This document shows positions 1 to 64,000 of a DNA stretch of 64,000 bases, one piece after another. The translations under genes were made by a program, and so were the position numbers. The notes under the pieces were generated by a model that had not been told where the DNA came from, did not search any database, and worked only from the letters and a program-made list of their open reading frames with translations. The DNA comes from Candidatus Rariloculaceae bacterium (lineage in GTDB: Bacteria > Pseudomonadota > Gammaproteobacteria > Steroidobacterales > Rariloculaceae), in NCBI GenBank assembly GCA_045561055.1, contig JBJKYL010000013.1:64495-128494 (forward strand), written 5' to 3'. The number at the start of each line of letters is the position of its first letter. Position 1 is the stretch's first letter.

Positions 1-870
1 ACCTAGCTGTTGGCAAATCTTGGAGACGTCAAGATACTGGTGCAGCCCCCGGCCATTGACACGCATAAGATCACGGGTTGGTGACGCAAACTGATCAGGC
101 GCCGACAGGATCTCCAGCGGCCACTCCATCGCCTCTGCAATCAGGCCGACCCATTGGGCGAAAGAAAACTGGCGCTCATCGCCACAGTTATATATTTGCC
201 CCGCTGAAGTTTGAGGTTGATCGACCGCGAGCAGAACCGCGTGCGCTAAATTCTCCGAATAACCTCGAGAGGTTATCGCCAGCCCGCTATTAGGCAATAT
301 CGCGTAGGATCGTTGGTCGAGACAGCGTTGCATTACCCACCAAAAACTTGTCGGGGCAACTTGCCAAGGTCCATACACAAGTGGATAGCGGTAATGGGTG
401 ACATTCATTGTCCCCGCCGTGTGTTGTGCCATGACCGCATCTTCGGTCGTGCGAACTAGATAGCTGAAGCGACTCTCTTCTTCCGTCTCGACTAAGGGAG
501 CATCCTCAGACGTGGGAATCGGCATCCCTGATGGAGTATATTCTTTTGGCGTTCCAGGCAAACCGAACCCACTATAACTCGCCATGCCGCCCACCGAAAT
601 AAGCCGGTCCGTCTTCTTTGAAACAACTTCCGCGACGTAGCGTAGTCGACCATATGTGGCTATCACGATGTCGAATGTCCGTGCTCTGAGCGCCGCCTCA
701 AGGCTTTCGGTAAAATGCGGATCGCCAACGACTCGTTCAACGCTTGGCGGAATCGCGTTTGAGTCACGACTTCCCCGGTTCAGCATTACGACATCGTAGC
801 CCCGGGCGATTAATCCACCAATGATGTGCGGTCCAGTAGGTCCGGTGCCACCGATTATCAATGCCTTCAT
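1..870 (-). CDS. NAD(P)-binding Rossmann-fold protein, NAD-dependent epimerase/dehydratase (extended SDR) family; C-terminus runs off the left edge
   Basis: Absent from the ORF track because it has no stop inside the window. Reverse complement of 841-870 reads ATG AAG GCA TTG ATA ATC GGT GGC ACC GGA, giving MKALIIGGTGPTGPHIIGGL (GxxGxxG loop). I checked that the frame stays open at 781-870 and at 1-60 (VNGRGLHQYLDVSKICQQLG). Confidence 0.6.
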   Translation of the reverse strand, partial: MKALIIGGTGPTGPHIIGGLIARGYDVVMLNRGSRDSNAIPPSVERVVGDPHFTESLEAALRARTFDIVIATYGRLRYVAEVVSKKTDRLISVGGMASYSGFGLPGTPKEYTPSGMPIPTSEDAPLVETEEESRFSYLVRTTEDAVMAQHTAGTMNVTHYRYPLVYGPWQVAPTSFWWVMQRCLDQRSYAILPNSGLAITSRGYSENLAHAVLLAVDQPQTSAGQIYNCGDERQFSFAQWVGLIAEAMEWPLEILSAPDQFASPTRDLMRVNGRGLHQYLDVSKICQQLG

Positions 871-1077
871 TTCTGAATCCTCAGGTTTTTTGGTTATGTA
901 GACAGCTCGTTCTGGAAAGAATTTCCTATTCTTCATTACTCTTGTTCTACTAACCAGTAGAAGATTAGTCGAGAAATTATGGGTATTCTTTGCATATAGT
1001 TAATGTGCTTAAACACGCCACCTGTATGTACCATATGCGATACTGGGACTTACATATAAATAACCTATTGTTTTTAT

Positions 1078-1154
1078 TGGTCGGGGTGAGAGGATTTGAA
1101 CCTCCGGCCCCTGCCTCCCGAAGACAGTGCTCTACCAGGCTGAGCTACACCCCG
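1078..1154 (-). tRNA. tRNA-Pro, anticodon CGG
   Basis: Reverse complement is CGGGGTGTAGCTCAGCCTGGTAGAGCACTGTCTTCGGGAGGCAGGGGCCGGAGGTTCAAATCCTCTCACCCCGACCA. Acceptor stem CGGGGTG/CACCCCG, anticodon stem CTGTC/GGCAG with loop TTCGGGA, T-arm GGAGG-TTCAAAT-CCTCT, encoded CCA; 77 nt. Very similar to the E. coli tRNA-Pro(CGG) as I remember it. Confidence 0.9.
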
Positions 1155-1607
1155 TTACAAGAAGAAACAATAGAATCAATTATATGATGGACAGCTTCGG
1201 GAGAGTTGTTCGCGATCTTGATTCAGTATGCCTGATTTCTGATGTGAATCGACGTCTCACGATCATCTAATACTGTTTCCGTGAGACAGACCCATATTGT
1301 CACGAAACGTGGATAGAGTATAGACACTATGGTTTGTGCATATCTAGTGGTTTCAGACCGGAACTCAAAGGGATCTTCGTTTTATCCTCTATATAGATAA
1401 AATCGTTTTTACATTACAGCAGAATTTTCGTATTGGGTAGACAGCCCTAGGCCTTATAGTCAGAGGGTTTTCCGTGTTTTTTGTTCCCCAATAGTTGAAA
1501 GAAAGGAAAGCATGGTGTGTATAAGTGCTTATGTTATTTGGGAAGCTATGGCTATAATTAGTGAGTTGCCAGTAACCCTGTCTGGATCAAAAAATTGGGC
1601 GAATGAG

Positions 1608-2693
1608 ATGACCATCAGAATGCTTTTGTGTCGGCTAGTTAAATCACTTGCGTCTGAAATTGTTTTTTTCGGCATCCTAAGTTTGCCTATCGTGAGTAGT
1701 GCTCATCATGCTATTGCTGGTAACTACGATTCCCAAACCGTCGTTGAGGTAGAAGGGGAAATTACGTCAATCTTGATGCGAAATCCGCATCCACAAATAG
1801 CGATGCGTGTCACGACAGAAAATGGTGAAGTACAGGATTGGCAGATGGCAACTACGGCGCTTAGCAATATGCGTAGGTGGCAGATTGATCCTGATTTTAT
1901 CCAAGTTGGCGATATTATTCGGGCGGCTGGAAATCCTTCTGTTCGAGTAGACTATGGGCTCTATATCAGTAACCTTTTGACCGCGGAAGGTGAAGAAGTC
2001 CTGTTAGGTGGCAACGTTCAGCCGATATGGACTGACCGTACGATCGAAATGTCTACAAGTAGACGTGCAGGGCTTGGCGATACCTCTTCACCGGAGCTGG
2101 GGATCTTTCGGGTCTGGAGTACAGTCGACAACATCCCCATGCTCATGCCGAGAAATATCGGCCGAACACCTGCAGGTCGCGCTAATCTTACCGAAGCCGC
2201 ACTTGTAGCGGTCGATGATTTTGATTGGGTGCGTGACAATCCACTAAAAAACTGTGCTGAAAAAGGTATGCCACTTATCATGGAAGCGCCCTATCCGTTT
2301 GAATTTCTGCAGGACGGTGAGAATATTCTCTGGCATAACGAGGAGTTCGATACCTATCGGACAATTCATATGTCGCCTAATGCTTCCACAGGTGGACAGC
2401 CAAACTCGCTACTCGGCTACTCGTTAGGGTACTGGGAGGACGAATTCACACTGGTCGTTAATACGAGCCACGTTAACTGGGGGCATTTCGACGGTCAGGG
2501 TGTTCCGGCAAGTACACAGTTAGAATCTATCGAGCGTTTTGAGCTAAGTCCACAAGGGGACCGGCTAGATTACAGCATCACAATCTCTGATCCGGTGTAC
2601 CTAATTGAACCAATGACTTTCGGTAAGCATTGGGTCTGGTACCCCGACGCTGAGGTCGGCGTCTACGATTGTTTGGTCGCAGCAGAAGATTAA
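1608..2693 (+). CDS. Exported fused N+C two-module protein (His-His/NPH N-module plus Cys-bracketed C-module), function unknown; paralog L1
   Basis: ORF track gives 1512-2693. I prefer the internal ATG at 1608 (MTIRMLLCRLV...PIVSSA|HHAIAG) because it yields a normal signal peptide. HH lies at 1704-1709, then LMRNPHPQI. Linker GIFRVWS; C-module NCAEKGMP, LGYSLGYWEDEFTLVVNTSH, ISDPVYLIEP, YDC near the end. Confidence 0.8.
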   Translation: MTIRMLLCRLVKSLASEIVFFGILSLPIVSSAHHAIAGNYDSQTVVEVEGEITSILMRNPHPQIAMRVTTENGEVQDWQMATTALSNMRRWQIDPDFIQVGDIIRAAGNPSVRVDYGLYISNLLTAEGEEVLLGGNVQPIWTDRTIEMSTSRRAGLGDTSSPELGIFRVWSTVDNIPMLMPRNIGRTPAGRANLTEAALVAVDDFDWVRDNPLKNCAEKGMPLIMEAPYPFEFLQDGENILWHNEEFDTYRTIHMSPNASTGGQPNSLLGYSLGYWEDEFTLVVNTSHVNWGHFDGQGVPASTQLESIERFELSPQGDRLDYSITISDPVYLIEPMTFGKHWVWYPDAEVGVYDCLVAAED

Positions 2694-2765
2694 TCTCAGC
2701 GCAAAGTTAATATCGTCTTTCGTATCGTTTTGGGTACCGTTCTTTTACTAAAAATAGTTGGGCTT

Positions 2766-3974
2766 CTATTCCATTAGTATAAATTTTTGTACGCGCTTAC
2801 CCGTCAGTACTTCGCCTGTATAAATATTGCCTTGCGAATCGCTCGCTATACCGTCGATCCAATAGAATTGACCCGCATTTCTTCCTGGGCTACCGAACTG
2901 TCCAACGTGGTCTCCCGTCATGCGGTCATGAATCCATACTCTATGATTTGTACCATCAGCGATAAACATGTATTTCTGTGCGTCGTCGTGAGAGAACGCC
3001 AAGCTGTAAGTTGTTCCACACATTGGTAGGGTTGCATGACCGGGCCCACCGCACATCGGACCACGTGCCGGTGTGTTCGGTGCTACATGGATGTCTTGAA
3101 CGTGTTCACCTTGCTTTGTGAAAACTTGAATGCGATTCATGCCGCGTTCACAGATGTAGACCAAACCGTCGTTAGAAATCATAGTGCAGTGAAGAGCTGG
3201 TGCGAACGCTTCTTGATAAGGCGGTGGGCCACCATTCCAATCATATGCCGGAGTGCGTTCGTTACTGATCTCGCTTAGCGGCATACCATGACCGCCCCAG
3301 CCGCGCTTAAAATCGCCGTTATCCATATCATAGACAAGCACGCGTTTGCCCTCAGTTAGATAAATCTCTCGGGCTTCGTTATCGAGCGTGAAGTTGTGCA
3401 CCCCGTTTACGAGTACGTCAGTCGCTTGATTGTCTTGAAAGTTTCTCGGTATCGGTATTTCGCCTGGTGCGGGCCTCGGGCCGCGAAAGGGAGCATCCCA
3501 GAGAAATTCTCCTTCGCGTGTAAACTTCATCAAGCCCTCACCCTGTCCGAACGCTGAAACCCAGACGTTGAAATCACTATCGACTACAACTGACTGTGGA
3601 CGTCGTGCCCACTGTGGATGAAAGCCAGGACCGCCCCATGCATTGTGTATATTCCCCTCGGCGTCGAATTCGATTATTTCGGGTGCCGGGATACAGCAGT
3701 CGCCACGAGGCGGTGAGTAAGTTGCCATTGCTTCGTCAGGGCGCATGTCATCAGCACGACTTACGGCCCATATGTGATCGTTCTTATCTGTAGTTATGAA
3801 GGGCACGCCTTGTATTAGCCAGGCGTTTGGAAACGGAACCTTCGGCCAGAATGGATCAACGGTGTATTCGGGTACAGCTATATCCTGTGCATAGGTGACT
3901 AGAGGAAGTGAGCTTAGTGTTACTAGTCCAATGAGAGAAAAGAAGTAATTTTCGCGTCGAAAAAATGTTTTCAT
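2766..3974 (-). CDS. Secreted NHL-repeat six-bladed beta-propeller, PAL-like (peptidyl-alpha-hydroxyglycine alpha-amidating lyase-like) with partly degenerate active-site positions
   Basis: Signal peptide MKTFFRRENYFFSLIGLVTLSSLPLVTYA|QD. VDPFWPKVPFP start, and the blade motifs LHCTMISNDGLVYICERGMNRIQVF and GIASDSQGNIYTGEVLTGKRVQKF, align to the paralog at 11601-12656 and to animal PAL as I recall it. Confidence 0.8.
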   Translation of the reverse strand: MKTFFRRENYFFSLIGLVTLSSLPLVTYAQDIAVPEYTVDPFWPKVPFPNAWLIQGVPFITTDKNDHIWAVSRADDMRPDEAMATYSPPRGDCCIPAPEIIEFDAEGNIHNAWGGPGFHPQWARRPQSVVVDSDFNVWVSAFGQGEGLMKFTREGEFLWDAPFRGPRPAPGEIPIPRNFQDNQATDVLVNGVHNFTLDNEAREIYLTEGKRVLVYDMDNGDFKRGWGGHGMPLSEISNERTPAYDWNGGPPPYQEAFAPALHCTMISNDGLVYICERGMNRIQVFTKQGEHVQDIHVAPNTPARGPMCGGPGHATLPMCGTTYSLAFSHDDAQKYMFIADGTNHRVWIHDRMTGDHVGQFGSPGRNAGQFYWIDGIASDSQGNIYTGEVLTGKRVQKFILME

Positions 3975-4285
3975 CTGCTACTCCCGAGAATTGTTATTGC
4001 ACTGCCTCTTAGCTAGTTTGAGGTTTTTTGAGTCAAAAATTATTTATATCAATGTTATCAGTTTCTAAAGTAGAGAGAGTGCACTGCTAGTTTAGGGTAA
4101 CTGGAATGTTATGAGTATCGAGATAAAAAAAACGTTACCGATAGCTAGCGATATCAGAAATTAAAGCTACTAAAAATAGCGATTGTTTTTGGTCTGGTAT
4201 ACGCTACCTACAATAAAGTTAGGGTCCTCAGAGGACAATTTCTCAATACTATAGTTCGCCAAATCAGCAATTTGTTGGAGATGAG

Positions 4286-5875
4286 ATGAGGTATTGGCTT
4301 GTTTTTTTAACCGTGTTTGGTCTCAGTATTCCTGCAGCCTATTCTCAAGAAAACCGTCGTCCGAATATTCTTTACATTGTCGCGGATGATCTGGGATTCA
4401 CCGATATTGGCGCATTTGGTAGCGAAATATCAACGCCTAATCTTGATGCATTAGCTTACGAAGGCGTTAGGTTGACGAACTTTCACACGGACCGTTCTTG
4501 CCAGGCTACCCGCACGATGTTGATGACCAGCACTGGAACAGGAAGATCACTGCAACTCATTGGGAATCCTATGAGCGGTAGGCGTGGGCATCTGTTGCGA
4601 CAGGATTGGGCAATTCTTCCAGAATTTCTGCAGGACGCTGGTTACACGACGTTTATGACGGGAAAATGGGATCTTGGTATTGGCGAAAATTATACGCCAC
4701 ACACGCGTGGATTTGATCGTTCCTTCGTGCTCCTTGACGCTTCGGCTAGTCATTTTGCAGAAAAATTCTGGGAGGACCCGACACCGTATCGGGACGAAGG
4801 TGTCATAGTGACGATTGATGACTTGCCTGAGAACTTTTACTCCACCGAGTACTACACGGACAAAATGATCGAGTACCTACAGGCCCACGGTAGCGATGAG
4901 CCTTGGTTCGCATACGTCCCCTATACCGCGCCGCATTGGCCTTTACAACTTCCTGATGCTTGGCTGGACCGTTACGCTGGAAGATACGATGAAGGGTACG
5001 ACGTATTACGCGAAGAGCGCATGGTGAAAGCCGAAGAACTGGGCGTGTTGCCGCCGAATGCTGACCCAGATAGCTATACGTTCTCCGAAAGTTCCTGGGC
5101 AACACTCAGTGCAGAAGACAAAGTGAAGCATGCGCGTGCCCAGGAGATATATGCCGGTATGGTTGAGTACATGGATATGAGTGTCGGCCGGCTCGTAGAT
5201 TATTTAGAGCAAAGCGGTCAAATTGACGATACCGTGATCATGTTTTCTTCCGATCATGGTGGTTCCGACAGTGCGGCTGGTCTAGTGGAAGGTGCACAGA
5301 CGGGTAACGTGCCGAATCTTGACCGTCGCGTCGAGAATTACGGTCGTAAGCGTTCTTATATCGACCATGGGCCCGGATTTGCTTCAGCGTCGACGGCGCC
5401 GCTCAAGGGTTATAAAGGAATGCATACGGAAGGGGGGCTGACTGCTGCCGCGTTCCTTTGGTATCCGGCGCAGATCCTGGCCGGTACGGTGAATAACACC
5501 TACATGACTGTTATGGACGTATTACCAACTTTTCTTGAAATAGCGGAAACTGAACACCCCGGCGCGTCTGAGTATAAGGGGCGTCAAATTAAAGGTATCG
5601 TTGGTCGATCGTTTTGGCCACATCTGATCGGTGAAGCCGATTTAGTTCATCCCCCGACTGATATTACTGGATGGGTGAACCGCGAATTCGGCGCGTTGAT
5701 TCGCGGTAACTTCAAACTTGTTAATGGAGAATCGTTAAATGCCGACGGTGTATCGCCATGGCAGCTCTACGATCTTTCAATTGATCGTGGTGAGACACGA
5801 GATATCTCCGCCGAGCATCCCGAATTGACTGCAGAACTTGCCGCTGAATGGCAAGAGAATTGGAGTCAGCGTTAG
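4286..5875 (+). CDS. Exported Cys-type (formylglycine) arylsulfatase, AtsA-like
   Basis: Signal peptide, then PNILYIVADDLGFTDIGAFGSEISTPNLD and the FGly motif SCQATRTMLMTS (C-x-A-x-R); later SSDHGG. Shine-Dalgarno-like GGAG lies 5 nt upstream of the ATG. About 60 percent identical by eye to the broken paralog at 29975-31670. Confidence 0.9.
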   Translation: MRYWLVFLTVFGLSIPAAYSQENRRPNILYIVADDLGFTDIGAFGSEISTPNLDALAYEGVRLTNFHTDRSCQATRTMLMTSTGTGRSLQLIGNPMSGRRGHLLRQDWAILPEFLQDAGYTTFMTGKWDLGIGENYTPHTRGFDRSFVLLDASASHFAEKFWEDPTPYRDEGVIVTIDDLPENFYSTEYYTDKMIEYLQAHGSDEPWFAYVPYTAPHWPLQLPDAWLDRYAGRYDEGYDVLREERMVKAEELGVLPPNADPDSYTFSESSWATLSAEDKVKHARAQEIYAGMVEYMDMSVGRLVDYLEQSGQIDDTVIMFSSDHGGSDSAAGLVEGAQTGNVPNLDRRVENYGRKRSYIDHGPGFASASTAPLKGYKGMHTEGGLTAAAFLWYPAQILAGTVNNTYMTVMDVLPTFLEIAETEHPGASEYKGRQIKGIVGRSFWPHLIGEADLVHPPTDITGWVNREFGALIRGNFKLVNGESLNADGVSPWQLYDLSIDRGETRDISAEHPELTAELAAEWQENWSQR

Positions 5876-5965
5876 ACCCTATATTTATACGTATTTGTTA
5901 TAGCATTGGTAGATGGTGAAGTGATCACTGACTGCATACCAAGATAAATCACTGACTATAATCTT

Positions 5966-5990
5966 ATATCATAACTTCAAGTTATGATAT
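5966..5990. promoter_or_regulatory. Perfect AT-rich palindrome containing a T-N11-A LysR-type box, about 40 bp upstream of the LysR gene
   Basis: ATATCATAACT-TCA-AGTTATGATAT: 11-bp arms with a 3-nt centre. The core TAACTTCAAGTTA is T-N11-A with dyad symmetry. Two copies of ATCACTGACT (5924-5933 and 5948-5957) lie just upstream. Confidence 0.35.
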
Positions 5991-6028
5991 GGTTGTTGAT
6001 TCTGAGTTAATTAGAGGAATCGAGAGCC

Positions 6029-6946
6029 ATTATCCAGTCAAGAAAAATTAGATATTTTCTTGTCGCTGCGGAGCATCTGCATTTTACCGCGGCCGCAGAG
6101 GAGCTATGTATCAGTCAACCAGCCCTATCTCGCAGTATGGGTCTACTCGAAGAGCAAATTGGTGAGCGGCTGTTTGAGCGAGCGGCAAATGGAGTTGCGT
6201 TGACGCGCTATGGAAAGATTCTCCAAAGACGCGCTCGGCTAATGGAGCTCGAAGCCAAGTACGCGCTTGATGAGATAAAAGCGACCAAGATGGGTTCGGG
6301 TGGCTCCCTTAAAATCGGTGCTGGGCCCGCATGGCTTAGAGTTATTCTTCCGCAAGCGATTCTCGAATTACAACGGGAGTATCTGAAACTCCAGTTAGAT
6401 TTAGTGACAGGTGTTGTTGAGACTCATTTAACTGCACTAATGTCTGGAAAGATAGATCTGTTATGTGGTGATCTGGATTTTCCAAATCATCCTGAATTGG
6501 TTTCTGTGCATTTAACTGATTTTGAGTTTGTCGTTGTCGCGAGTAGGAATCACCCGCTCGCGAAAAAATCTAAGGTAATCGCGGCAGACTTGGTGGCCTA
6601 TCAGTGGATTACGCTCAGAGGAGATTACCTTGGAAACAATCGGTTCACCACGTTTTTTTCAGCACAGGGTCACTCCAGCCCCGAAATCAGTATTTTTGTA
6701 AGTCCTGGTGTTTCGATATTCGGAATACTGGAGGATAGTGATTATCTTACCTGCATTCCTAAACAATTTTTAGAGATAGCGCAAGGTGCTGGATGTCTAG
6801 CTATTGATATAGAGCCACTCTGGCGCGCATCGCACGGCATTGTTTATAGGAAGAGGAGTGTACCGGAGCCAGCTATTTCTTCGTTGGTGTCTATTCTAAA
6901 AAAACAGTTTGTAGATTTAATTGAGAGATCGACTTCTGCTAGTTAG
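6029..6946 (+). CDS. LysR-family transcriptional regulator; start codon uncertain (apparent ATT or ATC)
   Basis: The ORF track starts at ATG 6137, but the same frame is open from the stop at 6008-6010. It encodes IIQSRKIRYFLVAAEHLHFTAAAEELCISQPALSRSM, the LysR winged-HTH. No ATG, GTG or TTG exists in that stretch. GAGGAA at 6014-6019 sits 9 nt before ATT 6029. Confidence 0.75.
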   Translation: MIQSRKIRYFLVAAEHLHFTAAAEELCISQPALSRSMGLLEEQIGERLFERAANGVALTRYGKILQRRARLMELEAKYALDEIKATKMGSGGSLKIGAGPAWLRVILPQAILELQREYLKLQLDLVTGVVETHLTALMSGKIDLLCGDLDFPNHPELVSVHLTDFEFVVVASRNHPLAKKSKVIAADLVAYQWITLRGDYLGNNRFTTFFSAQGHSSPEISIFVSPGVSIFGILEDSDYLTCIPKQFLEIAQGAGCLAIDIEPLWRASHGIVYRKRSVPEPAISSLVSILKKQFVDLIERSTSAS

Positions 6947-6977
6947 CACCGACCTGGGCTCGGCCATACTTGGCACT

Positions 6978-7604
6978 CTAGACTTCGATACGAACTAGGT
7001 CTTCCCGCGGCACTCCTTCTTGGTATTTTTTTAGAAATTCTGCTGGATCGACCTCGACGCCATCGAAATTTTTCTGGTAAGCCTCTGTCTGAAAGTATGC
7101 GAGATAGTCCTCTTGATTATCGAAATTCGGCGTAGATATTTCTGCAAAGTTGTTGTCCGGATCCTGAAAATAAAAACTCGTTCCTGGGCCGTGATTAAAT
7201 GACTGCGTTGGTTCGATGCCGCATTTACTTAGTGCTGCGTATTTCTTCATAAAATCGTCAAAGACAGGGATGCGTACTTGAAAATGGTGTATTCCAGGGC
7301 CTTTGTAACCGACCTTATCTCGATCGGATGTATCCATTTCCGGAAACTCAAATATTCCGAAGACCTCGGTCCATGGAAAATCTGCATAGATTCTAAAGAA
7401 GGCGACTCCTTTGTTTCCCTCCCATGCGACGGCACCGGAGTCCGTGGTTAGAACGCTTGGTTCTTGGCCTAGGAATACCTCATACCAGTCGACCATCGTT
7501 TTGAATTGCTGCGTATAGATTACGACTTCGCTCAAACGCATCGGAGTTAAACCAGCGTTTAATTCCTTTTGTGCTGTGACATTAGCGATAATTTTTTTTG
7601 GCAT
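6978..7604 (-). CDS. VOC (glyoxalase/bleomycin-resistance/extradiol dioxygenase) superfamily protein
   Basis: 208 aa and no signal peptide. MRLSEVVIYTQQFKTMVDWYEVFLG and GIHHFQVRIPVFDDF resemble paired beta-alpha-beta-beta-beta VOC modules. Family-level call only. Confidence 0.65.
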   Translation of the reverse strand: MPKKIIANVTAQKELNAGLTPMRLSEVVIYTQQFKTMVDWYEVFLGQEPSVLTTDSGAVAWEGNKGVAFFRIYADFPWTEVFGIFEFPEMDTSDRDKVGYKGPGIHHFQVRIPVFDDFMKKYAALSKCGIEPTQSFNHGPGTSFYFQDPDNNFAEISTPNFDNQEDYLAYFQTEAYQKNFDGVEVDPAEFLKKYQEGVPREDLVRIEV

Positions 7605-7717
7605 TCCAATAACTCCAATGTATATGAGGCAAGATAAACTATCTTAATAATAATCTATAATTATACTCACAGTCCGAAATTCGGTTTTTATAAAATCTAG
7701 CGGGAATACTATCAATT

Positions 7718-8728
7718 ATGAAGGTCTTAATAGTTCTGTTTTGTTTTATGTTAGCGCCGACGCTTGGTTTTTCGCACCATTCGCGAGCTGAGTTTTCAGA
7801 TGAAGTCGAAGAGATTACCGGTGAGCTCATTAGTGCGCGTTGGACTAATCCTCATCCAGAGCTGACATTGCTTGTTACTGGGGCGGACGGACTACAGGAG
7901 ACGCTCGTCGTCCAGGTATATGGTGCCGCTAACAATTTACGGCAAGCTGGCGTCACCGACGAGTTGTTCGATATTGGGGATGAGGTGACGATTGCTGGTC
8001 AGCGTTCCTCCCGTCGCGAAGACTTAATCCTCGGCACACATATGCTATTGGTTGATGGTAGACAGGCTATTTTTCATCGCACGTTAGAGCCGTTTTGGTC
8101 GACCGAAATCGTCGGCGGCATGGAAAATTTTCTCGAAGCTGGTTCGGGGCTTGCGGATGGGTTGGCGGAGAATCGAGGATTGTTTCGGATGTGGAGCATT
8201 GTGCAGGGTCCCGGTGGTGATCGTCGTAGTCTGCATATGCTATTGACTGAAGCTGGGATAGCCCGACAGGCTGAGTTCGATGAGGAAAACAGCTGGATTG
8301 GTCGCCTTGAAAAACCTGGCATGCCCGCTTTTATGAACAGTCGCAATAATTTCGAATTCTTTGACGATGGTGACACGATTCGTTACGAGCAAGGCGTGTT
8401 TGATGTCGTACGAACTATCTATCTCCCGGAATCAGAGGGGTTAGAGGACCCTTCCCACTCACCACTAGGTTACTCGACCGGACGGATGGAAGGTAGGACT
8501 TTAATTGTTGAGACAACTCGGCTTAATTGGCCTTACTTTAATCGCGAAGGGATTCCGTTAAGTGAAGATGTGCATATTACTGAGAGATTTACCGTAAGTG
8601 ACGACCAGACAAGTCTCGATTATCACATGACCATTGTCGATCCTGTTAACTTTTCGGAGCCAGTAACTTTGACGCGCCATTGGGTAGCGCTAGAGAACCC
8701 GACGCCTGACGAACGCTACGTTCGATAG
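7718..8728 (+). CDS. Exported fused N+C two-module protein, paralog L2 (the only Cys-free member)
   Basis: MKVLIVLFCFMLAPTLGFS|HHSRAEF, then RWTNPHPEL. Linker GLFRMWS. C-module has EKPGMP (no Cys), LGYSTGRMEGRTLIVETTRLNWPYF, TERFTVSDD, VDPVNFSEP, and a C-terminus ENPTPDERYVR with no Cys. Confidence 0.85.
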   Translation: MKVLIVLFCFMLAPTLGFSHHSRAEFSDEVEEITGELISARWTNPHPELTLLVTGADGLQETLVVQVYGAANNLRQAGVTDELFDIGDEVTIAGQRSSRREDLILGTHMLLVDGRQAIFHRTLEPFWSTEIVGGMENFLEAGSGLADGLAENRGLFRMWSIVQGPGGDRRSLHMLLTEAGIARQAEFDEENSWIGRLEKPGMPAFMNSRNNFEFFDDGDTIRYEQGVFDVVRTIYLPESEGLEDPSHSPLGYSTGRMEGRTLIVETTRLNWPYFNREGIPLSEDVHITERFTVSDDQTSLDYHMTIVDPVNFSEPVTLTRHWVALENPTPDERYVR

Positions 8729-8752
8729 GTTAGTCAGAGAGTCTGTAGTTAC

Positions 8753-9859
8753 TTAAATACCAAATACACGCTCGGCAGTGCGGTGAAATATTTTTGCTCT
8801 ATCGCTACTTGATAGCGGCGCATCCTCGATCATCTTAACTAATGGTTCATTGATGCCATAGGGATAGTCGACAGCGAACATGATTCGGTCTGCGCCAAGT
8901 ACTTCCATGCAGAGATTCAACGTAGGGGGTGAGTTCATGCCACTAGTTGTTATTACAAAGTTGTCGAGAAAGTATTCACTCGGCATGCGTTGTGCGATCC
9001 AGTTAGGCGACTGATAGAAACGTCTTAACGTCGAGTCGAGTCGGTCAAGCCAGAAGGGCACGCCTTCTCCCATATGTCCAAGAATCACGGTGAGATTGGG
9101 GAACTGGTCGAATACGCCACCTAACATCATCCGCACGGCGTGCAGTGAGCTTTCCATATGAAAACCCCAGGTGGCGCCTTCTAACGGATATTCCGTAAAC
9201 GGATCCAACATGCCAGCCGGCGGCGTACGCGGGTGCAAGTAAACAGGTGCGCCAGCGGCTTCCGCACTTTCCAGTATCGGCCAGAATTTTTGGTTATCCA
9301 GAAACTCGCCCTTCGTATGCGAATTAATAACAATGCCGTGAAGGCCGAGGGTCCCAACGGCGCGTTCTAATTCTAGTGCGGCACCCTCGATATCCTGTGG
9401 CGCGAGTGTCGCTAGGGCCGCAAATCGTGTTGGGTGCTTCTCAACGATTTCAGCAGCACGGTCATTGGCAAGGCGGGCAAGCTCAGTTGCTTGCTCTGCG
9501 CCGAAGGCCTGCACTCCAGGTGAGGTTAGCGATAAGACTTGCATATCGATACCAGCCGCATCCATGGCATCCAGCCGCTCGCCCTCCAGATCGGCAAGCC
9601 GATCCCAGATTCCTGCGAAGGGCGTACCGATAATACGGTTATAGAAGGTTGTATAACCCGGTTCATCCGCTGCACCGGTTGCCATTAGTTCGTGTATAGC
9701 CGCGGTTATTTCCGGGATAATAAAGGCTTCTTCGGTTGTGATTCGACGGAATGCTGTTTCACTTTGGGACCATGCTGTGCGCCCCGGCCCGATGAAAGCT
9801 AGGGAAGCGAGTGATGCTTTCTGCAGGAAATCTCGTCTATTGTTATTCAATGGAGCCAC
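8753..9859 (-). CDS. Tat-exported amidohydrolase-2 (ACMSD/LigW-like metal-dependent hydrolase/decarboxylase) family protein
   Basis: Twin-arginine signal MAPLNNNRRDFLQKASLASLAFIG. Then ITTEEAFIIPEI, INSHTKGEFLD, LHPRTPP, ILGHMGEGVPFW and FAVDYPY, typical of Amidohydro_2 TIM barrels. The start lies 1 nt after the upstream YceI stop. Confidence 0.75.
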   Translation of the reverse strand: MAPLNNNRRDFLQKASLASLAFIGPGRTAWSQSETAFRRITTEEAFIIPEITAAIHELMATGAADEPGYTTFYNRIIGTPFAGIWDRLADLEGERLDAMDAAGIDMQVLSLTSPGVQAFGAEQATELARLANDRAAEIVEKHPTRFAALATLAPQDIEGAALELERAVGTLGLHGIVINSHTKGEFLDNQKFWPILESAEAAGAPVYLHPRTPPAGMLDPFTEYPLEGATWGFHMESSLHAVRMMLGGVFDQFPNLTVILGHMGEGVPFWLDRLDSTLRRFYQSPNWIAQRMPSEYFLDNFVITTSGMNSPPTLNLCMEVLGADRIMFAVDYPYGINEPLVKMIEDAPLSSSDRAKIFHRTAERVFGI

Positions 9860-9860
9860 T

Positions 9861-10481
9861 CTAGTTAGATGTTAGTTGTTCGGAATCAATGCGTTTCGCT
9901 TCTACGGTAATTTTTAGGTTGACATACATCAGGTGACCATTCTCTATGCCGTAGGTAACGCCATAGTCGTCGCGATTGAAGGTGCCGGAGGCGTCAGCTC
10001 CACAAATCATTTCTTCAGCACGACGGTGGTGTGGTTGGCATCGAAAATGTTCAATCGTTAGTGATAGCGGGTTCGTAACGCCGTGCAGCGTTAGTTCGCC
10101 TTCAATTCCGGTCGGATCGCCATATCTCGTAAACGATGAAATGATGCCGGTATAGCTAGCTGTCGGAAATTGGGCAACGTCGAGGATGTCTTCGGCTTTC
10201 GCATGCCTATTCATGTCGTCTAGACCGAAATTAATGGAATCCATATCGAATGTTAGGTCGACAGAGCCCGTCTTCGCTTCTTGATCAAGGATTATCGTGC
10301 CGGCTGTCCGTTCAATTTTTCCGCGCCAAATAGAGAGTCCACCCTGATGGTCTGCCTCAAAAGTCGGGAACGTATGTCGCGGGTCGACTTCGTAGAGAAC
10401 TGGTTCCGCAGAAATTACAGTCATCGCAATAGTGCAAAAACAACCGAGTGTTGCGCTAAGAAATTTCGTATTACCAATCAT
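9861..10481 (-). CDS. YceI-like periplasmic lipid/polyisoprenoid-binding protein
   Basis: Signal peptide, then YEVDPRHTFPTFEADHQGGLSIWRGKIERTAGTIILD and ELTLHGVTNPLSL, which is the YceI family signature. Confidence 0.8.
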   Translation of the reverse strand: MIGNTKFLSATLGCFCTIAMTVISAEPVLYEVDPRHTFPTFEADHQGGLSIWRGKIERTAGTIILDQEAKTGSVDLTFDMDSINFGLDDMNRHAKAEDILDVAQFPTASYTGIISSFTRYGDPTGIEGELTLHGVTNPLSLTIEHFRCQPHHRRAEEMICGADASGTFNRDDYGVTYGIENGHLMYVNLKITVEAKRIDSEQLTSN

Positions 10482-10493
10482 TAGGCTATACCT

Positions 10494-11546
10494 CTATCGA
10501 GTAGTGTAAGTTTCGTAGTATTCGTTTCTAGCATTGGTGATTGTGAAGCGACTACCGTCTGCTTCAATCTCCGCTTTGATCCAGTGAGCTTGATCGTTTT
10601 CCACAGTTAGGTTAGCAGTTTTTCGGGCCTCGGTGTTATGGGCGTCGTCCGTTCCTGTCGCGCGATGCATTTGCCAGAAGCCCTCAAGACCGGGGCTTGC
10701 CGCGGCTGTTTCGTAACCGTCGGGATTACCGCCCTTTGTCGCGCCGGTACTGGAGACTGCAGCAATCGGCGCCAGCGACCATACGAACTGTGGCGCAATA
10801 TTGTTGCCATGATGCGGGTAGTCGAGTAGATCGATTGTGCCAACGTTATTGGTTGGGCAGACAAGTGTGTGCAAACCACCCCACGACAGATCGCCGACGT
10901 TGACGTACTGAAAGTCGCCCATCGAGAGATGGAAGCCTAGGCTGTATATGTCCTCGCCATCCGTATCGAGCCCGGTTGGCGCGCAGTCGTCGCCTCTACA
11001 GTACAGGCCATTCGGATCTGTATTTTCGCAAACGGGGTTCGGACCCGGTGATCCGGCCAGAGGTGCGCCAAGGAATTGCTTGTCTCCGGCTATAATTGTT
11101 ACATCGACGCCGCTGAGCGGTAGGATATCTCCCGGCGAGACTGAAGTTCTCTTTCCGGTCTCCGCTGCGGTCAGGTAACGCTCGAAGTTCTCGACTTGGC
11201 GGCCGGAAGTCAGGGTGCTGTCTCCGTAGTCGATAAACTCGATGATCGGCACCATTTCCGCTAGCGCGTAAACCCCGCCCACATGATCGCCGTGAAAATG
11301 AGTCGCGACGAAGTAGTCGAGCTGTCCGACCGCGGCGTCGTCCATGGCGGCTTTGATGCGGTGCGAGTAGATGTCGCCCGGCCGGTCGAATGCGGCGTCT
11401 ACCAGGATCGCCTGGCGCTCCGGCGTCACGATCAGCGTGGCTGCGGCACCGTCGGCGTCGATCCAATAGATATCCATATGTTGTCCATAAACAGCTGATG
11501 TCAAGCAAAGTAGGAGGAGTCCTAACCAGATGTTTACGTTTTTCAT
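10494..11546 (-). CDS. Secreted MBL-fold metallo-hydrolase with intact metal motif
   Basis: Signal peptide MKNVNIWLGLLLLCLTSAVYG. Intact motif VATHFHGDHVGGV (HxHxDH) and a later YPHHGN. Confidence 0.8.
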   Translation of the reverse strand: MKNVNIWLGLLLLCLTSAVYGQHMDIYWIDADGAAATLIVTPERQAILVDAAFDRPGDIYSHRIKAAMDDAAVGQLDYFVATHFHGDHVGGVYALAEMVPIIEFIDYGDSTLTSGRQVENFERYLTAAETGKRTSVSPGDILPLSGVDVTIIAGDKQFLGAPLAGSPGPNPVCENTDPNGLYCRGDDCAPTGLDTDGEDIYSLGFHLSMGDFQYVNVGDLSWGGLHTLVCPTNNVGTIDLLDYPHHGNNIAPQFVWSLAPIAAVSSTGATKGGNPDGYETAAASPGLEGFWQMHRATGTDDAHNTEARKTANLTVENDQAHWIKAEIEADGSRFTITNARNEYYETYTTR

Positions 11547-11600
11547 TAATTATTCTCCGTCATTAGTTATAGGACGAAAAGTTCTAGACAGCGTATAGGG

Positions 11601-12656
11601 TTAATCAGATACGAGATTAAAACGCTGGACTCTTCGTCCACTAGACGTTTCGGCAACGTACAGGTTGCCATGTGAGTCGGTATCAAGGGTATGACCATGA
11701 GTAAAGTAGCCGAGCTGGTGTCCCGGTCGTCCGAAGTGTGACAAGTTTTCTCCAGTCTCATGGTCTAAGACGTGTACCTGCTCTTGAGCGCCGTTCATGA
11801 TGTAAAGGTATTCTTGATCTTCGTCTGGTGAAAAAGCCACCCACCAGGTCGTTCCTCGGTTGATTGGGTCTTCGATGTAATCGTCAGTCCTAGCAACGCG
11901 GATGTCTCTAATGTGGTTGCCAGTTTTATCAAAAACCTGAACACGACTAGCCTGTCGATCACAGACATAGATAAGTCCTTCGTTGCTCATGGCGATACAG
12001 TGAACGACTTCTGCAAAGGCACCTGGTGGTGGGTTACTCCGTTCTTGTGCGGTAGCGTGGCGTCCCCATTGGCGGAGATAGTTTCCCTCTGAATCAAATA
12101 CTACAACGCGTTTATTACCGTAACCGTCAGAGATATAGATGTCCCCATTTTCTGGGTCAACAACGGCACCAGAGGGTCGGTGTAGTAGGGTGCGGCTAGA
12201 ATTTTTAAGTTCTGTTTCCCGAGTACCATCCTCAGTATCAAACAATCGTTTTGTGCCAATCTGCAATAGCAATTCACCGTCATGACTATACTTTTGGACG
12301 ATAGCATCCTGATTACCGCCTATGTAGACATTGTCATCGGTGTCGAAACTACAACCGTGTACAGCTTGCGGTACGAGATTGGGATCACCCCATGAATTCA
12401 CGAGGTTGCCTTCCATATCAAACATCATAAGCGTGTCTGCTGGTCGGCCAGTTTGCATTTCTTCGTCGTTGATATTACGGCGGTCCACAATAACGATATG
12501 ATCGTGAGAGTCGACGCACACGCCACCAATTTGACCATTAATCCAGGTTTCTGGGAGAGGTTTCGGCCAAGTTGGGTCAACCTCAAATTGGGGTTGGGCC
12601 TCTGTTGTAAGTGACCAGAAGAGAAGCATTAGAAGCGGTGACATCAACTTTCGCAT
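11601..12656 (-). CDS. Secreted NHL-repeat beta-propeller, PAL-like with complete catalytic residue set
   Basis: ORF track gives 11601-12689. The internal ATG at 12656 gives MRKLMSPLLMLLFWSLTTEA|QPQFEVDPTWPKPLP. AVHGCSFDTDDNVYIG, ISDGYGNKRVVVFDSEGNYLRQWG, VVHCIAMSNEGLIYVCDRQASRVQVF and FTHGHTLDTDSHGNLYVAE align with PAL YLPHGLSIDTDGNYWV, SDGYCNSRIVQF, VPHSLAL..CVADRENGRIQCF and MPHDIVASEDGTVYIGD. Confidence 0.85.
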   Translation of the reverse strand: MRKLMSPLLMLLFWSLTTEAQPQFEVDPTWPKPLPETWINGQIGGVCVDSHDHIVIVDRRNINDEEMQTGRPADTLMMFDMEGNLVNSWGDPNLVPQAVHGCSFDTDDNVYIGGNQDAIVQKYSHDGELLLQIGTKRLFDTEDGTRETELKNSSRTLLHRPSGAVVDPENGDIYISDGYGNKRVVVFDSEGNYLRQWGRHATAQERSNPPPGAFAEVVHCIAMSNEGLIYVCDRQASRVQVFDKTGNHIRDIRVARTDDYIEDPINRGTTWWVAFSPDEDQEYLYIMNGAQEQVHVLDHETGENLSHFGRPGHQLGYFTHGHTLDTDSHGNLYVAETSSGRRVQRFNLVSD

Positions 12657-13051
12657 TTTTTTCTCCATCAGAATGGGTATGGATAGCATAATTTTTCTAC
12701 GGATGTGCTTTTTTCAAAGTGATCTTATTATTCTACTAGAGATTGGCTATGTGTATACAATTTGAGAGCCAGTCATTACCAAGGGTTAGTTAGCAGTAAC
12801 GAAAGGTTATGGGCACTGCTCAACTGTGCCTACATCGGTGGAGTTAAATAATCACGTTACACATTGCTATGAAGTTTCTTATTAGATTGGATGTTATTGA
12901 ATGTTGCCTATATCAATCTATTCTTTTATTTTTTTTAATGAGGTAGTAACTGATGCTGGGTAGTATATTATGGTGTTTAATATAATTAAAATAGTAGCGT
13001 CTTAGGTTTAGTCAAAAGCTGCTTAAACTCAACGGGGAGAAATACGCAATA

Positions 13052-13966
13052 ATGCTGAATGTTTATCGATTCGGATTTTATTGGGATCCATGTTCGCTAT
13101 TGGTGGTCGCCGGGTTTTCTGCACTAGTTAGTGCGCCAGTATCTGGACAAGTTGATATTGATAATATGTGGCGTCCTCTGCCTCACAATCAGGACGGTAG
13201 CGGCATGATTGGCGATGCTGCTGGTGTGCCGCTAAATGACGATGGTAAATCGCGAGCAGAGACCTGGTCGCCTGACCAATTCGACATGGCTGAGTGGGTC
13301 TGCCGGCCGCACGCTTGGGACGTTTCTCTGGAAGGTCCGTTAGCTCAAGTACGGTTCTCGTCACAATACGATGCCGCAACGCAAGGGGTTGATGCATACC
13401 TTGGCCACATCTACATGCAGTGGCAGCAACAGACCATCTGGATGGATGGCCGCCCACATCCATCGAAGAACGCGCCACATACATGGAGCGGCTTTACGAC
13501 CGGTGAATGGCAAGGCGATGTCCTGGTGACAACCACCACGCATGTCAAGGAAGATTATGTTCGACGTTGGGGCTTGCCGCGCAGTGATCAAACAACCCTG
13601 AGGACACACTGGCGCAGAATGGGCGACTACCTTCAGGCGACTGTCATCATGTATGACCCGATCTACATGACGGAGCCTTACACCCGTAGCTCGCTGATGT
13701 GGATTAGGGATCCCGGGCTGAACATGGATCCATACCCTTGCGAAGAGGCAACGGAGACTGCGGTACCAAAAGGCACTACGGCGCATTTTTTGCCCGGACA
13801 GTCATATATGCCGGCGTACGATCCCGAGCGATCGGATTCTTTCGCGACGCCGTATGAAGCGAGAAGAGGGGGAGCAGAGTCTATGTACCCGGACTACATC
13901 CGAAAGATGGAAACAATGGCTGCTCCCTCGTTAACTTTAGATCCCGCCGATATTCGAAGCAACTAG
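13052..13966 (+). CDS. Exported C-module-only protein (paralog C1), function unknown
   Basis: Signal peptide ending VSAPVSG|QVD. EWVCRPHAWD, WSGFTTGEWQGDVLVTTTTHVKEDY, MYDPIYMTEP and DPYPCEEA match the C-module pattern of the fused paralogs. First gene of a tight plus-strand operon. Confidence 0.7.
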   Translation: MLNVYRFGFYWDPCSLLVVAGFSALVSAPVSGQVDIDNMWRPLPHNQDGSGMIGDAAGVPLNDDGKSRAETWSPDQFDMAEWVCRPHAWDVSLEGPLAQVRFSSQYDAATQGVDAYLGHIYMQWQQQTIWMDGRPHPSKNAPHTWSGFTTGEWQGDVLVTTTTHVKEDYVRRWGLPRSDQTTLRTHWRRMGDYLQATVIMYDPIYMTEPYTRSSLMWIRDPGLNMDPYPCEEATETAVPKGTTAHFLPGQSYMPAYDPERSDSFATPYEARRGGAESMYPDYIRKMETMAAPSLTLDPADIRSN

Positions 13967-13970
13967 TGAT

Positions 13971-14981
13971 ATGTTGAAAGTTACACGTTTCGGAGTTAGC
14001 CGCCTAACGATCAGTCTATGTCTGGCGAGCTTGCTTGCGTCTGGAGCCCAAGCACAGATATGGCCGACGTCAGTAATTGGGGTGCCTGAAGGGGAGATAG
14101 AGGTTCTCCACGTCAAAGGTAACGTCTACATGTTAGCGGGTTCCGCTGGCAACATTGCGGTGCAGGTCGGTCCTTCAGGTGTGTTAATGGTGGACACCGG
14201 TAGTGCTGCGCTGGCCGATAAGGTATTAGCAGCGGTCGAGACGATCACGAGCGAGCCAATCCGCTACATCGTTAATACCAGTTACCCGGAGGATTATACC
14301 GGTGGCAATGGGACGATTTCGGCGGCTGGACGGTTAGCGACCCCGTTTCGCGGCAGCGGAAGTAGTTCTGTGCAGGGCCAATTCGGTGGGGACAGATCTT
14401 CTGTCATCTCCTACTACACCGTGTTTCATCAGATGGCGGCACCCTCCGATGAGGCGCTAGTCAGAGAGGAAAATTCGTGGCCGGATAATACATTCTCGAC
14501 GCCATTGAAGCGATTGTATTTTAACGACGAGCCAGTGATGATGATGCACCAACCGTCGACGACCGACGGTAACACGATCGTGCTATTCCGAAAATCGGAT
14601 GTCATTGCGGCGGGCGCTGCGCTTAATTTGGAAACCTATCCCGTTATCGATATTGAGGCCGGCGGCAGTATTCAGGCAGTGGTTGTTGCGTTAAATCGGG
14701 TGATTGATATGGCGGTGCCTTCCGAGCGTTCTGAAGGCGGAACGCTGGTGATCCCAGGCCGTGGCAGAATCTCTGATTTTGCAGAGGTGGCACAGCAACG
14801 GGATATGATTTCAATTATCCGCGACCGTGTTCAGAGCATGATTAACGAGGGTATGTCCTTGGCCGATGTGCTCGAAGCAAGACCAACCGAAGGCTATGAT
14901 GTTCGCTATGGAAGTGATAGTGGTCCATGGACAACAGACATGTTTGTCGAAGCAGCCTATTTGAGCCTGGTGGGGCAGTGA
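13971..14981 (+). CDS. Secreted MBL-fold protein with degenerate metal-binding motif (probable pseudoenzyme or binding protein)
   Basis: Signal peptide ...LLASGAQA|QIW. NVYMLAGSAGNIAVQVGPSGVLMVDTGS is the MBL beta-hairpin start. Where HxHxDHxGG is expected the sequence reads IVNTSYPEDYTGGNG, so only the Asp is kept. Starts 4 nt after the upstream stop. Confidence 0.7.
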   Translation: MLKVTRFGVSRLTISLCLASLLASGAQAQIWPTSVIGVPEGEIEVLHVKGNVYMLAGSAGNIAVQVGPSGVLMVDTGSAALADKVLAAVETITSEPIRYIVNTSYPEDYTGGNGTISAAGRLATPFRGSGSSSVQGQFGGDRSSVISYYTVFHQMAAPSDEALVREENSWPDNTFSTPLKRLYFNDEPVMMMHQPSTTDGNTIVLFRKSDVIAAGAALNLETYPVIDIEAGGSIQAVVVALNRVIDMAVPSERSEGGTLVIPGRGRISDFAEVAQQRDMISIIRDRVQSMINEGMSLADVLEARPTEGYDVRYGSDSGPWTTDMFVEAAYLSLVGQ

Positions 14982-15000
14982 TTAAGCAGGGAGTTTTCTG

Positions 15001-15399
15001 ATGAAACAATTTAGATTGATGCTACCGTTTGTGATTGGCGGAATTGTTTTTCTGGCAATTACTGGACGCGTACTGGCACACCATTCGTTCTCAGCGACTT
15101 ACCTGCAAGGCAATCAAATCGAAGTCCAAGGCGCAGTTAAGGAACTAGTATGGCGTAATCCGCATTCCTTCTTAAGAATCGATGTTGAGGATGAGAATGG
15201 TGTGTTGCAGACGTGGTCATTGGAATGGACTTCTGCAAATCGGCTGGCCGGTACTGAGATGACCCGAACGACGCTCCGTCCGAAAGACGTCGTTATTGCA
15301 ACTGGAGATCCAGCACGAACCCCGGGAGCGCCACGTCTTTTGCTTCGCCAGTTGAGGCGGCCTAGCGATGGTTGGGAGTGGATTGGTGATATCGACTAG
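15001..15399 (+). CDS. Exported N-module-only protein (His-His/NPH; DUF6152-like by recollection), paralog S1
   Basis: MKQFRLMLPFVIGGIVFLAITGRVLA|HHSFSATYLQGNQIEVQGAVKELVWRNPHSFLRIDVEDENG...WSLEW...; 132 aa. Its end overlaps the next gene. Confidence 0.85.
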   Translation: MKQFRLMLPFVIGGIVFLAITGRVLAHHSFSATYLQGNQIEVQGAVKELVWRNPHSFLRIDVEDENGVLQTWSLEWTSANRLAGTEMTRTTLRPKDVVIATGDPARTPGAPRLLLRQLRRPSDGWEWIGDID

Positions 15400-16189
15400 T
15401 ACTATAACTTCGTTCCGATCTGGGGTTATCCAGGCACTGTTGCTTTGCTTTGCAGGGTGCTCGGCCTTTGCGCAAGACGGAGGCGAGATCACCGGACGTC
15501 AGCGCATGTCGGAGTCGCAAAATTTGACAGGCTACTGGGTCTCAGTTGTGACACAGCATTGGCACTATCGAATGCGAATGCCGCCGAAGGGGGCGACGGC
15601 CAAGATCCCACTTAATGAGACAGGGCGCCGAATTCTTGAGTCTTGGAATCCTGAGGCTGATGCTGCCAATGGCCATGCCTGCCGTGCCTATGGCGCTGGT
15701 AATATCATGCGTATACCAGGCCGCTTTCATATACATTGGGCGGATGACAATACGCTACAGATTGATACCGATTCTGGTACTCAGACGCGTCTTCTACAAT
15801 TCGCTCCGCAAACGTCAGCTTCCGAGGTAGAACCATCGTTACAGGGGCGGTCTGCAGCAGCATGGGTTGGAAGGGAAGGTGCGCCAGAGGGTAGTCGTAA
15901 CGCGGATCAGAACGATCCTAATGCAGTTCGATACTTGGTTGCGTCTACCTCTCGCCTGCTTCCAGGGTATCTGTTGAAAAATGGAGTTCCCTACAGCGGT
16001 AGTACGACTCTTGAGGAATATTTTTACACGTTCACAGAGCCAAATGGTGACGAATGGCTCGTCGTGACAACATTGATCGATGACCCAGAGTTTCTAGCTC
16101 GGCAGCATGTCACCACTAACCAATATAAGAGAGAGCCAGACGACTCTGGGTGGGACCCAACGCCTTGCCAGGTTGATAAGCCTCGTTAG
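15368..16189 (+). CDS. C-module-only protein, probable lipoprotein (paralog C2)
   Basis: ATG at 15368 or in-frame GTG at 15386. Signal with LLLCFAGC lipobox-like end. NLTGYWVS, GHACRAYGAGN, VVTTLIDDPEFLARQ and WDPTPCQ match the C-module in a diverged form. Overlaps the upstream N-module gene by 32 nt (or 14 nt). Confidence 0.65.
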   Translation: MVGSGLVISTSTITSFRSGVIQALLLCFAGCSAFAQDGGEITGRQRMSESQNLTGYWVSVVTQHWHYRMRMPPKGATAKIPLNETGRRILESWNPEADAANGHACRAYGAGNIMRIPGRFHIHWADDNTLQIDTDSGTQTRLLQFAPQTSASEVEPSLQGRSAAAWVGREGAPEGSRNADQNDPNAVRYLVASTSRLLPGYLLKNGVPYSGSTTLEEYFYTFTEPNGDEWLVVTTLIDDPEFLARQHVTTNQYKREPDDSGWDPTPCQVDKPR

Positions 16190-16245
16190 GATGGCTTTTG
16201 AGGGGTGAGTGCTGGCGATTACAAACAACGGACCGAGGATAAAAA

Positions 16246-17745
16246 ATGTCATACCGTAATCATTCCCCTAAATATATTGCCTTAATTGCATTTATCAGTA
16301 TGGCTTTGCCCGTATCGGTTTTGGCTGAATTTAAGTTTCCTGTGCACATTGAAACCCCATCTGAGGGGATGTTTCTCAGGAATCTTCAGAGTCTCGATGA
16401 CGAAGGGAGAGGCTACTGTCTCGATATTCCTGGTGCTCGCCAGAATATTAATCGCGATAACCCGATCGGTTCTCGGGCGTGCAAATATCTCGAGAACAAC
16501 ATTGATCAGCTATTCCAGTGGGTTGCTCCTGATAGGATTCTTGCGCCCGAATACGAAAACGCTTGTTTGACCGCTGATAATCTTTCTGAGGGTGGTCGAC
16601 TATTCATTCGGGTTTGCTCGGGAGCAGCGGAGCAGTCCTGGTCTATCAGTGCCGGCGGTAGGGTAATTCCAACCGCTAGTCCTAACCTGTGCCTAACATT
16701 TGCCACTGAGCGCGGCATTTCGAACAGTCCAGCATGGCTCTCTACCGTCTACCACAATAGGGCAGTGTCATTAACAGCTTGTTCTGACGCGACGGCGGCT
16801 AGACAGCAATTTCGCTGGGGTACTCAGGACGAAAGAGTACGCGAAGAAGCGCATCAGGTAGGCGACGATATGCCGTCGGATCTGGCGGCTGATCTTCGTC
16901 GGGTTTATGAGGCAGGCGTCGCCTTCGCTGAAACAAACCCACTTTATGCTGACCAGCCAAGGACTTATGAGCTAGAAGAGATTGATGTTGTCAAAAATAT
17001 CTCCTATGGCCCTCACGAACGGCACATGCTCGATGTACACACTGATTCGCATCGCAATGGAGACGGCCGGCCCGTCATTATGTATTTCCATGGTGGCGGA
17101 TTTGTGCGTGGTAACAAGGATGGTAGTCGTAATGTTGCCGACTACTTTGCCAGTTTAGGACTCGTTGGTGTCAACGCTACTTACCGATTGGCACCAGAGG
17201 CTAAATGGCCTGACGGAGCGAACGATGTAGGTGCAGCGGTTGCCTGGGTTAAAGCTAATATTAGCGACTACGGCGGTGATCCTGATCAGATCTTTGTCGT
17301 TGGTAAATCGGCCGCCGCCGCCCATGCAGCGACCTATGCATTTCGACCGGGGGTATTGGATTCGGGAATTCCGGAAGCTGCCGGCGTAATATTGGTTTCC
17401 GGTAATTATGGTGCCGATACGGCTAACCCAGGCGAAAATCGTATCGCCTACTTTGGGGATGACCTCTCGCGATGGGCCAATATATCGACGATCGGGAATG
17501 TTGAGCGTACGAGTATTCCTGTCATGCTAACGGTATCCGAATTTGATAATCCGGGAGTAGATTTATCGCTTGTTTCATTGATGGGCGAGTTGGCCAAGAA
17601 ACAAGGGGAGATGCCGAGAGTCGTCCAGCTTATCGGACATAATCACTATTCGCCCAATCCGAGTATCGGCACCCAAGATACGCAATTGAGCTCTGCGATA
17701 CTTCAGTTTGTAGTATCGACTGCGGGTATCGTCGCTGATCATTAG
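16246..17745 (+). CDS. Secreted ricin-B-type lectin domain fused to an alpha/beta-hydrolase (carbohydrate esterase/lipase-like)
   Basis: N-terminal half has three beta-trefoil-like repeats with CLD/CLT and QxW motifs (YCLDI...QLFQW, ACLTA...EQSWS, LCLTF...QQFRW). C-terminal half has the HGGGF oxyanion motif (VIMYFHGGGFVRG) and the nucleophile elbow VGKSAAA. Confidence 0.75.
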   Translation: MSYRNHSPKYIALIAFISMALPVSVLAEFKFPVHIETPSEGMFLRNLQSLDDEGRGYCLDIPGARQNINRDNPIGSRACKYLENNIDQLFQWVAPDRILAPEYENACLTADNLSEGGRLFIRVCSGAAEQSWSISAGGRVIPTASPNLCLTFATERGISNSPAWLSTVYHNRAVSLTACSDATAARQQFRWGTQDERVREEAHQVGDDMPSDLAADLRRVYEAGVAFAETNPLYADQPRTYELEEIDVVKNISYGPHERHMLDVHTDSHRNGDGRPVIMYFHGGGFVRGNKDGSRNVADYFASLGLVGVNATYRLAPEAKWPDGANDVGAAVAWVKANISDYGGDPDQIFVVGKSAAAAHAATYAFRPGVLDSGIPEAAGVILVSGNYGADTANPGENRIAYFGDDLSRWANISTIGNVERTSIPVMLTVSEFDNPGVDLSLVSLMGELAKKQGEMPRVVQLIGHNHYSPNPSIGTQDTQLSSAILQFVVSTAGIVADH

Positions 17746-17834
17746 CGCCTGTTGGCTGGTTGTTTTGTTGCTGTTAAGACGAAACTAGCCGAAGGCCGAA
17801 TGTTCTGGCTCGTACAGTGCTATGGAGAATAATA

Positions 17835-18458
17835 ATGGCATATAAATTGAAAGTGATTTCGTTGGTTCTGGCCTTTGTAGTAGGTTCCGGTATCTTCACC
17901 GTACGGGCGCAGGACTTGAATGATTGGGTTACGTTGTTCGATGGCAGCAACCTGGATAGCTTTATCCTTACCGGCGATGCCAATTGGCATACCGTTGGTG
18001 ACATCGTCGAGGCGACGGAAGGTAGGGGCTATATGGTTGTTAAAGAGCCCTATGCAGATTTTGTTTTAACCCTGGATTTTTGGGTTTCGAGTAGCGTTAA
18101 TAGCGGCGTTTATATACGTTGTCCAGCACCAGAAGAGCACGGCGGTAGGATCTGTTACGAAGTGCAAATTCACGACTATCGGCCGAACCAGATCTACCGT
18201 ACGGGTGGTATAGTCCGTCATCGATCCCCAGCCGAACACATTACCTCACTGGGGCGTTGGAATACCTACGAGATTAGAGCCGAAGGAGAGCATATTACTA
18301 TCACGTTAAACGACATCGTTACCGCAGAAATCGAGCACAGCGATTATGTTTGCGACCAGCCCTGCGCGCATCGATCCGATGGTTATATCTCGTTCCAGTA
18401 CGTCGATGATAGTGGCGGGATTCTTAGGTTCAGAAATATTAAGATCCAGCAACTTTAA
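17835..18458 (+). CDS. Secreted DUF1080 / 3-keto-disaccharide-hydrolase-like (LamG-fold) protein
   Basis: ORF track starts at 17817. ATG 17835 gives MAYKLKVISLVLAFVVGSGIFTVRA|QD. WVTLFDGSNLDSFILTGDANWHTV, FVLTLDFWVSSSVNSGVYIR and ILRFRNIKIQ are typical DUF1080 signatures. Confidence 0.75.
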   Translation: MAYKLKVISLVLAFVVGSGIFTVRAQDLNDWVTLFDGSNLDSFILTGDANWHTVGDIVEATEGRGYMVVKEPYADFVLTLDFWVSSSVNSGVYIRCPAPEEHGGRICYEVQIHDYRPNQIYRTGGIVRHRSPAEHITSLGRWNTYEIRAEGEHITITLNDIVTAEIEHSDYVCDQPCAHRSDGYISFQYVDDSGGILRFRNIKIQQL

Positions 18459-18540
18459 CGCGAAACTTTTGTAGAATTTCGTCGGTGGTTAGCTTGACCT
18501 GTCGATAGAGGCGATTGCCCTAATGTCGCCGTGAGATTGT

Positions 18541-19641
18541 TTAGGGTCCAGCGAATGCGGCTTCAAATTGCAAATGGCGTCGTGAAGTCTCTTCGTCACA
18601 GACTTCACTGCTGAACTCATAATCCGGAACTTTCATCGTCATTTTTCTGAGAGTGAAGGGTTCTCTCAAGAATACGGGGTCCTCTATTGTGTACGAGTAA
18701 TCCATACGCAGCCCACCGTCAACTAACTTATAGCGCTCTGTGACTATCATTTGATCACTGGAATTGATCCCTCGGACTATACCCCAGGGCATCGCCCGGA
18801 ATGCATGCGTTTCCACCACGAGGGTATCGTCACTTTCGAAGTGGCCGACCGAATAACCGAGTTCGGTCAGTTCGTAGTCATTAGGCGGCTGCCACGGGCC
18901 ATTCAGATGGATGACCCGAACCTGGCCAGTCGTGTCCTGAGTGATGCGAATTTCACTTTCCGTTCGGGTCCATAGGCGTGGGAACGGCCAATCGATGATT
19001 CTTGGTAACGCCATCGGCACGCAATCGAAATATGGATCAGTATTGGCATCATAATCTTCCGTCAATTCCTGCCCCCTTTGCGTGAGCGCCATGTCTGCCC
19101 ACGGGGTTTCAAAGTTGCTCACTAGCATCCTTCTGAGATCTTCCGCCCGAGGTAAACCGGAATACCTTGTCCATGTCCCCGAGAAGTCGGTGGAAGGTTC
19201 AAGGGTCACAGATTCGGATTCATCTCGCTGATCCGTTGGCAGTACTGCTTGCTGGAAAGAGTAGAGCAACGTCCCATCGTCGCGTCTGACCGAGTCGAGA
19301 AGCGCGAGCCTTATGCCTTGAGTACGACTCGGGTTCGCTACGACGACGAGGTGGTCTCCTAGTTTTAATGCGTCTCTACTCCAGCCGTTTCTCTCCAACC
19401 CAGAAACGGAGTGTGACTCCAGCGTCCATTCTTCAGATTGGCTACCTTGTTCAGTGGAATTTACCACGAGGTAAACATGCGGATTGCGCCAAGTTATTTC
19501 GGTGACTGTGCCCTCAATCTCGATTGTCTCATCCAGTAAGAAACCTGAGCGAGAATGATGCCCCAGAGTCTGGAAACTTTGTAAAAAAGCTAGACAGAAA
19601 AACGAGGAAAGGCCAAGACTAATTATTCTTGATCTATTCAT
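18541..19641 (-). CDS. Exported fused N+C two-module protein, paralog L3
   Basis: ...FLQSFQTLG|HHSRSGF, TWRNPHVYL, GDHLVVVANP. C-module has FSGTWTRYS, YFDCVPMALP, LGYSVGHFESDDTLVVETHAF, TERYKLVDGG, IEDPVFLREP and SEVCDE. Confidence 0.85.
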   Translation of the reverse strand: MNRSRIISLGLSSFFCLAFLQSFQTLGHHSRSGFLLDETIEIEGTVTEITWRNPHVYLVVNSTEQGSQSEEWTLESHSVSGLERNGWSRDALKLGDHLVVVANPSRTQGIRLALLDSVRRDDGTLLYSFQQAVLPTDQRDESESVTLEPSTDFSGTWTRYSGLPRAEDLRRMLVSNFETPWADMALTQRGQELTEDYDANTDPYFDCVPMALPRIIDWPFPRLWTRTESEIRITQDTTGQVRVIHLNGPWQPPNDYELTELGYSVGHFESDDTLVVETHAFRAMPWGIVRGINSSDQMIVTERYKLVDGGLRMDYSYTIEDPVFLREPFTLRKMTMKVPDYEFSSEVCDEETSRRHLQFEAAFAGP

Positions 19642-19749
19642 TACTTTTTTATTCGAAAGTTAAGTAAAAGTCACCCTGAAAAGATCGCTATTATCGAATT
19701 GGATATGCACGGATATCCTTTATATACGAGCCTTACTTGTTAAAGAGTT

Positions 19750-20817
19750 TTAAAGTTCCCATTCGGGCACACAATCGAATTCGTATAGGTTTACTCCAGG
19801 TATCCATCTACGGGGCATCTCTAGCGTCACGGGTTCTGCCAGCATGACCGGGTCTGTCATTGTAAATGTATAGTCTAACCACTCCCCATTTTCCCGTGTC
19901 GAGAATCGTTCAAGATAAGTCATTTGATCGGATTGTGGCATTGAACCCTCTAAGGCAATGGGATGATCGATATGACTTGTGTTCACAATGAGATCATCTC
20001 CCTCCCAGTGGCCTAGCGAGTAGCCAACATTCGAATAGGTCGGTTCAGGAGCGGTCTCAGCGTTCATGTAGACGTAGCGATGCGTGTTGTACTGTTCAAT
20101 CCAAATATGGACTATATCGTCCTGATTTTCGATTAGGATTCTAGATCGTTCGAACATTGCCGTCGGCATGCCAGTCTGGCACTGCAGTTCGGTAGCATCG
20201 TTACCCCCCGGATCTAGCGTGGCGGCGATCGCATGGCCCTGGTCTGAAAGATATGGCTGATATGCAGAGAGCGGTGGTTGCGAGGCTTGCCGTATACTCC
20301 ATAGACGGAATATGCCGTCTGCATTCGCTCTGTCCTCTGCGATTCTAGCTTCGGTAGCCGCCATCTCGCTAGGTTCCCAGAGTTGACCCCATCGTGCCGT
20401 CGTTACGCCAGCCATCCCGCCTATATGTTCTAAACCATTGGGCAATAGAAGGTTAGTTAGTCCTAAGGCTGATGGATCACGTCTGGAGACAAAGCCCGCC
20501 GCCCTAACAAAATCTCCAACCTGCACAAATTCTTCCTGGGTAACACCAGCTCGAAGGAATGTGGTGGGGCTTGGGCTCGCTTCGAGCTCCCAAACTTTTC
20601 CGTCCACATCCTCCATACGATAACGTATATGTGGAGCACGCCAGAAAACATCGGTGATTGTGCCTTCGACCTCAACTGGATCGTCTGGATTAGGTGCGAT
20701 ATATAGCGCTTGATTAGTGACGCCACCGTGATGGGCATTAACGACGGCTGCAAGGAATACGCCGAATACACCAACGATGGACCAAATAACGGATCTGAAG
20801 CTTTTTAGAATCGACAT
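19750..20817 (-). CDS. Exported fused N+C two-module protein, paralog L4
   Basis: ...FLAAVVNA|HHGGVTNQ, FWRAPHIRY, GDFVRAAG. C-module has GIFRLWSI, ELQCQTGMP, VGYSLGHWEGDDLIVNTSHIDH, LERFSTRENG, MTDPVMLAEP and YEFDC. Confidence 0.85.
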   Translation of the reverse strand: MSILKSFRSVIWSIVGVFGVFLAAVVNAHHGGVTNQALYIAPNPDDPVEVEGTITDVFWRAPHIRYRMEDVDGKVWELEASPSPTTFLRAGVTQEEFVQVGDFVRAAGFVSRRDPSALGLTNLLLPNGLEHIGGMAGVTTARWGQLWEPSEMAATEARIAEDRANADGIFRLWSIRQASQPPLSAYQPYLSDQGHAIAATLDPGGNDATELQCQTGMPTAMFERSRILIENQDDIVHIWIEQYNTHRYVYMNAETAPEPTYSNVGYSLGHWEGDDLIVNTSHIDHPIALEGSMPQSDQMTYLERFSTRENGEWLDYTFTMTDPVMLAEPVTLEMPRRWIPGVNLYEFDCVPEWEL

Positions 20818-20971
20818 CAGGATGTTCTCCTTAATCTTATATTAGTCACTAGCTGAGTTAGTGCATATCGTGCGTCTCTGACATTAGTGTATTGTCATAG
20901 AGGCACAGAAGCTTTTTAAGTAGCCATTTTTCTAATTATCTTTAAAGTTGTCTGTTCTATAAATCGGTTAA

Positions 20972-22714
20972 TCATCGGCTAAACATATACACAGCGCCTG
21001 AGTCGGGTATCGAGTTGTCATCCTGATCACCATCTACTCCAACGGCATTACTATCCTCTAAATATGCACCTACGACAAAAACGGAACCATCCTTACTAAT
21101 GCTAACCGAGCTTCCAAATTCATCAAACATTTCTGTATTTGAGCCTTTAACGTAGGCTTCTTGCAGCCAGGTTTGACCTTCTCGGGTGAATACATACACG
21201 GCACCCGCCTCTTGCGCAGAGTCGTTATCCTGTAATCCATTAATTCCTTGCGCGGAGCTATCCTCATATTGAGCGCCTACCACTAGCACATTTCCATCAC
21301 CACTGACGGCAAGCCGGGAGCCAAAGACATCGCCTGATCCAGTATTAGAAGCCTTGATATAAGCCTGCTGTGACCAGCTACCATCATTATTTTCAACGAA
21401 CGCATACACTGCGCCCGTCGTTGGTCGGATGTCGTCTTGGTAGTCGGGGCCGGGAATATTGTTGATTCCGGTCGTTAGCCCATCCTCATCTTGGGCGGTT
21501 CCGATGACTGTTTTTCCGTCATCACTGATTGCTACTGCGACACCCAAAGAATCACCCCGCTCAGCGTTAGAAGCCTTCAGATAACCGATCTGATCCCAGG
21601 TATCACCATCAAAGTCAAATACATAAATAGCGCCGGTACCGCGGACTAAACCATCTTGATACTCGTTAGTAGAAGCAGGCGAACCGTCCTCGTCGTAGCC
21701 ACCAATTGCGACACGCCGGCCATCACCGGTGATGGCTAGCGAATAACCGAATAATGCATCAACCTCGGGATTCGATGGCTTTAGATAGGCTGTTTGAGTC
21801 CAAGTTTCTCCCTCACGTTCAAATACGTAGGCAGCACCAGCCGATCGCTTGGAGTTGTTGAGTTGGTCGCCGTTCATGCCGGTAGCATTGCTATCTTCCG
21901 CTGTGGCAGAGACGATCAGTTTATTACCGTCATCACTCAGTGCCAGGGCAGCGCCGAACTGATCACCGTCGTCGAATTCTTCACCATAGGAGTTTTCATA
22001 GGAATATTCGCCAGCATTTATATTTCCGAAATTTTCAGTTGCCAACGGCGGCGCGTCTGCGGGAACTTCTGTGGCCACATGCCCAGTATTTGACGCTTTG
22101 ATATAGGCCTCCTGAGTCCAGGTCGTTCCGTTGCGGACAAAAACATAGGCAGCACCAGACTGACCGATTGAATCGTCGTTCTGATCTCCGTTGATACCGG
22201 TCGCTGCACTAGACTCGAAATGAGCTGATACGGCTAGTGTGTTACCGTCAGCGCTCAGAGAGGTAGCAAATCCGAAGTTATCGGTTACGCCAGGGTTAGA
22301 CGCTTTAATATAAGCTTGCCGAACCCAGCTACCGCTTTCATTAGCAAATATATAGACCGCGCCAGAACCGAACAAGGATTCGTCGTCTTGGTCGCCGTTA
22401 ATACCTGATGAGCTACTACTTTCGAATGGTGCGCCAACGGCGAGTGTCATACCGTCGTCACTCAGCGACACTGCATTATCACCAATAGCTGAGCCGCCCG
22501 AACCGAAATTAGCGCCGAACGAAGGGTTAGAGGCTTTAAAATATGCAATCTGAGTGATACCGCTGCTTTGAATTGCGGACGGTGCGGCTTGCTGTTCAAC
22601 CTCTAGAGGATCCGTTAAGTTCTGTGCGGCAGAGTCAGTGGGCTCGTCTCTCGGCCCTGTACAAGCGGCGACGAACGCATAGCTGATTAGCAGCGCATAT
22701 ATTTTGTTATTCAT
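20972..22714 (-). CDS. Lipoprotein with seven FG-GAP/integrin-alpha-like repeats (predicted 7-bladed beta-propeller)
   Basis: Lipobox LLISYAFVAAC. Seven units of the form [AG]Y[IFLV]K[APG]SN...FG..[LV]..S.DG..[LV].VGA..E.S...GING[DL]Q.[DN].S....GA[VA]Y[VM]F: AYFKASN, AYIKASN x3, AYLKPSN, GYLKASN, AYVKGSN. The start overlaps the upstream N-module stop as ATGA. Confidence 0.75.
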   Translation of the reverse strand: MNNKIYALLISYAFVAACTGPRDEPTDSAAQNLTDPLEVEQQAAPSAIQSSGITQIAYFKASNPSFGANFGSGGSAIGDNAVSLSDDGMTLAVGAPFESSSSSGINGDQDDESLFGSGAVYIFANESGSWVRQAYIKASNPGVTDNFGFATSLSADGNTLAVSAHFESSAATGINGDQNDDSIGQSGAAYVFVRNGTTWTQEAYIKASNTGHVATEVPADAPPLATENFGNINAGEYSYENSYGEEFDDGDQFGAALALSDDGNKLIVSATAEDSNATGMNGDQLNNSKRSAGAAYVFEREGETWTQTAYLKPSNPEVDALFGYSLAITGDGRRVAIGGYDEDGSPASTNEYQDGLVRGTGAIYVFDFDGDTWDQIGYLKASNAERGDSLGVAVAISDDGKTVIGTAQDEDGLTTGINNIPGPDYQDDIRPTTGAVYAFVENNDGSWSQQAYIKASNTGSGDVFGSRLAVSGDGNVLVVGAQYEDSSAQGINGLQDNDSAQEAGAVYVFTREGQTWLQEAYVKGSNTEMFDEFGSSVSISKDGSVFVVGAYLEDSNAVGVDGDQDDNSIPDSGAVYMFSR

Positions 22715-23133
22715 CGATTTGGGGGTTCCTCAGTAAATATGACCTCACCTGTGTCCGTGAGGATAACCTGCGCTCCGTTGGCACCACGCGAAAGTCTGAT
22801 ACTAGGGGCTCCATTCTTCATTGCTAAGCCGCGAACTGTCACTCTATCACCAGGTTTCAGGATATTTTTGTGCCAGCCTTCCGTGGCCATTAGCGGTGGG
22901 TTATTGAATTCGGCCATCCAGCGCACCGGATTGCCAGCTTCATCTTCTACTTCAACAGCGAGTAGCGCGTGGGGATTGATAAACATTAACTGAATGACTG
23001 TGCCGGAAATTTCTGATAGCTGATCTTCGTATCGACCAGCTGTGCCGTGATGCGCATATGCAACTGAGCTTACCAATACACTCACAGTCAGTACGTGAAG
23101 TGCGGCATGAAAGCGTCTATTTACTTTGTTCAT
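22711..23133 (-). CDS. Exported N-module-only protein (His-His/NPH), paralog S2
   Basis: MNKVNRRFHAALHVLTVSVLVSSVAYA|HHGTAGRYEDQLSEISGTVIQLMFINPHALLAVEVEDEAGNPVRW...GDRVTVRG; 140 aa. The stop overlaps the propeller start by 4 nt. Confidence 0.85.
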   Translation of the reverse strand: MNKVNRRFHAALHVLTVSVLVSSVAYAHHGTAGRYEDQLSEISGTVIQLMFINPHALLAVEVEDEAGNPVRWMAEFNNPPLMATEGWHKNILKPGDRVTVRGLAMKNGAPSIRLSRGANGAQVILTDTGEVIFTEEPPNR

Positions 23134-23166
23134 TCGGCTTTTCCTTAAAAATTGTGCTTGTGGAGT

Positions 23167-24667
23167 TCAACGACTCCTAATATCTGGGGCATTATCATCG
23201 GGCAGCCATGATGCGAGTTCTGATTTTATGTTAATTAACTGAGGATGATTTGCTAAGTTGTAAAATTCATGAGGATCTTCAATATAATCATAGAGTTCTT
23301 CTGAACCATCCGACCAGCTAACGTAGTGATAGCGGTCTCCGATTATCGCGTGATTTCTATAGCCGTTGGTTATAATCGTCGGCTGGTGCCAGTCGGTGTC
23401 CGGGTTTTTCAACAGTGGTAGAAGGCTAGTGCCCTCGACGTGTTCGGGTATTGGTAGGCCTGCCAGTTCCGCCAGCGTTGGATAAATATCAAGAAGGTTA
23501 ACTGGTATGTCGGTTCGTGTACCTGCTTGTGTGACTCCTGGAGCCACGATAAACATTGCGACCCGCGTCGATTCGCGCCACAGCGTTTTCTTTGCATAGG
23601 ATGATTTCTCACCGACGTGGAAGCCATGATCACCGAAAACGACTAATATCGTACTGTCGGCTCGGCCGCTGGCATCGAGCCCATCCAGAACGCGCCCTAA
23701 CATTGCATCGACATAGCTAATACTGGCCAGATTGCCTTGTACGGCTTCGTGCCATTGATCCGTGGCGAGAACAAATTGGTGCAGTGCCATGTTGGTCTGG
23801 CCACTGACTGAACTACCTTCTGTGACGAAATTACCTCGCAGTGCGGCATCGGGAACGTCACTCAAGTCATTTTCTATTATCGGAGGTAGCTCTATCTGTT
23901 CTATAGGATGCATGTCGAAGTATTTTTGTGGTACGTACCAGGGCTGGTGTGGCCGACGGAACCCCATCGCATCGAAACGGGGCATATCAGTTGGTTCATT
24001 TAGATGTTCCGCCATCCAATCGGCTAATTGACCGTCTCCAGTTTCCGAGTCGTAGGCATTGATCGGGCCCCAGTCGAAAGTATTGTTCCGGCCGCCAAAA
24101 CTAGCGCCGTTTAATGGCAGCTCACCATCGGGGTTCAAATCGGGGAAGCGTTCTTGGTCGAACGATGGAAAATACTCATTCCAGGCTGTTCTATCGTTGT
24201 GTCCGGTATGAAATATCTTGCCTCCGCCAATCGTGCGATAACCCGAGTCCATAAAATAGCCGGGTAGGGTACGTACGCTAGTTGCGACTGGGCTTTCTTC
24301 CCAGTCATTCTGGTTGAAATAGACGCCTGTCGTTGAAGTACGTAAGCCCGTGAGGAAAGCTGTTCGAGTAGCGTTGCACACTACCGCGGGAGCGTGAGCG
24401 TTAGTGAACAGTAGTCCTCGTTCGGCTAGCCGCCTCCATGTTAGGTGTCTTAGCTTGCGGGTGTCCGTCCAGTGGACTGATCCAATCGTTCATATCGTCG
24501 ATAACGATGAACAGGATATCGGGCCGTTCTGGGGTTTGAGCAAAGAGAAGGCCTGGAAGAGCGAATAATAGAGCTATCAGGGTAGCTCCAGGTAACGCTA
24601 AATTGAAATTTTCTTCCACGTTATTCATCACATTGCTCATGACTGGAGTAACCGCCATTATCTCCAT
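23167..24667 (-). pseudogene. Cys-type sulfatase interrupted by a single frameshift (pseudogene or assembly error)
   Basis: ORF 24401-24667 encodes the signal peptide plus PDILFIVIDDMNDWISPLDGHPQAKTPNME, then goes out of frame. The adjacent frame continues RLAERGLLFTNAHAPAVVCNATRTAFLTG into ORF 23167-24381. One extra nt lies near 24433 (GGAGGCGG). FGly motif is CNATR. Confidence 0.8.
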
Positions 24668-24690
24668 CGACTACATGAACGATCTAGTTG

Positions 24691-25118
24691 TTAGATTGGT
24701 GGTAATAACTCCTGCATAGGAAAACGCCAATCATTGGTGGTAATGCCATCGTCAAGTGGATGATCTCTGACCCTAAACTCGGTGCGGCGAGTTCGGCCAT
24801 GAATGGTGTTCCAACCCAGAAGAGGGGCGTAGAACCCTAATAGTAGAATTAACATTGACCACCCAGACAAGCGGTTGGCGCAGCTGCTGTGGCACATATA
24901 ACAAAAGAAGCACAACGATCATTGCCGCAGCATCACCGAACACTTCTCGGAAAAAATGGTGCCAGCTGTGTTCCACGGGAAGACGGCTCTCAGAAGTTAG
25001 TATCATTCCGGCATCGCCGATATGACCCCCACGTGTAACCTATGCTCTGTAGGCCAAGCAAGAATCCGATAATCGTCAGTACACGTGCGATGTTTAGTCG
25101 ATTTACAGCAGCAGGCAT
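24691..25118 (-). pseudogene. Fragments of a small membrane-protein gene spread over three reading frames
   Basis: ATG at 25118 preceded by AGGAGA gives MPAAVNRLNIARVLTIIGFLLGLQSIGYTWG, then a stop. The other two frames carry the ORFs 24773-25006 and 24691-24915 with hydrophobic stretches. The first shift window contains a C5/G5 run at 25026-25030. Family not recognised. Confidence 0.3.
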
Positions 25119-25387
25119 TTTAACTCTCCTAGGTAGAGGATTATCGTTCGATAGAAAAGCCGCTTGTTTGGGGTCACGATACCCTGTAATTATTAAATCT
25201 GACTATACAATAAAATAGGACTTAAGCCACGTTCATGTTCTTATTAAAGGTTTTAAATATTATTAACGTAAAATTTTATCGGGGTCATTCCAAGGTCCCT
25301 GTATAGATCAGATTGACCTATTGATGCTAAGTTTCGGTTTATCAAGTCCTGTAGCAGTGCTCGGATTGGATTGAAGGAAATCGTAGG

Positions 25388-26878
25388 ATGAACAGCATTT
25401 CGACTCTAAGCTTAATCGTGGTGATGGGAGCGTTATCTCAGATAATTGTTGCCCAGGAGTCAGCACAACCGAATGTGCTTGTGATCATTGTAGATGATCT
25501 TCGGCCAGAGATAGGGATATATGGAAACGAGATTGTACATACGCCGCATATCGATAGGCTCGCTACAACAGGAGTGGTGTTCGAAAATGCGTTTACTGCT
25601 GTACCTGTTTGTGGTGCATCACGTGCCGCTTTCTTATCAGGCAGAAAGCCCACTACCGCACGGTTTCTGAGTTTCAATACGCGTTTAGATGAAGACCTAC
25701 CGACTGCCTCTACTTTGCCTGGTTATTTTCGAGCGCATGGATATCGCACTGTTAGCAACGGTAAGGTCTTTGATGTTACCGCTGATTCTGCAAGCTCATG
25801 GAGCGAGTCTGCGTGGAATCCAAGCGGCGATTGGACAAGTTCCCTATCACGGAATCCACGCAGAGATGATTTGCAACGTGCCTATCGTGACAATCCGCCA
25901 GGAGTGACCGGTCCGACCTTCGAGCGCCTGGAGGTCAATGATGATCAGTATCCGGATGGCAAGGTTGCCGAGAAGACAATCGATGATCTAAGGCGATTGC
26001 AGGAACTCGGTTCGCCTTTTTTTATGATGGTCGGTTTTCGTAAGCCGCATCTTCCTTTTACCGCTCCTGATAAGTATTGGTCGCTGTACGACGCAATAGA
26101 TTTTTCCTTACCGTCTACCTATCACCAAACCCCAGATGGGGTCCCCTCTAATCCTATTCATAATTCATCGGAACTACGGGCCTATGCGGGAGTGCCAGCA
26201 GCAGGACCGTTGGACGAAACTCAGGCTTTAAATCTTATCCATGCCTACTATGCGGCGGTGAGTTACGCTGATGCCCAGGTTGGAAAAATACTTTCTGCTC
26301 TACTAACGGACTTAGGCCTTGATGATGAAACTGTTGTTGTTCTACTCGGTGACCATGGTTGGAATCTCGGCGATCATACGATGTGGAATAAGCACACGCT
26401 GTTCGATATTGCCTTACGGACACCGCTCATCATTAAGACTCCAAGTAAGGCAAGTGCTCGGGTCGATGCGATCGTAAGTCTTCTTGATTTGTTTCCTACG
26501 CTTGTAGACCTGGCAGGATTATCTGCTCCACCAGATTTAGATGGAGTAAGTCTCATTCCTGTACTCGACAATGTGGCTGATGAAGTTAGAACGGTAGCGA
26601 TAAGCCGTTATTTCGATGGCGCATCTGCGCGGACACGACAGTTTCGCTACACAGACTGGCGTGATGAGCAGGGTCAGGTGACAGCAAGAATGCTGTTCGA
26701 CTTAACTATTGACCCGGATGAAACAAGAAACGTTGCCGAAGATGGCGATTACAAGAAGGTCGTCGAAGAGTTAAGCGCCCTCATAATCGCGGATGAAAGT
26801 AATCAACCATGGTCTCCGTTACTAGATCGCTATATTGAATCCAGATTTACCTTCTCGCACAGTGCGGCTGTCGAGTAA
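25388..26878 (+). CDS. Exported Cys-type sulfatase, iduronate-2-sulfatase-like
   Basis: Signal peptide, then PNVLVIIVDDLRPEIGIYGNEIVHTPHIDRLA and the FGly motif VPVCGASRAAFLSGRKP (C-x-A-x-R). Later LLGDHGWNLGDH. Confidence 0.9.
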   Translation: MNSISTLSLIVVMGALSQIIVAQESAQPNVLVIIVDDLRPEIGIYGNEIVHTPHIDRLATTGVVFENAFTAVPVCGASRAAFLSGRKPTTARFLSFNTRLDEDLPTASTLPGYFRAHGYRTVSNGKVFDVTADSASSWSESAWNPSGDWTSSLSRNPRRDDLQRAYRDNPPGVTGPTFERLEVNDDQYPDGKVAEKTIDDLRRLQELGSPFFMMVGFRKPHLPFTAPDKYWSLYDAIDFSLPSTYHQTPDGVPSNPIHNSSELRAYAGVPAAGPLDETQALNLIHAYYAAVSYADAQVGKILSALLTDLGLDDETVVVLLGDHGWNLGDHTMWNKHTLFDIALRTPLIIKTPSKASARVDAIVSLLDLFPTLVDLAGLSAPPDLDGVSLIPVLDNVADEVRTVAISRYFDGASARTRQFRYTDWRDEQGQVTARMLFDLTIDPDETRNVAEDGDYKKVVEELSALIIADESNQPWSPLLDRYIESRFTFSHSAAVE

Positions 26879-26944
26879 TGACGGTTAAGTGAAAGCTTGT
26901 CCAATGCGCCGAGTACCGGTCTAGATTCCTCCGCTACCAAAAGT

Positions 26945-26987
26945 AAAAAACCCCGGCCGACTAGCGCCGACCGGGGTCCTCATTTTT
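26945..26987. terminator. Bidirectional rho-independent terminator between convergent sulfatase and TonB-receptor genes
   Basis: AAAAAA-CCCCGGCCGAC-TAGC-GCCGACCGGGG-TCCTCATTTTT. GC-rich stem 26951-26976 (6 bp plus 3 further pairs across two mismatches). On the minus strand it is followed directly by T6; on the plus strand a T5 tract follows 6 nt later. Confidence 0.6.
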
Positions 26988-27033
26988 CTACTCTTAGTTA
27001 GCTGAAAAAAGAAGCTAACATTATTTGTAGCCT

Positions 27034-29612
27034 TTAGAAGGTGTAGTTTATGCGTAAACCAACTTCTCGAGGAAGACGTGGACGGTACCGCCAGGTGTTA
27101 TCAGCCAAAGCTTTTTGGGTCCATCCACCCCCCCGCAATTACATTGCCAGTACGGTCTCTATAATCATCAACATCAAGGGGTACACTTGAGTTGGTGAGG
27201 TTATTGCCGAACACAATGACGTCCCAGTTGTCATTGGTAAAGCGGACTTGGCCTGTGACCGTGTTCGAAGCCGGTAGCGACATCAGGTTGGCGACATCAT
27301 AGTATCTTGAACTGGCATAACGTGTGCCCAATCGTCCGGACCATTCCCAACCACCGCCTAGTACCGCTGGCGCTGTGAACTGAGCTGAAAGCGAATATTG
27401 AAGCTCTGCATTTCTTTCGATTTCATTCCCGATGACGTCATAACACCCTGCGCCACCTTTCGGTTGTTCCAGTTGCCGTGTAACCGAAGCGGTCGACCAT
27501 GGAATAGTCACAGTTATGACCATATTTATTGTCTTGGAGTGACATGGTGTACCTGAATGACCAGTTATCGTTTAGCACGTAATTAGTCTCAAGCTCGATA
27601 CCCTTCAGGTCGCCCGTGCCAGAATTTTTTCGCACTCCATTGATGTCGGTATAGTCTTCGTCGTAGATAAGGCCGTTAGTATAGGTACCATCGTTCCAGC
27701 AAACTGTGGTTGGTTTACCCGCACAGCCACCCGCCTCCGTAACGATTTCACCCGTCCAGATAAACCGTTCGTTGATCATCATATCTTGCCAGTCAATTGC
27801 GTATATTGCGGCCGTTAGTTGCAGTCTACCGTCTAACGCGGAGCCTTTAACTCCAAACTCAAGGTTAGTCAGCGTTTGCTCTTTGGCCTTCGCAAAATCA
27901 GCAGCGGTATAGTTGATAAATCCTGCTTTCTTCGCGGCTTCACTCGCAGCCTGAACTGTTGGATTGATCATCTCCGGTGTAGCAGTGGCAGGACCGCCAC
28001 CCTGGGCTAGCTGGCCATAAAGAGAAAAGCTGTCATTGAGCATGTAATTAAATGACAGGCGTGGTTGGAATGAATCCGTTACCTGAACAATTGTTTCAGT
28101 GCTAACAATATCTCTTGTCAACTGTTCGTCTCTTTGAACGCGGCCCTCAGCGCCGAGGGTTAATCGATCATTAACATCGTAGGTGATGCTACCGTAGATA
28201 CCTTGCGCACTGGTATCGACGTTCTGTCGTCGGGCTGGCTCAAATGGTTTGCAGTCGTTTAGCAGACAAGCCAGACCGTGTTCCGGGTGTTCAACGTCCA
28301 TAAACTCGTTGATGGCAGCATCGCTATAGCCAAAGTCGAAACTAGAAAATCCAACCAACCAACGAAGTTGCTGGTCTCCTGGCGAGATCCACCGCACGTC
28401 AAGGTAGGTTTCCTTATCAGATCCACGGCGATTGCCCATTGTTGCCGGTATTTCGGGAACTAAAACCTTTCTTTCCTGCGGTTTTTGCATCCGACATATC
28501 GGAGTCTATCCACCGCCTTGCGACGTCCTCTGTCGATGAACCAACGATTTGTACCAAAGAGCCACCGCCTCAGGTTGAAATTAAATTCACCTGAAATCCT
28601 CTCGCGATCCTGAATTGCACCGGGGTTCGTGATGCTTTCTGCCCATTGCCTTGTTGTAATCGGTGGTGCCTTTCGTGTATTCACTACGGAGGTCATGATT
28701 CCGCGGGTTCGGACCTGAATTTAGCGTACAGTTGAACTCCCCTTTTATATAAGGCCGACCGTTAGCTAGGGTGTGATTGTTACAAAGGTGTACTGTATCC
28801 CCGGGGATCAGATATTCACTACCCGGTCCGTCATCCACATCCGTCATCTGCGCCATGATCTCCATGTCGAAGAAATCGCTAGGAGCCCACTTCAGTTTGC
28901 CAGATACAAACTTGGTGCTCGTGGATCCAAATTTATAGCCGTCGGTAGTAACCCACTCGTCAGGAGCGTCGAATGTTTCATTCGCAACATCTAACGTAAA
29001 GCCTAAGTTATCTGTGATCGGACCACCGAGCGCCGCGCCGAGTATTGAGCGGTTCTGGTCGGAAACAGTCATCTTCACTTTAGACTCAAACTCTTCGCCC
29101 GGATCTCGCGTCACATAGTTGACGGCACCGGCGAATGTCGCACGGCCAAAAGCAGCGCTTTGGGGGCCACGCAAGACTTCAACGCGCTCTAGATCGGTAA
29201 AAGCCATCGAGGCGTTTGTACCGAAGAGGGGAGCGCCGTCGATGAAGATGGAAACGAGTTGGTTAATTGGATTCTGCGATCCCGGGTTAATGCCCCGCAT
29301 CGTTGTCCTGCCGCCTTGTCGTTCCCGGGTCTGCTCATAGTCGACGCCTGGTGTTTCGGCATAGAGATCGAAAGTGTCCAAGATATTCGCTTCTTCGGCA
29401 AAATCGGCGGTTAGTACCGAAATCGCAACAGGGACATCAAGAAGAGTCTCTTGTCGTCTTCGGGCTGTGACCACGACTTCTTCAAGAGATTCTGAAGCGC
29501 CTATCTGTGCTTGGGTGTTCGTTGTCGGAGCGATTGTTAAACCGAACGCTAGTGTAATCGCGAACGGAATCCCAATAACCGATTTTCTAAGTAAATGCCC
29601 GCAAGTAAACAT
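27034..29612 (-). pseudogene. TonB-dependent outer-membrane receptor broken by at least three or four frameshifts
   Basis: N-terminal ORF 28587-29612 has the signal peptide and plug (LEEVVVTARRRQETLLDVPVAISV). Barrel pieces continue in 28460-28696, 27438-28490 and 27101-27523. A final frame ends GLRINYTF-stop at 27034-27036, the canonical TBDR C-terminus. The last shift coincides with a C7 run at 27128-27134. Confidence 0.85.
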
Positions 29613-29805
29613 AAAACTCTCCCACGCTGATTATCAAAGCATTAAATGTAAGTCTAAATAGATTTTAAAATTATTTAGTCCAGATTGTATATGTATTATT
29701 GATTGGACCTATAGTCGTATTGCATCAAATAATAGTTAACTTTCATGAAGAAGTCTCATGAGAGAGAAAAATATTGTTGGCTTAAAACAACAAAAAGTGT
29801 TTTTC

Positions 29806-29856
29806 ATCACCGGGCAATCTGATCACCGGGCAATCTGATCACCGGGCAATCTGATC
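29806..29856. repeat. Perfect 16-bp tandem repeat, 3.2 copies (ATCACCGGGCAATCTG)
   Basis: Units at 29806-29821, 29822-29837 and 29838-29853, plus a partial ATC. Lies in the 350-bp divergent region between the TBDR start (29612, minus) and the sulfatase start (29975, plus). Confidence 0.9.
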
Positions 29857-29974
29857 TAAGAAAATTAGCTGGATGCGCACATCAATATTTGCTTATAGGT
29901 AAACTCCTTGCAAACTAGATCTGTTATCTTCCTGGTGTAAAGCGCTCGCAAAATAATAATAGGTGAGGAGTCAT

Positions 29975-31670
29975 ATGATGACATTAGTAAAGAGTGTATT
30001 TGGATTTTTGGTGCTGGGTGCGCTGTGCGCTTGCACCCCAGAAACACCGATTAGTTTCTCCGTAGATCCTGAAACAGTAGCCGCTACGGACGGTCAGCCG
30101 AATATCCTTTTTGTCGTCCTTGATGATCTTGGCTTTACAGATATGGGCGCGTTCGGCAGCGAGATACCGACACCAAATATCGATCGGCTAGCATTTGAAG
30201 GCGTGCGGTTAACCAATCTGCATGCTGCCGCGAACTGTCAATCGGCTCGTATCATGTGGATGGCAAGCACGAGTATCGCAAATGGTATCGGTATCTATCC
30301 GAGAGATGTTGAGCGGCCGGCGGGTATTCGTGGGTCCTATTTAAGCCTGGAATACGCGACGATTGCGGAGCTCCTGCAGGATGCCGGATACCAAACCTTT
30401 ATGGCGGGTAAGTGGGATCTAGGGGGTTTAGAGCACTCGCCAGCAAGGCGTGGATTTGACCGTAGTTTTGCACTCCTTCCCGCATCAGCCGATTATTTCG
30501 GCAACAATCAACGCCCGATTTCTTACGAGGAGGACGGCCGGCCGGTAGCGCTAGACGAACTACCGGATGACTTTTATACGACTAATTATTTCACTGATAA
30601 AACGCTCGAGCATCTACAGGCAAGTGATCCAGATTCACCCTGGTTTGCATACTTATCTTTCAATGCTCCCCATTGGCCGCTCATGGCACCAAGACGACTG
30701 GCTCGACCGTCACGCTGGCCGTTACGATGACGGTTACGACGTGCTTCGTGAGCAACGCGTCGGGCGAGCGAGTGAGTTAGGGGTCGTGCCAGCAGGTTTG
30801 TCACTTGATTCTTTCGTTCCGGTTGCGGAGCCCTGGGATCAATTAAGCCAAGTTGAACAGCGGCGCTATTCACGTGCTCAGGAAATCTACGCGGCTATCG
30901 TTGAGCATACTGATATGAACATCGGTCGAGTTATCGATTACCTTGAAGAAACTGGACAGCTTGAAAACACAGTGGTCATGCTGATGTCGGACCATGGTGG
31001 TTCAGCTGCCGAATCCGGAGTGTCTACAGGCCGGCTACCGACCGAAGAAAATATCCGCGGCCTTGATCCCTCTGAGATTGATAATAGTTTGGAAAATTTT
31101 GGTCGTGGTAATTCATTTATCGATCATGGCATAGGTTTTGGCGAAGCGGCGAGCGCGCCATTTCGACAGTTTAAAGCGACCTTGAGTGAGGGTGGGTTAA
31201 CCGCTGCCGCGTACGTTCGTTACCCGAGTGTGGTGCCTGCCGGCGGAGTCAGCGATACGTTCTTGACTGTAATGGATATCTTGCCAACTTTTCTTGAGAT
31301 CGGCGGGACCGAGCATCCCGGTGCGGGTGAGTATCGTGGACGTTCCATTCACGGTATTCTCGGTCGGTCGTTCCTACCCATGCTAGTAGGCGAGACAGAG
31401 GTAGTTCATCCGCCGACCGAACCGTTTGGTTGGTATCGTGGCATTTCTGGCGCTCTAATTCGCGGTGACTATAAAATCATTAATGATATAGAGCTAAGTC
31501 CGGTAGCCGGTTTATCAGGGGAACGGGCCGGATTACCGTGGCGATTGTATAATTTGGCAACCGATCGCGGCGAAACTAATGATTTGGCGCTAGAATTTCC
31601 AGACCTTACAGCTGAGCTCGCGGCAGAATGGGAAGCGAATTGGCGTAGCCGAGAGGCTAGACATAATTAA
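29975..31670 (+). pseudogene. Cys-type arylsulfatase (paralog of 4286-5875) interrupted by one frameshift
   Basis: ORF 29963-30730 (likely ATG 29975 or 29978 after AGGTGAGGAG) carries PNILFVVLDDLGFTDMGAFGSEIPTPNID, NCQSARIMWMAS and FNAPHWPLMAP. The frame is then lost near 30686-30692. ORF 30567-31670 resumes DDWLDRHAGRYDDGYDVLREQR, colinear with the intact paralog (APHWPLQLPDAWLDRYAGRYDEGYDVLREER). Confidence 0.85.
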
Positions 31671-31701
31671 TTATCGAATAATACGTTGTGGAGAGAAATA
31701 T

Positions 31702-32715
31702 ATGACTCGTTTGGGCTTATTTTTAATGGTAGTTTTCGGTTCGACCGCAGCATTAGCCCATCATGCATTCAGTGCGTTCTATGACACTAATAATGTTGGT
31801 GATATCGAGGGCGAGCTGATTGAGACGTTCTGGATCAACCCACACGCGGGTTTCAGAATTCGTACCGACGACGGTGAAATTTGGAATATCGAGACAGCGC
31901 CCGTCAATCGCTTACAGCGGTTAGGACTTGCTGAAGCTATAGTAGTGGGCGATCGGGTTACTTTTTCTGGTGCCTTTTCGCGGCTGGGACGAAATGAAGT
32001 GCTCGCTACTAACGCGATTTTGGCGGATGGTCGGGAGGTTCTGCTAGATCCCGGTTTTGCCAATCGACTCGGACTTGCGGACCGCGTAACTTCTGGTGGA
32101 AGTGATGGAGCAGATCCCGTTGCGGTTGCTGGGGGTGCTGAGCCAGAAGGTATCTACCGTGTTTGGTCGCGCGCGCGCGGGCCGAACGATCAGGACCCTG
32201 AACGCACGTTTACATCAGCCGCTCTGGCAGCCAGAGCGGCTTGGGATCCGGTCGTTGATGATCCGGCACTTCGCTGTATTGCTCCGGGGATGCCGGTTGT
32301 GATGGATACGCCTTTCCCGATGGCGTTCGAAGAAGGAGATGGTCGAATTATTCTTCGTATAGAGCAATGGGACAGTGTCCGTAGTATTCACATCGATAGC
32401 GACCTGGACCCGCAAGCGCAACCTGACTCATTAATGGGGTATTCAGTCGGGCATTGGGAAGGACGGACGCTTGTTGTAGAGACGTCGAATATCAGCTGGC
32501 CTTATGTCGATGAGTTCGGTACGCCTAAAAGTGATGAGTTTACGATTGTTGAGCGCTTCACTTTTAGCGAGGACAGTCGTGGAATGACCTGGGAGGCGAC
32601 GTCCAATGATCCATTGACCTATGAGGGTTCTGCCTTTCTTGGTAGCGCTAGTTATGAATGGGTGCCTGGCGAAGAAATCAAGCCTTATAACTGTTCGCTT
32701 GGCGCTGCAGGCTAA
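31702..32715 (+). CDS. Exported fused N+C two-module protein, paralog L5
   Basis: MTRLGLFLMVVFGSTAALA|HHAFSAFYD, FWINPHAGF, GDRVTFSG. C-module has GIYRVWS, ALRCIAPGMP, MGYSVGHWEGRTLVVETSNISWPYV, VERFTFSED, SNDPLTYEG and PYNCS. Starts 31 nt after the broken sulfatase. Confidence 0.85.
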   Translation: MTRLGLFLMVVFGSTAALAHHAFSAFYDTNNVGDIEGELIETFWINPHAGFRIRTDDGEIWNIETAPVNRLQRLGLAEAIVVGDRVTFSGAFSRLGRNEVLATNAILADGREVLLDPGFANRLGLADRVTSGGSDGADPVAVAGGAEPEGIYRVWSRARGPNDQDPERTFTSAALAARAAWDPVVDDPALRCIAPGMPVVMDTPFPMAFEEGDGRIILRIEQWDSVRSIHIDSDLDPQAQPDSLMGYSVGHWEGRTLVVETSNISWPYVDEFGTPKSDEFTIVERFTFSEDSRGMTWEATSNDPLTYEGSAFLGSASYEWVPGEEIKPYNCSLGAAG

Positions 32716-32803
32716 CTAATTGATTTGAAATATGCTACTGCCGCAGCTCTTATAGAAGTTGCGGTTACTCTAGTTATTGCCAGTGAAAAATTAAGGGATA
32801 CTT

Positions 32804-33193
32804 ATGGTTGACTTAGAAACTCCGTTGGAAGAAATCCTTGCTTCTCGGCAACCCGGTATTAGGCTTTTCGGTGTGTTTATGAAGCCGACGCCGATGATGT
32901 TGGAAAAGCGCGGGACTGCGGAAATGGACGAGATGCGCCGGCAGGCGTTTATTTACATTTGGCAGCTGGAAGAACAGAAAAAACTTCTCTTGGCAGGTCC
33001 TTTTGAAGAAGGGACGCCAAATCAGGAGGGGATGCTGCTGCTAATGGTGGAGACACTCGAGGAAGCTGAAGCAATTGCGGCGAACGAGCCAATGCATGCT
33101 GGTGGATGGCGAGTCAATACCGTTAGGAGCTTTGCTTTGAATGAGGGTCTCGTCGTTGATACCGTGCGCAAACTGATTAGCGGGACTAGCTAG
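32804..33193 (+). CDS. YciI-like (YCII-related) small protein
   Basis: 129 aa. LLLAGPFEEG...EGMLLLMVETLEEAEAIAANEPMHAGGWRVNTVRSF resembles the YciI ferredoxin-like fold signature. Confidence 0.65.
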   Translation: MVDLETPLEEILASRQPGIRLFGVFMKPTPMMLEKRGTAEMDEMRRQAFIYIWQLEEQKKLLLAGPFEEGTPNQEGMLLLMVETLEEAEAIAANEPMHAGGWRVNTVRSFALNEGLVVDTVRKLISGTS

Positions 33194-33202
33194 GTAGTAA
33201 TA

Positions 33203-34783
33203 GTGTCTTTGAAAGACTCAAAACCATTTGAATCATCTGACAAATCTTCAGATGTCGAGCAGTTTCGTCTACGGAATTTCATCACCAAGTTGGAGGAACT
33301 CGGTGAGCTGGATATTTGCGATGAGGCGATCCAGACCGCTGATATTGCGGTGCGTCTTGAGGGTAACTCGCGGGCAGTGTTATTCAACAATGTTGGTGCA
33401 GAGCAGGTTGATATTGTTGGGAACGTCATGGCATCCCGGTCGCGAATTGCAGCCGCATTCGGTGTTGAGGAAGCTGATGTTCTTGATGAGATTCGTAGTC
33501 GCCTCAAGACACCACAAACTCTCGTGGAGCTGGAGTCATCTAAAGCACCAGTTCAGCAGGAGGTGTGGTTGGGGGATGAGGCAGACTTAACGCGGCTCCC
33601 AGTTCCGTTCCAACATAGCGGCGATGGTTCTCTATATCTGTCCTCACCTATTGACGTTGTGCAGGATGCTGCGACGGGATTACATAATATCGGTTGCAGG
33701 CGTCTTATGTTGCGCGGGCGGAGAGAATGTGGCGTCGACTTGAATGCGCCTAGCGACTTGAGAGCGATATACGAAGATGCCGTTAAGGTAGGTAAACCAC
33801 TCCCAGTTAGTTTCATCCTGGGCGCTCACCCAATTGATCATTTTACTGGGGCGATGCGTGCACCGGGAGATGAACTAGAACTGATGGCGAAGTTACGGGG
33901 CACCTCCTTGCCGGTTGTAAAATGCGTTAGCAACGATTTACGCGTGCCCGCCGATGCCGAGTACGTACTTGAAGGTTACTTAAGCCCAGAGGGGCACGTT
34001 GAAAAAGAAGGTCCATACGGTGAATTTCTCGGTTACTACGGTGGCGTAAAACAGAACCCTGTTTTTCATTTAACGGCGATTACACGACGTAAGGATGCGC
34101 TATTTCAGACGACGACGATCGCTGGTCGGCGGCTCGACTGCACGGACACCTCGCAGCTCGTTTCGTTGAAGGCTGAGCTCGGAATTTGGGAGGCGCTGCG
34201 TACTGCGGTTCGCGATCCCATCGCAGTTAATGCGACGACTGCAAGCGGCGGCTGCTTTCATGCTCGCGTTGCGCTCAGGCAGCGCGCACCTGGTGATGCG
34301 CGCAACGCAATTGCCGCAGTACTGGGTAGTTTCATGAATGTGAAGCACGTCTTTATCGTTGATGAGGATATCGATATTTTTGATGATGCGCAGATGGAAT
34401 GGGCGTTAGCATCGCGATTTCAGGCAGACCGCGACTTCGTGGTGTTCGAAGGTATGAGGTTGCCACCCGTAGATCCCTCGATGGGTAAAGCAAGAGTCAG
34501 CGCCAAAGCTGGCTTCGATTTGACTATTCCTTTTGCTCAGCGTGGCAATGACGATTGGTTAGTGCCAGTCCCGCCGAATTTATCATCGACCGAGAAGCAG
34601 TTCAGCTCAGTAGCGGATGCGCTTCGTGATGGACCGAAGAGTTTTGAGGGGTTACTTCGTAGCTTAGGTTCGCAGGATGGTAGAGAAATCGTGCTTGAGC
34701 TAGAGGTTCTGAACAATGGGGGACAACTAGATAGTAGAGCAGAAGATGGAGCGTATAGATTAAAGACGCGTGATAAAAAATAA
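33203..34783 (+). CDS. UbiD-family (prFMN-dependent) aromatic acid decarboxylase
   Basis: GTG start. FRLRNFITKLEELGELDICDEAIQTADIAVRLEGNSRAVLFNNV, HPIDHF and EGPYGEFLGYYGG (UbiD EGPFGE-type motif). 526 aa. Its stop TAA shares one base with the next ATG (TAATG at 34781-34785). Confidence 0.85.
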   Translation: MSLKDSKPFESSDKSSDVEQFRLRNFITKLEELGELDICDEAIQTADIAVRLEGNSRAVLFNNVGAEQVDIVGNVMASRSRIAAAFGVEEADVLDEIRSRLKTPQTLVELESSKAPVQQEVWLGDEADLTRLPVPFQHSGDGSLYLSSPIDVVQDAATGLHNIGCRRLMLRGRRECGVDLNAPSDLRAIYEDAVKVGKPLPVSFILGAHPIDHFTGAMRAPGDELELMAKLRGTSLPVVKCVSNDLRVPADAEYVLEGYLSPEGHVEKEGPYGEFLGYYGGVKQNPVFHLTAITRRKDALFQTTTIAGRRLDCTDTSQLVSLKAELGIWEALRTAVRDPIAVNATTASGGCFHARVALRQRAPGDARNAIAAVLGSFMNVKHVFIVDEDIDIFDDAQMEWALASRFQADRDFVVFEGMRLPPVDPSMGKARVSAKAGFDLTIPFAQRGNDDWLVPVPPNLSSTEKQFSSVADALRDGPKSFEGLLRSLGSQDGREIVLELEVLNNGGQLDSRAEDGAYRLKTRDKK

Positions 34784-37170
34784 TGCAAATTAAATCTAAC
34801 GGTCGCGCGATAGGTCAATCGCTACTTCGGCGCGAGGACCGACGTTTGATTACCGGGCAAGGCCGCTTCAGCGATGATTTTAATCTTCCAGGCCAGTGTT
34901 ACGCCCAGCTCCTTCGGTCCCCTTACGCTCATGCGACGATAGAAAATATTGATGTTAGCGAGGCGTCTCATTTGCCGGGCGTTGTTGCGATTCTGACAGG
35001 TCAACACTGGAAGGTAGACGGTCACCGTAACATTCCTCATGTTGCCGATCCGGCAGACGGATGTGACCCAAGTTTCAAGACGTTCGCGGGCCGTGGTGGA
35101 TTCGTATTTGATGACGGGCAGCCCGTTATCGCCATAGATAAAGTGCGTCATGTAGGTGAGCCTGTAGCGATTGTGATTGCGGAATCTATTGATGTTGCGA
35201 GGAACGCAGTCGAGCAGATTGAGGTGGACTATCATGAACTGCCCGCGCATTCCATGATTGAAGCTGCATTGAAGTCTGATACCGATCTGATTTGGGATGG
35301 TGCGCCTGAAAATGTTTGTCTCGATACGCATATGTGGGACGAAGAAGTGATAGTCGACGCGGCCTTTGGGAATGCGGCACACGTTATTGAGAAAAAATTC
35401 GTCACAAACCGAGTGGTAGGTGGGCAAACTGAACCCAGGAGTGGCATCGGTAGTTTCGACAAAAAAAGCGGGCAGTACTTTTTATATGCCGGTAGCCAGG
35501 GGTCCATTCGTTTGAGAAATGGTTTGGCGCATGTGTTTGGTGTTTCTCCTGACAAGGTACGTGTCGTATCAGAAGATGTCGGCGGTGGTTTTGGCCCACG
35601 AAATTTTCTTTATCCCGATTTCGCTTTGTTACCTTGGGCCGCGCGGCGTATCGGTCGACCGGTGAAGTGGACGTCGACGCGTAGCGAGGCTTTTCAAAGT
35701 GATACGCAAGGCCGAGATAATATTTTAAATCTTTCCTTCGCTTTCGACGAGCAGCATCGGTTCGTAGCCGTGAAACTGGATTTTCTCGCTAATATCGGTG
35801 CCGCACCTGTTTCGTATGCACCAGTACAAAATGTGGCGCGCCTTACGACGTCGACCTACGATGTTCCTCTTACGCATACGCGTGTTCGGGGCGTACTGTC
35901 AAATACCGTTCCGACAGGTCCGTATCGCGGTGCTGGTCGGCCCGAGCTTGTGTATGCATTCGAGAGATTATTAGATATTTATGCGAGAGAGCAGGGGATC
36001 GATCGGATTGAATTAAGACGTAACAATCTGATTAGCCCCGATGTATTGCCTTATCAGGGAAGGACGGGGCTCGTTATCGATTCCGGTGAGTTCGAAAAAA
36101 CGATGAATCTAGCGATGGAGAAAATTGATTGGACTGGTTTCGAACAGCGGCGCGCAGATTCGTTGGCTGCTGGGCGCTTTCGTGGTATCGGGCTCGCAAG
36201 CTTCATGGAAATTCCAGTTGGTTTTCCGCATGAATCGATAAGACTTACAGTTCGCGGTGATAATAGGGTTGAGATAGTTGTTGGTACCCAGTGTATGGGT
36301 ATGGGGCATGCTACGGTTTTCCCTCAAGTGCTTTCTGACCAGTTGGGTATTTCTGTGGAGTCGATCAATCTTGTGACCGGTGACACGGATCAGTCAACGG
36401 TTGGCGGCGGTTCGCACTCGGATCGATCTATGCGTCTAGTTGGCACGTTAATTCTTAAAGCGTCTGAAGCGCTCATTGAGAAGGCTATGCCGCTCGCCGC
36501 ACAGAGACTCTGCGCTGAAGAGTCTAGTATTCATTTTGAACAGGGCGGGTTCCGTAGTGACGATACGGGTTCAGTAATTGGCTTGTTCGAGTTGGTAGCC
36601 TCGTGTGAGGACATAAAAGCAAATGATGACGGGATTAGGGTTCTAGTAATCGATGCGGAGATTCATGATCGGCTGCCGGCATATCCGAATGGTTGCGCGT
36701 GCTCTGAAGTCGAGATTGATCCACAAACGGGGAAAATCGAGTTGCTCCGCCATACGCTCGTTCACGATGCGGGCTTGGAAATTAATCCGATGATCTTGGA
36801 GGGTCAGAGTCACGGCGGTATTGCCCAGGGAATTGGGCAGGCGATGTGTGAGAGTTTCGTCTATGCTGACGAGGGAGCGCAAATACTTTCCGGAAGCTTC
36901 ATGGATTATTGCCTGCCGCGAGCCGATGACTTGCCTAACTTTACTATTGGGTCAAACCCGACGGCTACGGACAGCAACCCGTTAGGGATAAAAGGTGGCG
37001 GTGAGAGTGGGACGACTGCGGCGTTAGGCGCGTTCTTTAATGCTGCCAGCGATGCTCTTGTTTCTATCGGTATAGAAGAGGTGCCAATGCCTGCAACATC
37101 GAGTCAAATATGGCAGCTAATTCAATCCGCGCGGGATGAATCTTCCAATGAGGATAGGTCGGTCGCGTAG
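34783..37170 (+). CDS. Xanthine dehydrogenase/aldehyde oxidase-family molybdopterin-binding large subunit (CoxL-like, not form I CODH)
   Basis: GQSLLRREDRRLITGQGRFSDD N-terminus. The active-site loop reads GPYRGAGRPE, i.e. the generic AYRGAGR type rather than the AYRCSFR of true CO dehydrogenases. GGGFG motif (DVGGGFGPR). 795 aa. Confidence 0.9.
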   Translation: MQIKSNGRAIGQSLLRREDRRLITGQGRFSDDFNLPGQCYAQLLRSPYAHATIENIDVSEASHLPGVVAILTGQHWKVDGHRNIPHVADPADGCDPSFKTFAGRGGFVFDDGQPVIAIDKVRHVGEPVAIVIAESIDVARNAVEQIEVDYHELPAHSMIEAALKSDTDLIWDGAPENVCLDTHMWDEEVIVDAAFGNAAHVIEKKFVTNRVVGGQTEPRSGIGSFDKKSGQYFLYAGSQGSIRLRNGLAHVFGVSPDKVRVVSEDVGGGFGPRNFLYPDFALLPWAARRIGRPVKWTSTRSEAFQSDTQGRDNILNLSFAFDEQHRFVAVKLDFLANIGAAPVSYAPVQNVARLTTSTYDVPLTHTRVRGVLSNTVPTGPYRGAGRPELVYAFERLLDIYAREQGIDRIELRRNNLISPDVLPYQGRTGLVIDSGEFEKTMNLAMEKIDWTGFEQRRADSLAAGRFRGIGLASFMEIPVGFPHESIRLTVRGDNRVEIVVGTQCMGMGHATVFPQVLSDQLGISVESINLVTGDTDQSTVGGGSHSDRSMRLVGTLILKASEALIEKAMPLAAQRLCAEESSIHFEQGGFRSDDTGSVIGLFELVASCEDIKANDDGIRVLVIDAEIHDRLPAYPNGCACSEVEIDPQTGKIELLRHTLVHDAGLEINPMILEGQSHGGIAQGIGQAMCESFVYADEGAQILSGSFMDYCLPRADDLPNFTIGSNPTATDSNPLGIKGGGESGTTAALGAFFNAASDALVSIGIEEVPMPATSSQIWQLIQSARDESSNEDRSVA

Positions 37171-37172
37171 CG

Positions 37173-38495
37173 TCAGGCGGTAGATTCCTGGGTCTCGGGT
37201 AGCCTGATCAAAAACATCAATAGTAATCCCAGTATCTGCGGGACTGCGAAGACCCAATAGACTATTTCACTACTCCAGCCGGCGGCAAATAATAGTCCAG
37301 CGAAGACTGGGCTTCCGGTAGAGCCTATTCGCCCGATTCCGATTGCCCAACCGACGCCAGTAGTACGAATGTTCGCGGGGTAGAGGCGTGCAGCGATTGC
37401 GAAGAGACCCGCAATACAACCATAAACGAAGAAACCAATTGCCGTTGCGAGGATGATAATCAGATTGAGTTGTGTTCCGACGAACGACAACGCCACGATG
37501 GCTAGCATGCAGCCAAAGAAGTACCATTTGATCATTCGGAAGAGCCCTATCCGCGTTGAATGATAGCCGAGCAGTAGCATACCGACAGCACCACCGATGC
37601 CATAGAAGATGTTTGCGGAGATACCCTGTGAGAGGGCTAATCCAGCCTCCGTAAGAATAGTCGGTAACCAGCTTTGGAAGAAGAACAGTGTTGCAAATGC
37701 GCAAAAGAAAGCGCCCCAGAGAGCAAAAGTTGAGCGCCGCGTTGCGGGTGAGAATAGTGTAGATAGCTTCGGACGTTTCTCAACTGTCTGTTTCGCCGGT
37801 AAGCTTGTTAACGCAGTCCGGCCTATACGAGCGAGAATTTCGTTTGCTTTTTTAAGTGCTTTTTTCGGTTGTTTTGTAAGTAGGAAGTCTATCGATTCTG
37901 GTAGGCCAAAAAAGACAACCGGAAGCATCAGCGTCGAGACCACACCAGCGAGCACGAAGATTGAGCGCCAACCATAGACGCCGATGATACTCGCCGCAAC
38001 TAATCCACCGAGAATTGCACCGGCCGTGAAGCCGAGATGCATAAAGCTGAGCGCGAAATTACGCCGCTCCTCTGATGAATATTCCGCGACTAGTGTGTTC
38101 AGGCTTGCGAGAATTGCTCCGATACCTAGCCCAGTCAGGAAGCGGGCGGCGATAACTAAATTGAGCGAGGGCGCTGCAGCCGTCGCGAATAATCCTACGG
38201 TTATAACCACTAAGAACGCGAGAATTGTATTGCGTCGTCCGTAGATATCTGCGAGCGGTGCAAGTAGAAAAGAGGCGACAGTCATTCCGGCAACGCCAGA
38301 ACTAAATAAGAGTCCGAGTTGTTCTGGTGTGACACCCCATTCGGTGCGAATCACTGGTGCAGCAAACGCAATAATGAACAGATCGAAACCGTCGAGTGTG
38401 TTCAGGATCCAGCAAATAATAACTACCCGTATTTGTAGCGGAGCCATTTTCTGTTGGCCTAGTGCATAAGTGACGCCGGTGTTTGACGTATTCAT
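37173..38495 (-). CDS. MFS transporter, aromatic acid:H+ symporter (PcaK/BenK-like) family
   Basis: LDGFDLFIIAFAAPVIRTEWGVTPEQLGLLFSSGVAGMTVASFLLAPLADIYGRRN matches the AAHS-family N-terminal signature. Twelve hydrophobic segments by eye. Confidence 0.85.
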   Translation of the reverse strand: MNTSNTGVTYALGQQKMAPLQIRVVIICWILNTLDGFDLFIIAFAAPVIRTEWGVTPEQLGLLFSSGVAGMTVASFLLAPLADIYGRRNTILAFLVVITVGLFATAAAPSLNLVIAARFLTGLGIGAILASLNTLVAEYSSEERRNFALSFMHLGFTAGAILGGLVAASIIGVYGWRSIFVLAGVVSTLMLPVVFFGLPESIDFLLTKQPKKALKKANEILARIGRTALTSLPAKQTVEKRPKLSTLFSPATRRSTFALWGAFFCAFATLFFFQSWLPTILTEAGLALSQGISANIFYGIGGAVGMLLLGYHSTRIGLFRMIKWYFFGCMLAIVALSFVGTQLNLIIILATAIGFFVYGCIAGLFAIAARLYPANIRTTGVGWAIGIGRIGSTGSPVFAGLLFAAGWSSEIVYWVFAVPQILGLLLMFLIRLPETQESTA

Positions 38496-38506
38496 CTATT
38501 CGTACC

Positions 38507-39367
38507 TCACTGATTTATTTTACTGTCGAGCTTTTCAACAGTATTTTTCAACGTGCCGATTCCTGTGATTTCTACTTCAACTGTGTCCCCGGGTTTCAGA
38601 TAGATAGGTGGATTATGTCCATGACCTACGCCGCCTGTTGTGCCCGTGGAGATGATATCCCCCGGATGGAGTTCTACAATACCTGAGAAATACGATACTA
38701 AGCTCGGAACATCGTGAATTAGGTCGCTAATACTAGCTGATTGCATTACCTCACCGTTAAGACGTGTTTCCAATCGCGTGTTCGACCAATTCGGTGCCGC
38801 ATCGCGTGTAACCATACAGGGCCCCACAGCTCCGGATCGCCAAAAGTTCTTGCCCTGGAACGTTGTGCGTTTCTGATAGTCCCTAACGGATCCGTCCATT
38901 AGGATTGTATATCCCGCAACGTATTCCATGGCATCAATTTTGGAGATGCGGTGGCAGCGTTTGCCAATCACGATACAGTACTCGCCTTCATAGTCGTATT
39001 GGACTGAGAGTGTCGGCATGGCAAGCGGCTGCATATGTCCGACAATGGCTTGCCGGCTCTTGGAAAAACCGCGTGGATAGGGTTCCGCTGTCCGTCCCAA
39101 CTCCTGAAGGTGATCACGGTAATTCAAGCCATGACAGATGAAATTAACTGGTTCTGAGGTAAGCGGCAGAAATGCCACGTCGGTAGGTTGAAAGTCTGGG
39201 ATTGTATTGGTGGCGGTATCTCCAGCAAGGTCAAGCGCATCGTTTTCGATGAGATTCACTAGGGTCGGATACTGATCGCCAATACGGCTACCCAGATCAA
39301 CGATTCCTTTCTCGTTGATTACACCATAAGAGTCGATGTTATCAAGCGTATAGCTACAAAGTTTCAT
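38507..39367 (-). CDS. Fumarylacetoacetate hydrolase (FAH) family protein
   Basis: FICHGLNYRDHLQE, YEGEYCIVIGK and ISTGTTGGVG are FAH-fold motifs. 286 aa, cytoplasmic. Confidence 0.85.
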   Translation of the reverse strand: MKLCSYTLDNIDSYGVINEKGIVDLGSRIGDQYPTLVNLIENDALDLAGDTATNTIPDFQPTDVAFLPLTSEPVNFICHGLNYRDHLQELGRTAEPYPRGFSKSRQAIVGHMQPLAMPTLSVQYDYEGEYCIVIGKRCHRISKIDAMEYVAGYTILMDGSVRDYQKRTTFQGKNFWRSGAVGPCMVTRDAAPNWSNTRLETRLNGEVMQSASISDLIHDVPSLVSYFSGIVELHPGDIISTGTTGGVGHGHNPPIYLKPGDTVEVEITGIGTLKNTVEKLDSKINQ

Positions 39368-39613
39368 ATCATAATCAAGTTTGACACGATTCCCTCACTA
39401 CAATCAGAGAGCGTGATTCAAAATAGTAATGAGTAAACGATAAAATATTATCACTTGCGTTAAAATCGCATCGGCTCTGCAAAATTGTGTCCATCTACAA
39501 TATCATCAAGACGGTACTACTTCCTGCTTGCCGTTATAATAAGTGATCACATTTGTGAATATGCTTCCGAATTTAGTGAGTAAATATTAATGAATCTTCG
39601 TGCAGAGTGGAAT

Positions 39614-40177
39614 ATGAAAAATAGGTTTCTACTCGCAGTTATTGCCAGTGGACTCGTTCTGTTTTCTGATTTAGCAATATCGCACCATTCTTTTGCGCAG
39701 AGACTTGCAGGCGAAATAGAGTCGCTTGAATTTTATGACGGTACGATTGATCTTTATAGGATGCTCAATCCTCACAGCGCGCTGTTTCTGACGCTCGAAA
39801 ATGAGGACGGGAGTAACGCCGAATGGCTTATAGAACTCAGTTCTGCGTCGACGCTAGGCCGCGAAGGCTGGACGCCAGAATTACTCAGTTCGGGAGATCG
39901 AGTCTCCGTCGCGATCTTAGCGTCACGGACACCGAATCGTGGGCGACTTCGCGCTATGCTGGTGCATGGAACGAGTGATACAGAATCATCGAGACTTATC
40001 GTCGCATACGGTATCCGGGGAGACACGCCGATCATGCGACGACTGCGAGATAGGCTTCCGACGTGCGTGGGTATGGAAGGAAAGCTTAATAGAGGCGAGT
40101 GTTTTGTTGTGTCGCATGCCGTTTTACAAGATTTAGAAAATGAGTTTCCAGGGCAGATGGGTTATGTGATGCCATGA
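39614..40177 (+). CDS. Exported N-module-only protein (His-His/NPH) with extra C-terminal tail, paralog S4
   Basis: ORF track starts at 39590. ATG 39614 gives MKNRFLLAVIASGLVLFSDLAIS|HHSFAQRL, then RMLNPHSALFLTLENEDG, WLIELS and GDRVSVAI. The stop overlaps the next start as ATGA (40174-40177). Confidence 0.75.
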   Translation: MKNRFLLAVIASGLVLFSDLAISHHSFAQRLAGEIESLEFYDGTIDLYRMLNPHSALFLTLENEDGSNAEWLIELSSASTLGREGWTPELLSSGDRVSVAILASRTPNRGRLRAMLVHGTSDTESSRLIVAYGIRGDTPIMRRLRDRLPTCVGMEGKLNRGECFVVSHAVLQDLENEFPGQMGYVMP

Positions 40178-40905
40178 AAATATTTATTGGTCAATTGTTA
40201 TCAGAGAGAGTAGCGTTTTTTCTTGTAGCAGTAATGGGTGGTTTCTTCAGTTCTATTGTTTTTTCGCAACCACCGGATTTCTTCGGTAGATATGTAGGTG
40301 TATTGACGATAGAAGAGCCGGCAGAATATCTCCTTACCGAGCTAGGCCAGGATTCTTACGACAACTATGATCCTAACTATGGGGATCCGCGACAGTGGGA
40401 TGACTGCGCACTAGAAGGGATCCCACCGCTTTTGTTTACGCCCGGCGTCGCGACCGTTGACCTGCTTGAGCTCGACGACGGTAATATTGAGATGCGATAC
40501 GAACGCGATGATGCGATACGCACCGTGCACATGAATTTAGAAGGATTTTCTGAGGATCAATCCGATTCTCCACTAGGTTACTCGCACGGATATTGGATCG
40601 ATAACATACTAACCATAGAAACTTCGAGTTTGGCGGGAGGCGTTGTCATTGCCCAGAAGCGCTATCCAATAAGTGTGGATGCTCATGTGACCGAGCGCTA
40701 TTGGCGTGAGCCAGGTGATAATGATTTAAAGATGGAGGTTGTGGTCGACGATCCCGTGAACTATAGAAAACCGATCAAGATCGGACGGACCTGGGTCTGG
40801 TCGCCAGATGCGCCGCTTTTGCCATGGGATTGTGTCGGCCTCGGACAAAGACATAGCGAAGATTTAGATATTAGTGAACTCAGACGCATGCTAGAAGAGC
40901 AATAA
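40174..40905 (+). CDS. Exported C-module-only protein, paralog C3
   Basis: Hydrophobic N-terminus, then WDDCALEGIPP, LGYSHGYWIDNILTIETSS, TERYWREPGD, VDDPVNYRKP and PWDCV. Ends 11 nt before the coxG-like gene. Confidence 0.75.
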   Translation: MKIFIGQLLSERVAFFLVAVMGGFFSSIVFSQPPDFFGRYVGVLTIEEPAEYLLTELGQDSYDNYDPNYGDPRQWDDCALEGIPPLLFTPGVATVDLLELDDGNIEMRYERDDAIRTVHMNLEGFSEDQSDSPLGYSHGYWIDNILTIETSSLAGGVVIAQKRYPISVDAHVTERYWREPGDNDLKMEVVVDDPVNYRKPIKIGRTWVWSPDAPLLPWDCVGLGQRHSEDLDISELRRMLEEQ

Positions 40906-40916
40906 ATTAGTTTCGG

Positions 40917-41483
40917 ATGGATATCTCTGGTGAATATCGTTTGTCGATGGGGCGTCAAGAAGTTTGGGATGCGCTCCTAGATCCATCGATTCTTCGTCGC
41001 TGTATCCCCGGTTGCGAGGAGTTAGAGCAGCTAGGGGACGATCGATATCGTGCGAAGGTCAGAGCCGCAATCGGTCCAGTCAAAGCGACCTTCACGAGTA
41101 CGCTCGAAATTACGAATTCAAATCCGCCGAATAGTTACCGGTTGGAAGGAGAAGGGAAGGCAGGCGCCATTGGTTTTGGCAAAGGTTTTTCAGACGTAAC
41201 GTTGATCGATGAAAATGGAGTCACAGTGCTTCGTTATTCGGCAGAGTTTCAGGTAGGGGGACGTCTCGCGCAACTCGGTTCTCGCCTAGTAGTTGCCGCA
41301 ACAAGAAAAATAGCGGACGAGTTTTTTAATCGATTGACTAACGATATTGATGATAGCGCAGAGCGTATAGTGCCAGACATAGCCGTGGGACCTAGCCGAA
41401 AAGCTTGGGCTTTTGTAGCGCTTGCAGGGGTAGTATTAGTAGTTGCTATTTGGTGCTTGTGGGGCTTTTGGGCTACGAATTAG
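40917..41483 (+). CDS. CoxG-like SRPBCC protein with C-terminal membrane anchor
   Basis: MDISGEYRLSMGRQEVWDALLDPSILRRCIPGCEELEQLGDDRYRAKV is the CoxG/SRPBCC signature. The C-terminus WAFVALAGVVLVVAIWCLWGFW is a single hydrophobic helix. Confidence 0.8.
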   Translation: MDISGEYRLSMGRQEVWDALLDPSILRRCIPGCEELEQLGDDRYRAKVRAAIGPVKATFTSTLEITNSNPPNSYRLEGEGKAGAIGFGKGFSDVTLIDENGVTVLRYSAEFQVGGRLAQLGSRLVVAATRKIADEFFNRLTNDIDDSAERIVPDIAVGPSRKAWAFVALAGVVLVVAIWCLWGFWATN

Positions 41484-41501
41484 ATCTTAAGGATGGGATG
41501 A

Positions 41502-41975
41502 GTGACAGTTTCAATTTCATTGACAGTGAACGGTGAATCGGTCTCCGCTGAAGTCGATTCCCGTATGCTTCTCGTAGAGTTACTACGCGAGGAACTCGGA
41601 CTGACCGGAACGCACGTTGGTTGTGATACTAGTCAATGTGGTTGCTGTGTCGTGCACATGGACGGTAGATCGGTAAAGAGCTGTTCGATTCTTGCTGTTA
41701 CTGCTAGAGATGCTGATGTGACTACAATCGAAGGTTTAGCATCGGGAGATACACTCCACCCGATGCAACAGGCATTCCACGAAAATCACGGTCTACAATG
41801 TGGTTTTTGTACGCCTGGGATGATCATGAGTGCAGTAGACCTTGTTGAGCGGAATCCGGATCCGAGCGAGGCTGAGATTCGTAAATGGCTCGACGGTAAT
41901 TTATGTAGGTGCACCGGTTACCATAATATTGTCAAATCTATAAAGGCTGCTGCTGCTGCCGTTCGGGGCGATTGA
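41502..41975 (+). CDS. [2Fe-2S]-binding small subunit of a molybdenum hydroxylase (CoxS-like)
   Basis: [11 protein letters not shown] (plant-type cluster), and [12 protein letters not shown] plus CRCTGY (second cluster). 157 aa. Confidence 0.9.
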
Positions 41976-41976
41976 A

Positions 41977-42777
41977 GTGTATCCGTTTGACTATCACCGG
42001 CCTACTTCATTGAAAGAGGCTACCAATCTGTTCCAGGCCGCGGATGATCCGCAGTGGTTGGCTGGTGGTATGACACTACTTCCCGCGATGAAGCTGCGGC
42101 TTACAGCGCCGTCAAATCTTATCGACTTAGCGGGATTAGATGATCTCAAAGGGTTGGAAAAAATAAACGGGAGTATTCATGTTGGTGCGATGACGCTTCA
42201 TGATGTTGTTGCGAGGTCACCCGATGTACGTCAGAACATACCCGCACTGGCGGCGTTAGCCAGTGGTATTGGTGATTCCCAGGTGAGGAATCGGGGTACT
42301 ATTGGCGGCTCAATATCTAACAGCGATCCAGCTGCTGATTATCCTGCCGCTATCCTGGGACTAGACGCTACTATCATCACGACATGCCGTCAGATTGCGA
42401 GCGACGATTTTTTTACCAATCTTTTTGAGACGGCTTTAGAGTCTGGGGAAATAGTCAAACAGGTTAGCTTCCCTATTCCCGACTGTGCCGGTTACGTTAA
42501 GTTTCCGAATCCCGCTTCCCGCTATGCAATCGTAGGTGTTATGGTTTCGAAAACTGGTTCTGCGGTTCGAGTCGCGATTACAGGTGCTGGCGCTTCGGCT
42601 TTTCGTGTTGCAGAGATGGAGCAGGCGCTGATGGCTGATTTTAGGCCTGAGGTATTGCACGAGATTCAAATTTCTTCTGACGATCTTAACGAGGATCTTC
42701 ATGCTAGCGCTGAATATCGAGCCCACCTCGTTAACGTCATGGCGCGACGGGCGGTCGGGCTGGCTTGCGGCGCTTAG
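41977..42777 (+). CDS. FAD-binding medium subunit of a molybdenum hydroxylase (CoxM-like)
   Basis: GTG start 1 nt after the CoxS stop. YHRPTSLKEATNLF, AGGMTLLPAMKLRL, RNRGTIGGSISNSDPAADYP and HASAEYRAHL. Confidence 0.85.
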   Translation: MYPFDYHRPTSLKEATNLFQAADDPQWLAGGMTLLPAMKLRLTAPSNLIDLAGLDDLKGLEKINGSIHVGAMTLHDVVARSPDVRQNIPALAALASGIGDSQVRNRGTIGGSISNSDPAADYPAAILGLDATIITTCRQIASDDFFTNLFETALESGEIVKQVSFPIPDCAGYVKFPNPASRYAIVGVMVSKTGSAVRVAITGAGASAFRVAEMEQALMADFRPEVLHEIQISSDDLNEDLHASAEYRAHLVNVMARRAVGLACGA

Positions 42778-42833
42778 CTTTCTGCCATTTGCGATTAATA
42801 TTAGCCCCTAACGGTTAACGACTGAGGAGAGGT

Positions 42834-44201
42834 ATGGATCCAAATACAGCAGTTGCCACTAGTCCGTTGGTTGCGCTCCTCGCCTTTCTAGGTGTCATCG
42901 TGCTCCTGTTATTCCTTATTGCGAAGTGGCGCTGGCATGTGTTTCTCGCGTTGCTGGTTCCGTTACTGTTGTTCGGGATCGTACCCGGCGTGCAGCAAAA
43001 TAATTTTATCAACGCGTTCGAGACAGGTTTTGGTTCGACGCTTGGTTCGATCGGGGTAGTAATTGTGCTTGGCTCGATTATCGCAGAGGCGTTACGTCAC
43101 ACTGGTGCTATACAAACGATTACTCGCACTATGGTGCAGGCCGTTGGCACTAAACGAATGCCGTTGGCGCTTACGCTGACCGGCTTCGTCTTAGGTATCG
43201 CGATTTTTTCTGACGTAGCCTACGTCATTCTAAATCCTCTCGTGCACTCTGCCGCTAAGATGATGGGCGTCACGGTCAGTGTTATGTCGATCGGACTCGT
43301 TGGTTCGCTGCAGTTAACTCATGCGATCGTCCCGCCGACCCCAGGTCCGCTAGCTGCAGCTGCTCTCGTCGGTGCAGATATAGGTAAGACAATTATTTGC
43401 GGTACCGTGGCCTGTCTCGCGGGCTCACTGGCTGGTTGGGTTTGGGGTCAGTACATCGTCGGTCCTCGGATTAAGACGATGCCCTCGGACGAGTATGCTG
43501 GCGAAAACTTTCTAGAGGAAGATGCGGAAGGAAAGTTGCCAGGTCCTTTGGGGTCCTATGCACCAATACTCGTGCCGATTTTGTTGATTTCTGCCCAGAG
43601 TATCTCGCGGTTATTTCTCGACGAGGGACATATCATTCGTTCAGGATTAGCTTATATAGGCTGGCCGGTCGTGGCACTAAGTGTTGGGGTAATTCTTGCT
43701 TACCGGAATATAAAAACTCCGGAACATCGTAAGGACTCCAAGAATGCATGGGTGGAAGAGGCATTAAGAGTGTCCGCTATGATTCTTGTGGTAACAGGTC
43801 TTGGTGGTTCGCTGAGTGAAATTTTGAAGGCCACTCCTGCTGTCGACTATATTAGCGGCTTCTTTGCTTCTTACGGACTCCCCTCGATTCTTTTGCCATT
43901 CGTTGTCGGAATTATTGGTAACATGATTACCGGCTCCACTACAGTTGGCGTAATTACAGCAGCGTCTCTCGTAGCACCTATGCTCGGTAGCCTAGATTTA
44001 TCTCCTGAAGCTGCGATGTTAGCCGGAGCCAGCGGTTCGGTTATGATTAAATACGTGAACTCGAGTTACTTTTGGGTTTGTACTTCACTTAGCCGAGTAC
44101 CTGTTAATGACGCGATTCTTGGTTACGGAGGAGCTACGTTCGTTGGAGGTATTGCTTCTTTTCTTATGGTTTGCCTAATGTGGGCGATGGAATTTATTTA
44201 A
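42834..44201 (+). CDS. GntP-family (gluconate/organic acid:H+) permease
   Basis: 455 aa and highly hydrophobic. N-terminus LLFLIAKWRWHVFLALLV and the internal LGSIIAEALRHTGA are GntP-like. Confidence 0.75.
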   Translation: MDPNTAVATSPLVALLAFLGVIVLLLFLIAKWRWHVFLALLVPLLLFGIVPGVQQNNFINAFETGFGSTLGSIGVVIVLGSIIAEALRHTGAIQTITRTMVQAVGTKRMPLALTLTGFVLGIAIFSDVAYVILNPLVHSAAKMMGVTVSVMSIGLVGSLQLTHAIVPPTPGPLAAAALVGADIGKTIICGTVACLAGSLAGWVWGQYIVGPRIKTMPSDEYAGENFLEEDAEGKLPGPLGSYAPILVPILLISAQSISRLFLDEGHIIRSGLAYIGWPVVALSVGVILAYRNIKTPEHRKDSKNAWVEEALRVSAMILVVTGLGGSLSEILKATPAVDYISGFFASYGLPSILLPFVVGIIGNMITGSTTVGVITAASLVAPMLGSLDLSPEAAMLAGASGSVMIKYVNSSYFWVCTSLSRVPVNDAILGYGGATFVGGIASFLMVCLMWAMEFI

Positions 44202-44254
44202 GAACTATTTTGTACTGCGTTGCGTAGTTCGATAGTTTTAGATGGTGCTCAAAC

Positions 44255-45322
44255 GTGTCTGATAAATACAATATTCTTTTCCTTGGTGCTTCATACGGTT
44301 CGTTGTTTGCAGCGAAAGCCGCGCTCGCGGGCCATTCGGCTCACTTGATTTGTCTTCCGGAAGAGGTTGAGCTCATCAATAGTGAAGGTGCGGTTGTTCG
44401 TCTGCCGGTTCGCAGTATTGATTCGCCAGTGGAGCTCAATAGTAAGACAATGGTTGGTAGGGTCTCGGCGGGTGCTCCAGAAGATACCGATCCTGCTGAT
44501 TATGACCTGGTTGTTTTGGCTATGCAGGAGCCACAGTACCGGTTTCCCGCTGTGAAGGACCTACTTCAGAAGGTTGGTGCTGCGGCTAAACCGTGTATGT
44601 CGATAATGAATATGCCACCGCTCGCTTACTTAAAGCGAATTCCGAGCATAAATACGGATGTTCTCAGGGACTGCTATACAGATGCTTCTGTATGGGACAG
44701 TTTTAATCCAGCACTAATAACATTGTGTAGCCCGGATCCACAGGCATACCGGCCGCCGGACGAGAAATGTAATGTGCTTCAGGTAGGACTGCCGACCAAC
44801 TTCAAAGCGGCCCGTTTCGAGTCCGACGAACATACCGCGCTTCTCCGTCAGATCGAAGACGATATTCAAAACATTCGTTACGAAGTTGATGGTAATGAAG
44901 TCGAGTTGCCTGTGAAGCTACGTGTGCATGAGTCGTTATTTGTGCCACTTGCTAAATGGGCCATGCTTATGACCGGTAATTACCGCTGTGTGCAGGAAGA
45001 GAAGATGATTCCGATTAAGCAGGCCGTTCATTCCGATACAGAAGTGTCTGCCGAGATTTATAATCTGATTGCTGAGCTCTGCGTTAGTCTTGGCGGTGAT
45101 CGTAACGATCTCGTACCGTTCGAGAAATACGGGAATGCAGCGTTATCGTTACAGAAACCTTCATCGGCCGCGCGCGCATTGCTAGCTGGGGCGCCTTACA
45201 TTGAGCGCGTTGACAGACTTATACAGACGTTAGCGTCGGCCCAGGGGATGCGGTCGGCACACATTGATCGAACGGTAACGTTTGTCGATAGTTGGTTAGG
45301 TAAAAATAGAGCATCTGACTGA
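44255..45322 (+). CDS. Putative NAD(P)-binding oxidoreductase, ketopantoate-reductase (ApbA/PanE)-like fold; weak call
   Basis: GTG start. YNILFLGASYGSLFAAKAALAGHSAHLI resembles the GxGxxG-type start of ApbA-family reductases. The remainder I could not assign. Confidence 0.35.
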   Translation: MSDKYNILFLGASYGSLFAAKAALAGHSAHLICLPEEVELINSEGAVVRLPVRSIDSPVELNSKTMVGRVSAGAPEDTDPADYDLVVLAMQEPQYRFPAVKDLLQKVGAAAKPCMSIMNMPPLAYLKRIPSINTDVLRDCYTDASVWDSFNPALITLCSPDPQAYRPPDEKCNVLQVGLPTNFKAARFESDEHTALLRQIEDDIQNIRYEVDGNEVELPVKLRVHESLFVPLAKWAMLMTGNYRCVQEEKMIPIKQAVHSDTEVSAEIYNLIAELCVSLGGDRNDLVPFEKYGNAALSLQKPSSAARALLAGAPYIERVDRLIQTLASAQGMRSAHIDRTVTFVDSWLGKNRASD

Positions 45323-45496
45323 GTAACTTATTGTTGGCTATTGCTATATAAAACAGGCGATAGCTGTTTTCGATAATGTTTTGTGGATAGCTATTCCTAA
45401 TTAACGCTCCACTCGGGCGATTAAATCGAGACTCGTACGCATCTGTCTCGCGGACTCAGCTATTGAATTATCAGTTCGACGGCGGGTTCCTTTTCC

Positions 45497-46291
45497 TTAA
45501 TTTACATCTTCGTCAAGGAAACTTTCAAACGAGCTAAAATCTAGGTAGTCGCCCGAACAACTAATCTCGCTTAACTCCCAGTTTACAGGTGCAAGCCGAT
45601 AGTAAAGCGTCTCTGCAATCCATGGCTCGGCCAGCGCGATTGGGTCTTCCATTGTGATATCGATTTCGAGATTGAGATTGTCAATGCGGCGGAAAACTTC
45701 TGTTACTTTCAATTGGTCGCTGTGTTGGTAGCCAGAACGATCCATCCATGTTCTTTCGTCGATACCGACAGTCGTCACGATGAAGGTCGTATCGTTTTGC
45801 CATTCGCCTACTGAGTTTCCGAGCCACAGCATTACGGGGTCCTCTGGGCTCTCGCGCCCGTCCGTATAAATGCGTCGAATAGTGTGGTCGTACTCATAGA
45901 GTAGAATGGTCTCTTTTTCTGTGTAAACGACTTCGAAGGGATATGGATGGAAATAGACACGCGGTACCCCGGGTGGATAGCAGCGAGTAAGGACCGGATC
46001 GTTAGTTTCGCCCAATGCGAAGGCGCCCGCGTTAGAGTTTTTCGCCTGTTCAAAGAGTGTCTGTCCCCATTCCGTCAGAATCGGTGGCTCGGGTGTCCAG
46101 GTTGAGCCGCTACGGAAAGTCCCTTCAGGGCTGATTCTCGTCCAGACTCCAGTGAGATCACGAGCAGGCGCTGGACCGTCTACATGGGGGGTAACTGTCG
46201 TTGGAGATCCGGTACCGAACTGGGCGGAGCTGCCTTGGGAAAACCCAAGCGCCACTGCGGCTAGTAAAATCGTTATTGTTATTAGGCGCAT
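45497..46291 (-). CDS. Exported C-module-only protein, paralog C4
   Basis: Signal peptide MRLITITILLAAVALGFSQGSSA|QF. LTGVWTRIS, LTRCYPPGVP, LGNSVGEWQNDTTFIVTTVG, TEVFRRIDN, MEDPIALAEP and EISCSG. Confidence 0.75.
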   Translation of the reverse strand: MRLITITILLAAVALGFSQGSSAQFGTGSPTTVTPHVDGPAPARDLTGVWTRISPEGTFRSGSTWTPEPPILTEWGQTLFEQAKNSNAGAFALGETNDPVLTRCYPPGVPRVYFHPYPFEVVYTEKETILLYEYDHTIRRIYTDGRESPEDPVMLWLGNSVGEWQNDTTFIVTTVGIDERTWMDRSGYQHSDQLKVTEVFRRIDNLNLEIDITMEDPIALAEPWIAETLYYRLAPVNWELSEISCSGDYLDFSSFESFLDEDVN

Positions 46292-46425
46292 GCTATTAAC
46301 TCTCCGTAGCAGTAATTAGGTCTTTCTGGATTTGAGTCGCAGAGATGAGATATTCGTTGCATTTACAGAGATTGTAGCTACTACTCTAACGGGTGAGTAT
46401 GCCGATTTAGCTACGCTCATAAATA

Positions 46426-46851
46426 TTATCGTAACGAGTGTGTTCCGATGCTTTCACCAGTCGTCAGGTCGATTGATTCCCAAAGCGCGATGTTTTCACC
46501 ATTAGGCATGATTATTTCCCTAATATGAACCGCGTGACCGCCATTTCGGGCTTGGGCCCCACTGATACGAATTTTGCTTCCTGGTACGAGTGTGTTCTTT
46601 GTCCAGCCGCCTCGTGCTAGTTTATTCGGAGCGGTTAGCTCGCCCGACCAATGTTGAATTTCGCCATTTTCAAGGGTCACGTCGAAGTAAACCTGCGAAT
46701 GCGGGTTAATGAATTTGAACTCGGTAACAGTGGCATCGAGTTTTACCATGTGCTCGCCGTAGGCAGCTCTACCGTGATGGGCGAACGCCGCAGCACTAAT
46801 GAGCAACGCGGTGAAGCTAGCCGCAATTAGCAAAAATTTGTGATTAGTCAT
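46426..46851 (-). CDS. Exported N-module-only protein (His-His/NPH), paralog S3
   Basis: MTNHKFLLIAASFTALLISAAAFA|HHGRAAYGEHMVKLDATVTEFKFINPHSQVYFDVTLENGEIQHW...GSKIRISG; 141 aa. Lies 134 nt upstream of C4 on the same strand. Confidence 0.85.
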   Translation of the reverse strand: MTNHKFLLIAASFTALLISAAAFAHHGRAAYGEHMVKLDATVTEFKFINPHSQVYFDVTLENGEIQHWSGELTAPNKLARGGWTKNTLVPGSKIRISGAQARNGGHAVHIREIIMPNGENIALWESIDLTTGESIGTHSLR

Positions 46852-47140
46852 AAGTCCAAACTCCTTTAGTTATCTATTTTACTAAAGTTTCTGATGGTGT
46901 TCCAAGCGAGAGCTTAACCAGCTGCGTATTCTAAGTCAGGTCGACACCAGGCTTCCACTTTACCTGCTACTGGCTATTATGGTAGCTCAACAAGCCCTTC
47001 GTCACGATCTCTCAACACAAAATCGCCATGGATAGCCTCAAGGCTATTGTGTAATTGTTCCTATTGCTTTCGAGCAGGAAAGAGGATTTGTCTATAAAAG
47101 ACAGTAGCTTATCTTACGGGTTTCGCATCTTTTGTTGATG

Positions 47141-49033
47141 TTAGTAGGCCGCGGCGTAACAGTCACGGCGCGGGTCCGCGCCTGCAATGCGGGTCTTCGT
47201 ATTTGGATCGAGCATTACGATCGAAGCGCAGCCCGCTAGGCCAAGCGGTGGAGCTTGATATACCTCATGGCCCCTCGAAGCGAGATCACGCAATGTCGAA
47301 ATCGGCACGGTTGATTCGGCATTGAGCCGGTTGAAACCAGTATCGTGGGGCCAAAACGATTCGTAAAAATGTAGAGTCTGCACGCGCGGTAACGCGATCG
47401 CGTCGTGCATATTCGGATACCAGGCATCTTCGAACTCAACGATATTTAGGAAAGTCTGCAGAATAGTTTGTTCCTGGTTGTCGCCACCCGGGGTGCCAAT
47501 TGCCAAAAACGGTTCGCCGTCTCGCAACACGATACTTGGTGTAAGCGAATAACGTGGACGTGAACGCGGCCTGAGCTGCGCAGCTCTCGTCTCGTCTAGC
47601 CAAAACTGCTCTCCCCGGACACTTATCGCAATACCAGTAGCACCAAGTATTACGGAGCCGCCAATCCATCCGCCACTAGGCGTGCTATCGAACACATTAC
47701 CATCCTTATCGATGATCGCGATATGAGTTGTGTCTTTCCACGCGCTCGGATAGTCGAGACCTGCTAGGAGTTGATCGTCGTAGGGTTTCTTTACACCTGC
47801 GACCCAGAATTGCCAGTTGTTGACTTCATCGTCAAAACGGAGCGGGTTCCCAGCGATATGTGTCGTGGATGCTTTGTCCATGTCGATAAGTTGCGCGCGT
47901 TCTGCCGCATAGTCCTTCGAAAGTAAGCCCACGGCTGGTATTTCGACGAAGTCTGGGTCCGCGTAGTATGTATCGCGATCGGCATAGGCGAGTTTCATGG
48001 TTTCGACTATCGTGTGAATGTAGTCTGCGCTGTTATGCCCCATAGCCTGCAGATCAAAGTTTTCGAGGATGTTAAGCATCTGTAATAGTGAGGGGCCCTG
48101 GCTATTGAAAGATTGTTTGTAAACCGTATACCCCCGGTAAGTTGTGCTAGTCGGTTCTTCTACCCGTGCGTAGAATTCGGCAAAGTCAGCCATTTCGAAT
48201 GGTGTAGCATGGGATTTGAGGAATGCGGTCATTTCTGCGGCAATGTCCCCTTTATAGAATCGATCTCTGGCAGCAATTATCCCAGCTTCACGTCCTTTCG
48301 ATGATGCGGTACGCTCAGCCTCGATCATTCTCTGCAGCGTATATGCCAATGTGGGCATTTTGATGACTTCGCCGGCTACATAAGGTAGGCCGTTTGGTTT
48401 AAGCCAGAAGCTCTTATTGTCTGGCCATTGCTGAATAAATGCATATTCCCGCTGCAATGCCTGCGCCGTTCGTGGGATAAGTGCAAAGCCGTTCTCGGCA
48501 TATTCTATTGCTCGCGCTGCGACCGATTCGAAACTCATAGTCCCCCAACGTTCTAGTACCGTTAGTGCTCCGTGAATAGCACCCGGAACAACCGCCGGGT
48601 CGAGCCCCTCGCCATTTAACGTTTTGCCTCGTGCGCGATACCATTCGATCGTTGCCGCTTGTGCTGCCCAACCCTGTCCAGTGATCGAAGTAACTCGGCC
48701 CTCAGCTTTTGGATAGACGAGTACCAGAGCTTCTCCACCGAGACTGTAGAGGTCCTGTTCTACAACACCGCCGACGAGTAGTGCAGCGACACCCGCATCA
48801 AAGGCGTTGCCGCCGTCATGCAATACCTCTAGCGCTGCGGCTGTTGTTAACGGATGGCCCGCTGCGACGCCAGCGTTAGGTCCGAGGATAGGTGGCCGGA
48901 GTCCGTCTGGAACTGTGGTCACACGCTCAATGCGTACCTCAGGGGGAGGAATAGGGTCTGATGTCGTGCAGGACGAAAGAGGTCCGAAAAGCAGCGGTAG
49001 GAGTGCAGTGGTCAAAATCCAGCGTGTCATCAT
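47141..49033 (-). CDS. ggt: Gamma-glutamyltransferase family lipoprotein
   Basis: Lipobox LFGPLSSC. GGNAFDAGVAA. The autoprocessing/catalytic threonine context is DTTHIAIIDKDGNVF. Later GTPGGDNQ. 630 aa. Confidence 0.9.
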   Translation of the reverse strand: MMTRWILTTALLPLLFGPLSSCTTSDPIPPPEVRIERVTTVPDGLRPPILGPNAGVAAGHPLTTAAALEVLHDGGNAFDAGVAALLVGGVVEQDLYSLGGEALVLVYPKAEGRVTSITGQGWAAQAATIEWYRARGKTLNGEGLDPAVVPGAIHGALTVLERWGTMSFESVAARAIEYAENGFALIPRTAQALQREYAFIQQWPDNKSFWLKPNGLPYVAGEVIKMPTLAYTLQRMIEAERTASSKGREAGIIAARDRFYKGDIAAEMTAFLKSHATPFEMADFAEFYARVEEPTSTTYRGYTVYKQSFNSQGPSLLQMLNILENFDLQAMGHNSADYIHTIVETMKLAYADRDTYYADPDFVEIPAVGLLSKDYAAERAQLIDMDKASTTHIAGNPLRFDDEVNNWQFWVAGVKKPYDDQLLAGLDYPSAWKDTTHIAIIDKDGNVFDSTPSGGWIGGSVILGATGIAISVRGEQFWLDETRAAQLRPRSRPRYSLTPSIVLRDGEPFLAIGTPGGDNQEQTILQTFLNIVEFEDAWYPNMHDAIALPRVQTLHFYESFWPHDTGFNRLNAESTVPISTLRDLASRGHEVYQAPPLGLAGCASIVMLDPNTKTRIAGADPRRDCYAAAY

Positions 49034-49066
49034 GAAGATATCCTATATTATTGATTTTTAAATTAA

Positions 49067-49106
49067 ATATTGCCAAGCAATATAGATTCAGATGGTTGCC
49101 AGGCAA
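49067..49106. promoter_or_regulatory. Two related short palindromes (TTGCCA-N-GCAA core) in the ggt / DUF5916 divergent region
   Basis: ATATTGC-CAA-GCAATAT at 49067-49083 and TTGCC-A-GGCAA at 49096-49106, centres 26 bp apart. Candidate operator pair; no regulator assigned. Confidence 0.3.
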
Positions 49107-49316
49107 TAGTGAGGATAACAGAATGTTCGTGGTGTATAAGGGAGGACCGATGTTGTAAAATAAGCATAAGAAAGGTTGTCAGGATGACACACAATTAATT
49201 AAAGCTGTTTGCTTTTTATTACTGATAATTAATCTTTTTTGCCGGATATTTCTGGCAGACTGTTACTTAAATATCGCGTTCGCGATTGTCTCGGTTGGAA
49301 ACCGCTAGACTTTTTA

Positions 49317-51485
49317 ATGATTAGATTTATTTCACTTGTATTTGTGTTGCTAGTAGTGGCAACTCCCATTATTGCGCAGGACACATCTGGTCGCGCATTT
49401 TCTAGGGATAACAAACGTGCGGTGATTTCGCGCATAGCTACGGCACCAATTATCGATGGCGTATTGGACGATATGGTGTGGGCCCAGGTGATCCCTTTGG
49501 ACGATTTCCATCAATACGACCCCATCGACCATGCCGAACCAACAGAACGAATGCAGGTGTATCTCGCTTACGATGAAGATAACCTTTACGTAGCAGCAAG
49601 GATGTGGGATAGCGAACCGGACCAAATTCGAGCACTTCAACTGGCTCAGGGTGGCAGTGGGCGCTGGGATGATGGTTTTGCTATTTACCTAGACCCGTTT
49701 AACAACAAACGCACTGGATATTGGTTTCAAACTAACCCGAACGGCGTACGGGCCGATGGCTACTTTGAGAGCGCGACAACGTTGAATCGTGAATGGGAAG
49801 GCATTTGGTTTAATGGTGCGCGGATTAACGATGAAGGATGGGTTGCTGAGATGGCGATCCCATTCAAGACGTTAAACTTCGAGGTAAACAATACCGATTG
49901 GGGTTTTTCAGCTGAGAGAGTAATAGCCCGTAAACAAGAGCGTATTTCTTGGTCTTCCTATAACCGGGCGGTTGATCCGGGTTCAATTGGAGTAGTTTCA
50001 GGATTTTCAGATCTGCGTCAGGGCAGGGGGCTCGATATTGTTCCGTCGCTAGTTACTAGCGGGGCGAAAGACTTTAAGGCGGGGGTAAAAAAGAGCGATA
50101 CGGAGCCTGCGCTCGATGTGTTCTACAATTTCACACCTTCGCTTACCGGTGTGTTGACACTTAATACGGATTTCTCATCGACCGAAGTCGACGACCAACG
50201 CGTGAATCTAACGCGCTTCAGCCTGTTTTTTCCAGAAAAGCGAGATTTTTTCCTGCAGGACGTTGATATCTTTTCGTTCGGTGGGCTAGACCGTAACGCT
50301 ATACCCTTCCATTCTCGTCGAATTGGCCTAAGTTCCCGTGGGCAGCCAGTGGATATGGAGTTTGGCGCTAAAGTCACCGGTCGTGTTGGTCGCTTCAATA
50401 TCGGTGTGCTTGGGGTAGAGCAAGAAGGATTCGAGAATATAAATAGTAGCAATCTGTTCGTTGGAAGAATTGCGGCCAATGTGCTAAGTGAATCCAGCGT
50501 GGGTCTTATTATGACGGACGGCGATCCGCGAACGAACATGAGTAATTCAGTATTCGGTGCGGACTTTCGCTATCGGAATACGAACCTCCCTTCTGGCCAT
50601 AGCCTTGAGGGAGAGGCGTGGTATCAGAGTAGCGATACTCAAGGGGTGAAGACTGATCAGGATGCTTGGGGCATAAGATTAGAGTCTCCCAATAACGATG
50701 GTTTTTCAGGTGAGTTTGAATATCAACATATCGAAGAAAACTATAATCCGGCATTAGGCTTTGTTAATAGAAAAGGTATCGAAAATACGGATGTAAGCAT
50801 CGGTTATACGAATCGATTTACCAACCATCGTTGGCTTAGAGCCATTGAGAGCCAGATGATCTCCCGCAATTATGCTTTGATTTCGGGCGGTCTCGAGAGT
50901 CGCCTCGTTTTTATTGAGCCGTTCGAGCTAGAAACTAATAACGGTGATCAATTCGGAATGCAGCTTTCGTACGAACGTGAAGTTTTGCTTGAACCATTCG
51001 AAATATTTGACGGCGTCGTCATCCCGGTTGGGGATTACGAGTTTGCTCGTTTCGGATTCGAAGCAACGGGTGCTCAAGAGCGAGCTTTCGGGCCGATGTT
51101 CGAAATCACGAACGGAGAGTTTTTTAACGGGGATAGATCTGAGATTTCGGTTGGTGGGGAATGGCGGCCGAATAATAGGCTGCGATTCGGCCTCGGGTAT
51201 GAGTACAACGACATTGATCTGCTGGAAGGAAGCTTTATTACTCGGCAGATTCGGATTAACGTTGATTTCTCCTTTAACTCCCGATGGTCTTGGGCGAATC
51301 TCCTACAGTATGACAATGAATCAGGTTCTGCGGGAGTCAATAGTAGATTACGCTGGAATCCGCGTGCGGGCCAAGATCTTTTCATCGTGTTGAATCATGG
51401 CTTCAGTGCAATGAGGACATTCCGAGATCTCGCGTCGACGCAGTCTCAATTTTCTGTTAAGTACACCCAAACCTTCCGTTTCTAA
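49317..51485 (+). CDS. Outer-membrane protein with N-terminal CBM9-like domain and DUF5916-like beta-barrel
   Basis: ORF track starts at 49239. ATG 49317 gives MIRFISLVFVLLVVATPIIA|QD. IATAPIIDGVLDDMVWAQVIPLDDFHQYDP...LYVAARMWDSEP is CBM9-like. The C-terminus VKYTQTFRF ends in the aromatic OMP signature. Confidence 0.7.
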   Translation: MIRFISLVFVLLVVATPIIAQDTSGRAFSRDNKRAVISRIATAPIIDGVLDDMVWAQVIPLDDFHQYDPIDHAEPTERMQVYLAYDEDNLYVAARMWDSEPDQIRALQLAQGGSGRWDDGFAIYLDPFNNKRTGYWFQTNPNGVRADGYFESATTLNREWEGIWFNGARINDEGWVAEMAIPFKTLNFEVNNTDWGFSAERVIARKQERISWSSYNRAVDPGSIGVVSGFSDLRQGRGLDIVPSLVTSGAKDFKAGVKKSDTEPALDVFYNFTPSLTGVLTLNTDFSSTEVDDQRVNLTRFSLFFPEKRDFFLQDVDIFSFGGLDRNAIPFHSRRIGLSSRGQPVDMEFGAKVTGRVGRFNIGVLGVEQEGFENINSSNLFVGRIAANVLSESSVGLIMTDGDPRTNMSNSVFGADFRYRNTNLPSGHSLEGEAWYQSSDTQGVKTDQDAWGIRLESPNNDGFSGEFEYQHIEENYNPALGFVNRKGIENTDVSIGYTNRFTNHRWLRAIESQMISRNYALISGGLESRLVFIEPFELETNNGDQFGMQLSYEREVLLEPFEIFDGVVIPVGDYEFARFGFEATGAQERAFGPMFEITNGEFFNGDRSEISVGGEWRPNNRLRFGLGYEYNDIDLLEGSFITRQIRINVDFSFNSRWSWANLLQYDNESGSAGVNSRLRWNPRAGQDLFIVLNHGFSAMRTFRDLASTQSQFSVKYTQTFRF

Positions 51486-51630
51486 AGGACCGCGGTGTGC
51501 GGGAATGGTAGCTGTATCACTATTCTCTGTAGTTAAGAAAGGGATTTTTATCTGGACAAGAGTCCCATAATTTCCCTAAATACATAGTAGGCAACCGTGA
51601 CGAAACCGTCGAGCCTGAAAAATTATGTCT

Positions 51631-52587
51631 TTATCGGGCAAGCGCGCTACTTATCGCTTCGAGATTGCTACGTAGTATTTTTTGCAGGCCATCGTTGACC
51701 AGCAGACGGTTCTCGACGATGCCGGGATCAGCCGAGTTCAGTACGACCAGTATGGCTCCCGCGGCTTTGATGGCATTCTGAATTGCGTCGCTAGGTTCCC
51801 ACTTGTGGAGAACGACCTGAATATTCCGTTCTAGTAGGTGGCCGGTTAACCTGACTAGGTCTTCCTCGGTCCAGCGTATGTCCTGCTTAATGAAATAGCC
51901 GTCCACATACAGGCCCATATCATTAGTTAGGTAGACGAAGTCTCCAGTGAGGGCGAAGACTGTATCGTTACCGGCTTCGATAAGTTTTCCTTGGTACTCG
52001 TTACGCATATTGAGAAGTGACCGCTTCAAGTTATCTAGATTCGTTTGAATCGTGTTTATATGGTCAGGGAAAAGCTTAATTAGATCGTGCGCTATGTTAT
52101 CGGCCATACGTATCGAATTAGACACGCTAAGCCAGAAATAAGGAGCAACGATGGAGTTGATTGGATTCGTGTCAGTACCCCAGTCGACGTTTGAAACTGG
52201 TAAATCCGCTAGCCCGACTCCGGCTCGATTTAATGACCAGGGCAAGGCGGCATCAATATTCACGACGCGTATGTTGACGTCTCGAGCGAAACGATACAAC
52301 GGGTCTCCTGGGAGTACATTCGTGAGTGATATGACAGCAGTTGCGGTGGCAAAAGCACCTTCCAGACTACCCGTACGCCTCGCGATGTAATCTCTTAGTA
52401 TTGACATCTGCCGGCCGTCTTCAGGGACGTTGATTATCTCGATTGGAGTTTCACGCGTTAACGCAGTTGCCAGTGAATAGGTTGCCTGCATGCTGGTCAG
52501 AATCGTGTCGGCTGCCTGCACTTTTGCGGATAGCAAAATGAGAAGCGCTATAAATCCAGGGAATAATGTGATAGCTAATCTAATCAT
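51631..52587 (-). CDS. TroA/ZnuA-fold substrate-binding-protein paralog lacking the canonical metal ligands
   Basis: Signal peptide ...SAKVQA|ADTIL, and colinear with cluster A-I binding proteins. The ligand motifs are substituted: VPEDGRQ in place of DPHxYEP, APYFWLS in place of NPHxWL, LTGDFVYL in place of [HE]xAFxY. Last gene of the minus-strand metal operon. Confidence 0.55.
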   Translation of the reverse strand: MIRLAITLFPGFIALLILLSAKVQAADTILTSMQATYSLATALTRETPIEIINVPEDGRQMSILRDYIARRTGSLEGAFATATAVISLTNVLPGDPLYRFARDVNIRVVNIDAALPWSLNRAGVGLADLPVSNVDWGTDTNPINSIVAPYFWLSVSNSIRMADNIAHDLIKLFPDHINTIQTNLDNLKRSLLNMRNEYQGKLIEAGNDTVFALTGDFVYLTNDMGLYVDGYFIKQDIRWTEEDLVRLTGHLLERNIQVVLHKWEPSDAIQNAIKAAGAILVVLNSADPGIVENRLLVNDGLQKILRSNLEAISSALAR

Positions 52588-52605
52588 TGATATAGATGCT
52601 GAAAA

Positions 52606-53511
52606 CTACACGCTGGCTTCCCGGTAACGGGGGAGGACCATGCGGATGATCATTGTAACCACAAAGATCATCGCTGCCGTTAGGATGATAGCCCCACCCG
52701 ACGGTATCGGTAGATTCCATCGCATCGGTGCATAGATACCGATCAGGCAACTAGTAGTGGAAAAGATAATGCTCCAGGTGACGAATCCTCTAATCGTTCG
52801 ATTGAGATTGCGCGCGGCTGCAGCAGGAATAAGTAGTAGGGCTTCAACCAATACGGCACCTACAATTTTGACACAGGCAACAGTCAAGATCGTTATAAGT
52901 AATACGAACACATACTCTAGCAAGTGAACATTAATACCACGGACGTGCGCAAGACTTGGGTTAAGACTAGCCAGCAGCATTTGATTGTAGAGTGGTATAG
53001 CGATCGCAGCAGTAATAATTGCCGTCGCCATAAGGACGTTCATGTCAGTATCATTAACCGTGAGTATCGAGCCGAACATAACCGTGTCGAGTATATGCGT
53101 GTTCACTCGTGCCGAGACCCAGAGGAGCGCAGTGGCACCTATTGCCAGCGATATCGACAGGAAGACGCCTATCAACGTGTCCGTAGACATCTTCGTGCGA
53201 TTCTTAGAGAAGTTAAGAAATAGAGCGAACAGAATGCAAAAGCTGAACATTGAGAAATAAGGAGCTGTGTAGGATTCGCCTATGATCACACCGATAGCGA
53301 TACCAGTTAATGCCGCGTGACCAATGGCCTGAGAAAAAAACGCCATACGCTTGATTACTACCATTGTTCCGATGCCACCTAGAAGTGGTCCGATCAAAAG
53401 GGCACAGAGAAATCCGTTCGCGACGAACGCATAGCTGAACGTATAATGGATTACACCGTCGTTGGCTAGACCAATGACGAACTGGCGCAGTATTTCGTAT
53501 AGTGCTTCCAT
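52606..53511 (-). CDS. Metal ABC transporter permease (ABC-3, ZnuB/TroC-like)
   Basis: 301 aa with about 8-9 hydrophobic segments. FSQAIGHAALTGIAIG is typical of ABC-3 permeases. Confidence 0.85.
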   Translation of the reverse strand: MEALYEILRQFVIGLANDGVIHYTFSYAFVANGFLCALLIGPLLGGIGTMVVIKRMAFFSQAIGHAALTGIAIGVIIGESYTAPYFSMFSFCILFALFLNFSKNRTKMSTDTLIGVFLSISLAIGATALLWVSARVNTHILDTVMFGSILTVNDTDMNVLMATAIITAAIAIPLYNQMLLASLNPSLAHVRGINVHLLEYVFVLLITILTVACVKIVGAVLVEALLLIPAAAARNLNRTIRGFVTWSIIFSTTSCLIGIYAPMRWNLPIPSGGAIILTAAMIFVVTMIIRMVLPRYREASV

Positions 53512-53515
53512 CGTC

Positions 53516-54244
53516 TTAGTTTGCTTCTACGTCGGAAGTGTTTTGGAATATAGGATTTGGGAAGAGTTGTCCGGCGATGGTACTTTTTAGGACATCTCGT
53601 GGCGGACCGTCCAGGAAAACTTTTCGGTCGATATACGTTAGTGTTTGTGCGAGCTCGCGGACTTGAGCGATATCGTGGTTGATCCACACGACCGTCCCAC
53701 CGGTTTGAGAGAACTCTACGATCAGCTGTTCTAGGATTTCTCTACCCTCAAGATCTAGTCCCGTCATGGGTTCGTCGAGTACGAGTAGTGAAGGCTCGGG
53801 TATCAATGCCTGTGCGAATAGAACACGCTGACGTTCCCCGCCGGAGAGGCTGCCCAGTTTCGATTTCCCCTTCTCCCCCATCCCAACGCGGTCTAGGACT
53901 TTGTTAATCTCGGCAAGGGGTTGGCGAGTGATACCTAAGAAAACCGGTTTTCGTTGGCGAGCCATCCCCATAAAATCGAGTACCGTGACCGGGAGTGTTT
54001 GATCAAAATTGAGGGTTTGCGGGACGTAGCCAATAGCTTGGCTATCGTTCCATTGGATTAAAATTTTACCTGAGTGGGGCATCTGGCCCAGCATCGCACG
54101 GACAAGCGATGTCTTACCGCCGCCGTTAGCCCCAACAATACAGTGGATCTCGCCGGACCGAATGGCGAAACTGACGCCCTGTAATATCCGAGTGCTACCG
54201 AGACTTAGATTGACGTCTTCAAACTCGATTGATGGTCCTCGCAT
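53516..54244 (-). CDS. Metal ABC transporter ATP-binding protein (ZnuC-like)
   Basis: Walker A GANGGGKTS, Q-loop, signature LSGGERQR, Walker B LLVLDEP and H-loop INHD. Confidence 0.9.
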   Translation of the reverse strand: MRGPSIEFEDVNLSLGSTRILQGVSFAIRSGEIHCIVGANGGGKTSLVRAMLGQMPHSGKILIQWNDSQAIGYVPQTLNFDQTLPVTVLDFMGMARQRKPVFLGITRQPLAEINKVLDRVGMGEKGKSKLGSLSGGERQRVLFAQALIPEPSLLVLDEPMTGLDLEGREILEQLIVEFSQTGGTVVWINHDIAQVRELAQTLTYIDRKVFLDGPPRDVLKSTIAGQLFPNPIFQNTSDVEAN

Positions 54245-54274
54245 TAAAGCTTCCTAATAATTTCTACGATTCGA

Positions 54275-55189
54275 TTACGATGCATCCTGAGCGACGTCGT
54301 TAATAGCTTGCGCCAGTGTGTCTAAGTTTTCGCGCATTTCATTGACAAATTTGTCGGACGTGTAGGGACCGCTACTGATATGAGATATCGAATACATTCC
54401 GACATCGGTCGCCTCCTGAATCGTGTCTGATAAACGGCTAGCAAAATATTTTTCGGCGAACAGCACGTTTACATTGGCGAGGTTGATCCGGTCGATAGTG
54501 TCAGCCATTTGCCGCGCCGTTGGTTCTACGCCATGCCGTGGTTCTATGACCGCCGATACCTGTAGGCCAAGTTCTTGGAGGATATAGTCATAGCCGCTAT
54601 GCATGGTTGCGGAAACAAAGTTTGATAGGTTCGTGCCTGAGACTTTAGTGTCGAAATCTGCGCGTAGCTTGCGGATTTCTAGTGCGTATTGACGTGCGTT
54701 GTTACGAAAAAAATCGGCGTTATTCGGATCTAGTTCGCCTAGTACGCGCGCGATAGAATAGATCTGCTGGATGGCGGCTGTCGTGGATATAAACGTGTGT
54801 GGATTGACCACTTTTTCGCCGCTGTTATCTCCTGTTACTGGTATAAGAGAAACGCCGTCATTGGCATATATCAGTGGAATCTTATCCCGCATACCAGCAG
54901 CATCAAGAATCTCGAACGCCCAAGAGTCATGGCCGATACCGTTGACGACGAGGACGTCCATTGATGTCGTACGCATCATATCGGCCGGTTGCGGTGTATA
55001 GCCATGCGGGTTCGCATCCCCATCAATCATCGGGATAGTCTCTGCACGGTCACCTACAATATTAGCGACGAAGCTGTAATAAGGATGTAGCGTAATACCT
55101 ATACGCAGTGTTTGAGCGCACGCTTCATTACCGACTATAGCTAGTAACAAGCTGATAGCGATTCCGAGTTTCTTAGATATCATAAACAT
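54275..55189 (-). CDS. Metal (Zn/Mn-type) ABC transporter substrate-binding protein with intact His ligand motifs
   Basis: ORF track runs to 55258. ATG 55189 (MFMISKKLGIAISLLLAIVGNEACA) avoids overlap with the upstream gene. LRIGITLHPYYSF, ANPHGYTPQP, VNPHTFIS and TMHSGYDYILQELGL correspond to the cluster A-I ligand motifs. Confidence 0.85.
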   Translation of the reverse strand: MFMISKKLGIAISLLLAIVGNEACAQTLRIGITLHPYYSFVANIVGDRAETIPMIDGDANPHGYTPQPADMMRTTSMDVLVVNGIGHDSWAFEILDAAGMRDKIPLIYANDGVSLIPVTGDNSGEKVVNPHTFISTTAAIQQIYSIARVLGELDPNNADFFRNNARQYALEIRKLRADFDTKVSGTNLSNFVSATMHSGYDYILQELGLQVSAVIEPRHGVEPTARQMADTIDRINLANVNVLFAEKYFASRLSDTIQEATDVGMYSISHISSGPYTSDKFVNEMRENLDTLAQAINDVAQDAS

Positions 55190-55202
55190 AGAGAAACACC
55201 GG

Positions 55203-55847
55203 TTACTCTCCGAAGATCCTTTCAACTTCTTGATCACCACTGTAGGCGACGACTTCACGCCAACCTTGAAGAATCAATGAATCGCGAAATCCGCTCTCTG
55301 GCATTTCCGCATGATTACTCGGTCTCCACCAGACAAGGCCTGAGTTCGTGTTAGTAAATCCAGCATGGACATGGTGGATAACGAGCAGGAAGGAACCCTG
55401 ATCCGGAAGTTGCCCATCTGTTCCTAAGTACATTGTGGATCCCTGCATTTCACCTTCTGGAAGTGGTTCGTGTAGTGACCATTTCAATGAACCGTTCTGT
55501 TCCCAGCTTGTATCTTGGAAAAACGGTGGCAACAAATAATCTTGAAAGTCCTGAAGGTTTGGCCAGCGAAATTTTACGCCCGGTTCGTTAAAAAGATTGA
55601 TGTCATCGTAGATGTATGGAATCTCGTCCTTGACCGTATAAAGCGAGTTGTAGATTGCCTGATCCGCGCCGGTTAAAGTATTAAATGCGCTGATCTGCCA
55701 GTCGTAGATGGCCTCAGGTTGTCCGGTTTGCTCACGGCTTCCGAGGTAAAAACCTAGGGCGCTACCTATGATTATTGTCGCCGCGAATATTATAACTCCT
55801 TCGAGGCGACTTCCGGATGGTCGGACATAATAAGTCGTGGAAGTCAC
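55203..55847 (-). CDS. Membrane-anchored periplasmic protein of unknown function (possibly DUF6162-type, recollection only)
   Basis: One N-terminal TM helix (GVIIFAATIIIGSALGFYLG) followed by a soluble domain with LLVIHHVHAGF. Gaps to both neighbours are 8 and 13 nt. Confidence 0.5.
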   Translation of the reverse strand: MTSTTYYVRPSGSRLEGVIIFAATIIIGSALGFYLGSREQTGQPEAIYDWQISAFNTLTGADQAIYNSLYTVKDEIPYIYDDINLFNEPGVKFRWPNLQDFQDYLLPPFFQDTSWEQNGSLKWSLHEPLPEGEMQGSTMYLGTDGQLPDQGSFLLVIHHVHAGFTNTNSGLVWWRPSNHAEMPESGFRDSLILQGWREVVAYSGDQEVERIFGE

Positions 55848-55855
55848 CGGAATAG

Positions 55856-56701
55856 TTAGTTACTCATTTCTGTGGCTTTTATCCACAGTACAGCATCGAG
55901 GGATAAATCTTTTTCGTTGTGCTTTACCTCGTTGTCTAGATCGAGTGCGCAGATCCCCCACCATCCTGCCTTCGGTAATCCGATCGTTACCTCACCTTGT
56001 GCATTAGCTCTGATGCTAAGCGTGATGAATGAGTTTTGTGGCGGGATTATTTTTGCGTTGGCAGAGAAGCGGTGTTGTTCAATTTGTGGTTCGTGATTTA
56101 GATATTCAACTTCTATCTCGGCATGGGGGACCGGCTGTCCTTCCGCTAGCACGACAGCGCGAAAGACGCCGCCAACCCAGTTGGCATAAGGCTTATCAAG
56201 CGGAACGATTTCAACCGGTAAACCGAGAGGCTTATCCCAGTTACCCGGTATACCGCCGACGTTAATTACGGTTTTTGTTATCTGCTGTATGTACTTGTCT
56301 TCCGCCTCTTCGTAGTAAGGGGAGGGATGAAGGACGAAAGTGTAGTCACCCAGAGAGCGCGTAACGTTTCTCGGTGGATAGGCGACATATGCGGCTGCCG
56401 CGCTATCAACGCCAGACCATATAACAGGTTCAAGATACTGTAAAAGATCTGTCTCGCGCGGTGCGGTTTCTGAGCCGCGCTGGCTGATAACGTAGAAAGC
56501 TTCTGGTTCTCCCATATTCATTGTGTAACCGTTGTTAAAGGGATGAGAGAAAACTAGTGCGAGCGGCAGCGCATGCGATTCGGTGAGTGCCGCATCAGGG
56601 GTGTAAAGAAGTTGGAAATGCGAGAATGCTGGGGAACCGAATGCGCCGAACAGTAATGTACCTGACAGAATAATTGCAGGCTTTAGGCGGGTCGGGCGCA
56701 T
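55856..56701 (-). CDS. Periplasmic DUF4198-like protein
   Basis: ORF track runs to 56824 and overlaps the upstream gene. ATG 56701 gives MRPTRLKPAIILSGTLLFGAFGSPAFS|HFQLLYTPD, so the mature N-terminus is His. The all-beta-looking sequence is typical of DUF4198 proteins found with metal uptake genes. Confidence 0.6.
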   Translation of the reverse strand: MRPTRLKPAIILSGTLLFGAFGSPAFSHFQLLYTPDAALTESHALPLALVFSHPFNNGYTMNMGEPEAFYVISQRGSETAPRETDLLQYLEPVIWSGVDSAAAAYVAYPPRNVTRSLGDYTFVLHPSPYYEEAEDKYIQQITKTVINVGGIPGNWDKPLGLPVEIVPLDKPYANWVGGVFRAVVLAEGQPVPHAEIEVEYLNHEPQIEQHRFSANAKIIPPQNSFITLSIRANAQGEVTIGLPKAGWWGICALDLDNEVKHNEKDLSLDAVLWIKATEMSN

Positions 56702-56714
56702 GGCCTTTGTTGCT

Positions 56715-57101
56715 CTATTCCTCAATGTCACGACCATCGATCTGAACGATATGTCCATCGCCACCCTCGAATTCCACATGGAAGTTTTCTTGCGGCTTGG
56801 TAAAGGTAAAATCGCTTTGATCACTCATAGTTCCTTCTATCAATATTTTTCCGCTACCATTAAGGATACGCATTGGTACGCCCGCGGCGGTACCGCCGTC
56901 TGAAAAACCACCCTCGCATGTAATCGTACCATCGCCGTTGTCATAGCAGTCACAGATCGGCGTATGTGCATATACCAGTTGCAGTATGCTAGCGGATAGG
57001 AGCAGAGAAAACGCAACCTTTTGAGTCACTACTGTTGGCTTTTTAGTGCTTCGAGGCAATTTGTACCGTGATCCTTTCGTAGTTTCATCAATGCTATTCA
57101 T
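56715..57101 (-). CDS. Small secreted Cys/His/Asp/Gly-rich protein, first gene of the metal operon
   Basis: ...SILQLVYA|HTPICDCYDNGDGTITCEGGFSDGGTAAGVP...HVEFEGGDGHIVQIDG. The mature part is about 85 aa, begins with His and has three Cys within 15 residues. Confidence 0.5.
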   Translation of the reverse strand: MNSIDETTKGSRYKLPRSTKKPTVVTQKVAFSLLLSASILQLVYAHTPICDCYDNGDGTITCEGGFSDGGTAAGVPMRILNGSGKILIEGTMSDQSDFTFTKPQENFHVEFEGGDGHIVQIDGRDIEE

Positions 57102-57238
57102 TATGCATGATTGACTTGCTCAATGAACGAGTATAATCCGAAAAATAGGCTGCTTTCTAATGATTATACAAAAGCTTAGCCGTTTATTAACAGGTTAAAG
57201 ATTAGGTTGAACGTTTTCGAGAGGGTGAATTGATACGC

Positions 57239-58102
57239 ATGAAACCCACTTACCGAATGAATGGCGCGTTCCGGATGCCACTAGGTTTTCCGGCTGAAAA
57301 CTTCGCGTCGGCGATAGCATATGAGGCTCAGGCGGGAGATATTTTTGTGGCAACCTACCCTAAGAGTGGGACCACATGGGTGCAGTACATCGTGTACCTT
57401 CTTCTTAATGGAGGTGTGCCGCTACCAGCGGACCATCAGATTGGGAACAGCATTCCGCATCTCGAGGAGGTAGGTGCTGAGTGCGCAAAGGCATTACCTA
57501 TGCCTAGGGTTATCAAGACTCACTTCACGTTAGATTTTATGGTTACGAATCCGAAAGCTCGCTACATTACCGTAGCGCGAAATCCATTCGACTGTGCTGT
57601 GTCCTTTTATCACCACACGCGTGGTTTTGAACGTCACTACCAGTTTTCCAGAGGTACCTTTGATGATTTCTTCGAATGTTTTCTAGCCGGTGAGGTTGAC
57701 TGGGGTGATTATTTTGATTCGTTGGCATCGTGGTTCGGGCATCGCGAAGATAAAAATGTGCTATTTCTAACTTATGAAAGTATGAAGCTGGATTCGAAAA
57801 AGGTTATAGCGCAGATTGCGTCCTTTCTAGATCTCCCAAGCGCAAAGGATGAATTTAAGTTGGCTGAAATTGATTATCACAGTAGTTTCGACGAGATGTG
57901 TCAGAATCTAGAGCGCTGGTCTAGCCGACGTCCTGATGATATGCCTGCATTCATTCGTAAGGGGATAGTTGGTGATTGGCGTAATTATTTTTCAGTAAAT
58001 CAGGCACATCGTTTGGTGGAAAAGTTCGAACGCCGGGCGGCGATAGCAGGATTTGATAACCTATGGACAGATATTCTAGACGCTGCACGACGCATGACGT
58101 GA
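57239..58102 (+). CDS. Cytosolic PAPS-dependent sulfotransferase, eukaryote-like SULT (Sulfotransfer_1) family
   Basis: ORF track starts at TTG 57230. ATG 57239 follows GAGGGTG. 5-prime-PSB loop TYPKSGTTWVQYIV, catalytic KTH (PRVIKTHFT), 3-prime-PB RNPFDCAVSFYHH, and C-terminal RKGIVGDWRNYFS. All four align with mammalian SULT1 motifs as I recall them. Confidence 0.85.
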   Translation: MKPTYRMNGAFRMPLGFPAENFASAIAYEAQAGDIFVATYPKSGTTWVQYIVYLLLNGGVPLPADHQIGNSIPHLEEVGAECAKALPMPRVIKTHFTLDFMVTNPKARYITVARNPFDCAVSFYHHTRGFERHYQFSRGTFDDFFECFLAGEVDWGDYFDSLASWFGHREDKNVLFLTYESMKLDSKKVIAQIASFLDLPSAKDEFKLAEIDYHSSFDEMCQNLERWSSRRPDDMPAFIRKGIVGDWRNYFSVNQAHRLVEKFERRAAIAGFDNLWTDILDAARRMT

Positions 58103-58124
58103 TAAACCGTAATGGGAGAAGGAT

Positions 58125-58415
58125 ATGGAAACTCAAACAAATAAAGAACTAGAAGCAGCGGTTCTGCGACGTCTGTTGAAACATTTAGACGAACGTAAGG
58201 ATGTGCAAAATATAGAGTTGATGATCCTAGCCGGGTTCTGCCGAAATTGTTTGAGTAAGTGGTATGCCGAGGCTGCAGAGGAGAGGGGACTTGAAATGGA
58301 TCTTGATGAGGCCCGTCAGGAGATTTACGGCATGACCTACGACGAATGGAAAGAGCACTATCAGCAACCCGCGACAGACGAGCAGATGGCTCGCTTTAAG
58401 GCACTACCGAAGTAG
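58125..58415 (+). CDS. DUF1244-family small protein
   Basis: 96 aa. LKHLDERKDVQNIELMILAGFCRNCLSKWY...GMTYDEWKEHYQ matches the DUF1244 signature. Starts 22 nt after the sulfotransferase stop. Confidence 0.75.
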   Translation: METQTNKELEAAVLRRLLKHLDERKDVQNIELMILAGFCRNCLSKWYAEAAEERGLEMDLDEARQEIYGMTYDEWKEHYQQPATDEQMARFKALPK

Positions 58416-58529
58416 ATGATGCCTATAAGGTGCCGGTACTGTTAAGTGTAAGATCTACTATCTGAAGCGATCTAAGAATTGCGATGAAGATTTTGTTCCT
58501 AGATTTAACACGGGTTTCCGCCCTGCGAT

Positions 58530-59306
58530 CTATGCGGTGTCGAATTGGCAGCGAACCTTTCCTAGATCCTCCACGGTTGCTTCGAATGAATCGCCGGGTA
58601 GCACTGGGATAATGGGGATCAAACTACCGGCGAACACTATTTGCCCAGCGCGGAGCTGTTGGCCCGCTATGGCCAGCGCGTTTGCTAGCCAGACTAGGAC
58701 GTTAAGGGGGCTGCCCATACAATTAGCGCTTGTACCAGAGTCGACGATCCTGCCATTCTTTGACATCGTAAGACCAATATTCGATAGGTCAAAGTCGGCC
58801 CTTAGCGGAAATCGCTCACCTAATACGTAACCTGCGGCAGCTGCGTTTTCCGCGGCCATATCAACGGCGTTGAATTTACCACTGAAGCTGCTGTCAGGAA
58901 TCTCTAGAGCTGGATAAATGGCGCCAATCGAGGCACGCACACCTGCTTCGTCGAATGCATCGCCAGTTAGATCCTGAGATAGTTCCATGACTATCTCGCC
59001 TTCTAGTTTCGGGTTGGCCAAACTGCCCTCTGGTATCGTTGAGCCGTTGGCAAACTCCATGTCTTTAAAGAGCGTGCCGTAGACTGGTTCTTTGGTTCCA
59101 AAGAGTCGTTGCGATTCGAGCGTTGTGAATGCCACCTTGTATCCCGTTTGCTTCCGACCTGCCTGGAGCCAGATATTTCGGTTAATCGTCTGAATCTCAT
59201 AAGCTTCGGTAATATGAGGTATCTTGCTGTGTAAAGGTGGGATAGGCTCAAATCCGTTAGCAGAACGTACTTGAGCTGCCAGCTTAGTTTGTTCGGATGT
59301 ATTCAA
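58530..59306 (-). CDS. 2-keto-4-pentenoate hydratase / 2-oxohepta-3-ene-1,7-dioate hydratase family (MhpD/HpcG-like)
   Basis: ITEAYEIQTINRNIWLQAGRKQTGYKVAFT and EGEIVMEL...PALEIPDS are typical of the MhpD-type FAH-superfamily hydratases. Confidence 0.75.
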   Translation of the reverse strand: MNTSEQTKLAAQVRSANGFEPIPPLHSKIPHITEAYEIQTINRNIWLQAGRKQTGYKVAFTTLESQRLFGTKEPVYGTLFKDMEFANGSTIPEGSLANPKLEGEIVMELSQDLTGDAFDEAGVRASIGAIYPALEIPDSSFSGKFNAVDMAAENAAAAGYVLGERFPLRADFDLSNIGLTMSKNGRIVDSGTSANCMGSPLNVLVWLANALAIAGQQLRAGQIVFAGSLIPIIPVLPGDSFEATVEDLGKVRCQFDTA

Positions 59307-59439
59307 GATAACACTCCCTTTAACGGCTCTATTATAAGTTGGTTTCGTAGCCCATTTGGAGCGCGACTGTTATATCAGGATCAGGCGATGACAAATCGAT
59401 ACTAACGCAAATACAACTATGTATTTTCAGTTAATGCAA

Positions 59440-60438
59440 CTAGTAACGACGGTTGGTAGCAAAGTACGCTAGGCTAGACAATGCTGTTTTGTATTTGCTA
59501 TCCGGAAGGCTTTTTAGTGCCTCTACTGCAAGTTTCGCTTCGCTTAACGCACGCTCCGTCGTGTAGCGAAGCCCACCGGAAGCGTCAATAGCAATTTGGA
59601 TTGATGTTAGGTTTTGCGTTCCGCCTGTCTCGATGGCTTCTCGAATTAAGTGACGCTCGGCTGCGCTACCGTTATCCATCGCGTAGATTAACGGTAGTGT
59701 CGGTTTTCCTTCAGCCAAGTCGTCGCCGATGTTCTTGCCGAGTTCCTCAGTTGTCGCATCGTAGTCGAGTGCGTCGTCGACGAGTTGGAATGCTAGCCCT
59801 AGGTGGCGACCATAAGCGATGAGTGCCTTTTCGCCGATGTTATCTAAATTTGCCAGGATCGCGCCAATCTGAGTGCCGGCTTCGAATAATTTCGCAGTTT
59901 TTCGATAGACGATCTCGATATAGTCTGCTTCAGTAATGTCTGGGTTATTACAGTTCATCAGCTGTAAAACCTCGCCTTCTGCGATTGTGTTAGTCGCATT
60001 TGCAAGAATATCGAGAATTCTGAGTTCCTCAATTTCCACCATCATCTGGAAGGCACGCGAATATAGGAAATCGCCAACAAGCACGCTCGCTTGATTGCCG
60101 AACATTTCATTGGCAGTCTTGTGGCCGCGGCGGAGACTAGAGTCGTCTACTACGTCATCGTGGAGCAGGGTTGCTGTATGAATAAACTCGATAATGGCTG
60201 CCGATAGTATGTGCTCATCACCTTCGTACCCGCAGGCACGCGCGGCAAGAAGCGTGGTTAGTGGGCGTAAACGCTTTCCGCCTCCGTGAACAATATGGTG
60301 CGCAACTTGATTAACTAAGGCTACATCGCTCCCAAGCCGCTGGATAATCAGTCGGTTGACATTTGCCCATTCGTGCGCGACAGGTTCCCTGAACTCTTCC
60401 AGAGATGGAGCTGTGAGTTTTGAATCGGCTACGTGCAT
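59440..60438 (-). CDS. ispB: Octaprenyl-diphosphate synthase
   Basis: GGKRLRP, the first DDxxD in LLHDDVVDDSSLRRG, the second in FQLVDDALDY, GKPTLPLIYA. Conserved position divergent from rplU-rpmA. Confidence 0.9.
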   Translation of the reverse strand: MHVADSKLTAPSLEEFREPVAHEWANVNRLIIQRLGSDVALVNQVAHHIVHGGGKRLRPLTTLLAARACGYEGDEHILSAAIIEFIHTATLLHDDVVDDSSLRRGHKTANEMFGNQASVLVGDFLYSRAFQMMVEIEELRILDILANATNTIAEGEVLQLMNCNNPDITEADYIEIVYRKTAKLFEAGTQIGAILANLDNIGEKALIAYGRHLGLAFQLVDDALDYDATTEELGKNIGDDLAEGKPTLPLIYAMDNGSAAERHLIREAIETGGTQNLTSIQIAIDASGGLRYTTERALSEAKLAVEALKSLPDSKYKTALSSLAYFATNRRY

Positions 60439-60547
60439 TAAGAGTAAATAATGCCTGATAGATATCAGTTTAGCGATCTTGATGGCCTGGTTCCGATAAT
60501 AGATGTTTTGCTTAGCCCTCTATCTATATAGAATAGAGGTTGGCTCG

Positions 60548-60576
60548 TTGACCCGACCCGGCTAACTCACTACAAT
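60548..60576 (+). promoter_or_regulatory. Candidate sigma-70 promoter for rplU-rpmA
   Basis: TTGACC (60548-60553), a 17-nt spacer, then TACAAT (60571-60576), about 60 nt upstream of the rplU ATG. It is followed by a short GC hairpin GCGCG-N9-CGCGC. Confidence 0.4.
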
Positions 60577-60637
60577 TGCGCGCCTCTCTGACGCGCTTCA
60601 CGTAAGTCAAAATAGTCAAGCAGGAGCTTGCGCTTCA

Positions 60638-61087
60638 ATGTATGCGGTTTTTCGAACAGGCGGTAAACAATATCGCGCGAGGAAGGGGGATCGGCTGCAA
60701 GTCGAACGCCTCGAAGCGCGGGAAGGCACGACTGTGCAATTTGACGATGTGTTACTCGTGGGTGAGGGTACGGACGTTCAGTTAGGTTCGCCGATTCTTC
60801 CTGGTGGTTGTGTTAAGGCGAAAGTGACTGAGCAGGGACGGGGCAAGAAGATTGTTGTCCTGAAGTTCAAACGTCGCAAAAACTATAGGCGAACCAAGGG
60901 CCACCGGCAGTATTTTACCGAGATCGAGATTACATCGATTGTGGCGGGGGCGCCGGACAAAGCGGCGGAGCCTGCTACGAAGAAGACAGCCAAGAAGACA
61001 GCCAAGAAGATAGCGAAGAAAACAGCCAAGAAGACAGCCAAGAAGATAGCGAAGAAAACAGCCAAGAAGACAGCCAAGAAAACTTAG
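60638..61087 (+). CDS. rplU: 50S ribosomal protein L21 with a 45-aa Lys/Ala/Thr-rich C-terminal extension
   Basis: [25 protein letters not shown]...[26 protein letters not shown] is colinear with E. coli L21 (103 aa). The protein then continues [47 protein letters not shown]. Confidence 0.95.
60980..61084 (+). repeat. In-frame tandem repeat (12-nt KKTA/KKIA unit, 36-nt super-unit) inside rplU
   Basis: AAGAAGACAGCC AAGAAGACAGCC AAGAAGATAGCG AAGAAAACAGCC ... repeated. The 36-nt block [12 protein letters not shown] occurs nearly three times. Confidence 0.9.
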
Positions 61088-61125
61088 GGTCGAGTTTACG
61101 TCAAGAATTTCTGTGGAGAGAAACG

Positions 61126-61383
61126 ATGGCACACAAGAAAGCGGGCGGTAGTTCTAAGAACGGTCGTGACTCTGAGTCAAAACGGCTTGGTATCAAACGT
61201 TACGGCGGTGAGCATGTCCTTGCTGGGAATATTATCGTGCGGCAGCGTGGAACCCGTTTTCATGCGGGACTGAATGTAGGGCTGGGGAAGGACCACACCC
61301 TTTTCGCAACAGCCGAGGGCAGAGTACGGTTCGAAAAAAAAGGGCCTAACAGCCGTAAGTTTGTTAGTGTCACGATTGATTAG
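61126..61383 (+). CDS. rpmA: 50S ribosomal protein L27
   Basis: [48 protein letters not shown]; 85 aa. Confidence 0.95.
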
Positions 61384-61424
61384 ACGCTAAGCTAACTAAG
61401 CGGTGCATAGCTTTGGGGCTGTGA

Positions 61425-62486
<1,062 letters not shown>

Positions 62487-62495
62487 TTTCTTAAC

Positions 62496-62759
62496 TCAGG
62501 CCATCGCTTTGATCTTAGCGTTCAATCGGCTCTTGTAGCGAGCGGCCCGATTCTTCCGTAGTATTCCTTTACTTACTAACCGATCGATCTCGGGCGCTGT
62601 GGCTTTGTAAACTTGATTCGCGGCGTTTTGGTCGCCTACCTTGATGGCAGTCAGTATTTTTCTCAAAGCTCCGCGTAGTCGAGACCGTAACGCCATATTA
62701 CGATTACGTCGGACGACGTTTTGACGGGCTCGCTTCTTTGCTGATCGGATATTGGCCAC
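62496..62759 (-). CDS. rpsT: 30S ribosomal protein S20
   Basis: ORF track runs to 62846. The in-frame GTG at 62757-62759 gives (M)ANIRSAKKRARQNVVRRNRNMALRSRLR..., 87 aa, the canonical S20 length and N-terminus. Confidence 0.9.
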   Translation of the reverse strand: MANIRSAKKRARQNVVRRNRNMALRSRLRGALRKILTAIKVGDQNAANQVYKATAPEIDRLVSKGILRKNRAARYKSRLNAKIKAMA

Positions 62760-62901
62760 GAGTTGTACTCTGTTCCTTGAGAGGCTAAAAACGGACAGGT
62801 GCCCGGGGAAGGGCGGTATTATTGGGAGACGTCTAGCGCAAGTCAAGCTAAGACGAGCTTAAGTGGCGGAATTACGCATTGAACACGGAGTCAGGTAGGC
62901 A

Positions 62902-64000
62902 GTGAACGAAGATGTGAAAGATACAGAGGCGAAGCTGGAACAAAGTGGACTCTTGAAATCCGCCTCTGTTGTGAGCTCAATGACCCTTTTATCTCGCATG
63001 ACCGGACTTGGTCGCGACATTGGTTTCGCCCACTGGTTCGGAGCCGGAATCGTAATGGATGCTTTTTTCGTGGCATTCAAAATTCCTAATCTGTTAAGGC
63101 GATTCTTCGCTGAGGGGGCTTTTTCACAGGCATTTGTGCCTGTGATCTCGGAGTACCGAACGAGTTCATCTCGACAAGAGACTCAGGAGCTTCTGGACCG
63201 GGTGACCGGAACGCTAGGTTTTGTGCTTTTTGTTATTACCGCGCTTGGTGTTCTTTCTACGCCGGTTCTAATTGTCATTTTCGCGCCTGGGTTTTTGGGA
63301 GATGGTGGTCGCCAAGAACTTGCGAGCGACATGCTTCGTTTCACTTTTCCTTATCTATTCTTCATTTCTCTAACCGCTCTTGCGGGAGGGATTCTAAATA
63401 CCTATCGGCGTTTTGCTGTGCCTGCCTTTACTCCAGTTCTTCTAAATGTCGTATTGATCAGTTTCGCTGTTTGGGTCGCGCCGGCAATGGAGCGACCGGC
63501 AATGGGGCTCGCGTACGGGGTATTTGCAGCCGGAGTCGCGCAATTAGTTTTCCAGCTTCCGTTCCTGATTAACCTCAAGCTTCTGCCACGGCCGAAATGG
63601 GGGTGGGCGCATGCAGGCGTACGTAGAATCTTCAAGCTTATGCTGCCCGCGTTATTTGGTTCGTCCGTTGCTCAGATCAATCTGCTTTTCGACACGCTTA
63701 TCGCTTCGTTTCTCGCGGCGGGGAGTATTAGCTGGCTGTACTATTCGGATCGACTGATGGAGTTTCCGCTCGGCGTTTTTGGGATTGCTGTGGCGACAGT
63801 AATGTTGCCAAAGTTGTCCGAGCATCACGCGAAAGAATCCCCCCAGGCATTTGCTGCTTCGATGGATTGGGCGCTACGGCTAGTAGTGATGATTGCCGTA
63901 CCAGCTAGTCTCGGGCTATTGCTCTTGGCAGAACCACTACTGACAACGTTGTTCTTTGGTGGTGCCTTCAATGATATTGACGTAACAATGGCTACAGCAT
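62902..64000 (+). CDS. murJ: Lipid II flippase MurJ (MviN), N-terminal about 366 aa; runs off the right edge
   Basis: Not in the ORF track because it has no stop in the window. GTG 62902 (or ATG 62912) gives ...LLKSASVVSSMTLLSRMTGLGRDIGFAHWFGAGIVMDAFFVAFKIPNLLRRFFAEGAFSQAFVPVISEY, the MurJ signature. Divergent from rpsT, as in Pseudomonas-type genomes. Confidence 0.85.
   Translation, partial: MNEDVKDTEAKLEQSGLLKSASVVSSMTLLSRMTGLGRDIGFAHWFGAGIVMDAFFVAFKIPNLLRRFFAEGAFSQAFVPVISEYRTSSSRQETQELLDRVTGTLGFVLFVITALGVLSTPVLIVIFAPGFLGDGGRQELASDMLRFTFPYLFFISLTALAGGILNTYRRFAVPAFTPVLLNVVLISFAVWVAPAMERPAMGLAYGVFAAGVAQLVFQLPFLINLKLLPRPKWGWAHAGVRRIFKLMLPALFGSSVAQINLLFDTLIASFLAAGSISWLYYSDRLMEFPLGVFGIAVATVMLPKLSEHHAKESPQAFAASMDWALRLVVMIAVPASLGLLLLAEPLLTTLFFGGAFNDIDVTMATA

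Follow-up and report, generated by a model that had tools for sequence, protein, structure and literature searches.

DUF6152 modules and predicted calycin-like C modules, fused or encoded by adjacent genes, are linked to a conserved cassette of exported proteins

In the window, by which the whole analysed 64-kb stretch of Candidatus Rariloculaceae DNA is meant, two protein modules, N and C, are encoded both as single polypeptides and as neighbouring genes, and a functional link between them is well supported. It is likely that N and C belong together in a single exported (periplasmic) system, which is conserved and to which they contribute either as one chain or as co-transcribed neighbours. 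The initial annotation had proposed that the two modules act as one functional unit; the functional link, of the Rosetta-stone type, stood up to analysis, but the unit at 13052–16189 turned out to be a four-gene cassette. The Rosetta-stone pattern is in itself ordinary evidence, and the interest lies in the system exposed by it: N–C, C'–MBL and C–C fusions, together with gene adjacency, connect four exported proteins, all of them uncharacterised, within a single system.

Fused and Split Genes in the Window

The window harbors 13 genes of the family, including five fused N+C, four N-only and four C-only genes (Table 1). The five fusions reported by the initial annotation were recovered by all-against-all BLASTP, and the coordinates of the three adjacent split pairs were found to be correct, so that the same modules indeed occur fused and split within one window. 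Under shuffling of gene labels, three or more same-strand adjacencies with N directly 5' of C are expected with P ~1.4e-4.

Table 1. Members of the N/C family and associated genes in the window.
Feature	Position	Strand	Remarks
Fused N+C paralog	1608–2693	+	ORF opens at 1512, likely start near 1608; BLASTP
Fused N+C paralog	7718–8728	+	BLASTP
C' gene, cassette gene 1	13052–13966	+	Second calycin-like C paralog (predicted), own signal peptide
MBL-like gene, cassette gene 2	13971–14981	+	Exported; between C' and the N/C pair
N gene (DUF6152)	15001–15399	+	PF19649 E = 2.4e-19; signal peptide, predicted mature His-His, WRNPH motif
C gene	15368–16189	+	Signal peptide, predicted calycin-like barrel, TGYW first strand, C105 and C267
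Fused N+C paralog	18541–19641	-	C half sister to split C gene 45497–46291 (tree)
Fused N+C paralog	19750–20817	-	DUF6152 22.7 bits, under the 27-bit threshold
FG-GAP repeat protein, alternative N partner	20972–22714	-	Pfam FG-GAP_2 E = 6e-37
Fourth N-only gene	22711–23133	-	DUF6152 E = 5.5e-21; 4-nt overlap with FG-GAP gene start
Fused N+C paralog	31702–32715	+	Source of the AF2 structure model
N gene	39614 (or 39590)–40177	+	DUF6152 E = 1.6e-15; ~75-aa C-terminal extension
C gene	40174–40905	+	BLASTP to fused C halves E = 3e-19; pairs with 39614–40177
C gene	45497–46291	-	Pairs with 46426–46851
N gene	46426–46851	-	DUF6152 E = 7e-23; 134 nt upstream of C partner

The N gene 15001–15399 ends with a TAG codon at 15397–15399 and overlaps the following C gene in a different frame, by 32 nt if the latter starts at ATG 15368, or by 14 nt if it starts at GTG 15386; a GAGG/GGGAG-type ribosome-binding site lies 5' of both candidate starts. 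Stop and start codons of the 39614/40174 pair share an ATGA overlap, and CoxG/CoxS/CoxM-like genes come next after its C gene. These two pairs thus have the layout of candidate translationally coupled genes. The third pair (46426/45497) is spaced instead, and inspection of its 134-nt gap revealed no promoter-like or terminator-like site. Among orthologs, the N-to-C spacing ranges from -32 to +54 nt, and the adjacency persists down to ~41–50% identity and between phyla. A homolog that is 61% identical to 45497–46291 is preceded by a DUF6152 gene at a distance of 40 nt, and pairs of the 39614/40174 type, with a long N, were found at four further loci. Signal peptides read directly from the sequences confirmed that each split half carries its own export signal. 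The proposed order, with N upstream of C, was observed in all pairs of the window, while C-before-N orders and one C–N fusion are found elsewhere.

The fourth N-only gene is paired with an FG-GAP repeat protein gene instead of a C gene, and the same N and FG-GAP pair recurs in the independent metagenome contig L001; an N gene matching 22711–23133 is present at one further locus. On a plasmid of Croceibacterium atlanticum 26DY36 (NZ_CP011453), an N-N-C array adjoins a TonB-dependent receptor gene.

Such a density of family members could also mean that N and C are merely expanded secreted families of a catabolic island, uncoupled from each other, with their adjacency being a by-product of local duplication. 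The 13 genes are indeed found amid sulfatase, NHL, MBL, esterase and amidohydrolase genes, and separate phylogenies of the N and C modules, which had been suggested as a test of co-evolution of the split pairs, gave incongruent trees when run on the window copies. However, the N–C adjacency is far above chance and is shared by phyla whose other neighbouring genes differ, N–C and C'–MBL fusions both exist, and stop and start codons overlap in two of the three pairs. We therefore regard an uncoupled origin of the adjacency as very improbable.

N Module

All nine N modules of the window match Pfam DUF6152 (PF19649), and NCBI labels the fused homologs as "DUF6152 family protein". Eight of the nine score above the 27-bit gathering threshold (39.8–81 bits), while the ninth, in 19750–20817, still aligns with the family and keeps both HH and the NPH-type histidine. 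The Pfam model spans the ~100-aa N module only and is without a function; the entry takes in neither the C module nor the fusions or the cassette. A scan of NCBIfam returned no match for either the N or the C module, a profile search of the N family against PDB sequences found no relative, and the literature library that was searched contained no paper mentioning DUF6152 (PF19649) and nothing relevant on OB-folds with a histidine brace or on Rariloculaceae.

The N module is a small predicted OB-fold. In the AF2 model of the fused paralog 31702–32715, pLDDT exceeds 90 across residues 27–114, and the modelled N was aligned by Foldseek with OB domains from LysRS, PolD and Rim1 SSB (probability, 0.9–1.0). 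Weak Pfam matches of N likewise point to OB-like DUF4131, TOBE_3 and tRNA_anti-like.

Of 239 distinct N domains, 236 have both the HH pair and the histidine of NPH. HH has a median position of 20, behind a hydrophobic stretch, and in 119 of 120 N homologs the residue at -1 relative to it is A, G or S and the residue at -3 is A, V, G, T or S. Based on this (-3,-1) rule and the h-region, histidine is predicted to be the first residue of mature N in 119 of the 120 homologs and in all nine window copies. Both histidine features have been lost in the sole C–N fusion, in which N is internal. The surroundings of His20/21 in the fused AF2 model have a pLDDT below 50.

C Module

The C module is predicted to be an eight-stranded calycin-like barrel, a fold known from avidin, FABP and lipocalins. 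The AF2 model of the fused paralog 31702–32715 (pLDDT 87, pTM 0.80) consists of an OB-fold and a barrel, and the C part of it was matched by Foldseek to FABP/CRABP (probability, 1.0; target TM 0.5–0.59). The model of the cassette C protein (pLDDT 69, moderate) has the same order of secondary structure elements as the fused C and matched avidin/streptavidin (probability, ~0.9). TM-scores of the fold matches are low (0.2–0.27 on the query and 0.45–0.6 on the target), and the suggested relationship of C to calycins is thus one of fold only. No Pfam match was found at E ≤ 10 when every member of the C alignment was scanned, nor did a profile search of the C family against PDB sequences reveal a relative.

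On the first predicted strand, G55 and W57 of a G-x-W motif are invariant across the cassette C family, and the fused family keeps W155 almost without exception; the corresponding motifs read TGYW, TGVW, SGTW and FRVW. In streptavidin and FABP, the G-x-W motif takes the form ITGTW and VGTW, respectively. The up-and-down barrel of about eight strands that is predicted for C would be shared with calycins; unlike them, C (~190–230 aa) has an insertion of three or four helices behind strand 1 and two invariant cysteines, which probably form a disulfide, and it matches no calycin family or PDB chain by sequence.

The assignment of 15368–16189 as a C module is the weakest one, because its sole BLAST match within the window family is 13052–13966 (E = 1e-5). 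Profile comparison by hhalign with the fused family nevertheless gave a probability of 98.7% and an E-value of 2e-16 over 167 columns, with both cysteines aligned. A possible lipobox (FAGC) in this protein was rejected, as the cysteine is not kept in orthologs, whereas A35-Q36 is.

Stand-alone relatives of C are numerous. The search with 15368–16189 yielded 5,768 stand-alone homologs; all 46 homologs of 40174–40905 are stand-alone proteins of ~240–265 aa, and at E ≤ 1e-3 the search with 45497–46291 gave 7,377 representative clusters, with a stand-alone size in 106 of the best 150. The module extends over thousands of clusters, but it is covered by neither Pfam nor NCBIfam and has neither a relative of solved structure nor a literature. 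C-type homologs were also noticed on Novosphingobium plasmids. A tblastn search of plasmids with the cassette C as the query gave no match.

Four-Gene Cassette

The extra C-module gene at 13052–13966 (C'), pointed out in the initial annotation, was confirmed by BLASTP to the fused C halves (E = 1.7e-13), and it opens a cassette in which C' is followed by an exported MBL-like protein, N and C. The window order, or close variants of it, is found in 80 genome loci of several phyla, with C' orthologs (E down to 1e-170) in the same position. In Vicinamibacterales and Rhodospirillaceae, the order was also recovered from independently called genes, and the range of the cassette extends from soil Acidobacteriota to marine Gammaproteobacteria, and includes Alphaproteobacteria and other phyla. 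The MBL-like gene is present in nearly all of the 80 loci that have enough flanking sequence. The cassette is ancient and has been inherited as a unit across phyla. When the ORFs of the 80 loci were clustered, no extra neighbour family reached beyond 15 loci; genes for amidohydrolase, PEBP, cytochrome c, PQQ dehydrogenase and Mo-hydroxylase are each limited to a minority of them. The TonB-dependent receptor was rejected as a regular partner (4 of the 80 loci), and so was the MBL gene 10494–11546 of the window as a cassette relative, since its product is a usual HxHxDH protein that has no relation to the cassette.

Within the 80 loci, 12 ORFs from about 12 genomes fuse C' to the MBL-like protein, which is a second Rosetta stone, and tandem C–C fusions exist among the C homologs. 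N is missing, within 8 kb on either side, from ~25 of the 80 cassettes, or about a quarter to a third, most of which have a complete HxHxDH..H..D..H set in the MBL-like protein. N is thus dispensable for the cassette, and, given its additional pairing with FG-GAP, C does not strictly need N.

These observations would fit an arrangement in which C', MBL and C form the core, with the two barrels as partners of an exported MBL-fold hydrolase, and N is an optional accessory of various exported partners, such as FG-GAP proteins in the window and in L001; the N-N-C array beside the TonB-dependent receptor gene on the Croceibacterium plasmid would fit as well. The N–C Rosetta stone would then mean that the two are loosely associated, with no obligate complex between them. 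The distance matrices of the four cassette genes correlate with each other (r = 0.69–0.84), and the best correlation of N is with C' (r = 0.84), not with C (r = 0.78), so this mirror-tree result does not single out a contact between N and C. On the other hand, N–C fusions are abundant, with at least 310 homologs of ~335 aa each for the paralog 31702–32715 alone, and the pTM of 0.80 obtained for the fused model despite a disordered linker suggests a fixed interface between the modelled N and C. Moreover, N, when present in the cassette, is in most loci the gene that follows MBL and immediately precedes C. An accessory role of N is possible but rather unlikely, and membership of N and C in one conserved exported system is the preferred reading.

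MBL-Like Protein

Alignment of the window protein 13971–14981 with 88 orthologs demonstrated that six of the seven canonical metal ligands have been lost: it has S-x-P-x-D-Y, T, A and R at the sites occupied by HxHxDH, H, D and H in some orthologs. All seven ligands are intact in orthologs from 23 of 83 cassettes. A fold-level relationship to the MBL superfamily is nevertheless kept, with a Lactamase_B score of 17 bits (gathering threshold, 22.7) and a match to TIGR04559. Due to the loss of ligands, 13971–14981 is probably a pseudoenzyme. Loss of ligands coincides with the presence of N, which accompanies all 16 cassettes with two or fewer MBL ligands and 8 of the 25 with six or more, the counts being uncorrected for phylogeny.

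Partial matches of 13971–14981 to SoxH-like and "quinoprotein relay system" MBL hydrolases (TIGR04558/TIGR04559) were obtained, with E = 5e-12 for TIGR04559 and 1e-10 for the other model. The PQQ dehydrogenase or c-type cytochrome neighbours of a minority of the cassette loci are a further likeness to these families. However, the scores are 41–46 bits against cut-offs of 280–300, only ~65 residues match, and the window copy is without metal ligands.

Origin of the Split Genes

The 80 loci contain 221 stand-alone C genes, 94 stand-alone N genes and 11 N–C fusions, the latter seen only in Rariloculaceae and related proteobacterial loci; one C–N fusion was found. Stand-alone genes are therefore the common and probably the ancestral state, and N–C fusion looks to have arisen in particular lineages. 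Fission, named beside fusion in the initial annotation, is accordingly not the likely direction of change.

A decay of fused genes through frameshift, nonsense mutation or assembly error, which would make pseudogenes of the split pairs, was also considered. Broken genes do exist in the window: a sulfatase is split by a frameshift into 29963–30730 and 30567–31670, as compared with its intact paralog 4286–5875, and the TonB-dependent receptor 27101–29612 has several frame breaks; the N and C genes of the 15001/15368 pair, too, overlap in different frames. However, every C gene opens with its own signal peptide, and tblastn detected no remnants of missing modules, named beforehand as the sign of decay, anywhere in the window. 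An identical 32-nt overlap is present in contig L001 at 99% identity, and an ORF scan revealed a similar N/C overlap in two related genomes. Stand-alone homologs of the same length number in the thousands in several phyla, and the predominance of stand-alone genes in the 80 loci is likewise contrary to decay. The decayed-fragment reading is thus largely refuted, and it is extremely improbable that the split pairs are pseudogenes. A programmed frameshift joining 15001 and 15368 was rejected as well, as the overlap enters the signal peptide and the two genes do not overlap in orthologs of other phyla.

Comparison with Known Systems and Possible Mode of Action

In CopC and YcnI, removal of the signal peptide leaves a histidine at the N-terminus, and this residue binds Cu(II) via its amino group and side chain (PMC12362106). 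Histidine-brace proteins (CopC, YcnI/DUF1775, LPMOs and PmoB) resemble N in being exported and in having an N-terminal histidine, which in N is predicted, and a second invariant one. They are cupredoxin-/Ig-like sandwiches, whereas N is a predicted OB-fold with the motif His-His...NPH; to our knowledge, the histidine-brace proteins known so far are all beta-sandwiches and none is an OB-fold. As a predicted OB-fold, N would thus be no member of this group, but possibly a functional analogue. CusF is a small periplasmic metal-binding OB-fold, the His/Met/Met/Trp ligands of which lie inside the barrel. N is comparable to CusF-type metallochaperones in size, location and predicted fold, and differs from them in that they have no ligand at the amino terminus and no sequence similarity to N; no CusF-type family was found among the Pfam matches of N.

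Based on these comparisons, it may be proposed that the C barrel holds a small ligand and that N docks on this barrel, supplying a metal site on its free amino terminus in a manner similar to the CopC-/YcnI-type histidine brace. The MBL-fold partner, having lost its zinc ligands in this lineage, would probably act as a scaffold. An amino-terminal metal site of N would explain why N comes first in any fusion, as well as the retention of a separate signal peptide by both split halves. A more far-reaching version, in which DUF6152 is a new class of extracytoplasmic metalloproteins and the brace-like centre formed by His-His and NPH acts on the barrel ligand or delivers metal to it, having replaced the zinc site of an MBL protein that decayed to a scaffold, is unlikely. 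If it were true, a widespread and so far unrecognised periplasmic enzyme or chaperone system would be shared by soil Acidobacteriota and marine Proteobacteria.

The amino-terminal metal site of N, the ligand pocket of the C barrel and the pseudoenzyme nature of the MBL-like protein are all testable hypotheses. Cultured hosts for genetics are available in Croceibacterium atlanticum, which carries a split pair on its plasmid, and in Novosphingobium, with its plasmid-borne C-type homologs.

Fused and Split Genes of the N/C Family

ORF listing and all-against-all BLASTP assigned 13 genes of the window to a single N/C family, with N the DUF6152 module (PF19649) and C a predicted calycin-like barrel module: five are fused, four encode N only and four C only. 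The five fused genes and three split pairs of the initial annotation were borne out, as were their junctions: genes 15001 and 15368 overlap by 32 nt (14 nt with GTG 15386 as the start), genes 39614 and 40174 share an ATGA overlap, and genes 46426 and 45497 are separated by 134 nt, a gap in which no promoter-like or terminator-like site was found. With four N and four C labels placed at random among 57 genes, an N gene came directly upstream of a C gene at least three times with P ~1.4 × 10−4. One N-only gene missing from the annotation (22711) overlaps the start of a gene for a 580-aa FG-GAP repeat protein by 4 nt. This pair, with no C module as partner, is kept in a metagenome contig (L001), so N also couples with a non-C partner.

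Coordinates of the N/C family and of other features (window positions unless a locus is named)
Feature	Position	Strand	Basis
Fused N+C	1512/1608-2693		BLASTP
Fused N+C	7718-8728		BLASTP
Fused N+C	18541-19641		BLASTP
Fused N+C	19750-20817		BLASTP
Fused N+C	31702-32715		BLASTP
N alone	15001-15399	+
N alone	39590/39614-40177	+
N alone	46426-46851	-
N alone	22711-23133	-
C alone	15368-16189	+
C alone	40174-40905	+
C alone	45497-46291	-
C alone (C')	13052-13966
MBL-like	13971-14981
Four-gene cassette	13052-16189
C'-MBL fusion	L005, 2595-4559		independent gene call
C then N (P0334)	L094, 3001-4128
N-N-C, TonB-dependent receptor	L095, 5578-9777
FG-GAP repeat protein	20972-22714	-
N/FG-GAP pair	20972-23133	-
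N/FG-GAP pair	L001, 5860-8021
Sulfatase, broken	29963-31670	+
Sulfatase ORFs	29963-30730, 30567-31670	+
Sulfatase paralog, intact	4286-5875
TonB-dependent receptor, broken	27101-29612	-
Plug, barrel, tail ORFs	28587-29612, 27438-28490, 27101-27523	-
MBL-fold gene	10494-11546	-
YceI-like gene	9861-10481	-
Molybdenum-hydroxylase gene set	34783-42777
Large subunit	34783-37170
355-aa ORF	44255-45322	+

Two genes of the window, for a sulfatase and for a TonB-dependent receptor, are truly broken, so the explanation that the split genes are decayed fragments of fused ones deserved testing, but it fails. The initial annotation had named traces of the missing module in the flanking DNA as one sign of such decay; tblastn with all 13 proteins as queries detected no additional piece of either module across the window. 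The C gene 15368 has 5,768 homologs (E ≤ 1 × 10−3), the best 120 of which are all stand-alone, lack DUF6152 and are mostly ~250–280 aa long. Their identity to it is 50–55%, and they come from Acidobacteriota, Chloroflexota and both Alpha- and Gammaproteobacteria. All but the weakest of the 46 homologs of C 40174 are of stand-alone size. For C 45497, which matched 7,377 representative clusters, the best 150 relatives include 106 of stand-alone size, nine tandem C-C proteins (450–540 aa; P0290, P0300, P0302 and others) and three with an N module. N-C adjacency is kept by relatives of all three split pairs and lost in one 40%-identical relative.

As for the broken genes themselves, the two overlapping sulfatase ORFs lie in different frames and match residues 16–223 and 224–529 of the intact paralog (51% identity), the gene being either a frameshifted pseudogene or the product of an assembly indel. 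The TonB-dependent receptor, read straight through, contains several stops and one out-of-frame stretch.

Folds and Export of the Two Modules

The N module corresponds to DUF6152, a catalogued family with no assigned function, on which nothing was found in the literature searched. The C module has no match in NCBIfam or, even at E ≤ 10, in Pfam, falling outside the coverage of both, and a profile search found no relative among PDB sequences. The assignment of gene 15368 as C first hung on a single weak BLAST match; it is settled at the level of sequence profiles by a profile-profile comparison of its family with the fused family (probability, 98.7%; E-value, 2 × 10−16), in which both invariant cysteines are aligned.

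The AF2 model of fused protein 31702-32715 (pLDDT 87, pTM 0.80) comprises two domains with a disordered linker between them. Its N-terminal domain is an OB-fold, with Foldseek matches to the OB domains of LysRS, PolD and Rim1, and its C-terminal domain is a barrel matching FABP/CRABP. The model of a stand-alone C protein is moderate (pLDDT 69); its secondary-structure elements follow one another as in the fused C domain, and it matches avidins and streptavidins. Both folds are of known types, with C having no solved relative by sequence. The first barrel strand of C carries an invariant G-x-W (TGYW, TGVW, SGTW), which, by comparison with avidin and FABP, we take to be the calycin signature.

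Both halves of the split pairs had been said to keep export signals, and signal peptides are present in N and C genes alike. In every N module, the signal peptide is immediately followed by His-His. In 119 of 120 fused homologs, HH (median position 20) follows a hydrophobic stretch and is preceded by A, G or S at −1 and by A, V, G, T or S at −3, so mature N is predicted to start with His-His. Of 239 distinct DUF6152 domains, 236 keep both HH and the histidine of a downstream (W)xNPH, the exceptions being two truncated ORFs and P0334, a protein with the reverse order, C then N, in which HH is absent and NPH is changed to NPY. The C genes carry separate signal peptides of their own, and A35-Q36 is conserved at the predicted cleavage site of the 15368 family.

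A Conserved Four-Gene Cassette

Scanning one genome per species turned up at least 592 relatives of the cassette C; 80 loci were retained, and their ORFs were annotated by profiles. Region 13052-16189 is a conserved cassette: the order C'>MBL-like>N>C was found in 23 full loci, in addition to variants. Another 12 loci have MBL>N>C, six of them with C' directly downstream of C, and about 22–25 of the 80 have C'>MBL>C without N. Among loci with enough flanking sequence, the MBL gene is absent from only one. C' and MBL form a single polypeptide of 600–650 aa in 12 ORFs, which an independent gene call of 654 aa in L005 confirms. This fusion (L005, L015, L016, L017, L030, L056, L061, L076, L079, L083, L086) is a second Rosetta-stone link inside the cassette. 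The ORFs of the 80 loci include 221 stand-alone C-type, 94 stand-alone N, 83 MBL, 12 C'-MBL and 11 N-C, the last all in Rariloculaceae or related proteobacterial loci.

The claim that the N gene is always upstream holds for the three window pairs but is no universal rule for genes, since other genomes have C before N, as in MBL>C>C'>N and, among paralogs, in an MBL-like>C-like>N set. Between the pairwise-distance matrices of the cassette's four genes, r is 0.69–0.84 (highest for N-C', 0.84); these correlations indicate inheritance of the cassette as a unit and do not single out an N-C contact.

The complete set of ligands, HxHxDH...H...D...H, is found in some MBL-like orthologs; the window protein retains one of seven ligands, the Asp (S-x-P-x-D-Y, T, A, R). 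Across 83 cassette MBL genes (loci L007–L086), N is present in 16/16 cassettes with two or fewer ligands versus 8/25 with six or more (Fisher P = 9 × 10−6; Spearman rho = −0.48; raw counts, kinship ignored), a lead suggesting that ligand loss is tied to the presence of N. Elsewhere in the window, an ordinary MBL-fold gene with intact HFHGDH is followed by a gene similar to YceI, a lipocalin-like periplasmic barrel; here too an MBL gene is paired with a barrel gene, but the two have no sequence relationship to the cassette.

Origin of the Split Pairs

Separate trees of the N and C modules of the window, as proposed in the initial annotation, disagree with each other; they were built by neighbour-joining only, from short divergent sequences, and have limited resolution. 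Stand-alone N 46426, 22711 and 39590 cluster together (bootstrap 100%) and their C partners do not: the closest branch to C 45497 is the C half of fused 18541, its sister (91%), C 40174 falls with the clade of four fused genes, and a separate clade (100%) unites C 15368 with C 13052. Outside the Rariloculaceae lineage, too, stand-alone genes predominate. The discordant trees and the stand-alone majority favour several independent fusions, or module exchanges, and make simple fission of resident fused genes the less probable origin.

Proposed Function

N and C are exported modules, predicted to adopt OB and calycin-like folds, and are embedded in a four-gene cassette. The fused and split arrangement noted initially is real, and a functional N-C link is well supported by fusion, conserved adjacency and stop/start codon overlap in two pairs. 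The reading of N+C as one unit needs widening to the cassette, in which N is not obligatory, and correction on fusion direction and gene order.

A small ligand may be bound in the C barrel, against which N would pack; pTM reaches 0.80 although the linker between the two domains is floppy, which suggests a defined N-barrel interface. By analogy, N could contribute a metal site formed at its free amino terminus: in CopC and YcnI, Cu(II) is bound by the His that becomes N-terminal once the signal peptide is removed (PMC12362106). Such a reading would account for three facts: N always comes first in N-C fusions, the two split halves require separate signal peptides, and the only internal N module (P0334) has lost its histidines. 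N resembles histidine-brace proteins in its putative His terminus but differs in fold; as an OB-fold lies outside that class and the metal site is putative, the cassette system is not filed under it.

Carriers and Genomic Neighbours

The source is a marine gammaproteobacterium of Candidatus Rariloculaceae; identity is 72–76% to its nearest genomes and 99% to a contig from a JGI metagenome. Cultured carriers include Novosphingobium, with C-type homologs on its plasmids. On plasmid NZ_CP011453 of Croceibacterium atlanticum, a cultured member of Erythrobacteraceae, N-N-C is followed on one strand by a TonB-dependent receptor; this row is a possible experimental model and may hint at a connection with uptake. 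Near the cassette itself, such receptors are rare (4/80 loci).

Neighbouring genes encode varied exported or catabolic enzymes. The 355-aa ORF between a GntP permease gene and C 45497 has no Pfam or NCBIfam match. The 39614/40174 pair lies inside a molybdenum-hydroxylase gene set, in the order large subunit, an opposite-strand MFS transporter and FAA hydrolase, N, C, CoxG, and the 2Fe-2S and FAD subunits. A 59%-identical relative (L087/L088) has the Mo subunit, MFS transporter, N, C and CoxG, with Amidohydro_2 replacing the FAA hydrolase.

Follow-up and report, generated by a model that had tools for sequence, protein, structure and literature searches.

A UbiD-family decarboxylase gene lies beside the gene for the catalytic subunit of a molybdenum hydroxylase in a marine gammaproteobacterium of the Candidatus Rariloculaceae. 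Our analysis of the surrounding 64 kb of DNA, here called the window, favours, with fair but not high confidence, a catabolic locus centred on a conserved module of UbiD and a Mo hydroxylase that is not a CO dehydrogenase (CODH), with the partner subunits encoded downstream and a pair of exported-protein genes, the N and C modules, inserted ahead of them. Judged from gene neighbourhoods, UbiD and the CoxL-like large subunit are a real functional pair, as had been proposed in a preliminary description of the region, their adjacency being kept across Alpha-, Beta- and Gammaproteobacteria.

Organization of the locus

Every gene, coordinate and junction of the preliminary description was recovered when the ORFs were re-derived and the junctions read from the sequence, and the Pfam and NCBIfam assignments were concordant; the first of four plus-strand core genes, which encodes a 337-aa fused DUF6152 protein (31702–32715; Pfam DUF6152), had been missed. 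The second encodes a YciI-like protein of 129 aa (32804–33193; Pfam YCII, 26.8 bits, cutoff 24) and the third, 9 nt further on, a prFMN-dependent UbiD-family decarboxylase of 526 aa from an uncharacterised subfamily (33203–34783; Pfam UbiD_N, UbiD and UbiD_C). The fourth, for the 795-aa molybdopterin-binding large subunit (CoxL; 34783–37170; Pfam Ald_Xan_dh_C, MoCoBD_1 and MoCoBD_2), overlaps the third in the plus-strand motif TAATG at 34781–34785, where the UbiD TAA and the CoxL ATG have one A in common. The motif is present as described earlier, but it is not more widely conserved, the close relatives L001 and L004 having a 41-nt gap, and the coupling is specific to the lineage of the window. 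A Paracoccaceae locus (L094) has a 4-nt UbiD/CoxL overlap.

On the minus strand, the gene for a 440-aa MFS transporter of the aromatic acid/H+ symporter type (37173–38495) has its stop codon 2 nt from that of CoxL, and the gene for a 286-aa FAH-family (fumarylacetoacetate hydrolase) enzyme (38507–39367; Pfam FAA_hydrolase) lies 11 nt upstream of it. The two had been called a convergent pair; they do converge on CoxL, but they run in the same direction as each other. The transporter matches TIGR00895 (E 5e-99; 332 bits, cutoff 419) with MhpT and PcaK next best, and the PDB relatives of the FAH-family enzyme include HpaG and 5-oxopent-3-ene-1,2,5-tricarboxylate decarboxylase. This pair diverges from a plus-strand gene string across an AT-rich intergenic region of 222 bp (39368–39589), presumed to act as promoter region, leftward for FAH-MFS and rightward for N-C-coxGSM. 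It holds one promoter-like site (39417–39446), a number no greater than by chance, and yielded no significant RNA structure and no Rfam match.

The plus-strand string opens with the N module (195 aa; 39590–40177; Pfam DUF6152, E 1.6e-15), in which a signal peptide precedes His-His, and the C module (243 aa; 40174–40905), which has a signal peptide and no Pfam family; both N-termini are hydrophobic. N and C overlap by 4 nt (ATGA), and the previously reported gap of 11 nt separates C from the gene for CoxG, an SRPBCC protein of 188 aa (40917–41483; Pfam COXG, E 1.4e-31). The genes for the 157-aa 2Fe-2S small subunit CoxS (41502–41975; Pfam Fer2 and Fer2_2) and the 266-aa FAD-binding medium subunit CoxM (41977–42777; Pfam FAD_binding_5 and CO_deh_flav_C) follow after 18 nt and 1 nt, respectively. 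The string continues, 56 nt past coxM, with a 455-aa GntP-family permease (42834–44201; Pfam GntP_permease; TIGR00791, 259 bits, cutoff 293), conserved in L001 and L002 only, and ends with a 355-aa ORF (44255–45322) that carries an N-terminal Rossmann-like motif and is present in L002. This ORF matched no Pfam or NCBIfam family, and its sole PDB match, to ketopantoate reductase, was marginal. Spacing is the sole basis of the operon structure given here, the promoter and terminator scans being at chance level.

Conservation of the UbiD-CoxL module

Among 80 genomes chosen as species-level representatives of other lineages, 26–34 have, within 10 kb of a member of the UbiD subfamily, a gene for a CoxL orthologue that shares the (G/A)PYRGAGR loop; these orthologues share 42–49% identity with the window CoxL, and the genomes are chiefly Alpha- and Betaproteobacteria. 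The adjacency goes far beyond chance. The genes are arranged as UbiD followed by CoxL (gaps of up to 30 nt), divergently, or as CoxM-G-S-L-ECH-UbiD, with examples of the pairing in Paraburkholderia (L085 and L092), Neorhizobium (L091) and Paracoccaceae (L094).

Closer to the window, the core of fused DUF6152, YciI-like, UbiD and CoxL genes is kept in all seven independent Ca. Rariloculaceae-related loci, with UbiD identities of 74–88%, and the flanking genes vary. The MFS gene is found in six of the seven (missing in L089), an Amidohydro_2 gene takes the place of FAH in L004 and L097, and the downstream block occurs as N/C-G-S-M, G-S-M without N/C, N/C-G-S, N/C-G alone, or not at all. Related clusters also encode an FAD monooxygenase, a VOC dioxygenase, fumarylacetoacetase, an alpha/beta hydrolase and VanA-type Rieske oxygenases, with TctC or MFS genes for uptake. 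The suggestion that the locus serves aromatic or heteroaromatic acid catabolism fits these ring-catabolism genes as well as the AAHS-type MFS transporter and FAH-family enzyme of the window.

The catalytic motifs of both enzymes are intact. UbiD scores 285 bits against TIGR00148 (cutoff 245), and residues N162, R166, R167, H209, E253, E269 and E274 are invariant in its subfamily. CoxL carries GGGFG and GGGESG motifs and the active-site loop GPYRGAGRPE, its best PDB matches are 8uem, 7dqx and 1t3q, and all its scores against NCBIfam equivalogs are under cutoff. A (G/A)PYRGAGR loop is present in 114 of 120 CoxL homologues. The enzyme is a non-CODH hydroxylase of the xanthine oxidase family; the loop supports this assignment, which had been made before, although it reads GPYRGAGR and not the form-II AYRGAGR then given.

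The YciI-like protein was found by jackhmmer only in loci of the Rariloculaceae clade, and it is possibly a lineage-specific UbiD accessory protein. Small accessory proteins of UbiD enzymes are known, namely VdcD and LpdD (PMC10865409). Like them, it is small, strongly conserved (93% identity to L001 and 74% to L004) and encoded immediately upstream of UbiD, but it belongs to Pfam YCII and is unrelated to them in sequence.

Probable partner subunits of the large subunit

The coxG, coxS and coxM genes lie 3.7 kb downstream of CoxL, yet they probably encode its cognate partners, because the products match the subunits of a betaproteobacterial operon that contains a CoxL orthologue and UbiD. CoxM is 49–51% and CoxS 52–57% identical to the M and S subunits of the betaproteobacterial CoxMGSL-ECH-UbiD clusters, and CoxG is 41–49% identical to the CoxG co-operonic with the CoxL orthologue, while CoxM shares just 26% identity with an unrelated Mo enzyme in L076. 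The earlier pairing of these genes with the large subunit is therefore likely. Counting against it, S and M genes are missing from the 10 kb on either side of CoxL in L004, L097 and L089 and in most alphaproteobacterial loci. CoxL may thus work with subunits encoded at other sites, and the S and M subunits of the window may not be exclusive to it.

CoxG of Mo-CODH and of other enzymes of the xanthine oxidase family has been described as a quinone shuttle in which a linker joins an SRPBCC domain to a C-terminal membrane helix (PMC12202499). The window CoxG resembles it in having the SRPBCC domain and a C-terminal transmembrane helix (hydropathy maximum 2.9, at residue 167) and in being encoded with S, M and L subunits. 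It differs in partnering a non-CODH hydroxylase and in its gene position, behind two exported-protein genes and away from the L gene. The C-terminal tail is found in the Rariloculaceae clade and is missing from the betaproteobacterial orthologues.

Exported DUF6152 proteins

In the fused DUF6152 protein, a signal peptide and His-His are followed by an OB-fold N module and then by a lipocalin/FABP-like C module; its AF2 model (pLDDT 87.5) matched OB folds and FABP/CRBP barrels in Foldseek, and H20, H21 and H48 are invariant. The separate C module is homologous to the C half of the fused proteins (tblastn E 1e-13 to 1e-18) and has a conserved Cys pair. The window contains at least nine paralogous exported units, the N/C pair among them, each an OB fold plus lipocalin-like barrel with His-His at the mature N-terminus. 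Because of this abundance, and because coxG-S-M follows FAH directly in the related contig P0005, the pair ahead of coxG is a dispensable insertion, specific to this lineage and drawn from a paralogue family that has expanded massively. The view that it heads the coxG string by conserved design does not hold, since its placement varies among relatives: L004 and L097 have N/C-coxG without S and M, and L089 lacks N/C, coxG, S and M altogether. Its co-transcription with coxG is plausible from the spacing, and a role of the two proteins as periplasmic ligand-binding or metal-binding proteins is speculative.

We think it unlikely, though worth weighing, that the N/C pair and the fused protein are working parts of the pathway. 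On this view they would be binding proteins or metal-dependent proteins of the periplasm, would capture the substrate or prepare it for the MFS/UbiD/Mo-hydroxylase system, and would be co-expressed with coxG by design. The orthologue of the fused protein directly upstream of YciI-UbiD-CoxL in all seven related loci argues for such a role, as do the tight spacing of N, C and coxG and the persistence of N-C-coxG in L004, L097 and L098 despite the missing S and/or M. Moreover, the modelled C-module barrel would suit small hydrophobic ligands, and periplasmic solute-binding genes flank UbiD in other taxa (TctC in 24 loci, NMT1-like in 14). However, with so many units in 64 kb adjacency to anything is expected, and P0005 does without the pair. 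Outside the clade, DUF6152 occurs near UbiD/CoxL in none of the 80 loci; N and C evolve fastest in the block (72/64% and 64/59% identity), and the family lacks experimental characterisation in the literature.

Alternative functions of the module

An unlikely alternative is that the Mo enzyme forms the acid by oxidizing an aromatic aldehyde, for instance vanillin or another aldehyde of lignin or algal origin, and that UbiD then decarboxylates the resulting hydroxy- or methoxy-benzoate. Hydroxybenzoate-decarboxylating UbiD enzymes such as VdcC and AroY are well known, and alphaproteobacterial UbiD-CoxL pairs lie among genes for VanA-type O-demethylases, GST and HpcH aldolase. The archaeal glyceraldehyde oxidoreductase models match the alpha, beta and gamma subunits with 457, 219 and 233 bits, but these values are far under the equivalog cutoffs of 790, 350 and 290, the large subunit scores slightly higher against the CODH group-5 model, and UbiD reaches 222 bits against the VdcC cutoff of 650. 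Sequence features do not discriminate between aldehyde and ring hydroxylation.

A furan pathway, with UbiD as the 2,5-furandicarboxylate decarboxylase HmfF and CoxLSM as the furoyl-CoA dehydrogenase HmfABC, is improbable. It is suggested by the pairing of a three-subunit Mo hydroxylase with UbiD/UbiX in hmf clusters (PMC8091172), as in Cupriavidus basilensis HMF14 (HmfFG/HmfABCDE), by the closest solved UbiD relative, HmfF of P. thermopropionicum (6h6v), and by the JGI label '2,5-furandicarboxylate decarboxylase 1' on many subfamily members. Canonical clusters, however, are ordered hmfABCDE or hmfABCDFGE and include the CoA ligase HmfD and the hydratase-family hydrolase HmfE (PMC8091172). The window lacks HmfD, HmfE and an adjacent UbiX, has CoxG and follows another gene order; in agreement with the preliminary description, which had noted no CoA ligase, no AMP-binding signature is found in any frame of the window, and one occurs in only 6 of 80 related loci. 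Furthermore, the HmfF alignment is distant (E 3e-57), and His296, which has been reported to be crucial for furan specificity (PMC7976604), is matched in the alignment by Thr316, an invariant residue of the subfamily with no His close by. The CoxL homologues are also labelled coxL and not hmfA. The furan-dicarboxylate likeness drawn earlier is thus not upheld.

A pterin/lumazine route, in which a LuDH-like Mo dehydrogenase, an isomerase and a UbiD-family xanthine-8-carboxylate (XC) decarboxylase act in turn, is very improbable. Lumazine cluster I of Cupriavidus sp. LA-1 is the sole characterised cluster we found that joins a three-subunit Mo dehydrogenase to a novel UbiD and UbiX; there the dehydrogenase hydroxylates the heteroaromatic ring before the divergent UbiD removes the carboxyl group, and some lineages encode only the molybdopterin subunit (PMC12391406). 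Yet such clusters always contain the amidase-signature isomerase DHLI with an LA1_0143 partner, and usually a pterin/cytosine deaminase (PMC12391406). Pfam scans found none of these in the window, related loci with annotated gene content have no amidase gene, and LuDH is described as outside the COX group, whereas the window CoxL is closest to COX-group structures. The cluster nevertheless gives precedent for a Mo hydroxylase and UbiD/UbiX in one catabolic cluster, and this supports our favoured reading of a UbiD and non-CODH Mo-hydroxylase locus.

A form-II type CODH or other respiratory CO/H2-type enzyme with incidental UbiD adjacency can practically be dismissed: CoxG is present, and the best matches are the CODH group-5 model in NCBIfam and M. 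smegmatis Mo-CODH in PDB, but the group-5 score of 475 is half the cutoff of 950, the loop lacks the Cu-carrying Cys of the AYRCSFR motif, Pfam scans of ORFs of about 100 aa or more found no CoxD/E/F-type (ATPase/VWA) or XdhC-type maturation family, and the UbiD adjacency recurs across classes.

Proposed pathway

Nicotinate and picolinate are degraded by NicAB-NicC-NicX-NicD and PicA-PicB-PicC, respectively, and in such pyridine pathways Mo hydroxylation is followed by flavin monooxygenation, ring cleavage and hydrolysis. The betaproteobacterial module, with its FAD monooxygenase, dioxygenase-type VOC protein, alpha/beta hydrolase and Mo hydroxylase, presumably follows this logic, and we take the Amidohydro_2 protein that replaces FAH in some relatives to belong to the PicC family. 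The likeness is one of gene logic; the window has no monooxygenase or dioxygenase beside the cluster, and to our knowledge no UbiD decarboxylase is among the enzymes of these pathways.

Several findings count against a catabolic UbiD and Mo-hydroxylase locus. Neither the UbiD subfamily nor the CoxL clade has a characterised member, and the MFS and GntP scores are under the curated family cutoffs. Pfam scans of the window ORFs revealed no regulator, and no ring-hydroxylating monooxygenase or ring-cleavage dioxygenase adjoins the cluster in the window. The reported absence of UbiX was borne out across the 64 kb by tblastn with a UbiX from a related cluster (best E 0.5), and prFMN would have to be supplied through a ubiX gene located outside the window.

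We propose that an aromatic or N-/O-heteroaromatic carboxylate would enter through the AAHS-type MFS symporter. The Mo enzyme would place a water-derived hydroxyl on the ring or oxidize an aldehyde, UbiD would remove the ring carboxyl group before or after this step, and the FAH-family enzyme, or Amidohydro_2 in some relatives, would handle the downstream keto-acid or hydroxy-acid. Electrons could pass through the 2Fe-2S and FAD subunits, orthologous to the betaproteobacterial co-operonic ones, to the membrane-tethered CoxG, which, by analogy with mycobacterial CoxG, probably hands them to the respiratory quinone. The pairing of UbiD with CoxL recurs in distant bacteria, and it is therefore probable that the two enzymes jointly break down an aromatic or heteroaromatic acid.

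Association of UbiD with a molybdenum hydroxylase large subunit

The UbiD gene of the locus (33203-34783, plus strand) encodes a protein in which the UbiD_N, UbiD and UbiD_C domains are all present, which scores 284.9 bits against TIGR00148 (cutoff 244.85) and whose nearest solved relative is the 2,5-furandicarboxylate (FDCA) decarboxylase PtHmfF (E 3e-57). In the structures of Fdc1 and UbiD, Asn, His and Glu residues are the ligands of Mn2+/K+-prFMN, and the catalytic Arg/Glu pair belongs to the motif E-x-E-G-P-[FY]-G-E. The residues N162, H209, E253, R166, R167, E269 and E274 of the window protein align with their PtHmfF counterparts and are invariant in 28 sequences of the subfamily. As described previously, ubiX is absent, with no homologue in the 64 kb, and UbiX was found in 11 of the 80 best related UbiD loci. 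The YciI-like protein encoded at 32804-33193 (plus strand) gave only a marginal match, to HI0828, when compared with solved structures, and no tie to LpdD or VdcD.

The order fused DUF6152-YciI-UbiD-CoxL, where CoxL is the molybdenum hydroxylase large subunit, is kept in all seven independent related loci of the clade, i.e., the window, L001/L002, L004, L089, L097, L098 and the P0005 contig, whose UbiD proteins share 74-88% identity. The subfamily as a whole has more than 3,600 matches at E ≤1e-20, and a scan with one genome per species yielded 594 loci outside the clade, the best 80 of which have UbiD proteins with 50-59% identity. A CoxL orthologue lies within 10 kb of UbiD in 26 of these 80 loci by a strict single-alignment criterion, a number that rises to 34 when the criterion is relaxed; the orthologues share 42-49% identity with the window CoxL and carry the same (A/G)PYRGAGR loop where it is readable. 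Three arrangements were observed. In Alphaproteobacteria, CoxL follows UbiD on the same strand with a gap of at most 30 nt or with an overlap (4 nt in locus L094; Neorhizobium locus L091 is another example), elsewhere the two genes form divergent pairs, and in the Burkholderiales loci L085 and L092 the order is CoxM-CoxG-CoxS-CoxL-ECH-UbiD. Since the association recurs in different orientations and in three proteobacterial classes, gene order provides strong evidence for a functional link between UbiD and CoxL. The link between UbiD and the molybdenum hydroxylase is real and widespread, and neither the UbiD subfamily nor the CoxL clade is known to have a characterised member. The window CoxL itself is 100% identical to an NCBI protein record from Candidatus Rariloculaceae, the family of the source MAG. 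A search of a plasmid collection returned six UbiD matches, every one with a generic annotation.

Gene organization and transcription units

Each gene previously listed between 32804 and 42777 was borne out by the ORF map and domain assignments. A fused DUF6152 gene (31702-32715, plus strand) lies just 5' of the YciI-like gene and is part of its unit, while the xanthine-oxidase-family large subunit gene occupies 34783-37170 on the plus strand. The MFS transporter (37173-38495) and the FAH-family enzyme (38507-39367) are encoded on the minus strand. The plus strand then carries the DUF6152 N gene (39590-40177), the C gene (40174-40905), coxG (40917-41483), coxS for the 2Fe-2S subunit (41502-41975) and coxM for the FAD subunit (41977-42777). 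The MFS protein matches the aromatic acid/H+ symporter family TIGR00895 far better than any other subfamily, with MhpT and PcaK next, but its 331.8 bits fall below the TIGR00895 cutoff of 418.55.

The TAATG overlap between UbiD and CoxL (34781-34785) is present in the sequence, but it is not a conserved trait, as the nearest relatives have a 41-nt spacer between the two genes. The N and C genes overlap by 4 nt, and the gap between the C gene and coxG is 11 nt, in agreement with the preliminary description. The MFS and FAH genes, earlier called a convergent pair, do converge on CoxL, but they are co-directional with each other and divergent from the N/C string, from which a 222-bp spacer separates them. 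The stop codons of CoxL and MFS are 2 nt apart (37168-37175), and in the related locus L001 the two genes overlap by 19 nt (13998-14016). This leaves no space for a terminator, and the 3' ends of the two transcripts would thus be mutually antisense. Beyond coxM the plus-strand string runs on with a GntP permease gene and a 355-aa Rossmann-like ORF (44255-45322, plus strand), which is kept after the GntP gene in L002. This ORF has an N-terminal GxSxG Rossmann-like motif and a marginal match to ketopantoate reductase, with no match in Pfam or NCBIfam.

The layout suggests three transcription units, namely (fused DUF6152)-YciI-UbiD-CoxL, FAH-MFS leftward, and N-C-coxG-coxS-coxM-GntP-orf355 rightward. 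Matches in consensus promoter and terminator scans were no more numerous than in shuffled sequence, i.e., no better than chance, so the putative operon boundaries were drawn from spacing. The intergenic regions gave no Rfam match for a structured RNA or riboswitch, and their folding was no better than that of shuffled sequence. The divergent FAH/N-C-coxG intergenic region contains the palindrome GTGATCACATTTGTGA (39543-39558), 30-45 nt 5' of the N start, which is composed of the overlapping inverted repeats GTGATCAC and CACAnnTGTG. It may represent a putative operator; no regulator gene was found near it.

Two further stretches flank the cluster. Upstream, genes for a TonB-dependent receptor (27037-29612, minus strand) and a sulfatase (29963-31670, plus strand) are split over two to three frames, their intact counterparts in L001 being 852 aa and 558 aa long, respectively; they are either pseudogenes or products of assembly indel errors. 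Downstream, a metal-uptake block (51631-58102) comprises genes for two ZnuA-like binding proteins, an ABC-3 permease, an ATPase and DUF4198, after which comes a cytoplasmic-type sulfotransferase gene (57230-58102). The block is apparently unrelated to the UbiD/CoxL cluster.

The large subunit and its partner genes

Large subunits of xanthine-oxidase-family molybdenum hydroxylases are recognized by a hammerhead domain and a pair of MoCo-binding domains, together with the motif GGGFG and a catalytic Glu near the C-terminus. In the window CoxL we found the Pfam domains Ald_Xan_dh_C, MoCoBD_1 and MoCoBD_2 together with the motifs VGGGFGPR and GGGESG. The so-called form II CoxL-like proteins carry the loop AYRGAGR, while the form I Mo-Cu CO dehydrogenase has AYRCSFR with the Cu-binding Cys, and coxDEF maturation genes. 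The loop of the window protein, assigned earlier to the AYRGAGR type, in fact reads GPYRGAGRPE, with only the RGAGR part in common; 117 of 120 CoxL homologues have Pro in place of the Ala that precedes Tyr, making the Pro form a signature of the clade. Identity as a Mo-Cu CO dehydrogenase was rejected, as concluded previously, since the loop has no Cys and the TIGR02416 and NF040766 scores are about half of the cutoffs or less. Pfam scans of window ORFs of at least about 100 aa detected neither CoxD/E/F-type (ATPase or VWA) nor XdhC-type families.

The 2Fe-2S and FAD subunits encoded at 41502-42777 have as orthologues the S and M subunits that are co-operonic with the CoxL orthologue in loci L051-L060, L065, L084 and L085 of other taxa. 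The M, G, S and L genes form an uninterrupted run in the betaproteobacterial clusters, with whose subunits the window CoxM, CoxG and CoxS share 49-51%, 41-49% and 52-57% identity, respectively. In contrast, CoxM shares only 26% with the M subunit of L076, which belongs to an unrelated Mo enzyme. Judged by these identities, the downstream G, S and M genes probably encode the partners of CoxL, as had been proposed. Gene content across loci indicates that the partnership is evolutionarily loose. The downstream block is N-C-G-S-M-GntP-orf355 in the window and L001/L002, G-S-M without the N/C pair on the P0005 contig, N-C-G-S in L098, N-C-G only in L004 and L097, and absent altogether in L089. Moreover, most alphaproteobacterial UbiD-CoxL pairs have no S, M or G gene within 10 kb, and among the best 80 of the 594 UbiD loci CoxL occurs in 26 and S or M in just 8-9, so that an L gene apart from the S and M genes is normal for this CoxL clade. 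Some Streptomyces lumazine clusters likewise have L encoded apart from S/M (PMC12391406).

The window CoxG (Pfam COXG, E 1.4e-31) has a hydrophobic C-terminal tail of about 25 residues (162-185), which is common to the close relatives and missing in the betaproteobacterial orthologues. CoxG of M. smegmatis takes menaquinone out of the membrane and offers it to the FAD subunit, and CoxG homologues also occur with non-CODH members of the family (PMC12202499). The window CoxG has the canonical architecture of this quinone shuttle, with a COXG/SRPBCC domain, a C-terminal membrane helix and accompanying xanthine-oxidase-family subunit genes. By analogy, electrons of the window hydroxylase would be passed to the respiratory quinone pool.

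Exported DUF6152 proteins

Each of the N and C genes encodes the equivalent of one half of a fused DUF6152 protein. Scores against DUF6152 (PF19649, cutoff 27) are 57.4 bits for the N module, 47.7 bits for the fused protein and 81 bits for N2, while the C module, for which neither a Pfam model nor any other family match was found, shows homology to the C-terminal half of the fused proteins. A conserved Cys pair and an N-terminus resembling a signal peptide are features of both the N and the C protein. The window contains at least nine DUF6152 units, including fused (1512-2693, 7718-8728, 18541-19641, 19750-20817 and 31702-32715) and split N/C forms (15001-16189, 39590-40905 and 46851-45497) and a lone N gene (22711-23133). 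They sit among genes for sulfatases, a TonB-dependent receptor, NHL propellers, Amidohydro_2, YceI and metallo-beta-lactamases. In all of them a signal peptide precedes an invariant His-His, and an NPH motif and the Cys pair are also present; His20, His21 and His48 are invariant in an alignment of 46 DUF6152 sequences. As a small-x-small motif precedes the His-His, the mature protein should begin with these two residues, an N-terminus that may resemble those of histidine-brace or CopC/YcnI-type copper proteins.

An AlphaFold2 model of a fused paralogue (pLDDT 87.5, pTM 0.82) combines an OB-fold N domain with a lipocalin/FABP-like barrel and matches PDB entries at the fold level only. The profile search retrieved 25,406 representative sequences (each standing for a 50%-identity cluster, E up to 1e-3), and our literature search found no work on the family; no member of this exported family, which joins an OB fold to a lipocalin-like barrel, is known to be characterised. 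The preliminary description regarded co-transcription of such exported genes with cytoplasmic subunits as unexpected. Because the pair is missing in one relative and the DUF6152 family is greatly expanded, its position before coxG is more suggestive of an insertion peculiar to this lineage than of operon design, and the proximity appears best explained by expansion and mobility of DUF6152 in the lineage. The conserved fused copy upstream of YciI makes a functional role possible. A metagenome scan with the C module returned two short near-identical contigs only, and nothing on the linkage of N/C to coxG.

Substrate and pathway

Catabolism of a (hetero)aromatic carboxylate, as proposed previously, is a reasonable candidate reading of the cluster. 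The neighbour genes in other taxa suggest aromatic or heteroaromatic ring catabolism. Among those of betaproteobacterial clusters are FAD monooxygenase, VOC, fumarylacetoacetase with N domain, alpha/beta hydrolase, UbiX and XdhC genes, Neorhizobium L091 has ECH and FAD monooxygenase genes, and uptake genes near UbiD encode TctC, ABC or MFS components. In the alphaproteobacterial loci L039 (9899-18007) and L094 (7460-15519), the UbiD-CoxL pair, with no S, M or G gene within 10 kb, adjoins genes for GST, several VanA-type Rieske oxygenases, HpcH aldolase, SMP-30 lactonase and DUF427, a setting typical of the catabolism of methoxylated, lignin-derived aromatics.

The betaproteobacterial order FAD monooxygenase-VOC-fumarylacetoacetase-alpha/beta hydrolase-CoxM-CoxG-CoxS-CoxL-ECH, a gene set that we take to follow the scheme of pyridine pathways of the nicotinate or picolinate type, occurs with UbiD and UbiX in Paraburkholderia L085 (3382-16840) and without either in Noviherbaspirillum malthae L093 (1949-13084). 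Given that the Noviherbaspirillum cluster is otherwise equivalent but does without it, UbiD seems to be an optional addition to the betaproteobacterial set. This suggests that it extends the pathway to a carboxylated precursor, and a dicarboxylated one would fit.

A reasonable rival to hydroxylation is that the molybdenum enzyme oxidizes an aldehyde, after which UbiD decarboxylates the product. The furan route raised earlier is unlikely, even with PtHmfF as the nearest solved relative. The furan specificity of HmfF is reported to be conferred by His296/297 (PMC7976604). In the window UbiD, His296 aligns with Thr316, which is invariant in the subfamily, and residues 303-322 contain no His; the alignment in this region is approximate owing to an insertion of 5 residues. 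The canonical hmfABCDE(FG) context includes a furoyl-CoA synthetase and an ECH-family 2-oxoglutaroyl-CoA hydrolase (PMC8091172), while the window lacks the hmf gene content, has no ECH gene and, as noted before, no CoA ligase, the AMP-binding signature being absent from all frames. The lumazine cluster, with its three-subunit Mo dehydrogenase and divergent UbiD/UbiX, is the only characterised UbiD and Mo-hydroxylase cluster of this type that our literature search found and resembles the window in this pairing, but it depends on DHLI, an isomerase of the amidase-signature type, and its partner LA1_0143, together with a pterin deaminase (PMC12391406); the isomerase and deaminase are missing from the window, and this pathway was rejected on that gene content.

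Extending the (hetero)aromatic carboxylate reading, we hypothesize, as a long shot, that UbiD and the often "orphan" (G/A)PYRGAGR subunit could form a hydroxylation-decarboxylation couple, possibly physically associated, for an unrecognised class of (hetero)aromatic acids. In Rariloculaceae, the couple would be served by exported DUF6152 proteins as periplasmic metal-dependent or ligand-capturing partners, with the YciI-like protein as a new accessory or maturation factor of UbiD.

Implications

UbiD enzymes attract interest as catalysts of reversible (de)carboxylation, and to our knowledge only a handful of substrates of the family are known. Our results define a large uncharacterised UbiD subfamily repeatedly tied to one clade of Mo-hydroxylase large subunits, and UbiD-CoxL is a concrete two-enzyme unit open to testing, for which Paraburkholderia, Neorhizobium, Pigmentiphaga and Caballeronia are shortlisted as cultivated hosts for substrate discovery. 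Those who annotate "orphan coxL" genes should bear in mind that in this clade the gene for the catalytic L subunit frequently lies apart from those of its S/M partners. The data also highlight DUF6152, a huge and so far unstudied family of exported proteins with His-His at the predicted mature N-terminus. The locus is mainly an entry point to both the uncharacterised UbiD clade and the DUF6152 family.

Follow-up and report, generated by a model that had tools for sequence, protein, structure and literature searches.

The window that we analyzed, one continuous stretch of 64,000 nucleotides, encodes a set of exported proteins that share the same placement of three histidines. One of them is the 141-residue product of the minus-strand gene at 46426-46851. 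It reads MTNHKFLLIAASFTALLISAAAFA/HHGRAAY…FINPH…, where the slash marks the predicted signal-peptidase cut. Translating the whole window in six frames yielded exactly nine ORFs in which an HH pair is followed, 15 to 45 residues on, by [NA]PH. Below, the domain that carries these motifs is called the N-module. Some of the genes encode it as a stand-alone protein, while in five longer proteins it is fused to a second domain, the C-module. Coordinates are given in Table 1.

The initial annotation had listed nine junctions at which HH directly follows a candidate cleavage site, and the translation recovered all nine exactly. Every junction fits the rule of small residues at positions -3 and -1. 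The segment upstream of each HH is 19 to 32 residues long, with K/R near its start and a hydrophobic core. In several copies, alternative small-residue cleavage sites also lie a few positions upstream of HH. The third histidine falls 27 to 35 residues into the predicted mature chain, and its motif was present in all nine copies as [WFM]x[NA]PH. The earlier description had also allowed Leu at the first position, which occurs in none of the copies, a trivial correction. The motif reads NPH in eight copies and APH in the remaining one (19750-20817), as had been reported. In this copy, which alone has Ala in place of Asn, the tail that joins HH to strand 1 is longer.

Little else had been described as invariant, and the alignment agreed: in a MAFFT alignment of the nine copies, H1, H2, P26, and H27 were the sole invariant columns, and identity to the first aligned sequence ranged from 18% to 33%. 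Residue numbers in this alignment (P26/H27) differ from those in the family-wide column census presented below, where the motif is N26/P27/H28. Since the nine ORFs are paralogs, the HH and NPH that they share reflect conservation and not chance, which makes retention of both motifs across the wider family a meaningful test. At the level of the genes, the N-module at 39614-40177 has an alternative start at 39590. The gene downstream of 22711-23133, with a 4-nt overlap, encodes an FG-GAP repeat protein (20972-22714) and not a C-module.

Table 1. Genes for N-modules, C-modules, and two further proteins with a predicted N-terminal histidine in the window. A slash marks the predicted signal-peptidase cut.
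Feature	Coordinates	Strand	Predicted junction	HH codons	NPH codons	Profile match	Remarks
Fused N+C protein	1608..2693	+	SSA/HHAI	1704-1709	1782-1790		
Fused N+C protein	7718..8728	+	GFS/HHSR	7775-7780	7847-7855		
Orphan C-module protein, 304 aa	13052..13966	+				C-module HMM E=9.6e-17	in the same gene cluster; without an N-module of its own; no Pfam match
Stand-alone N-module	15001..15399	+	VLA/HHSF	15079-15084	15157-15165	PF19649 E=2.7e-19	
Separate C-module protein, 273 aa	15368..16189	+				C-module HMM E=4.8e-13	start overlaps end of 15001-15399
Fused N+C protein	18541..19641	-	TLG/HHSR	19555-19560	19477-19485	PF19649 E=3.8e-21	
Fused N+C protein	19750..20817	-	VNA/HHGG	20728-20733	20629-20637 (APH)		
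Stand-alone N-module	22711..23133	-	AYA/HHGT	23047-23052	22969-22977	PF19649 E=6.7e-21	
Fused N+C protein	31702..32715	+	ALA/HHAF	31759-31764	31837-31845		used for two-domain model
Stand-alone N-module, longer tail	39614..40177	+	AIS/HHSF	39683-39688	39767-39775	PF19649 E=1.7e-15	
Separate C-module protein, 243 aa	40174..40905	+				C-module HMM E=2.3e-31	4-nt overlap with 39614-40177
Separate C-module protein, 264 aa	45497..46291	-				C-module HMM E=9.4e-25	directly downstream of 46426-46851
Stand-alone DUF6152 N-module, 141 aa	46426..46851	-	AFA/HHGR	46774-46779	46699-46707	PF19649 E=7.2e-23	signal peptide 24 aa
DUF4198 protein	55856..56824	-	AFS/HFQLLY			PF10670 E=2.5e-49, 168.7 bits vs cutoff 34	
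Small Cys-rich exported protein	56715..57101	-	VYA/HTPICDC			NCBIfam NF058648 E=3.3e-11	

All nine N-modules belong to the Pfam family DUF6152 (PF19649). Eight of them scored 39.7 to 81 bits, above the gathering threshold of 27 bits. The copy at 19750-20817 scored 22.6 bits, below that threshold, and was matched by the family HMM that we built here (E=1.8e-23). PF19649 alone exceeded its threshold among the Pfam models; a single sub-threshold DUF4131 match was seen on one copy (18.7 bits vs a cutoff of 31.6). No NCBIfam model matched the N-module, and NCBI annotates the homologs as “DUF6152 family protein.” In the library searched, neither DUF6152 nor PF19649 is mentioned in any paper, and searches of PDB sequences with a single protein and with the profiles of the N-module and the C-module returned nothing significant. 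DUF6152 is a family that is already catalogued, without functional annotation, structure, or literature. MAGs of Rariloculaceae, Arenicellaceae, Cellvibrionales, Rhodospirillaceae, and Acidobacteria contain relatives. Synteny links the window to a Candidatus Rariloculaceae (Gammaproteobacteria) MAG: in both, the genes run GGT, DUF6152, a 263-aa protein, a GntP permease, and CO-dehydrogenase-type subunits.

In order to follow the two motifs through the family, we searched 1.84 billion cluster representatives (clusters at 50% identity) with HMMER and a profile of the nine paralogs. The search returned 12,622 representatives at E≤1e-3 and 5,891 at E≤1e-10. Conservation among homologs had been proposed as a check on the initial annotation, and both HH and NPH turned out to be kept family-wide. 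Among the best 150 of the 12,622 representatives, HH occupied profile positions 1 and 2 of the first domain in 146, the other four being 5'-truncated or lacking the region. In the same best 150, the histidine of xxPH was present in 152 of 158 domains, 150 of them in the NPH form. All 120 closest homologs of the 46426-46851 protein kept AXA/HHGR and [VI]NPH. Both motifs were also present in each of the 42 complete domains from independent loci, Acidobacteria included; in these domains, the Asn of NPH is occasionally S or Q and the His never varies.

A column census across the family identified H1, H2, D8 (76%), G17, W24, N26, P27, H28, G40, W45 (99%), E48 (93%), R57, G59, G68, D69, G75, and G95 as conserved; the census alignment was anchored on HH, so that H1 and H2 are at 100% by construction. 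The census contained no conserved Met or Cys of the kind found in Cu(I) sites.

Signal peptides were surveyed in the 139 representatives, among the best 150, that have HH within their first 70 residues. The residue at -1 was A (117), G (16), or S (5) in 138 of the 139, and at -3 nearly all of them had A, V, L, S, T, or G. A hydrophobic core (a 9-residue window with a Kyte-Doolittle mean >1.7) was present in every one, and 137 had K/R in the n-region. The median position of HH was 25, corresponding to a median signal peptide of 24 residues. Residue 3 of the predicted mature chain was always S, G, A, or N, as it is in the nine copies. The best -3/-1 site of these Sec-type signal peptides lies directly before HH in the nine copies, in 146 of the best 150 representatives, and in all 42 domains from independent loci.

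Tandem proteins provide a natural comparison between domains whose HH can become N-terminal and domains whose HH cannot. Two tandem DUF6152 domains were found in 8 of the best 150 representatives, and none of the eight internal second domains kept the full triad. In four of them, HH (HHSY…) is kept and NPR, KPR, or nothing stands in place of NPH; one has DPH without HH, and the remaining ones have neither motif. A ninth protein, P0192, in which both domains are internal, has NPH twice and no HH. The full triad thus occurs only where HH can be N-terminal, which supports the free N-terminus that the initial annotation had envisaged, and the loss of the triad from internal domains fits a requirement for one, as judged from sequence. 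On the other hand, the four internal domains that retain HH without the NPH histidine suggest that HH has some role that does not involve a free amine, and survival of either motif alone argues against an absolute interdependence. At one further locus (L014), HH appeared internal within a 794-aa stop-to-stop ORF. A normal start and signal peptide (…AAVNA/HHSN) lie inside this ORF, which is an artefact of the 62% GC content.

We built AlphaFold2 models with family alignments for a fused protein (31759-32712) and for the stand-alone protein of 46426-46851. The fused model had a pLDDT of 90.6 and a pTM of 0.86, with disorder only in the linker at residues 113-125; the stand-alone model had a pLDDT of 85.9 and OB-fold topology. 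In the models, the N-module runs from a long strand 1 through strands 2 and 3, a helix, and strands 4 and 5. Foldseek matched it to OB-fold proteins only (SSB, PriB, the LysRS anticodon-binding N-domain, Stn1/Ten1, and PolD) among PDB structures, at E-values of 4e-4 to 1e-2 and TM-scores of ~0.5 to 0.65 normalised to the target. By these predictions, the N-module is an OB fold.

The tail HH-[S/G/A]-x3-4-[F/Y]-D has a fixed length and leads into strand 1, before which HH is modelled in a short turn. Within the ordered part of both models, confidence is lowest over the first ten residues (block pLDDT 74-77). NPH is placed in the loop between strands 1 and 2, and Trp45 and Glu48 at the end of strand 3. 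In the DSSP register, strand 3 pairs through its end with the beginning of strand 2, so that Trp45 and Glu48 should be neighbors of the NPH histidine. An OB barrel of standard topology has the beginning of strand 1 at one end and the strand 1-2 loop at the other. For all three histidines to meet, therefore, the HH tail must fold back, or the site must span a subunit or domain interface.

The C-module is a second domain of ~190 aa in the C-terminal part of the five fused proteins. It had no Pfam or NCBIfam match even at E=5. It contains no conserved His, and the positions that it keeps invariant appear structural: G, S, T, a D-P turn, and a Cys pair, nearly invariant, that fits an oxidising compartment. 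An HMM for this module found nine copies in the window, of which five are fused, three lie directly downstream of stand-alone N-modules, and one is an orphan; the stand-alone C-modules carry their own signal peptides. The N-then-C gene order of 46426-46851/45497-46291 recurs in several MAGs, that of Ca. Rariloculaceae among them. Of the best 150 representatives, 41 combine N and C in one protein, and a C gene directly follows the N gene in 11 of 18 loci anchored on a stand-alone N gene, including loci from Acidobacteria. The reverse order, C then N, is found in other loci. This combination of fusion, fission, and conserved adjacency indicates that the two modules act together.

In the two-domain model, the C-module is a roughly eight-stranded meander that follows short helices. 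Its Foldseek matches were weak and fell on FABP1, CRBP1/4, and CRABP2 (E ~7e-3 to 1e-2, TM ~0.5 normalised to the target). It thus resembles the calycins (FABP, CRBP, lipocalin-like) in a weak fold match, without matching any of their sequence families. The calycin barrel, an antiparallel meander of eight to ten strands around an internal cavity, is a fold that typically holds small organic ligands.

The neighbors of the nine copies are exported hydrolases and binding proteins. They include sulfatases, NHL and FG-GAP propellers, an amidohydrolase (8753-9859), GGT, metallo-beta-lactamase-fold proteins (one at 13971-14981), YceI, an esterase, and a TonB-dependent receptor. Neighbors in other genomes are equally varied, and two or three DUF6152 genes often lie within 12-17 kb. 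No cop, cus, nik, or znu genes were found beside DUF6152 in any neighborhood examined, in the window or in other genomes. The window does contain a metal-uptake operon at 51.6-57.1 kb, made up of a NikL-like protein, DUF4198, DUF6162, ZnuA, an ABC ATPase, an ABC-3 permease, and a second ZnuA-like protein; no DUF6152 gene is part of it.

Histidine is rare at position +1 after signal peptides (2.6%), and a search for conserved His1 uncovered four new metal-binding families: DUF4198, DUF6702, Ang-1, and Ang-2 (PMC12537917, Nat Commun 2025). DUF4198 binds Ni via His1 plus His18 (PDB 9GCB), and all four families showed tight metal binding and at most slight enzyme activity (PMC12537917). DUF6152 is absent from this set. 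Its His1 is conserved in at least 97% of cases, which equals or exceeds the 79% of DUF4198 and the 65% of DUF6702 (figures from PMC12537917).

Like LPMO AA9-AA17, CopC/PcoC, YcnI, DUF4198, DUF6702, and Ang-1/Ang-2, DUF6152 proteins are exported, have a predicted His1 at the cleavage site, and contain an internal His. Unlike those families, DUF6152 has a modelled OB fold in place of an Ig-like or other beta-sandwich, an adjacent His2, and a calycin-like partner, and we found no sequence similarity between it and any of them. Membership of the LPMO, CopC, or YcnI families was ruled out, as PF19649 is the sole Pfam match and Foldseek returned OB-fold proteins. An ATCUN motif (NH2-X-X-His) was likewise ruled out by position 3, which is S, G, A, or N in 139 of 139 representatives and in the nine copies. 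In the copper histidine brace, one Cu is bound in a T-shape by the amine and N-delta of His1 together with the N-epsilon of a second His. The initial annotation had drawn an analogy with this brace, and the analogy stands in part: a conserved His at +1 is accepted as predicting metal binding, with experimental validation in four families (PMC12537917), but there is no copper-specific pointer, and the fold is that of an OB domain.

Among OB-fold proteins, CusF and SilF are, according to the authors of PMC10656224, the only ones whose sole function is to bind metal ions. Both resemble DUF6152 in being small periplasmic OB-fold domains in which strands 2 and 3 carry a conserved His and Trp at one barrel end. 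In CusF, a ligand follows the Trp by three residues (WxxM), and the same spacing recurs in DUF6152 with a Glu (WxxE). DUF6152 differs from CusF in having no Met-Met ligand pair, and its conserved cluster lies, by strand position, at the opposite barrel end; CusF, for its part, does not depend on residue 1 and is a single-copy gene inside an efflux operon. Homology, along with the H-x7-W-x2-M-x-M ligand set of CusF and SilF, was ruled out by an hhalign probability of 0.7% against E. coli CusF, by the lack of a CusF Pfam match, and by the lack of a conserved Met. CusF and SilF are the nearest precedent for a periplasmic metal binder with an OB fold.

Residue 1 is used differently in two groups of inhibitors. 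In the OB-fold domain of TIMP, residue 1 chelates the catalytic zinc of the metalloproteinase through its amine and carbonyl. In the serralysin inhibitors, which are calycin barrels, the free N-terminal residue left by removal of the signal peptide ligates the metal. In both groups, it is the target protease that owns the metal, and position 1 is occupied by Cys or Ser, where DUF6152 has His. We detected no similarity of DUF6152 to the TIMP N-domain or to the serralysin inhibitors, and no TIMP appeared among the top 50 Foldseek matches. CcmE is an OB-fold periplasmic heme chaperone in which a His in a flexible tail binds heme. Its HxxxY motif was ruled out for DUF6152, where the aromatic residue after HH is F or Y interchangeably.

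Based on these comparisons, the reading that we prefer, and that we hold tentatively as a quite possible one, is that DUF6152 proteins are metalloproteins of a new OB-fold class, with an N-terminal histidine site and a ligand-binding barrel as working partner. The nine paralogs have Sec signal peptides for export. The cut by signal peptidase I most likely falls directly before HH, as the sequence rules and the family-wide conservation suggest, so that the mature OB domain would start with His1-His2. His1 (possibly through its free amine), His2, and the NPH histidine would form one mononuclear transition-metal site, perhaps with Glu48 as well and with Trp45 as a cap. Such a site would be analogous, not homologous, to those of LPMO, CopC, YcnI, and DUF4198, and by this analogy a first guess for the metal would be Cu or Ni. 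The N-module would partner the calycin/FABP-like C-module, either fused to it or encoded adjacent to it and exported separately. Together they would make a metal-centred pair for ligand binding or catalysis, in which the OB domain carries the metal and the barrel provides the pocket. Massive paralogy, divergence everywhere except at the site, and placement that is never in a metal-homeostasis operon point away from a housekeeping metal chaperone, and we therefore favor a ligand-binding or catalytic pair. The HH/NPH finding itself is real, and we offer the metal site as a hypothesis resting on its conservation.

A bolder version of this proposal makes DUF6152 and the C-module a very large new class of periplasmic two-module metalloenzymes. 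In it, an OB His1-His2-His centre loaded with Cu or another redox metal would oxidise small organic compounds held in the barrel, or transform them in another way, and substrate diversification would account for the expansion of paralogs in marine and soil Proteobacteria and Acidobacteria. We regard this version as unlikely.

The same site could instead serve metal capture and trafficking only, with DUF6152 as a periplasmic chaperone or scavenger that hands Cu, Ni, or Zn to a partner. The families with N-terminal His that were characterized in PMC12537917 all bound metal tightly and were nearly or wholly inactive as enzymes, CusF and SilF are periplasmic chaperones with an OB fold (PMC10656224), the domain is small (about 100 aa), and TonB-dependent receptors lie near some of the loci. 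This role is nonetheless hard to match to at least nine paralogs in 64 kb, to three per 12-17 kb in other genomes, and to a divergence that reaches 18-33% identity. Moreover, none of the loci examined is a metal-homeostasis operon, the window's own metal-uptake operon has N-terminal-His proteins of its own and no DUF6152, and the N-module is tightly coupled to a barrel of a type that typically holds small organic ligands. We consider a pure trafficking role unlikely, though worth keeping in view. Alternatively, there may be no metal at all. HH and NPH could be structural, could bind an anion, an organic acid, or heme, or HH could be a determinant of processing or sorting. This would be consistent with the persistence of HH and NPH without each other in internal domains, with the position of NPH in a tight turn between strands, whose Asn and Pro probably have a structural role, and with a gene context that lacks metal-related genes. 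However, a metal site is the simplest explanation for three invariant imidazoles and a conserved carboxylate in a fast-diverging exported domain. There is no CcmE-type HxxxY motif, and a pure sorting signal would not need the internal His; we also know of no N-terminal sorting signal of the HH kind. An arrangement free of metal seems to us improbable to much the same degree as trafficking alone.

The least probable of the alternatives, which we judge very unlikely, is that the free N-terminus acts in trans, as it does in TIMP, and ligates the metal or cofactor of a partner, making DUF6152 an inhibitor, a regulator, or an assembly factor. An OB fold with a strictly conserved N-terminal tail of fixed length would suit this role, as would retention of the full motif only where it is N-terminal. 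The proteins encoded nearby include metal-dependent hydrolases (the metallo-beta-lactamase-fold protein at 13971-14981, the amidohydrolase at 8753-9859, and sulfatases), and the C-module is an obligate partner. That module, however, offers no conserved His or Cys ligands for a metal, its invariant residues being structural in appearance, and the neighboring enzymes differ from locus to locus. The absence of TIMP from the top 50 Foldseek matches also speaks against a role in trans, and the invariant internal NPH histidine and Trp45/Glu48 would be left unexplained.

If the preferred reading, an OB-domain metal site paired with the barrel, is right at least as far as metal binding, DUF6152 would be the first case of an N-terminal-histidine site on an OB fold. 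It would also give a role to thousands of hypothetical proteins, and it would define a calycin-like partner domain that is without a family model. The family is large, with 12,622 clusters at 50% identity, and abounds in uncultured lineages of marine, sponge-associated, and soil bacteria. HH at its N-terminus is more strictly conserved than the His1 of families that have already been validated. A conserved His exposed by cleavage previously led to the LPMOs and then, in 2025, to four further classes of metalloprotein (PMC12537917).

The initial annotation had also pointed to two proteins of the metal-uptake operon that are predicted to start with His, a DUF4198-like protein and a small Cys-rich one, and both are present (Table 1). 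Its side remark on DUF4198 agrees with the 2025 crystal-structure paper, in which the family binds Ni through the N-terminal His (PMC12537917). A phmmer search of the PDB with the DUF4198 protein of the window did not reach chain 9GCB at E<0.01. For the Cys-rich protein at 56715-57101, the similarity to NikL is sub-threshold (NF058648, 43.5 bits vs a cutoff of 100). The true start of the DUF4198 ORF at 55856-56824 is probably an internal Met.

The OB module (DUF6152) appears to be paired with an undescribed domain family, the C-module, which is present in nine copies of about 190 aa in the window, either fused to DUF6152 as its C-terminal half or encoded as a separate ORF. Pfam, NCBIfam and PDB sequence searches returned no match for this domain, permissive thresholds included. 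Foldseek gave weak matches to FABP/CRBP barrels, and a pair of cysteines is near-invariant. The gene of one stand-alone N-module shares 4 nt with that of a 580-aa FG-GAP repeat protein, which takes the place of a C-module. This arrangement suggests that the OB module has alternative partners.

Coordinates of the features in the window
Feature	Position (strand)	Details
Separate C-module ORFs	13052-13966, 15368-16189, 40174-40905, 45497-46291	
C-module as C-terminal half	1608-2693, 7718-8728, 18541-19641, 19750-20817, 31702-32715	
FG-GAP repeat protein	20972-22714 (-)	
Stand-alone N-module	22711-23133 (-)	
Xanthine-dehydrogenase/CO-dehydrogenase-type genes	33203-37170, 40917-42777	Flank one DUF6152 pair
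Metal-uptake operon	51631-57101 (-)	NikL-like Cys-rich protein, DUF4198, DUF6162, ZnuA, ABC ATPase, ABC-3 permease, second ZnuA-like protein
Split TonB-dependent receptor	27438-28490 (-), 28587-29612 (-)	Plug domain in one, beta-barrel in other
Sulfatase-like ORFs	23167-24381 (-), 30567-31670 (+)	Partial PF00884 matches, profile positions 48-300 and 180-300

In the tandem DUF6152 proteins P0170, P0171, P0172 and P0176, which belong to other genomes, the internal second domain retains HHSY, but Arg stands in for the NPH histidine (NPR, KPR) or the motif is lost. Judging from these sequences, the conserved His-His seems to have some role that does not depend on a free amine or on the third histidine. 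Among existing DUF6152 annotations, the only hint of copper is the label "uncharacterized cupredoxin-like copper-binding protein," given by one source to P0031, a 128-aa homolog from a JGI record. This label is automatic, and the modeled OB fold lends it no support.

The xanthine-dehydrogenase/CO-dehydrogenase-type genes include CoxG-like, [2Fe-2S], and FAD-binding subunits at 40.9-42.8 kb, and their arrangement around the DUF6152 pair is kept in a syntenic Ca. Rariloculaceae MAG (L004). In the metal-uptake operon, the NikL-like assignment of the Cys-rich protein is sub-threshold, and the partner DUF6162 is uncharacterised. For DUF4198 itself, Ni binding via the N-terminal His was recently demonstrated (PMC12537917).

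The split TonB-dependent receptor could be a pseudogene created by a frameshift, or the split could stem from misassembly; the two sulfatase-like ORFs may be truncated genes, pseudogenes, or genes with mis-set starts.
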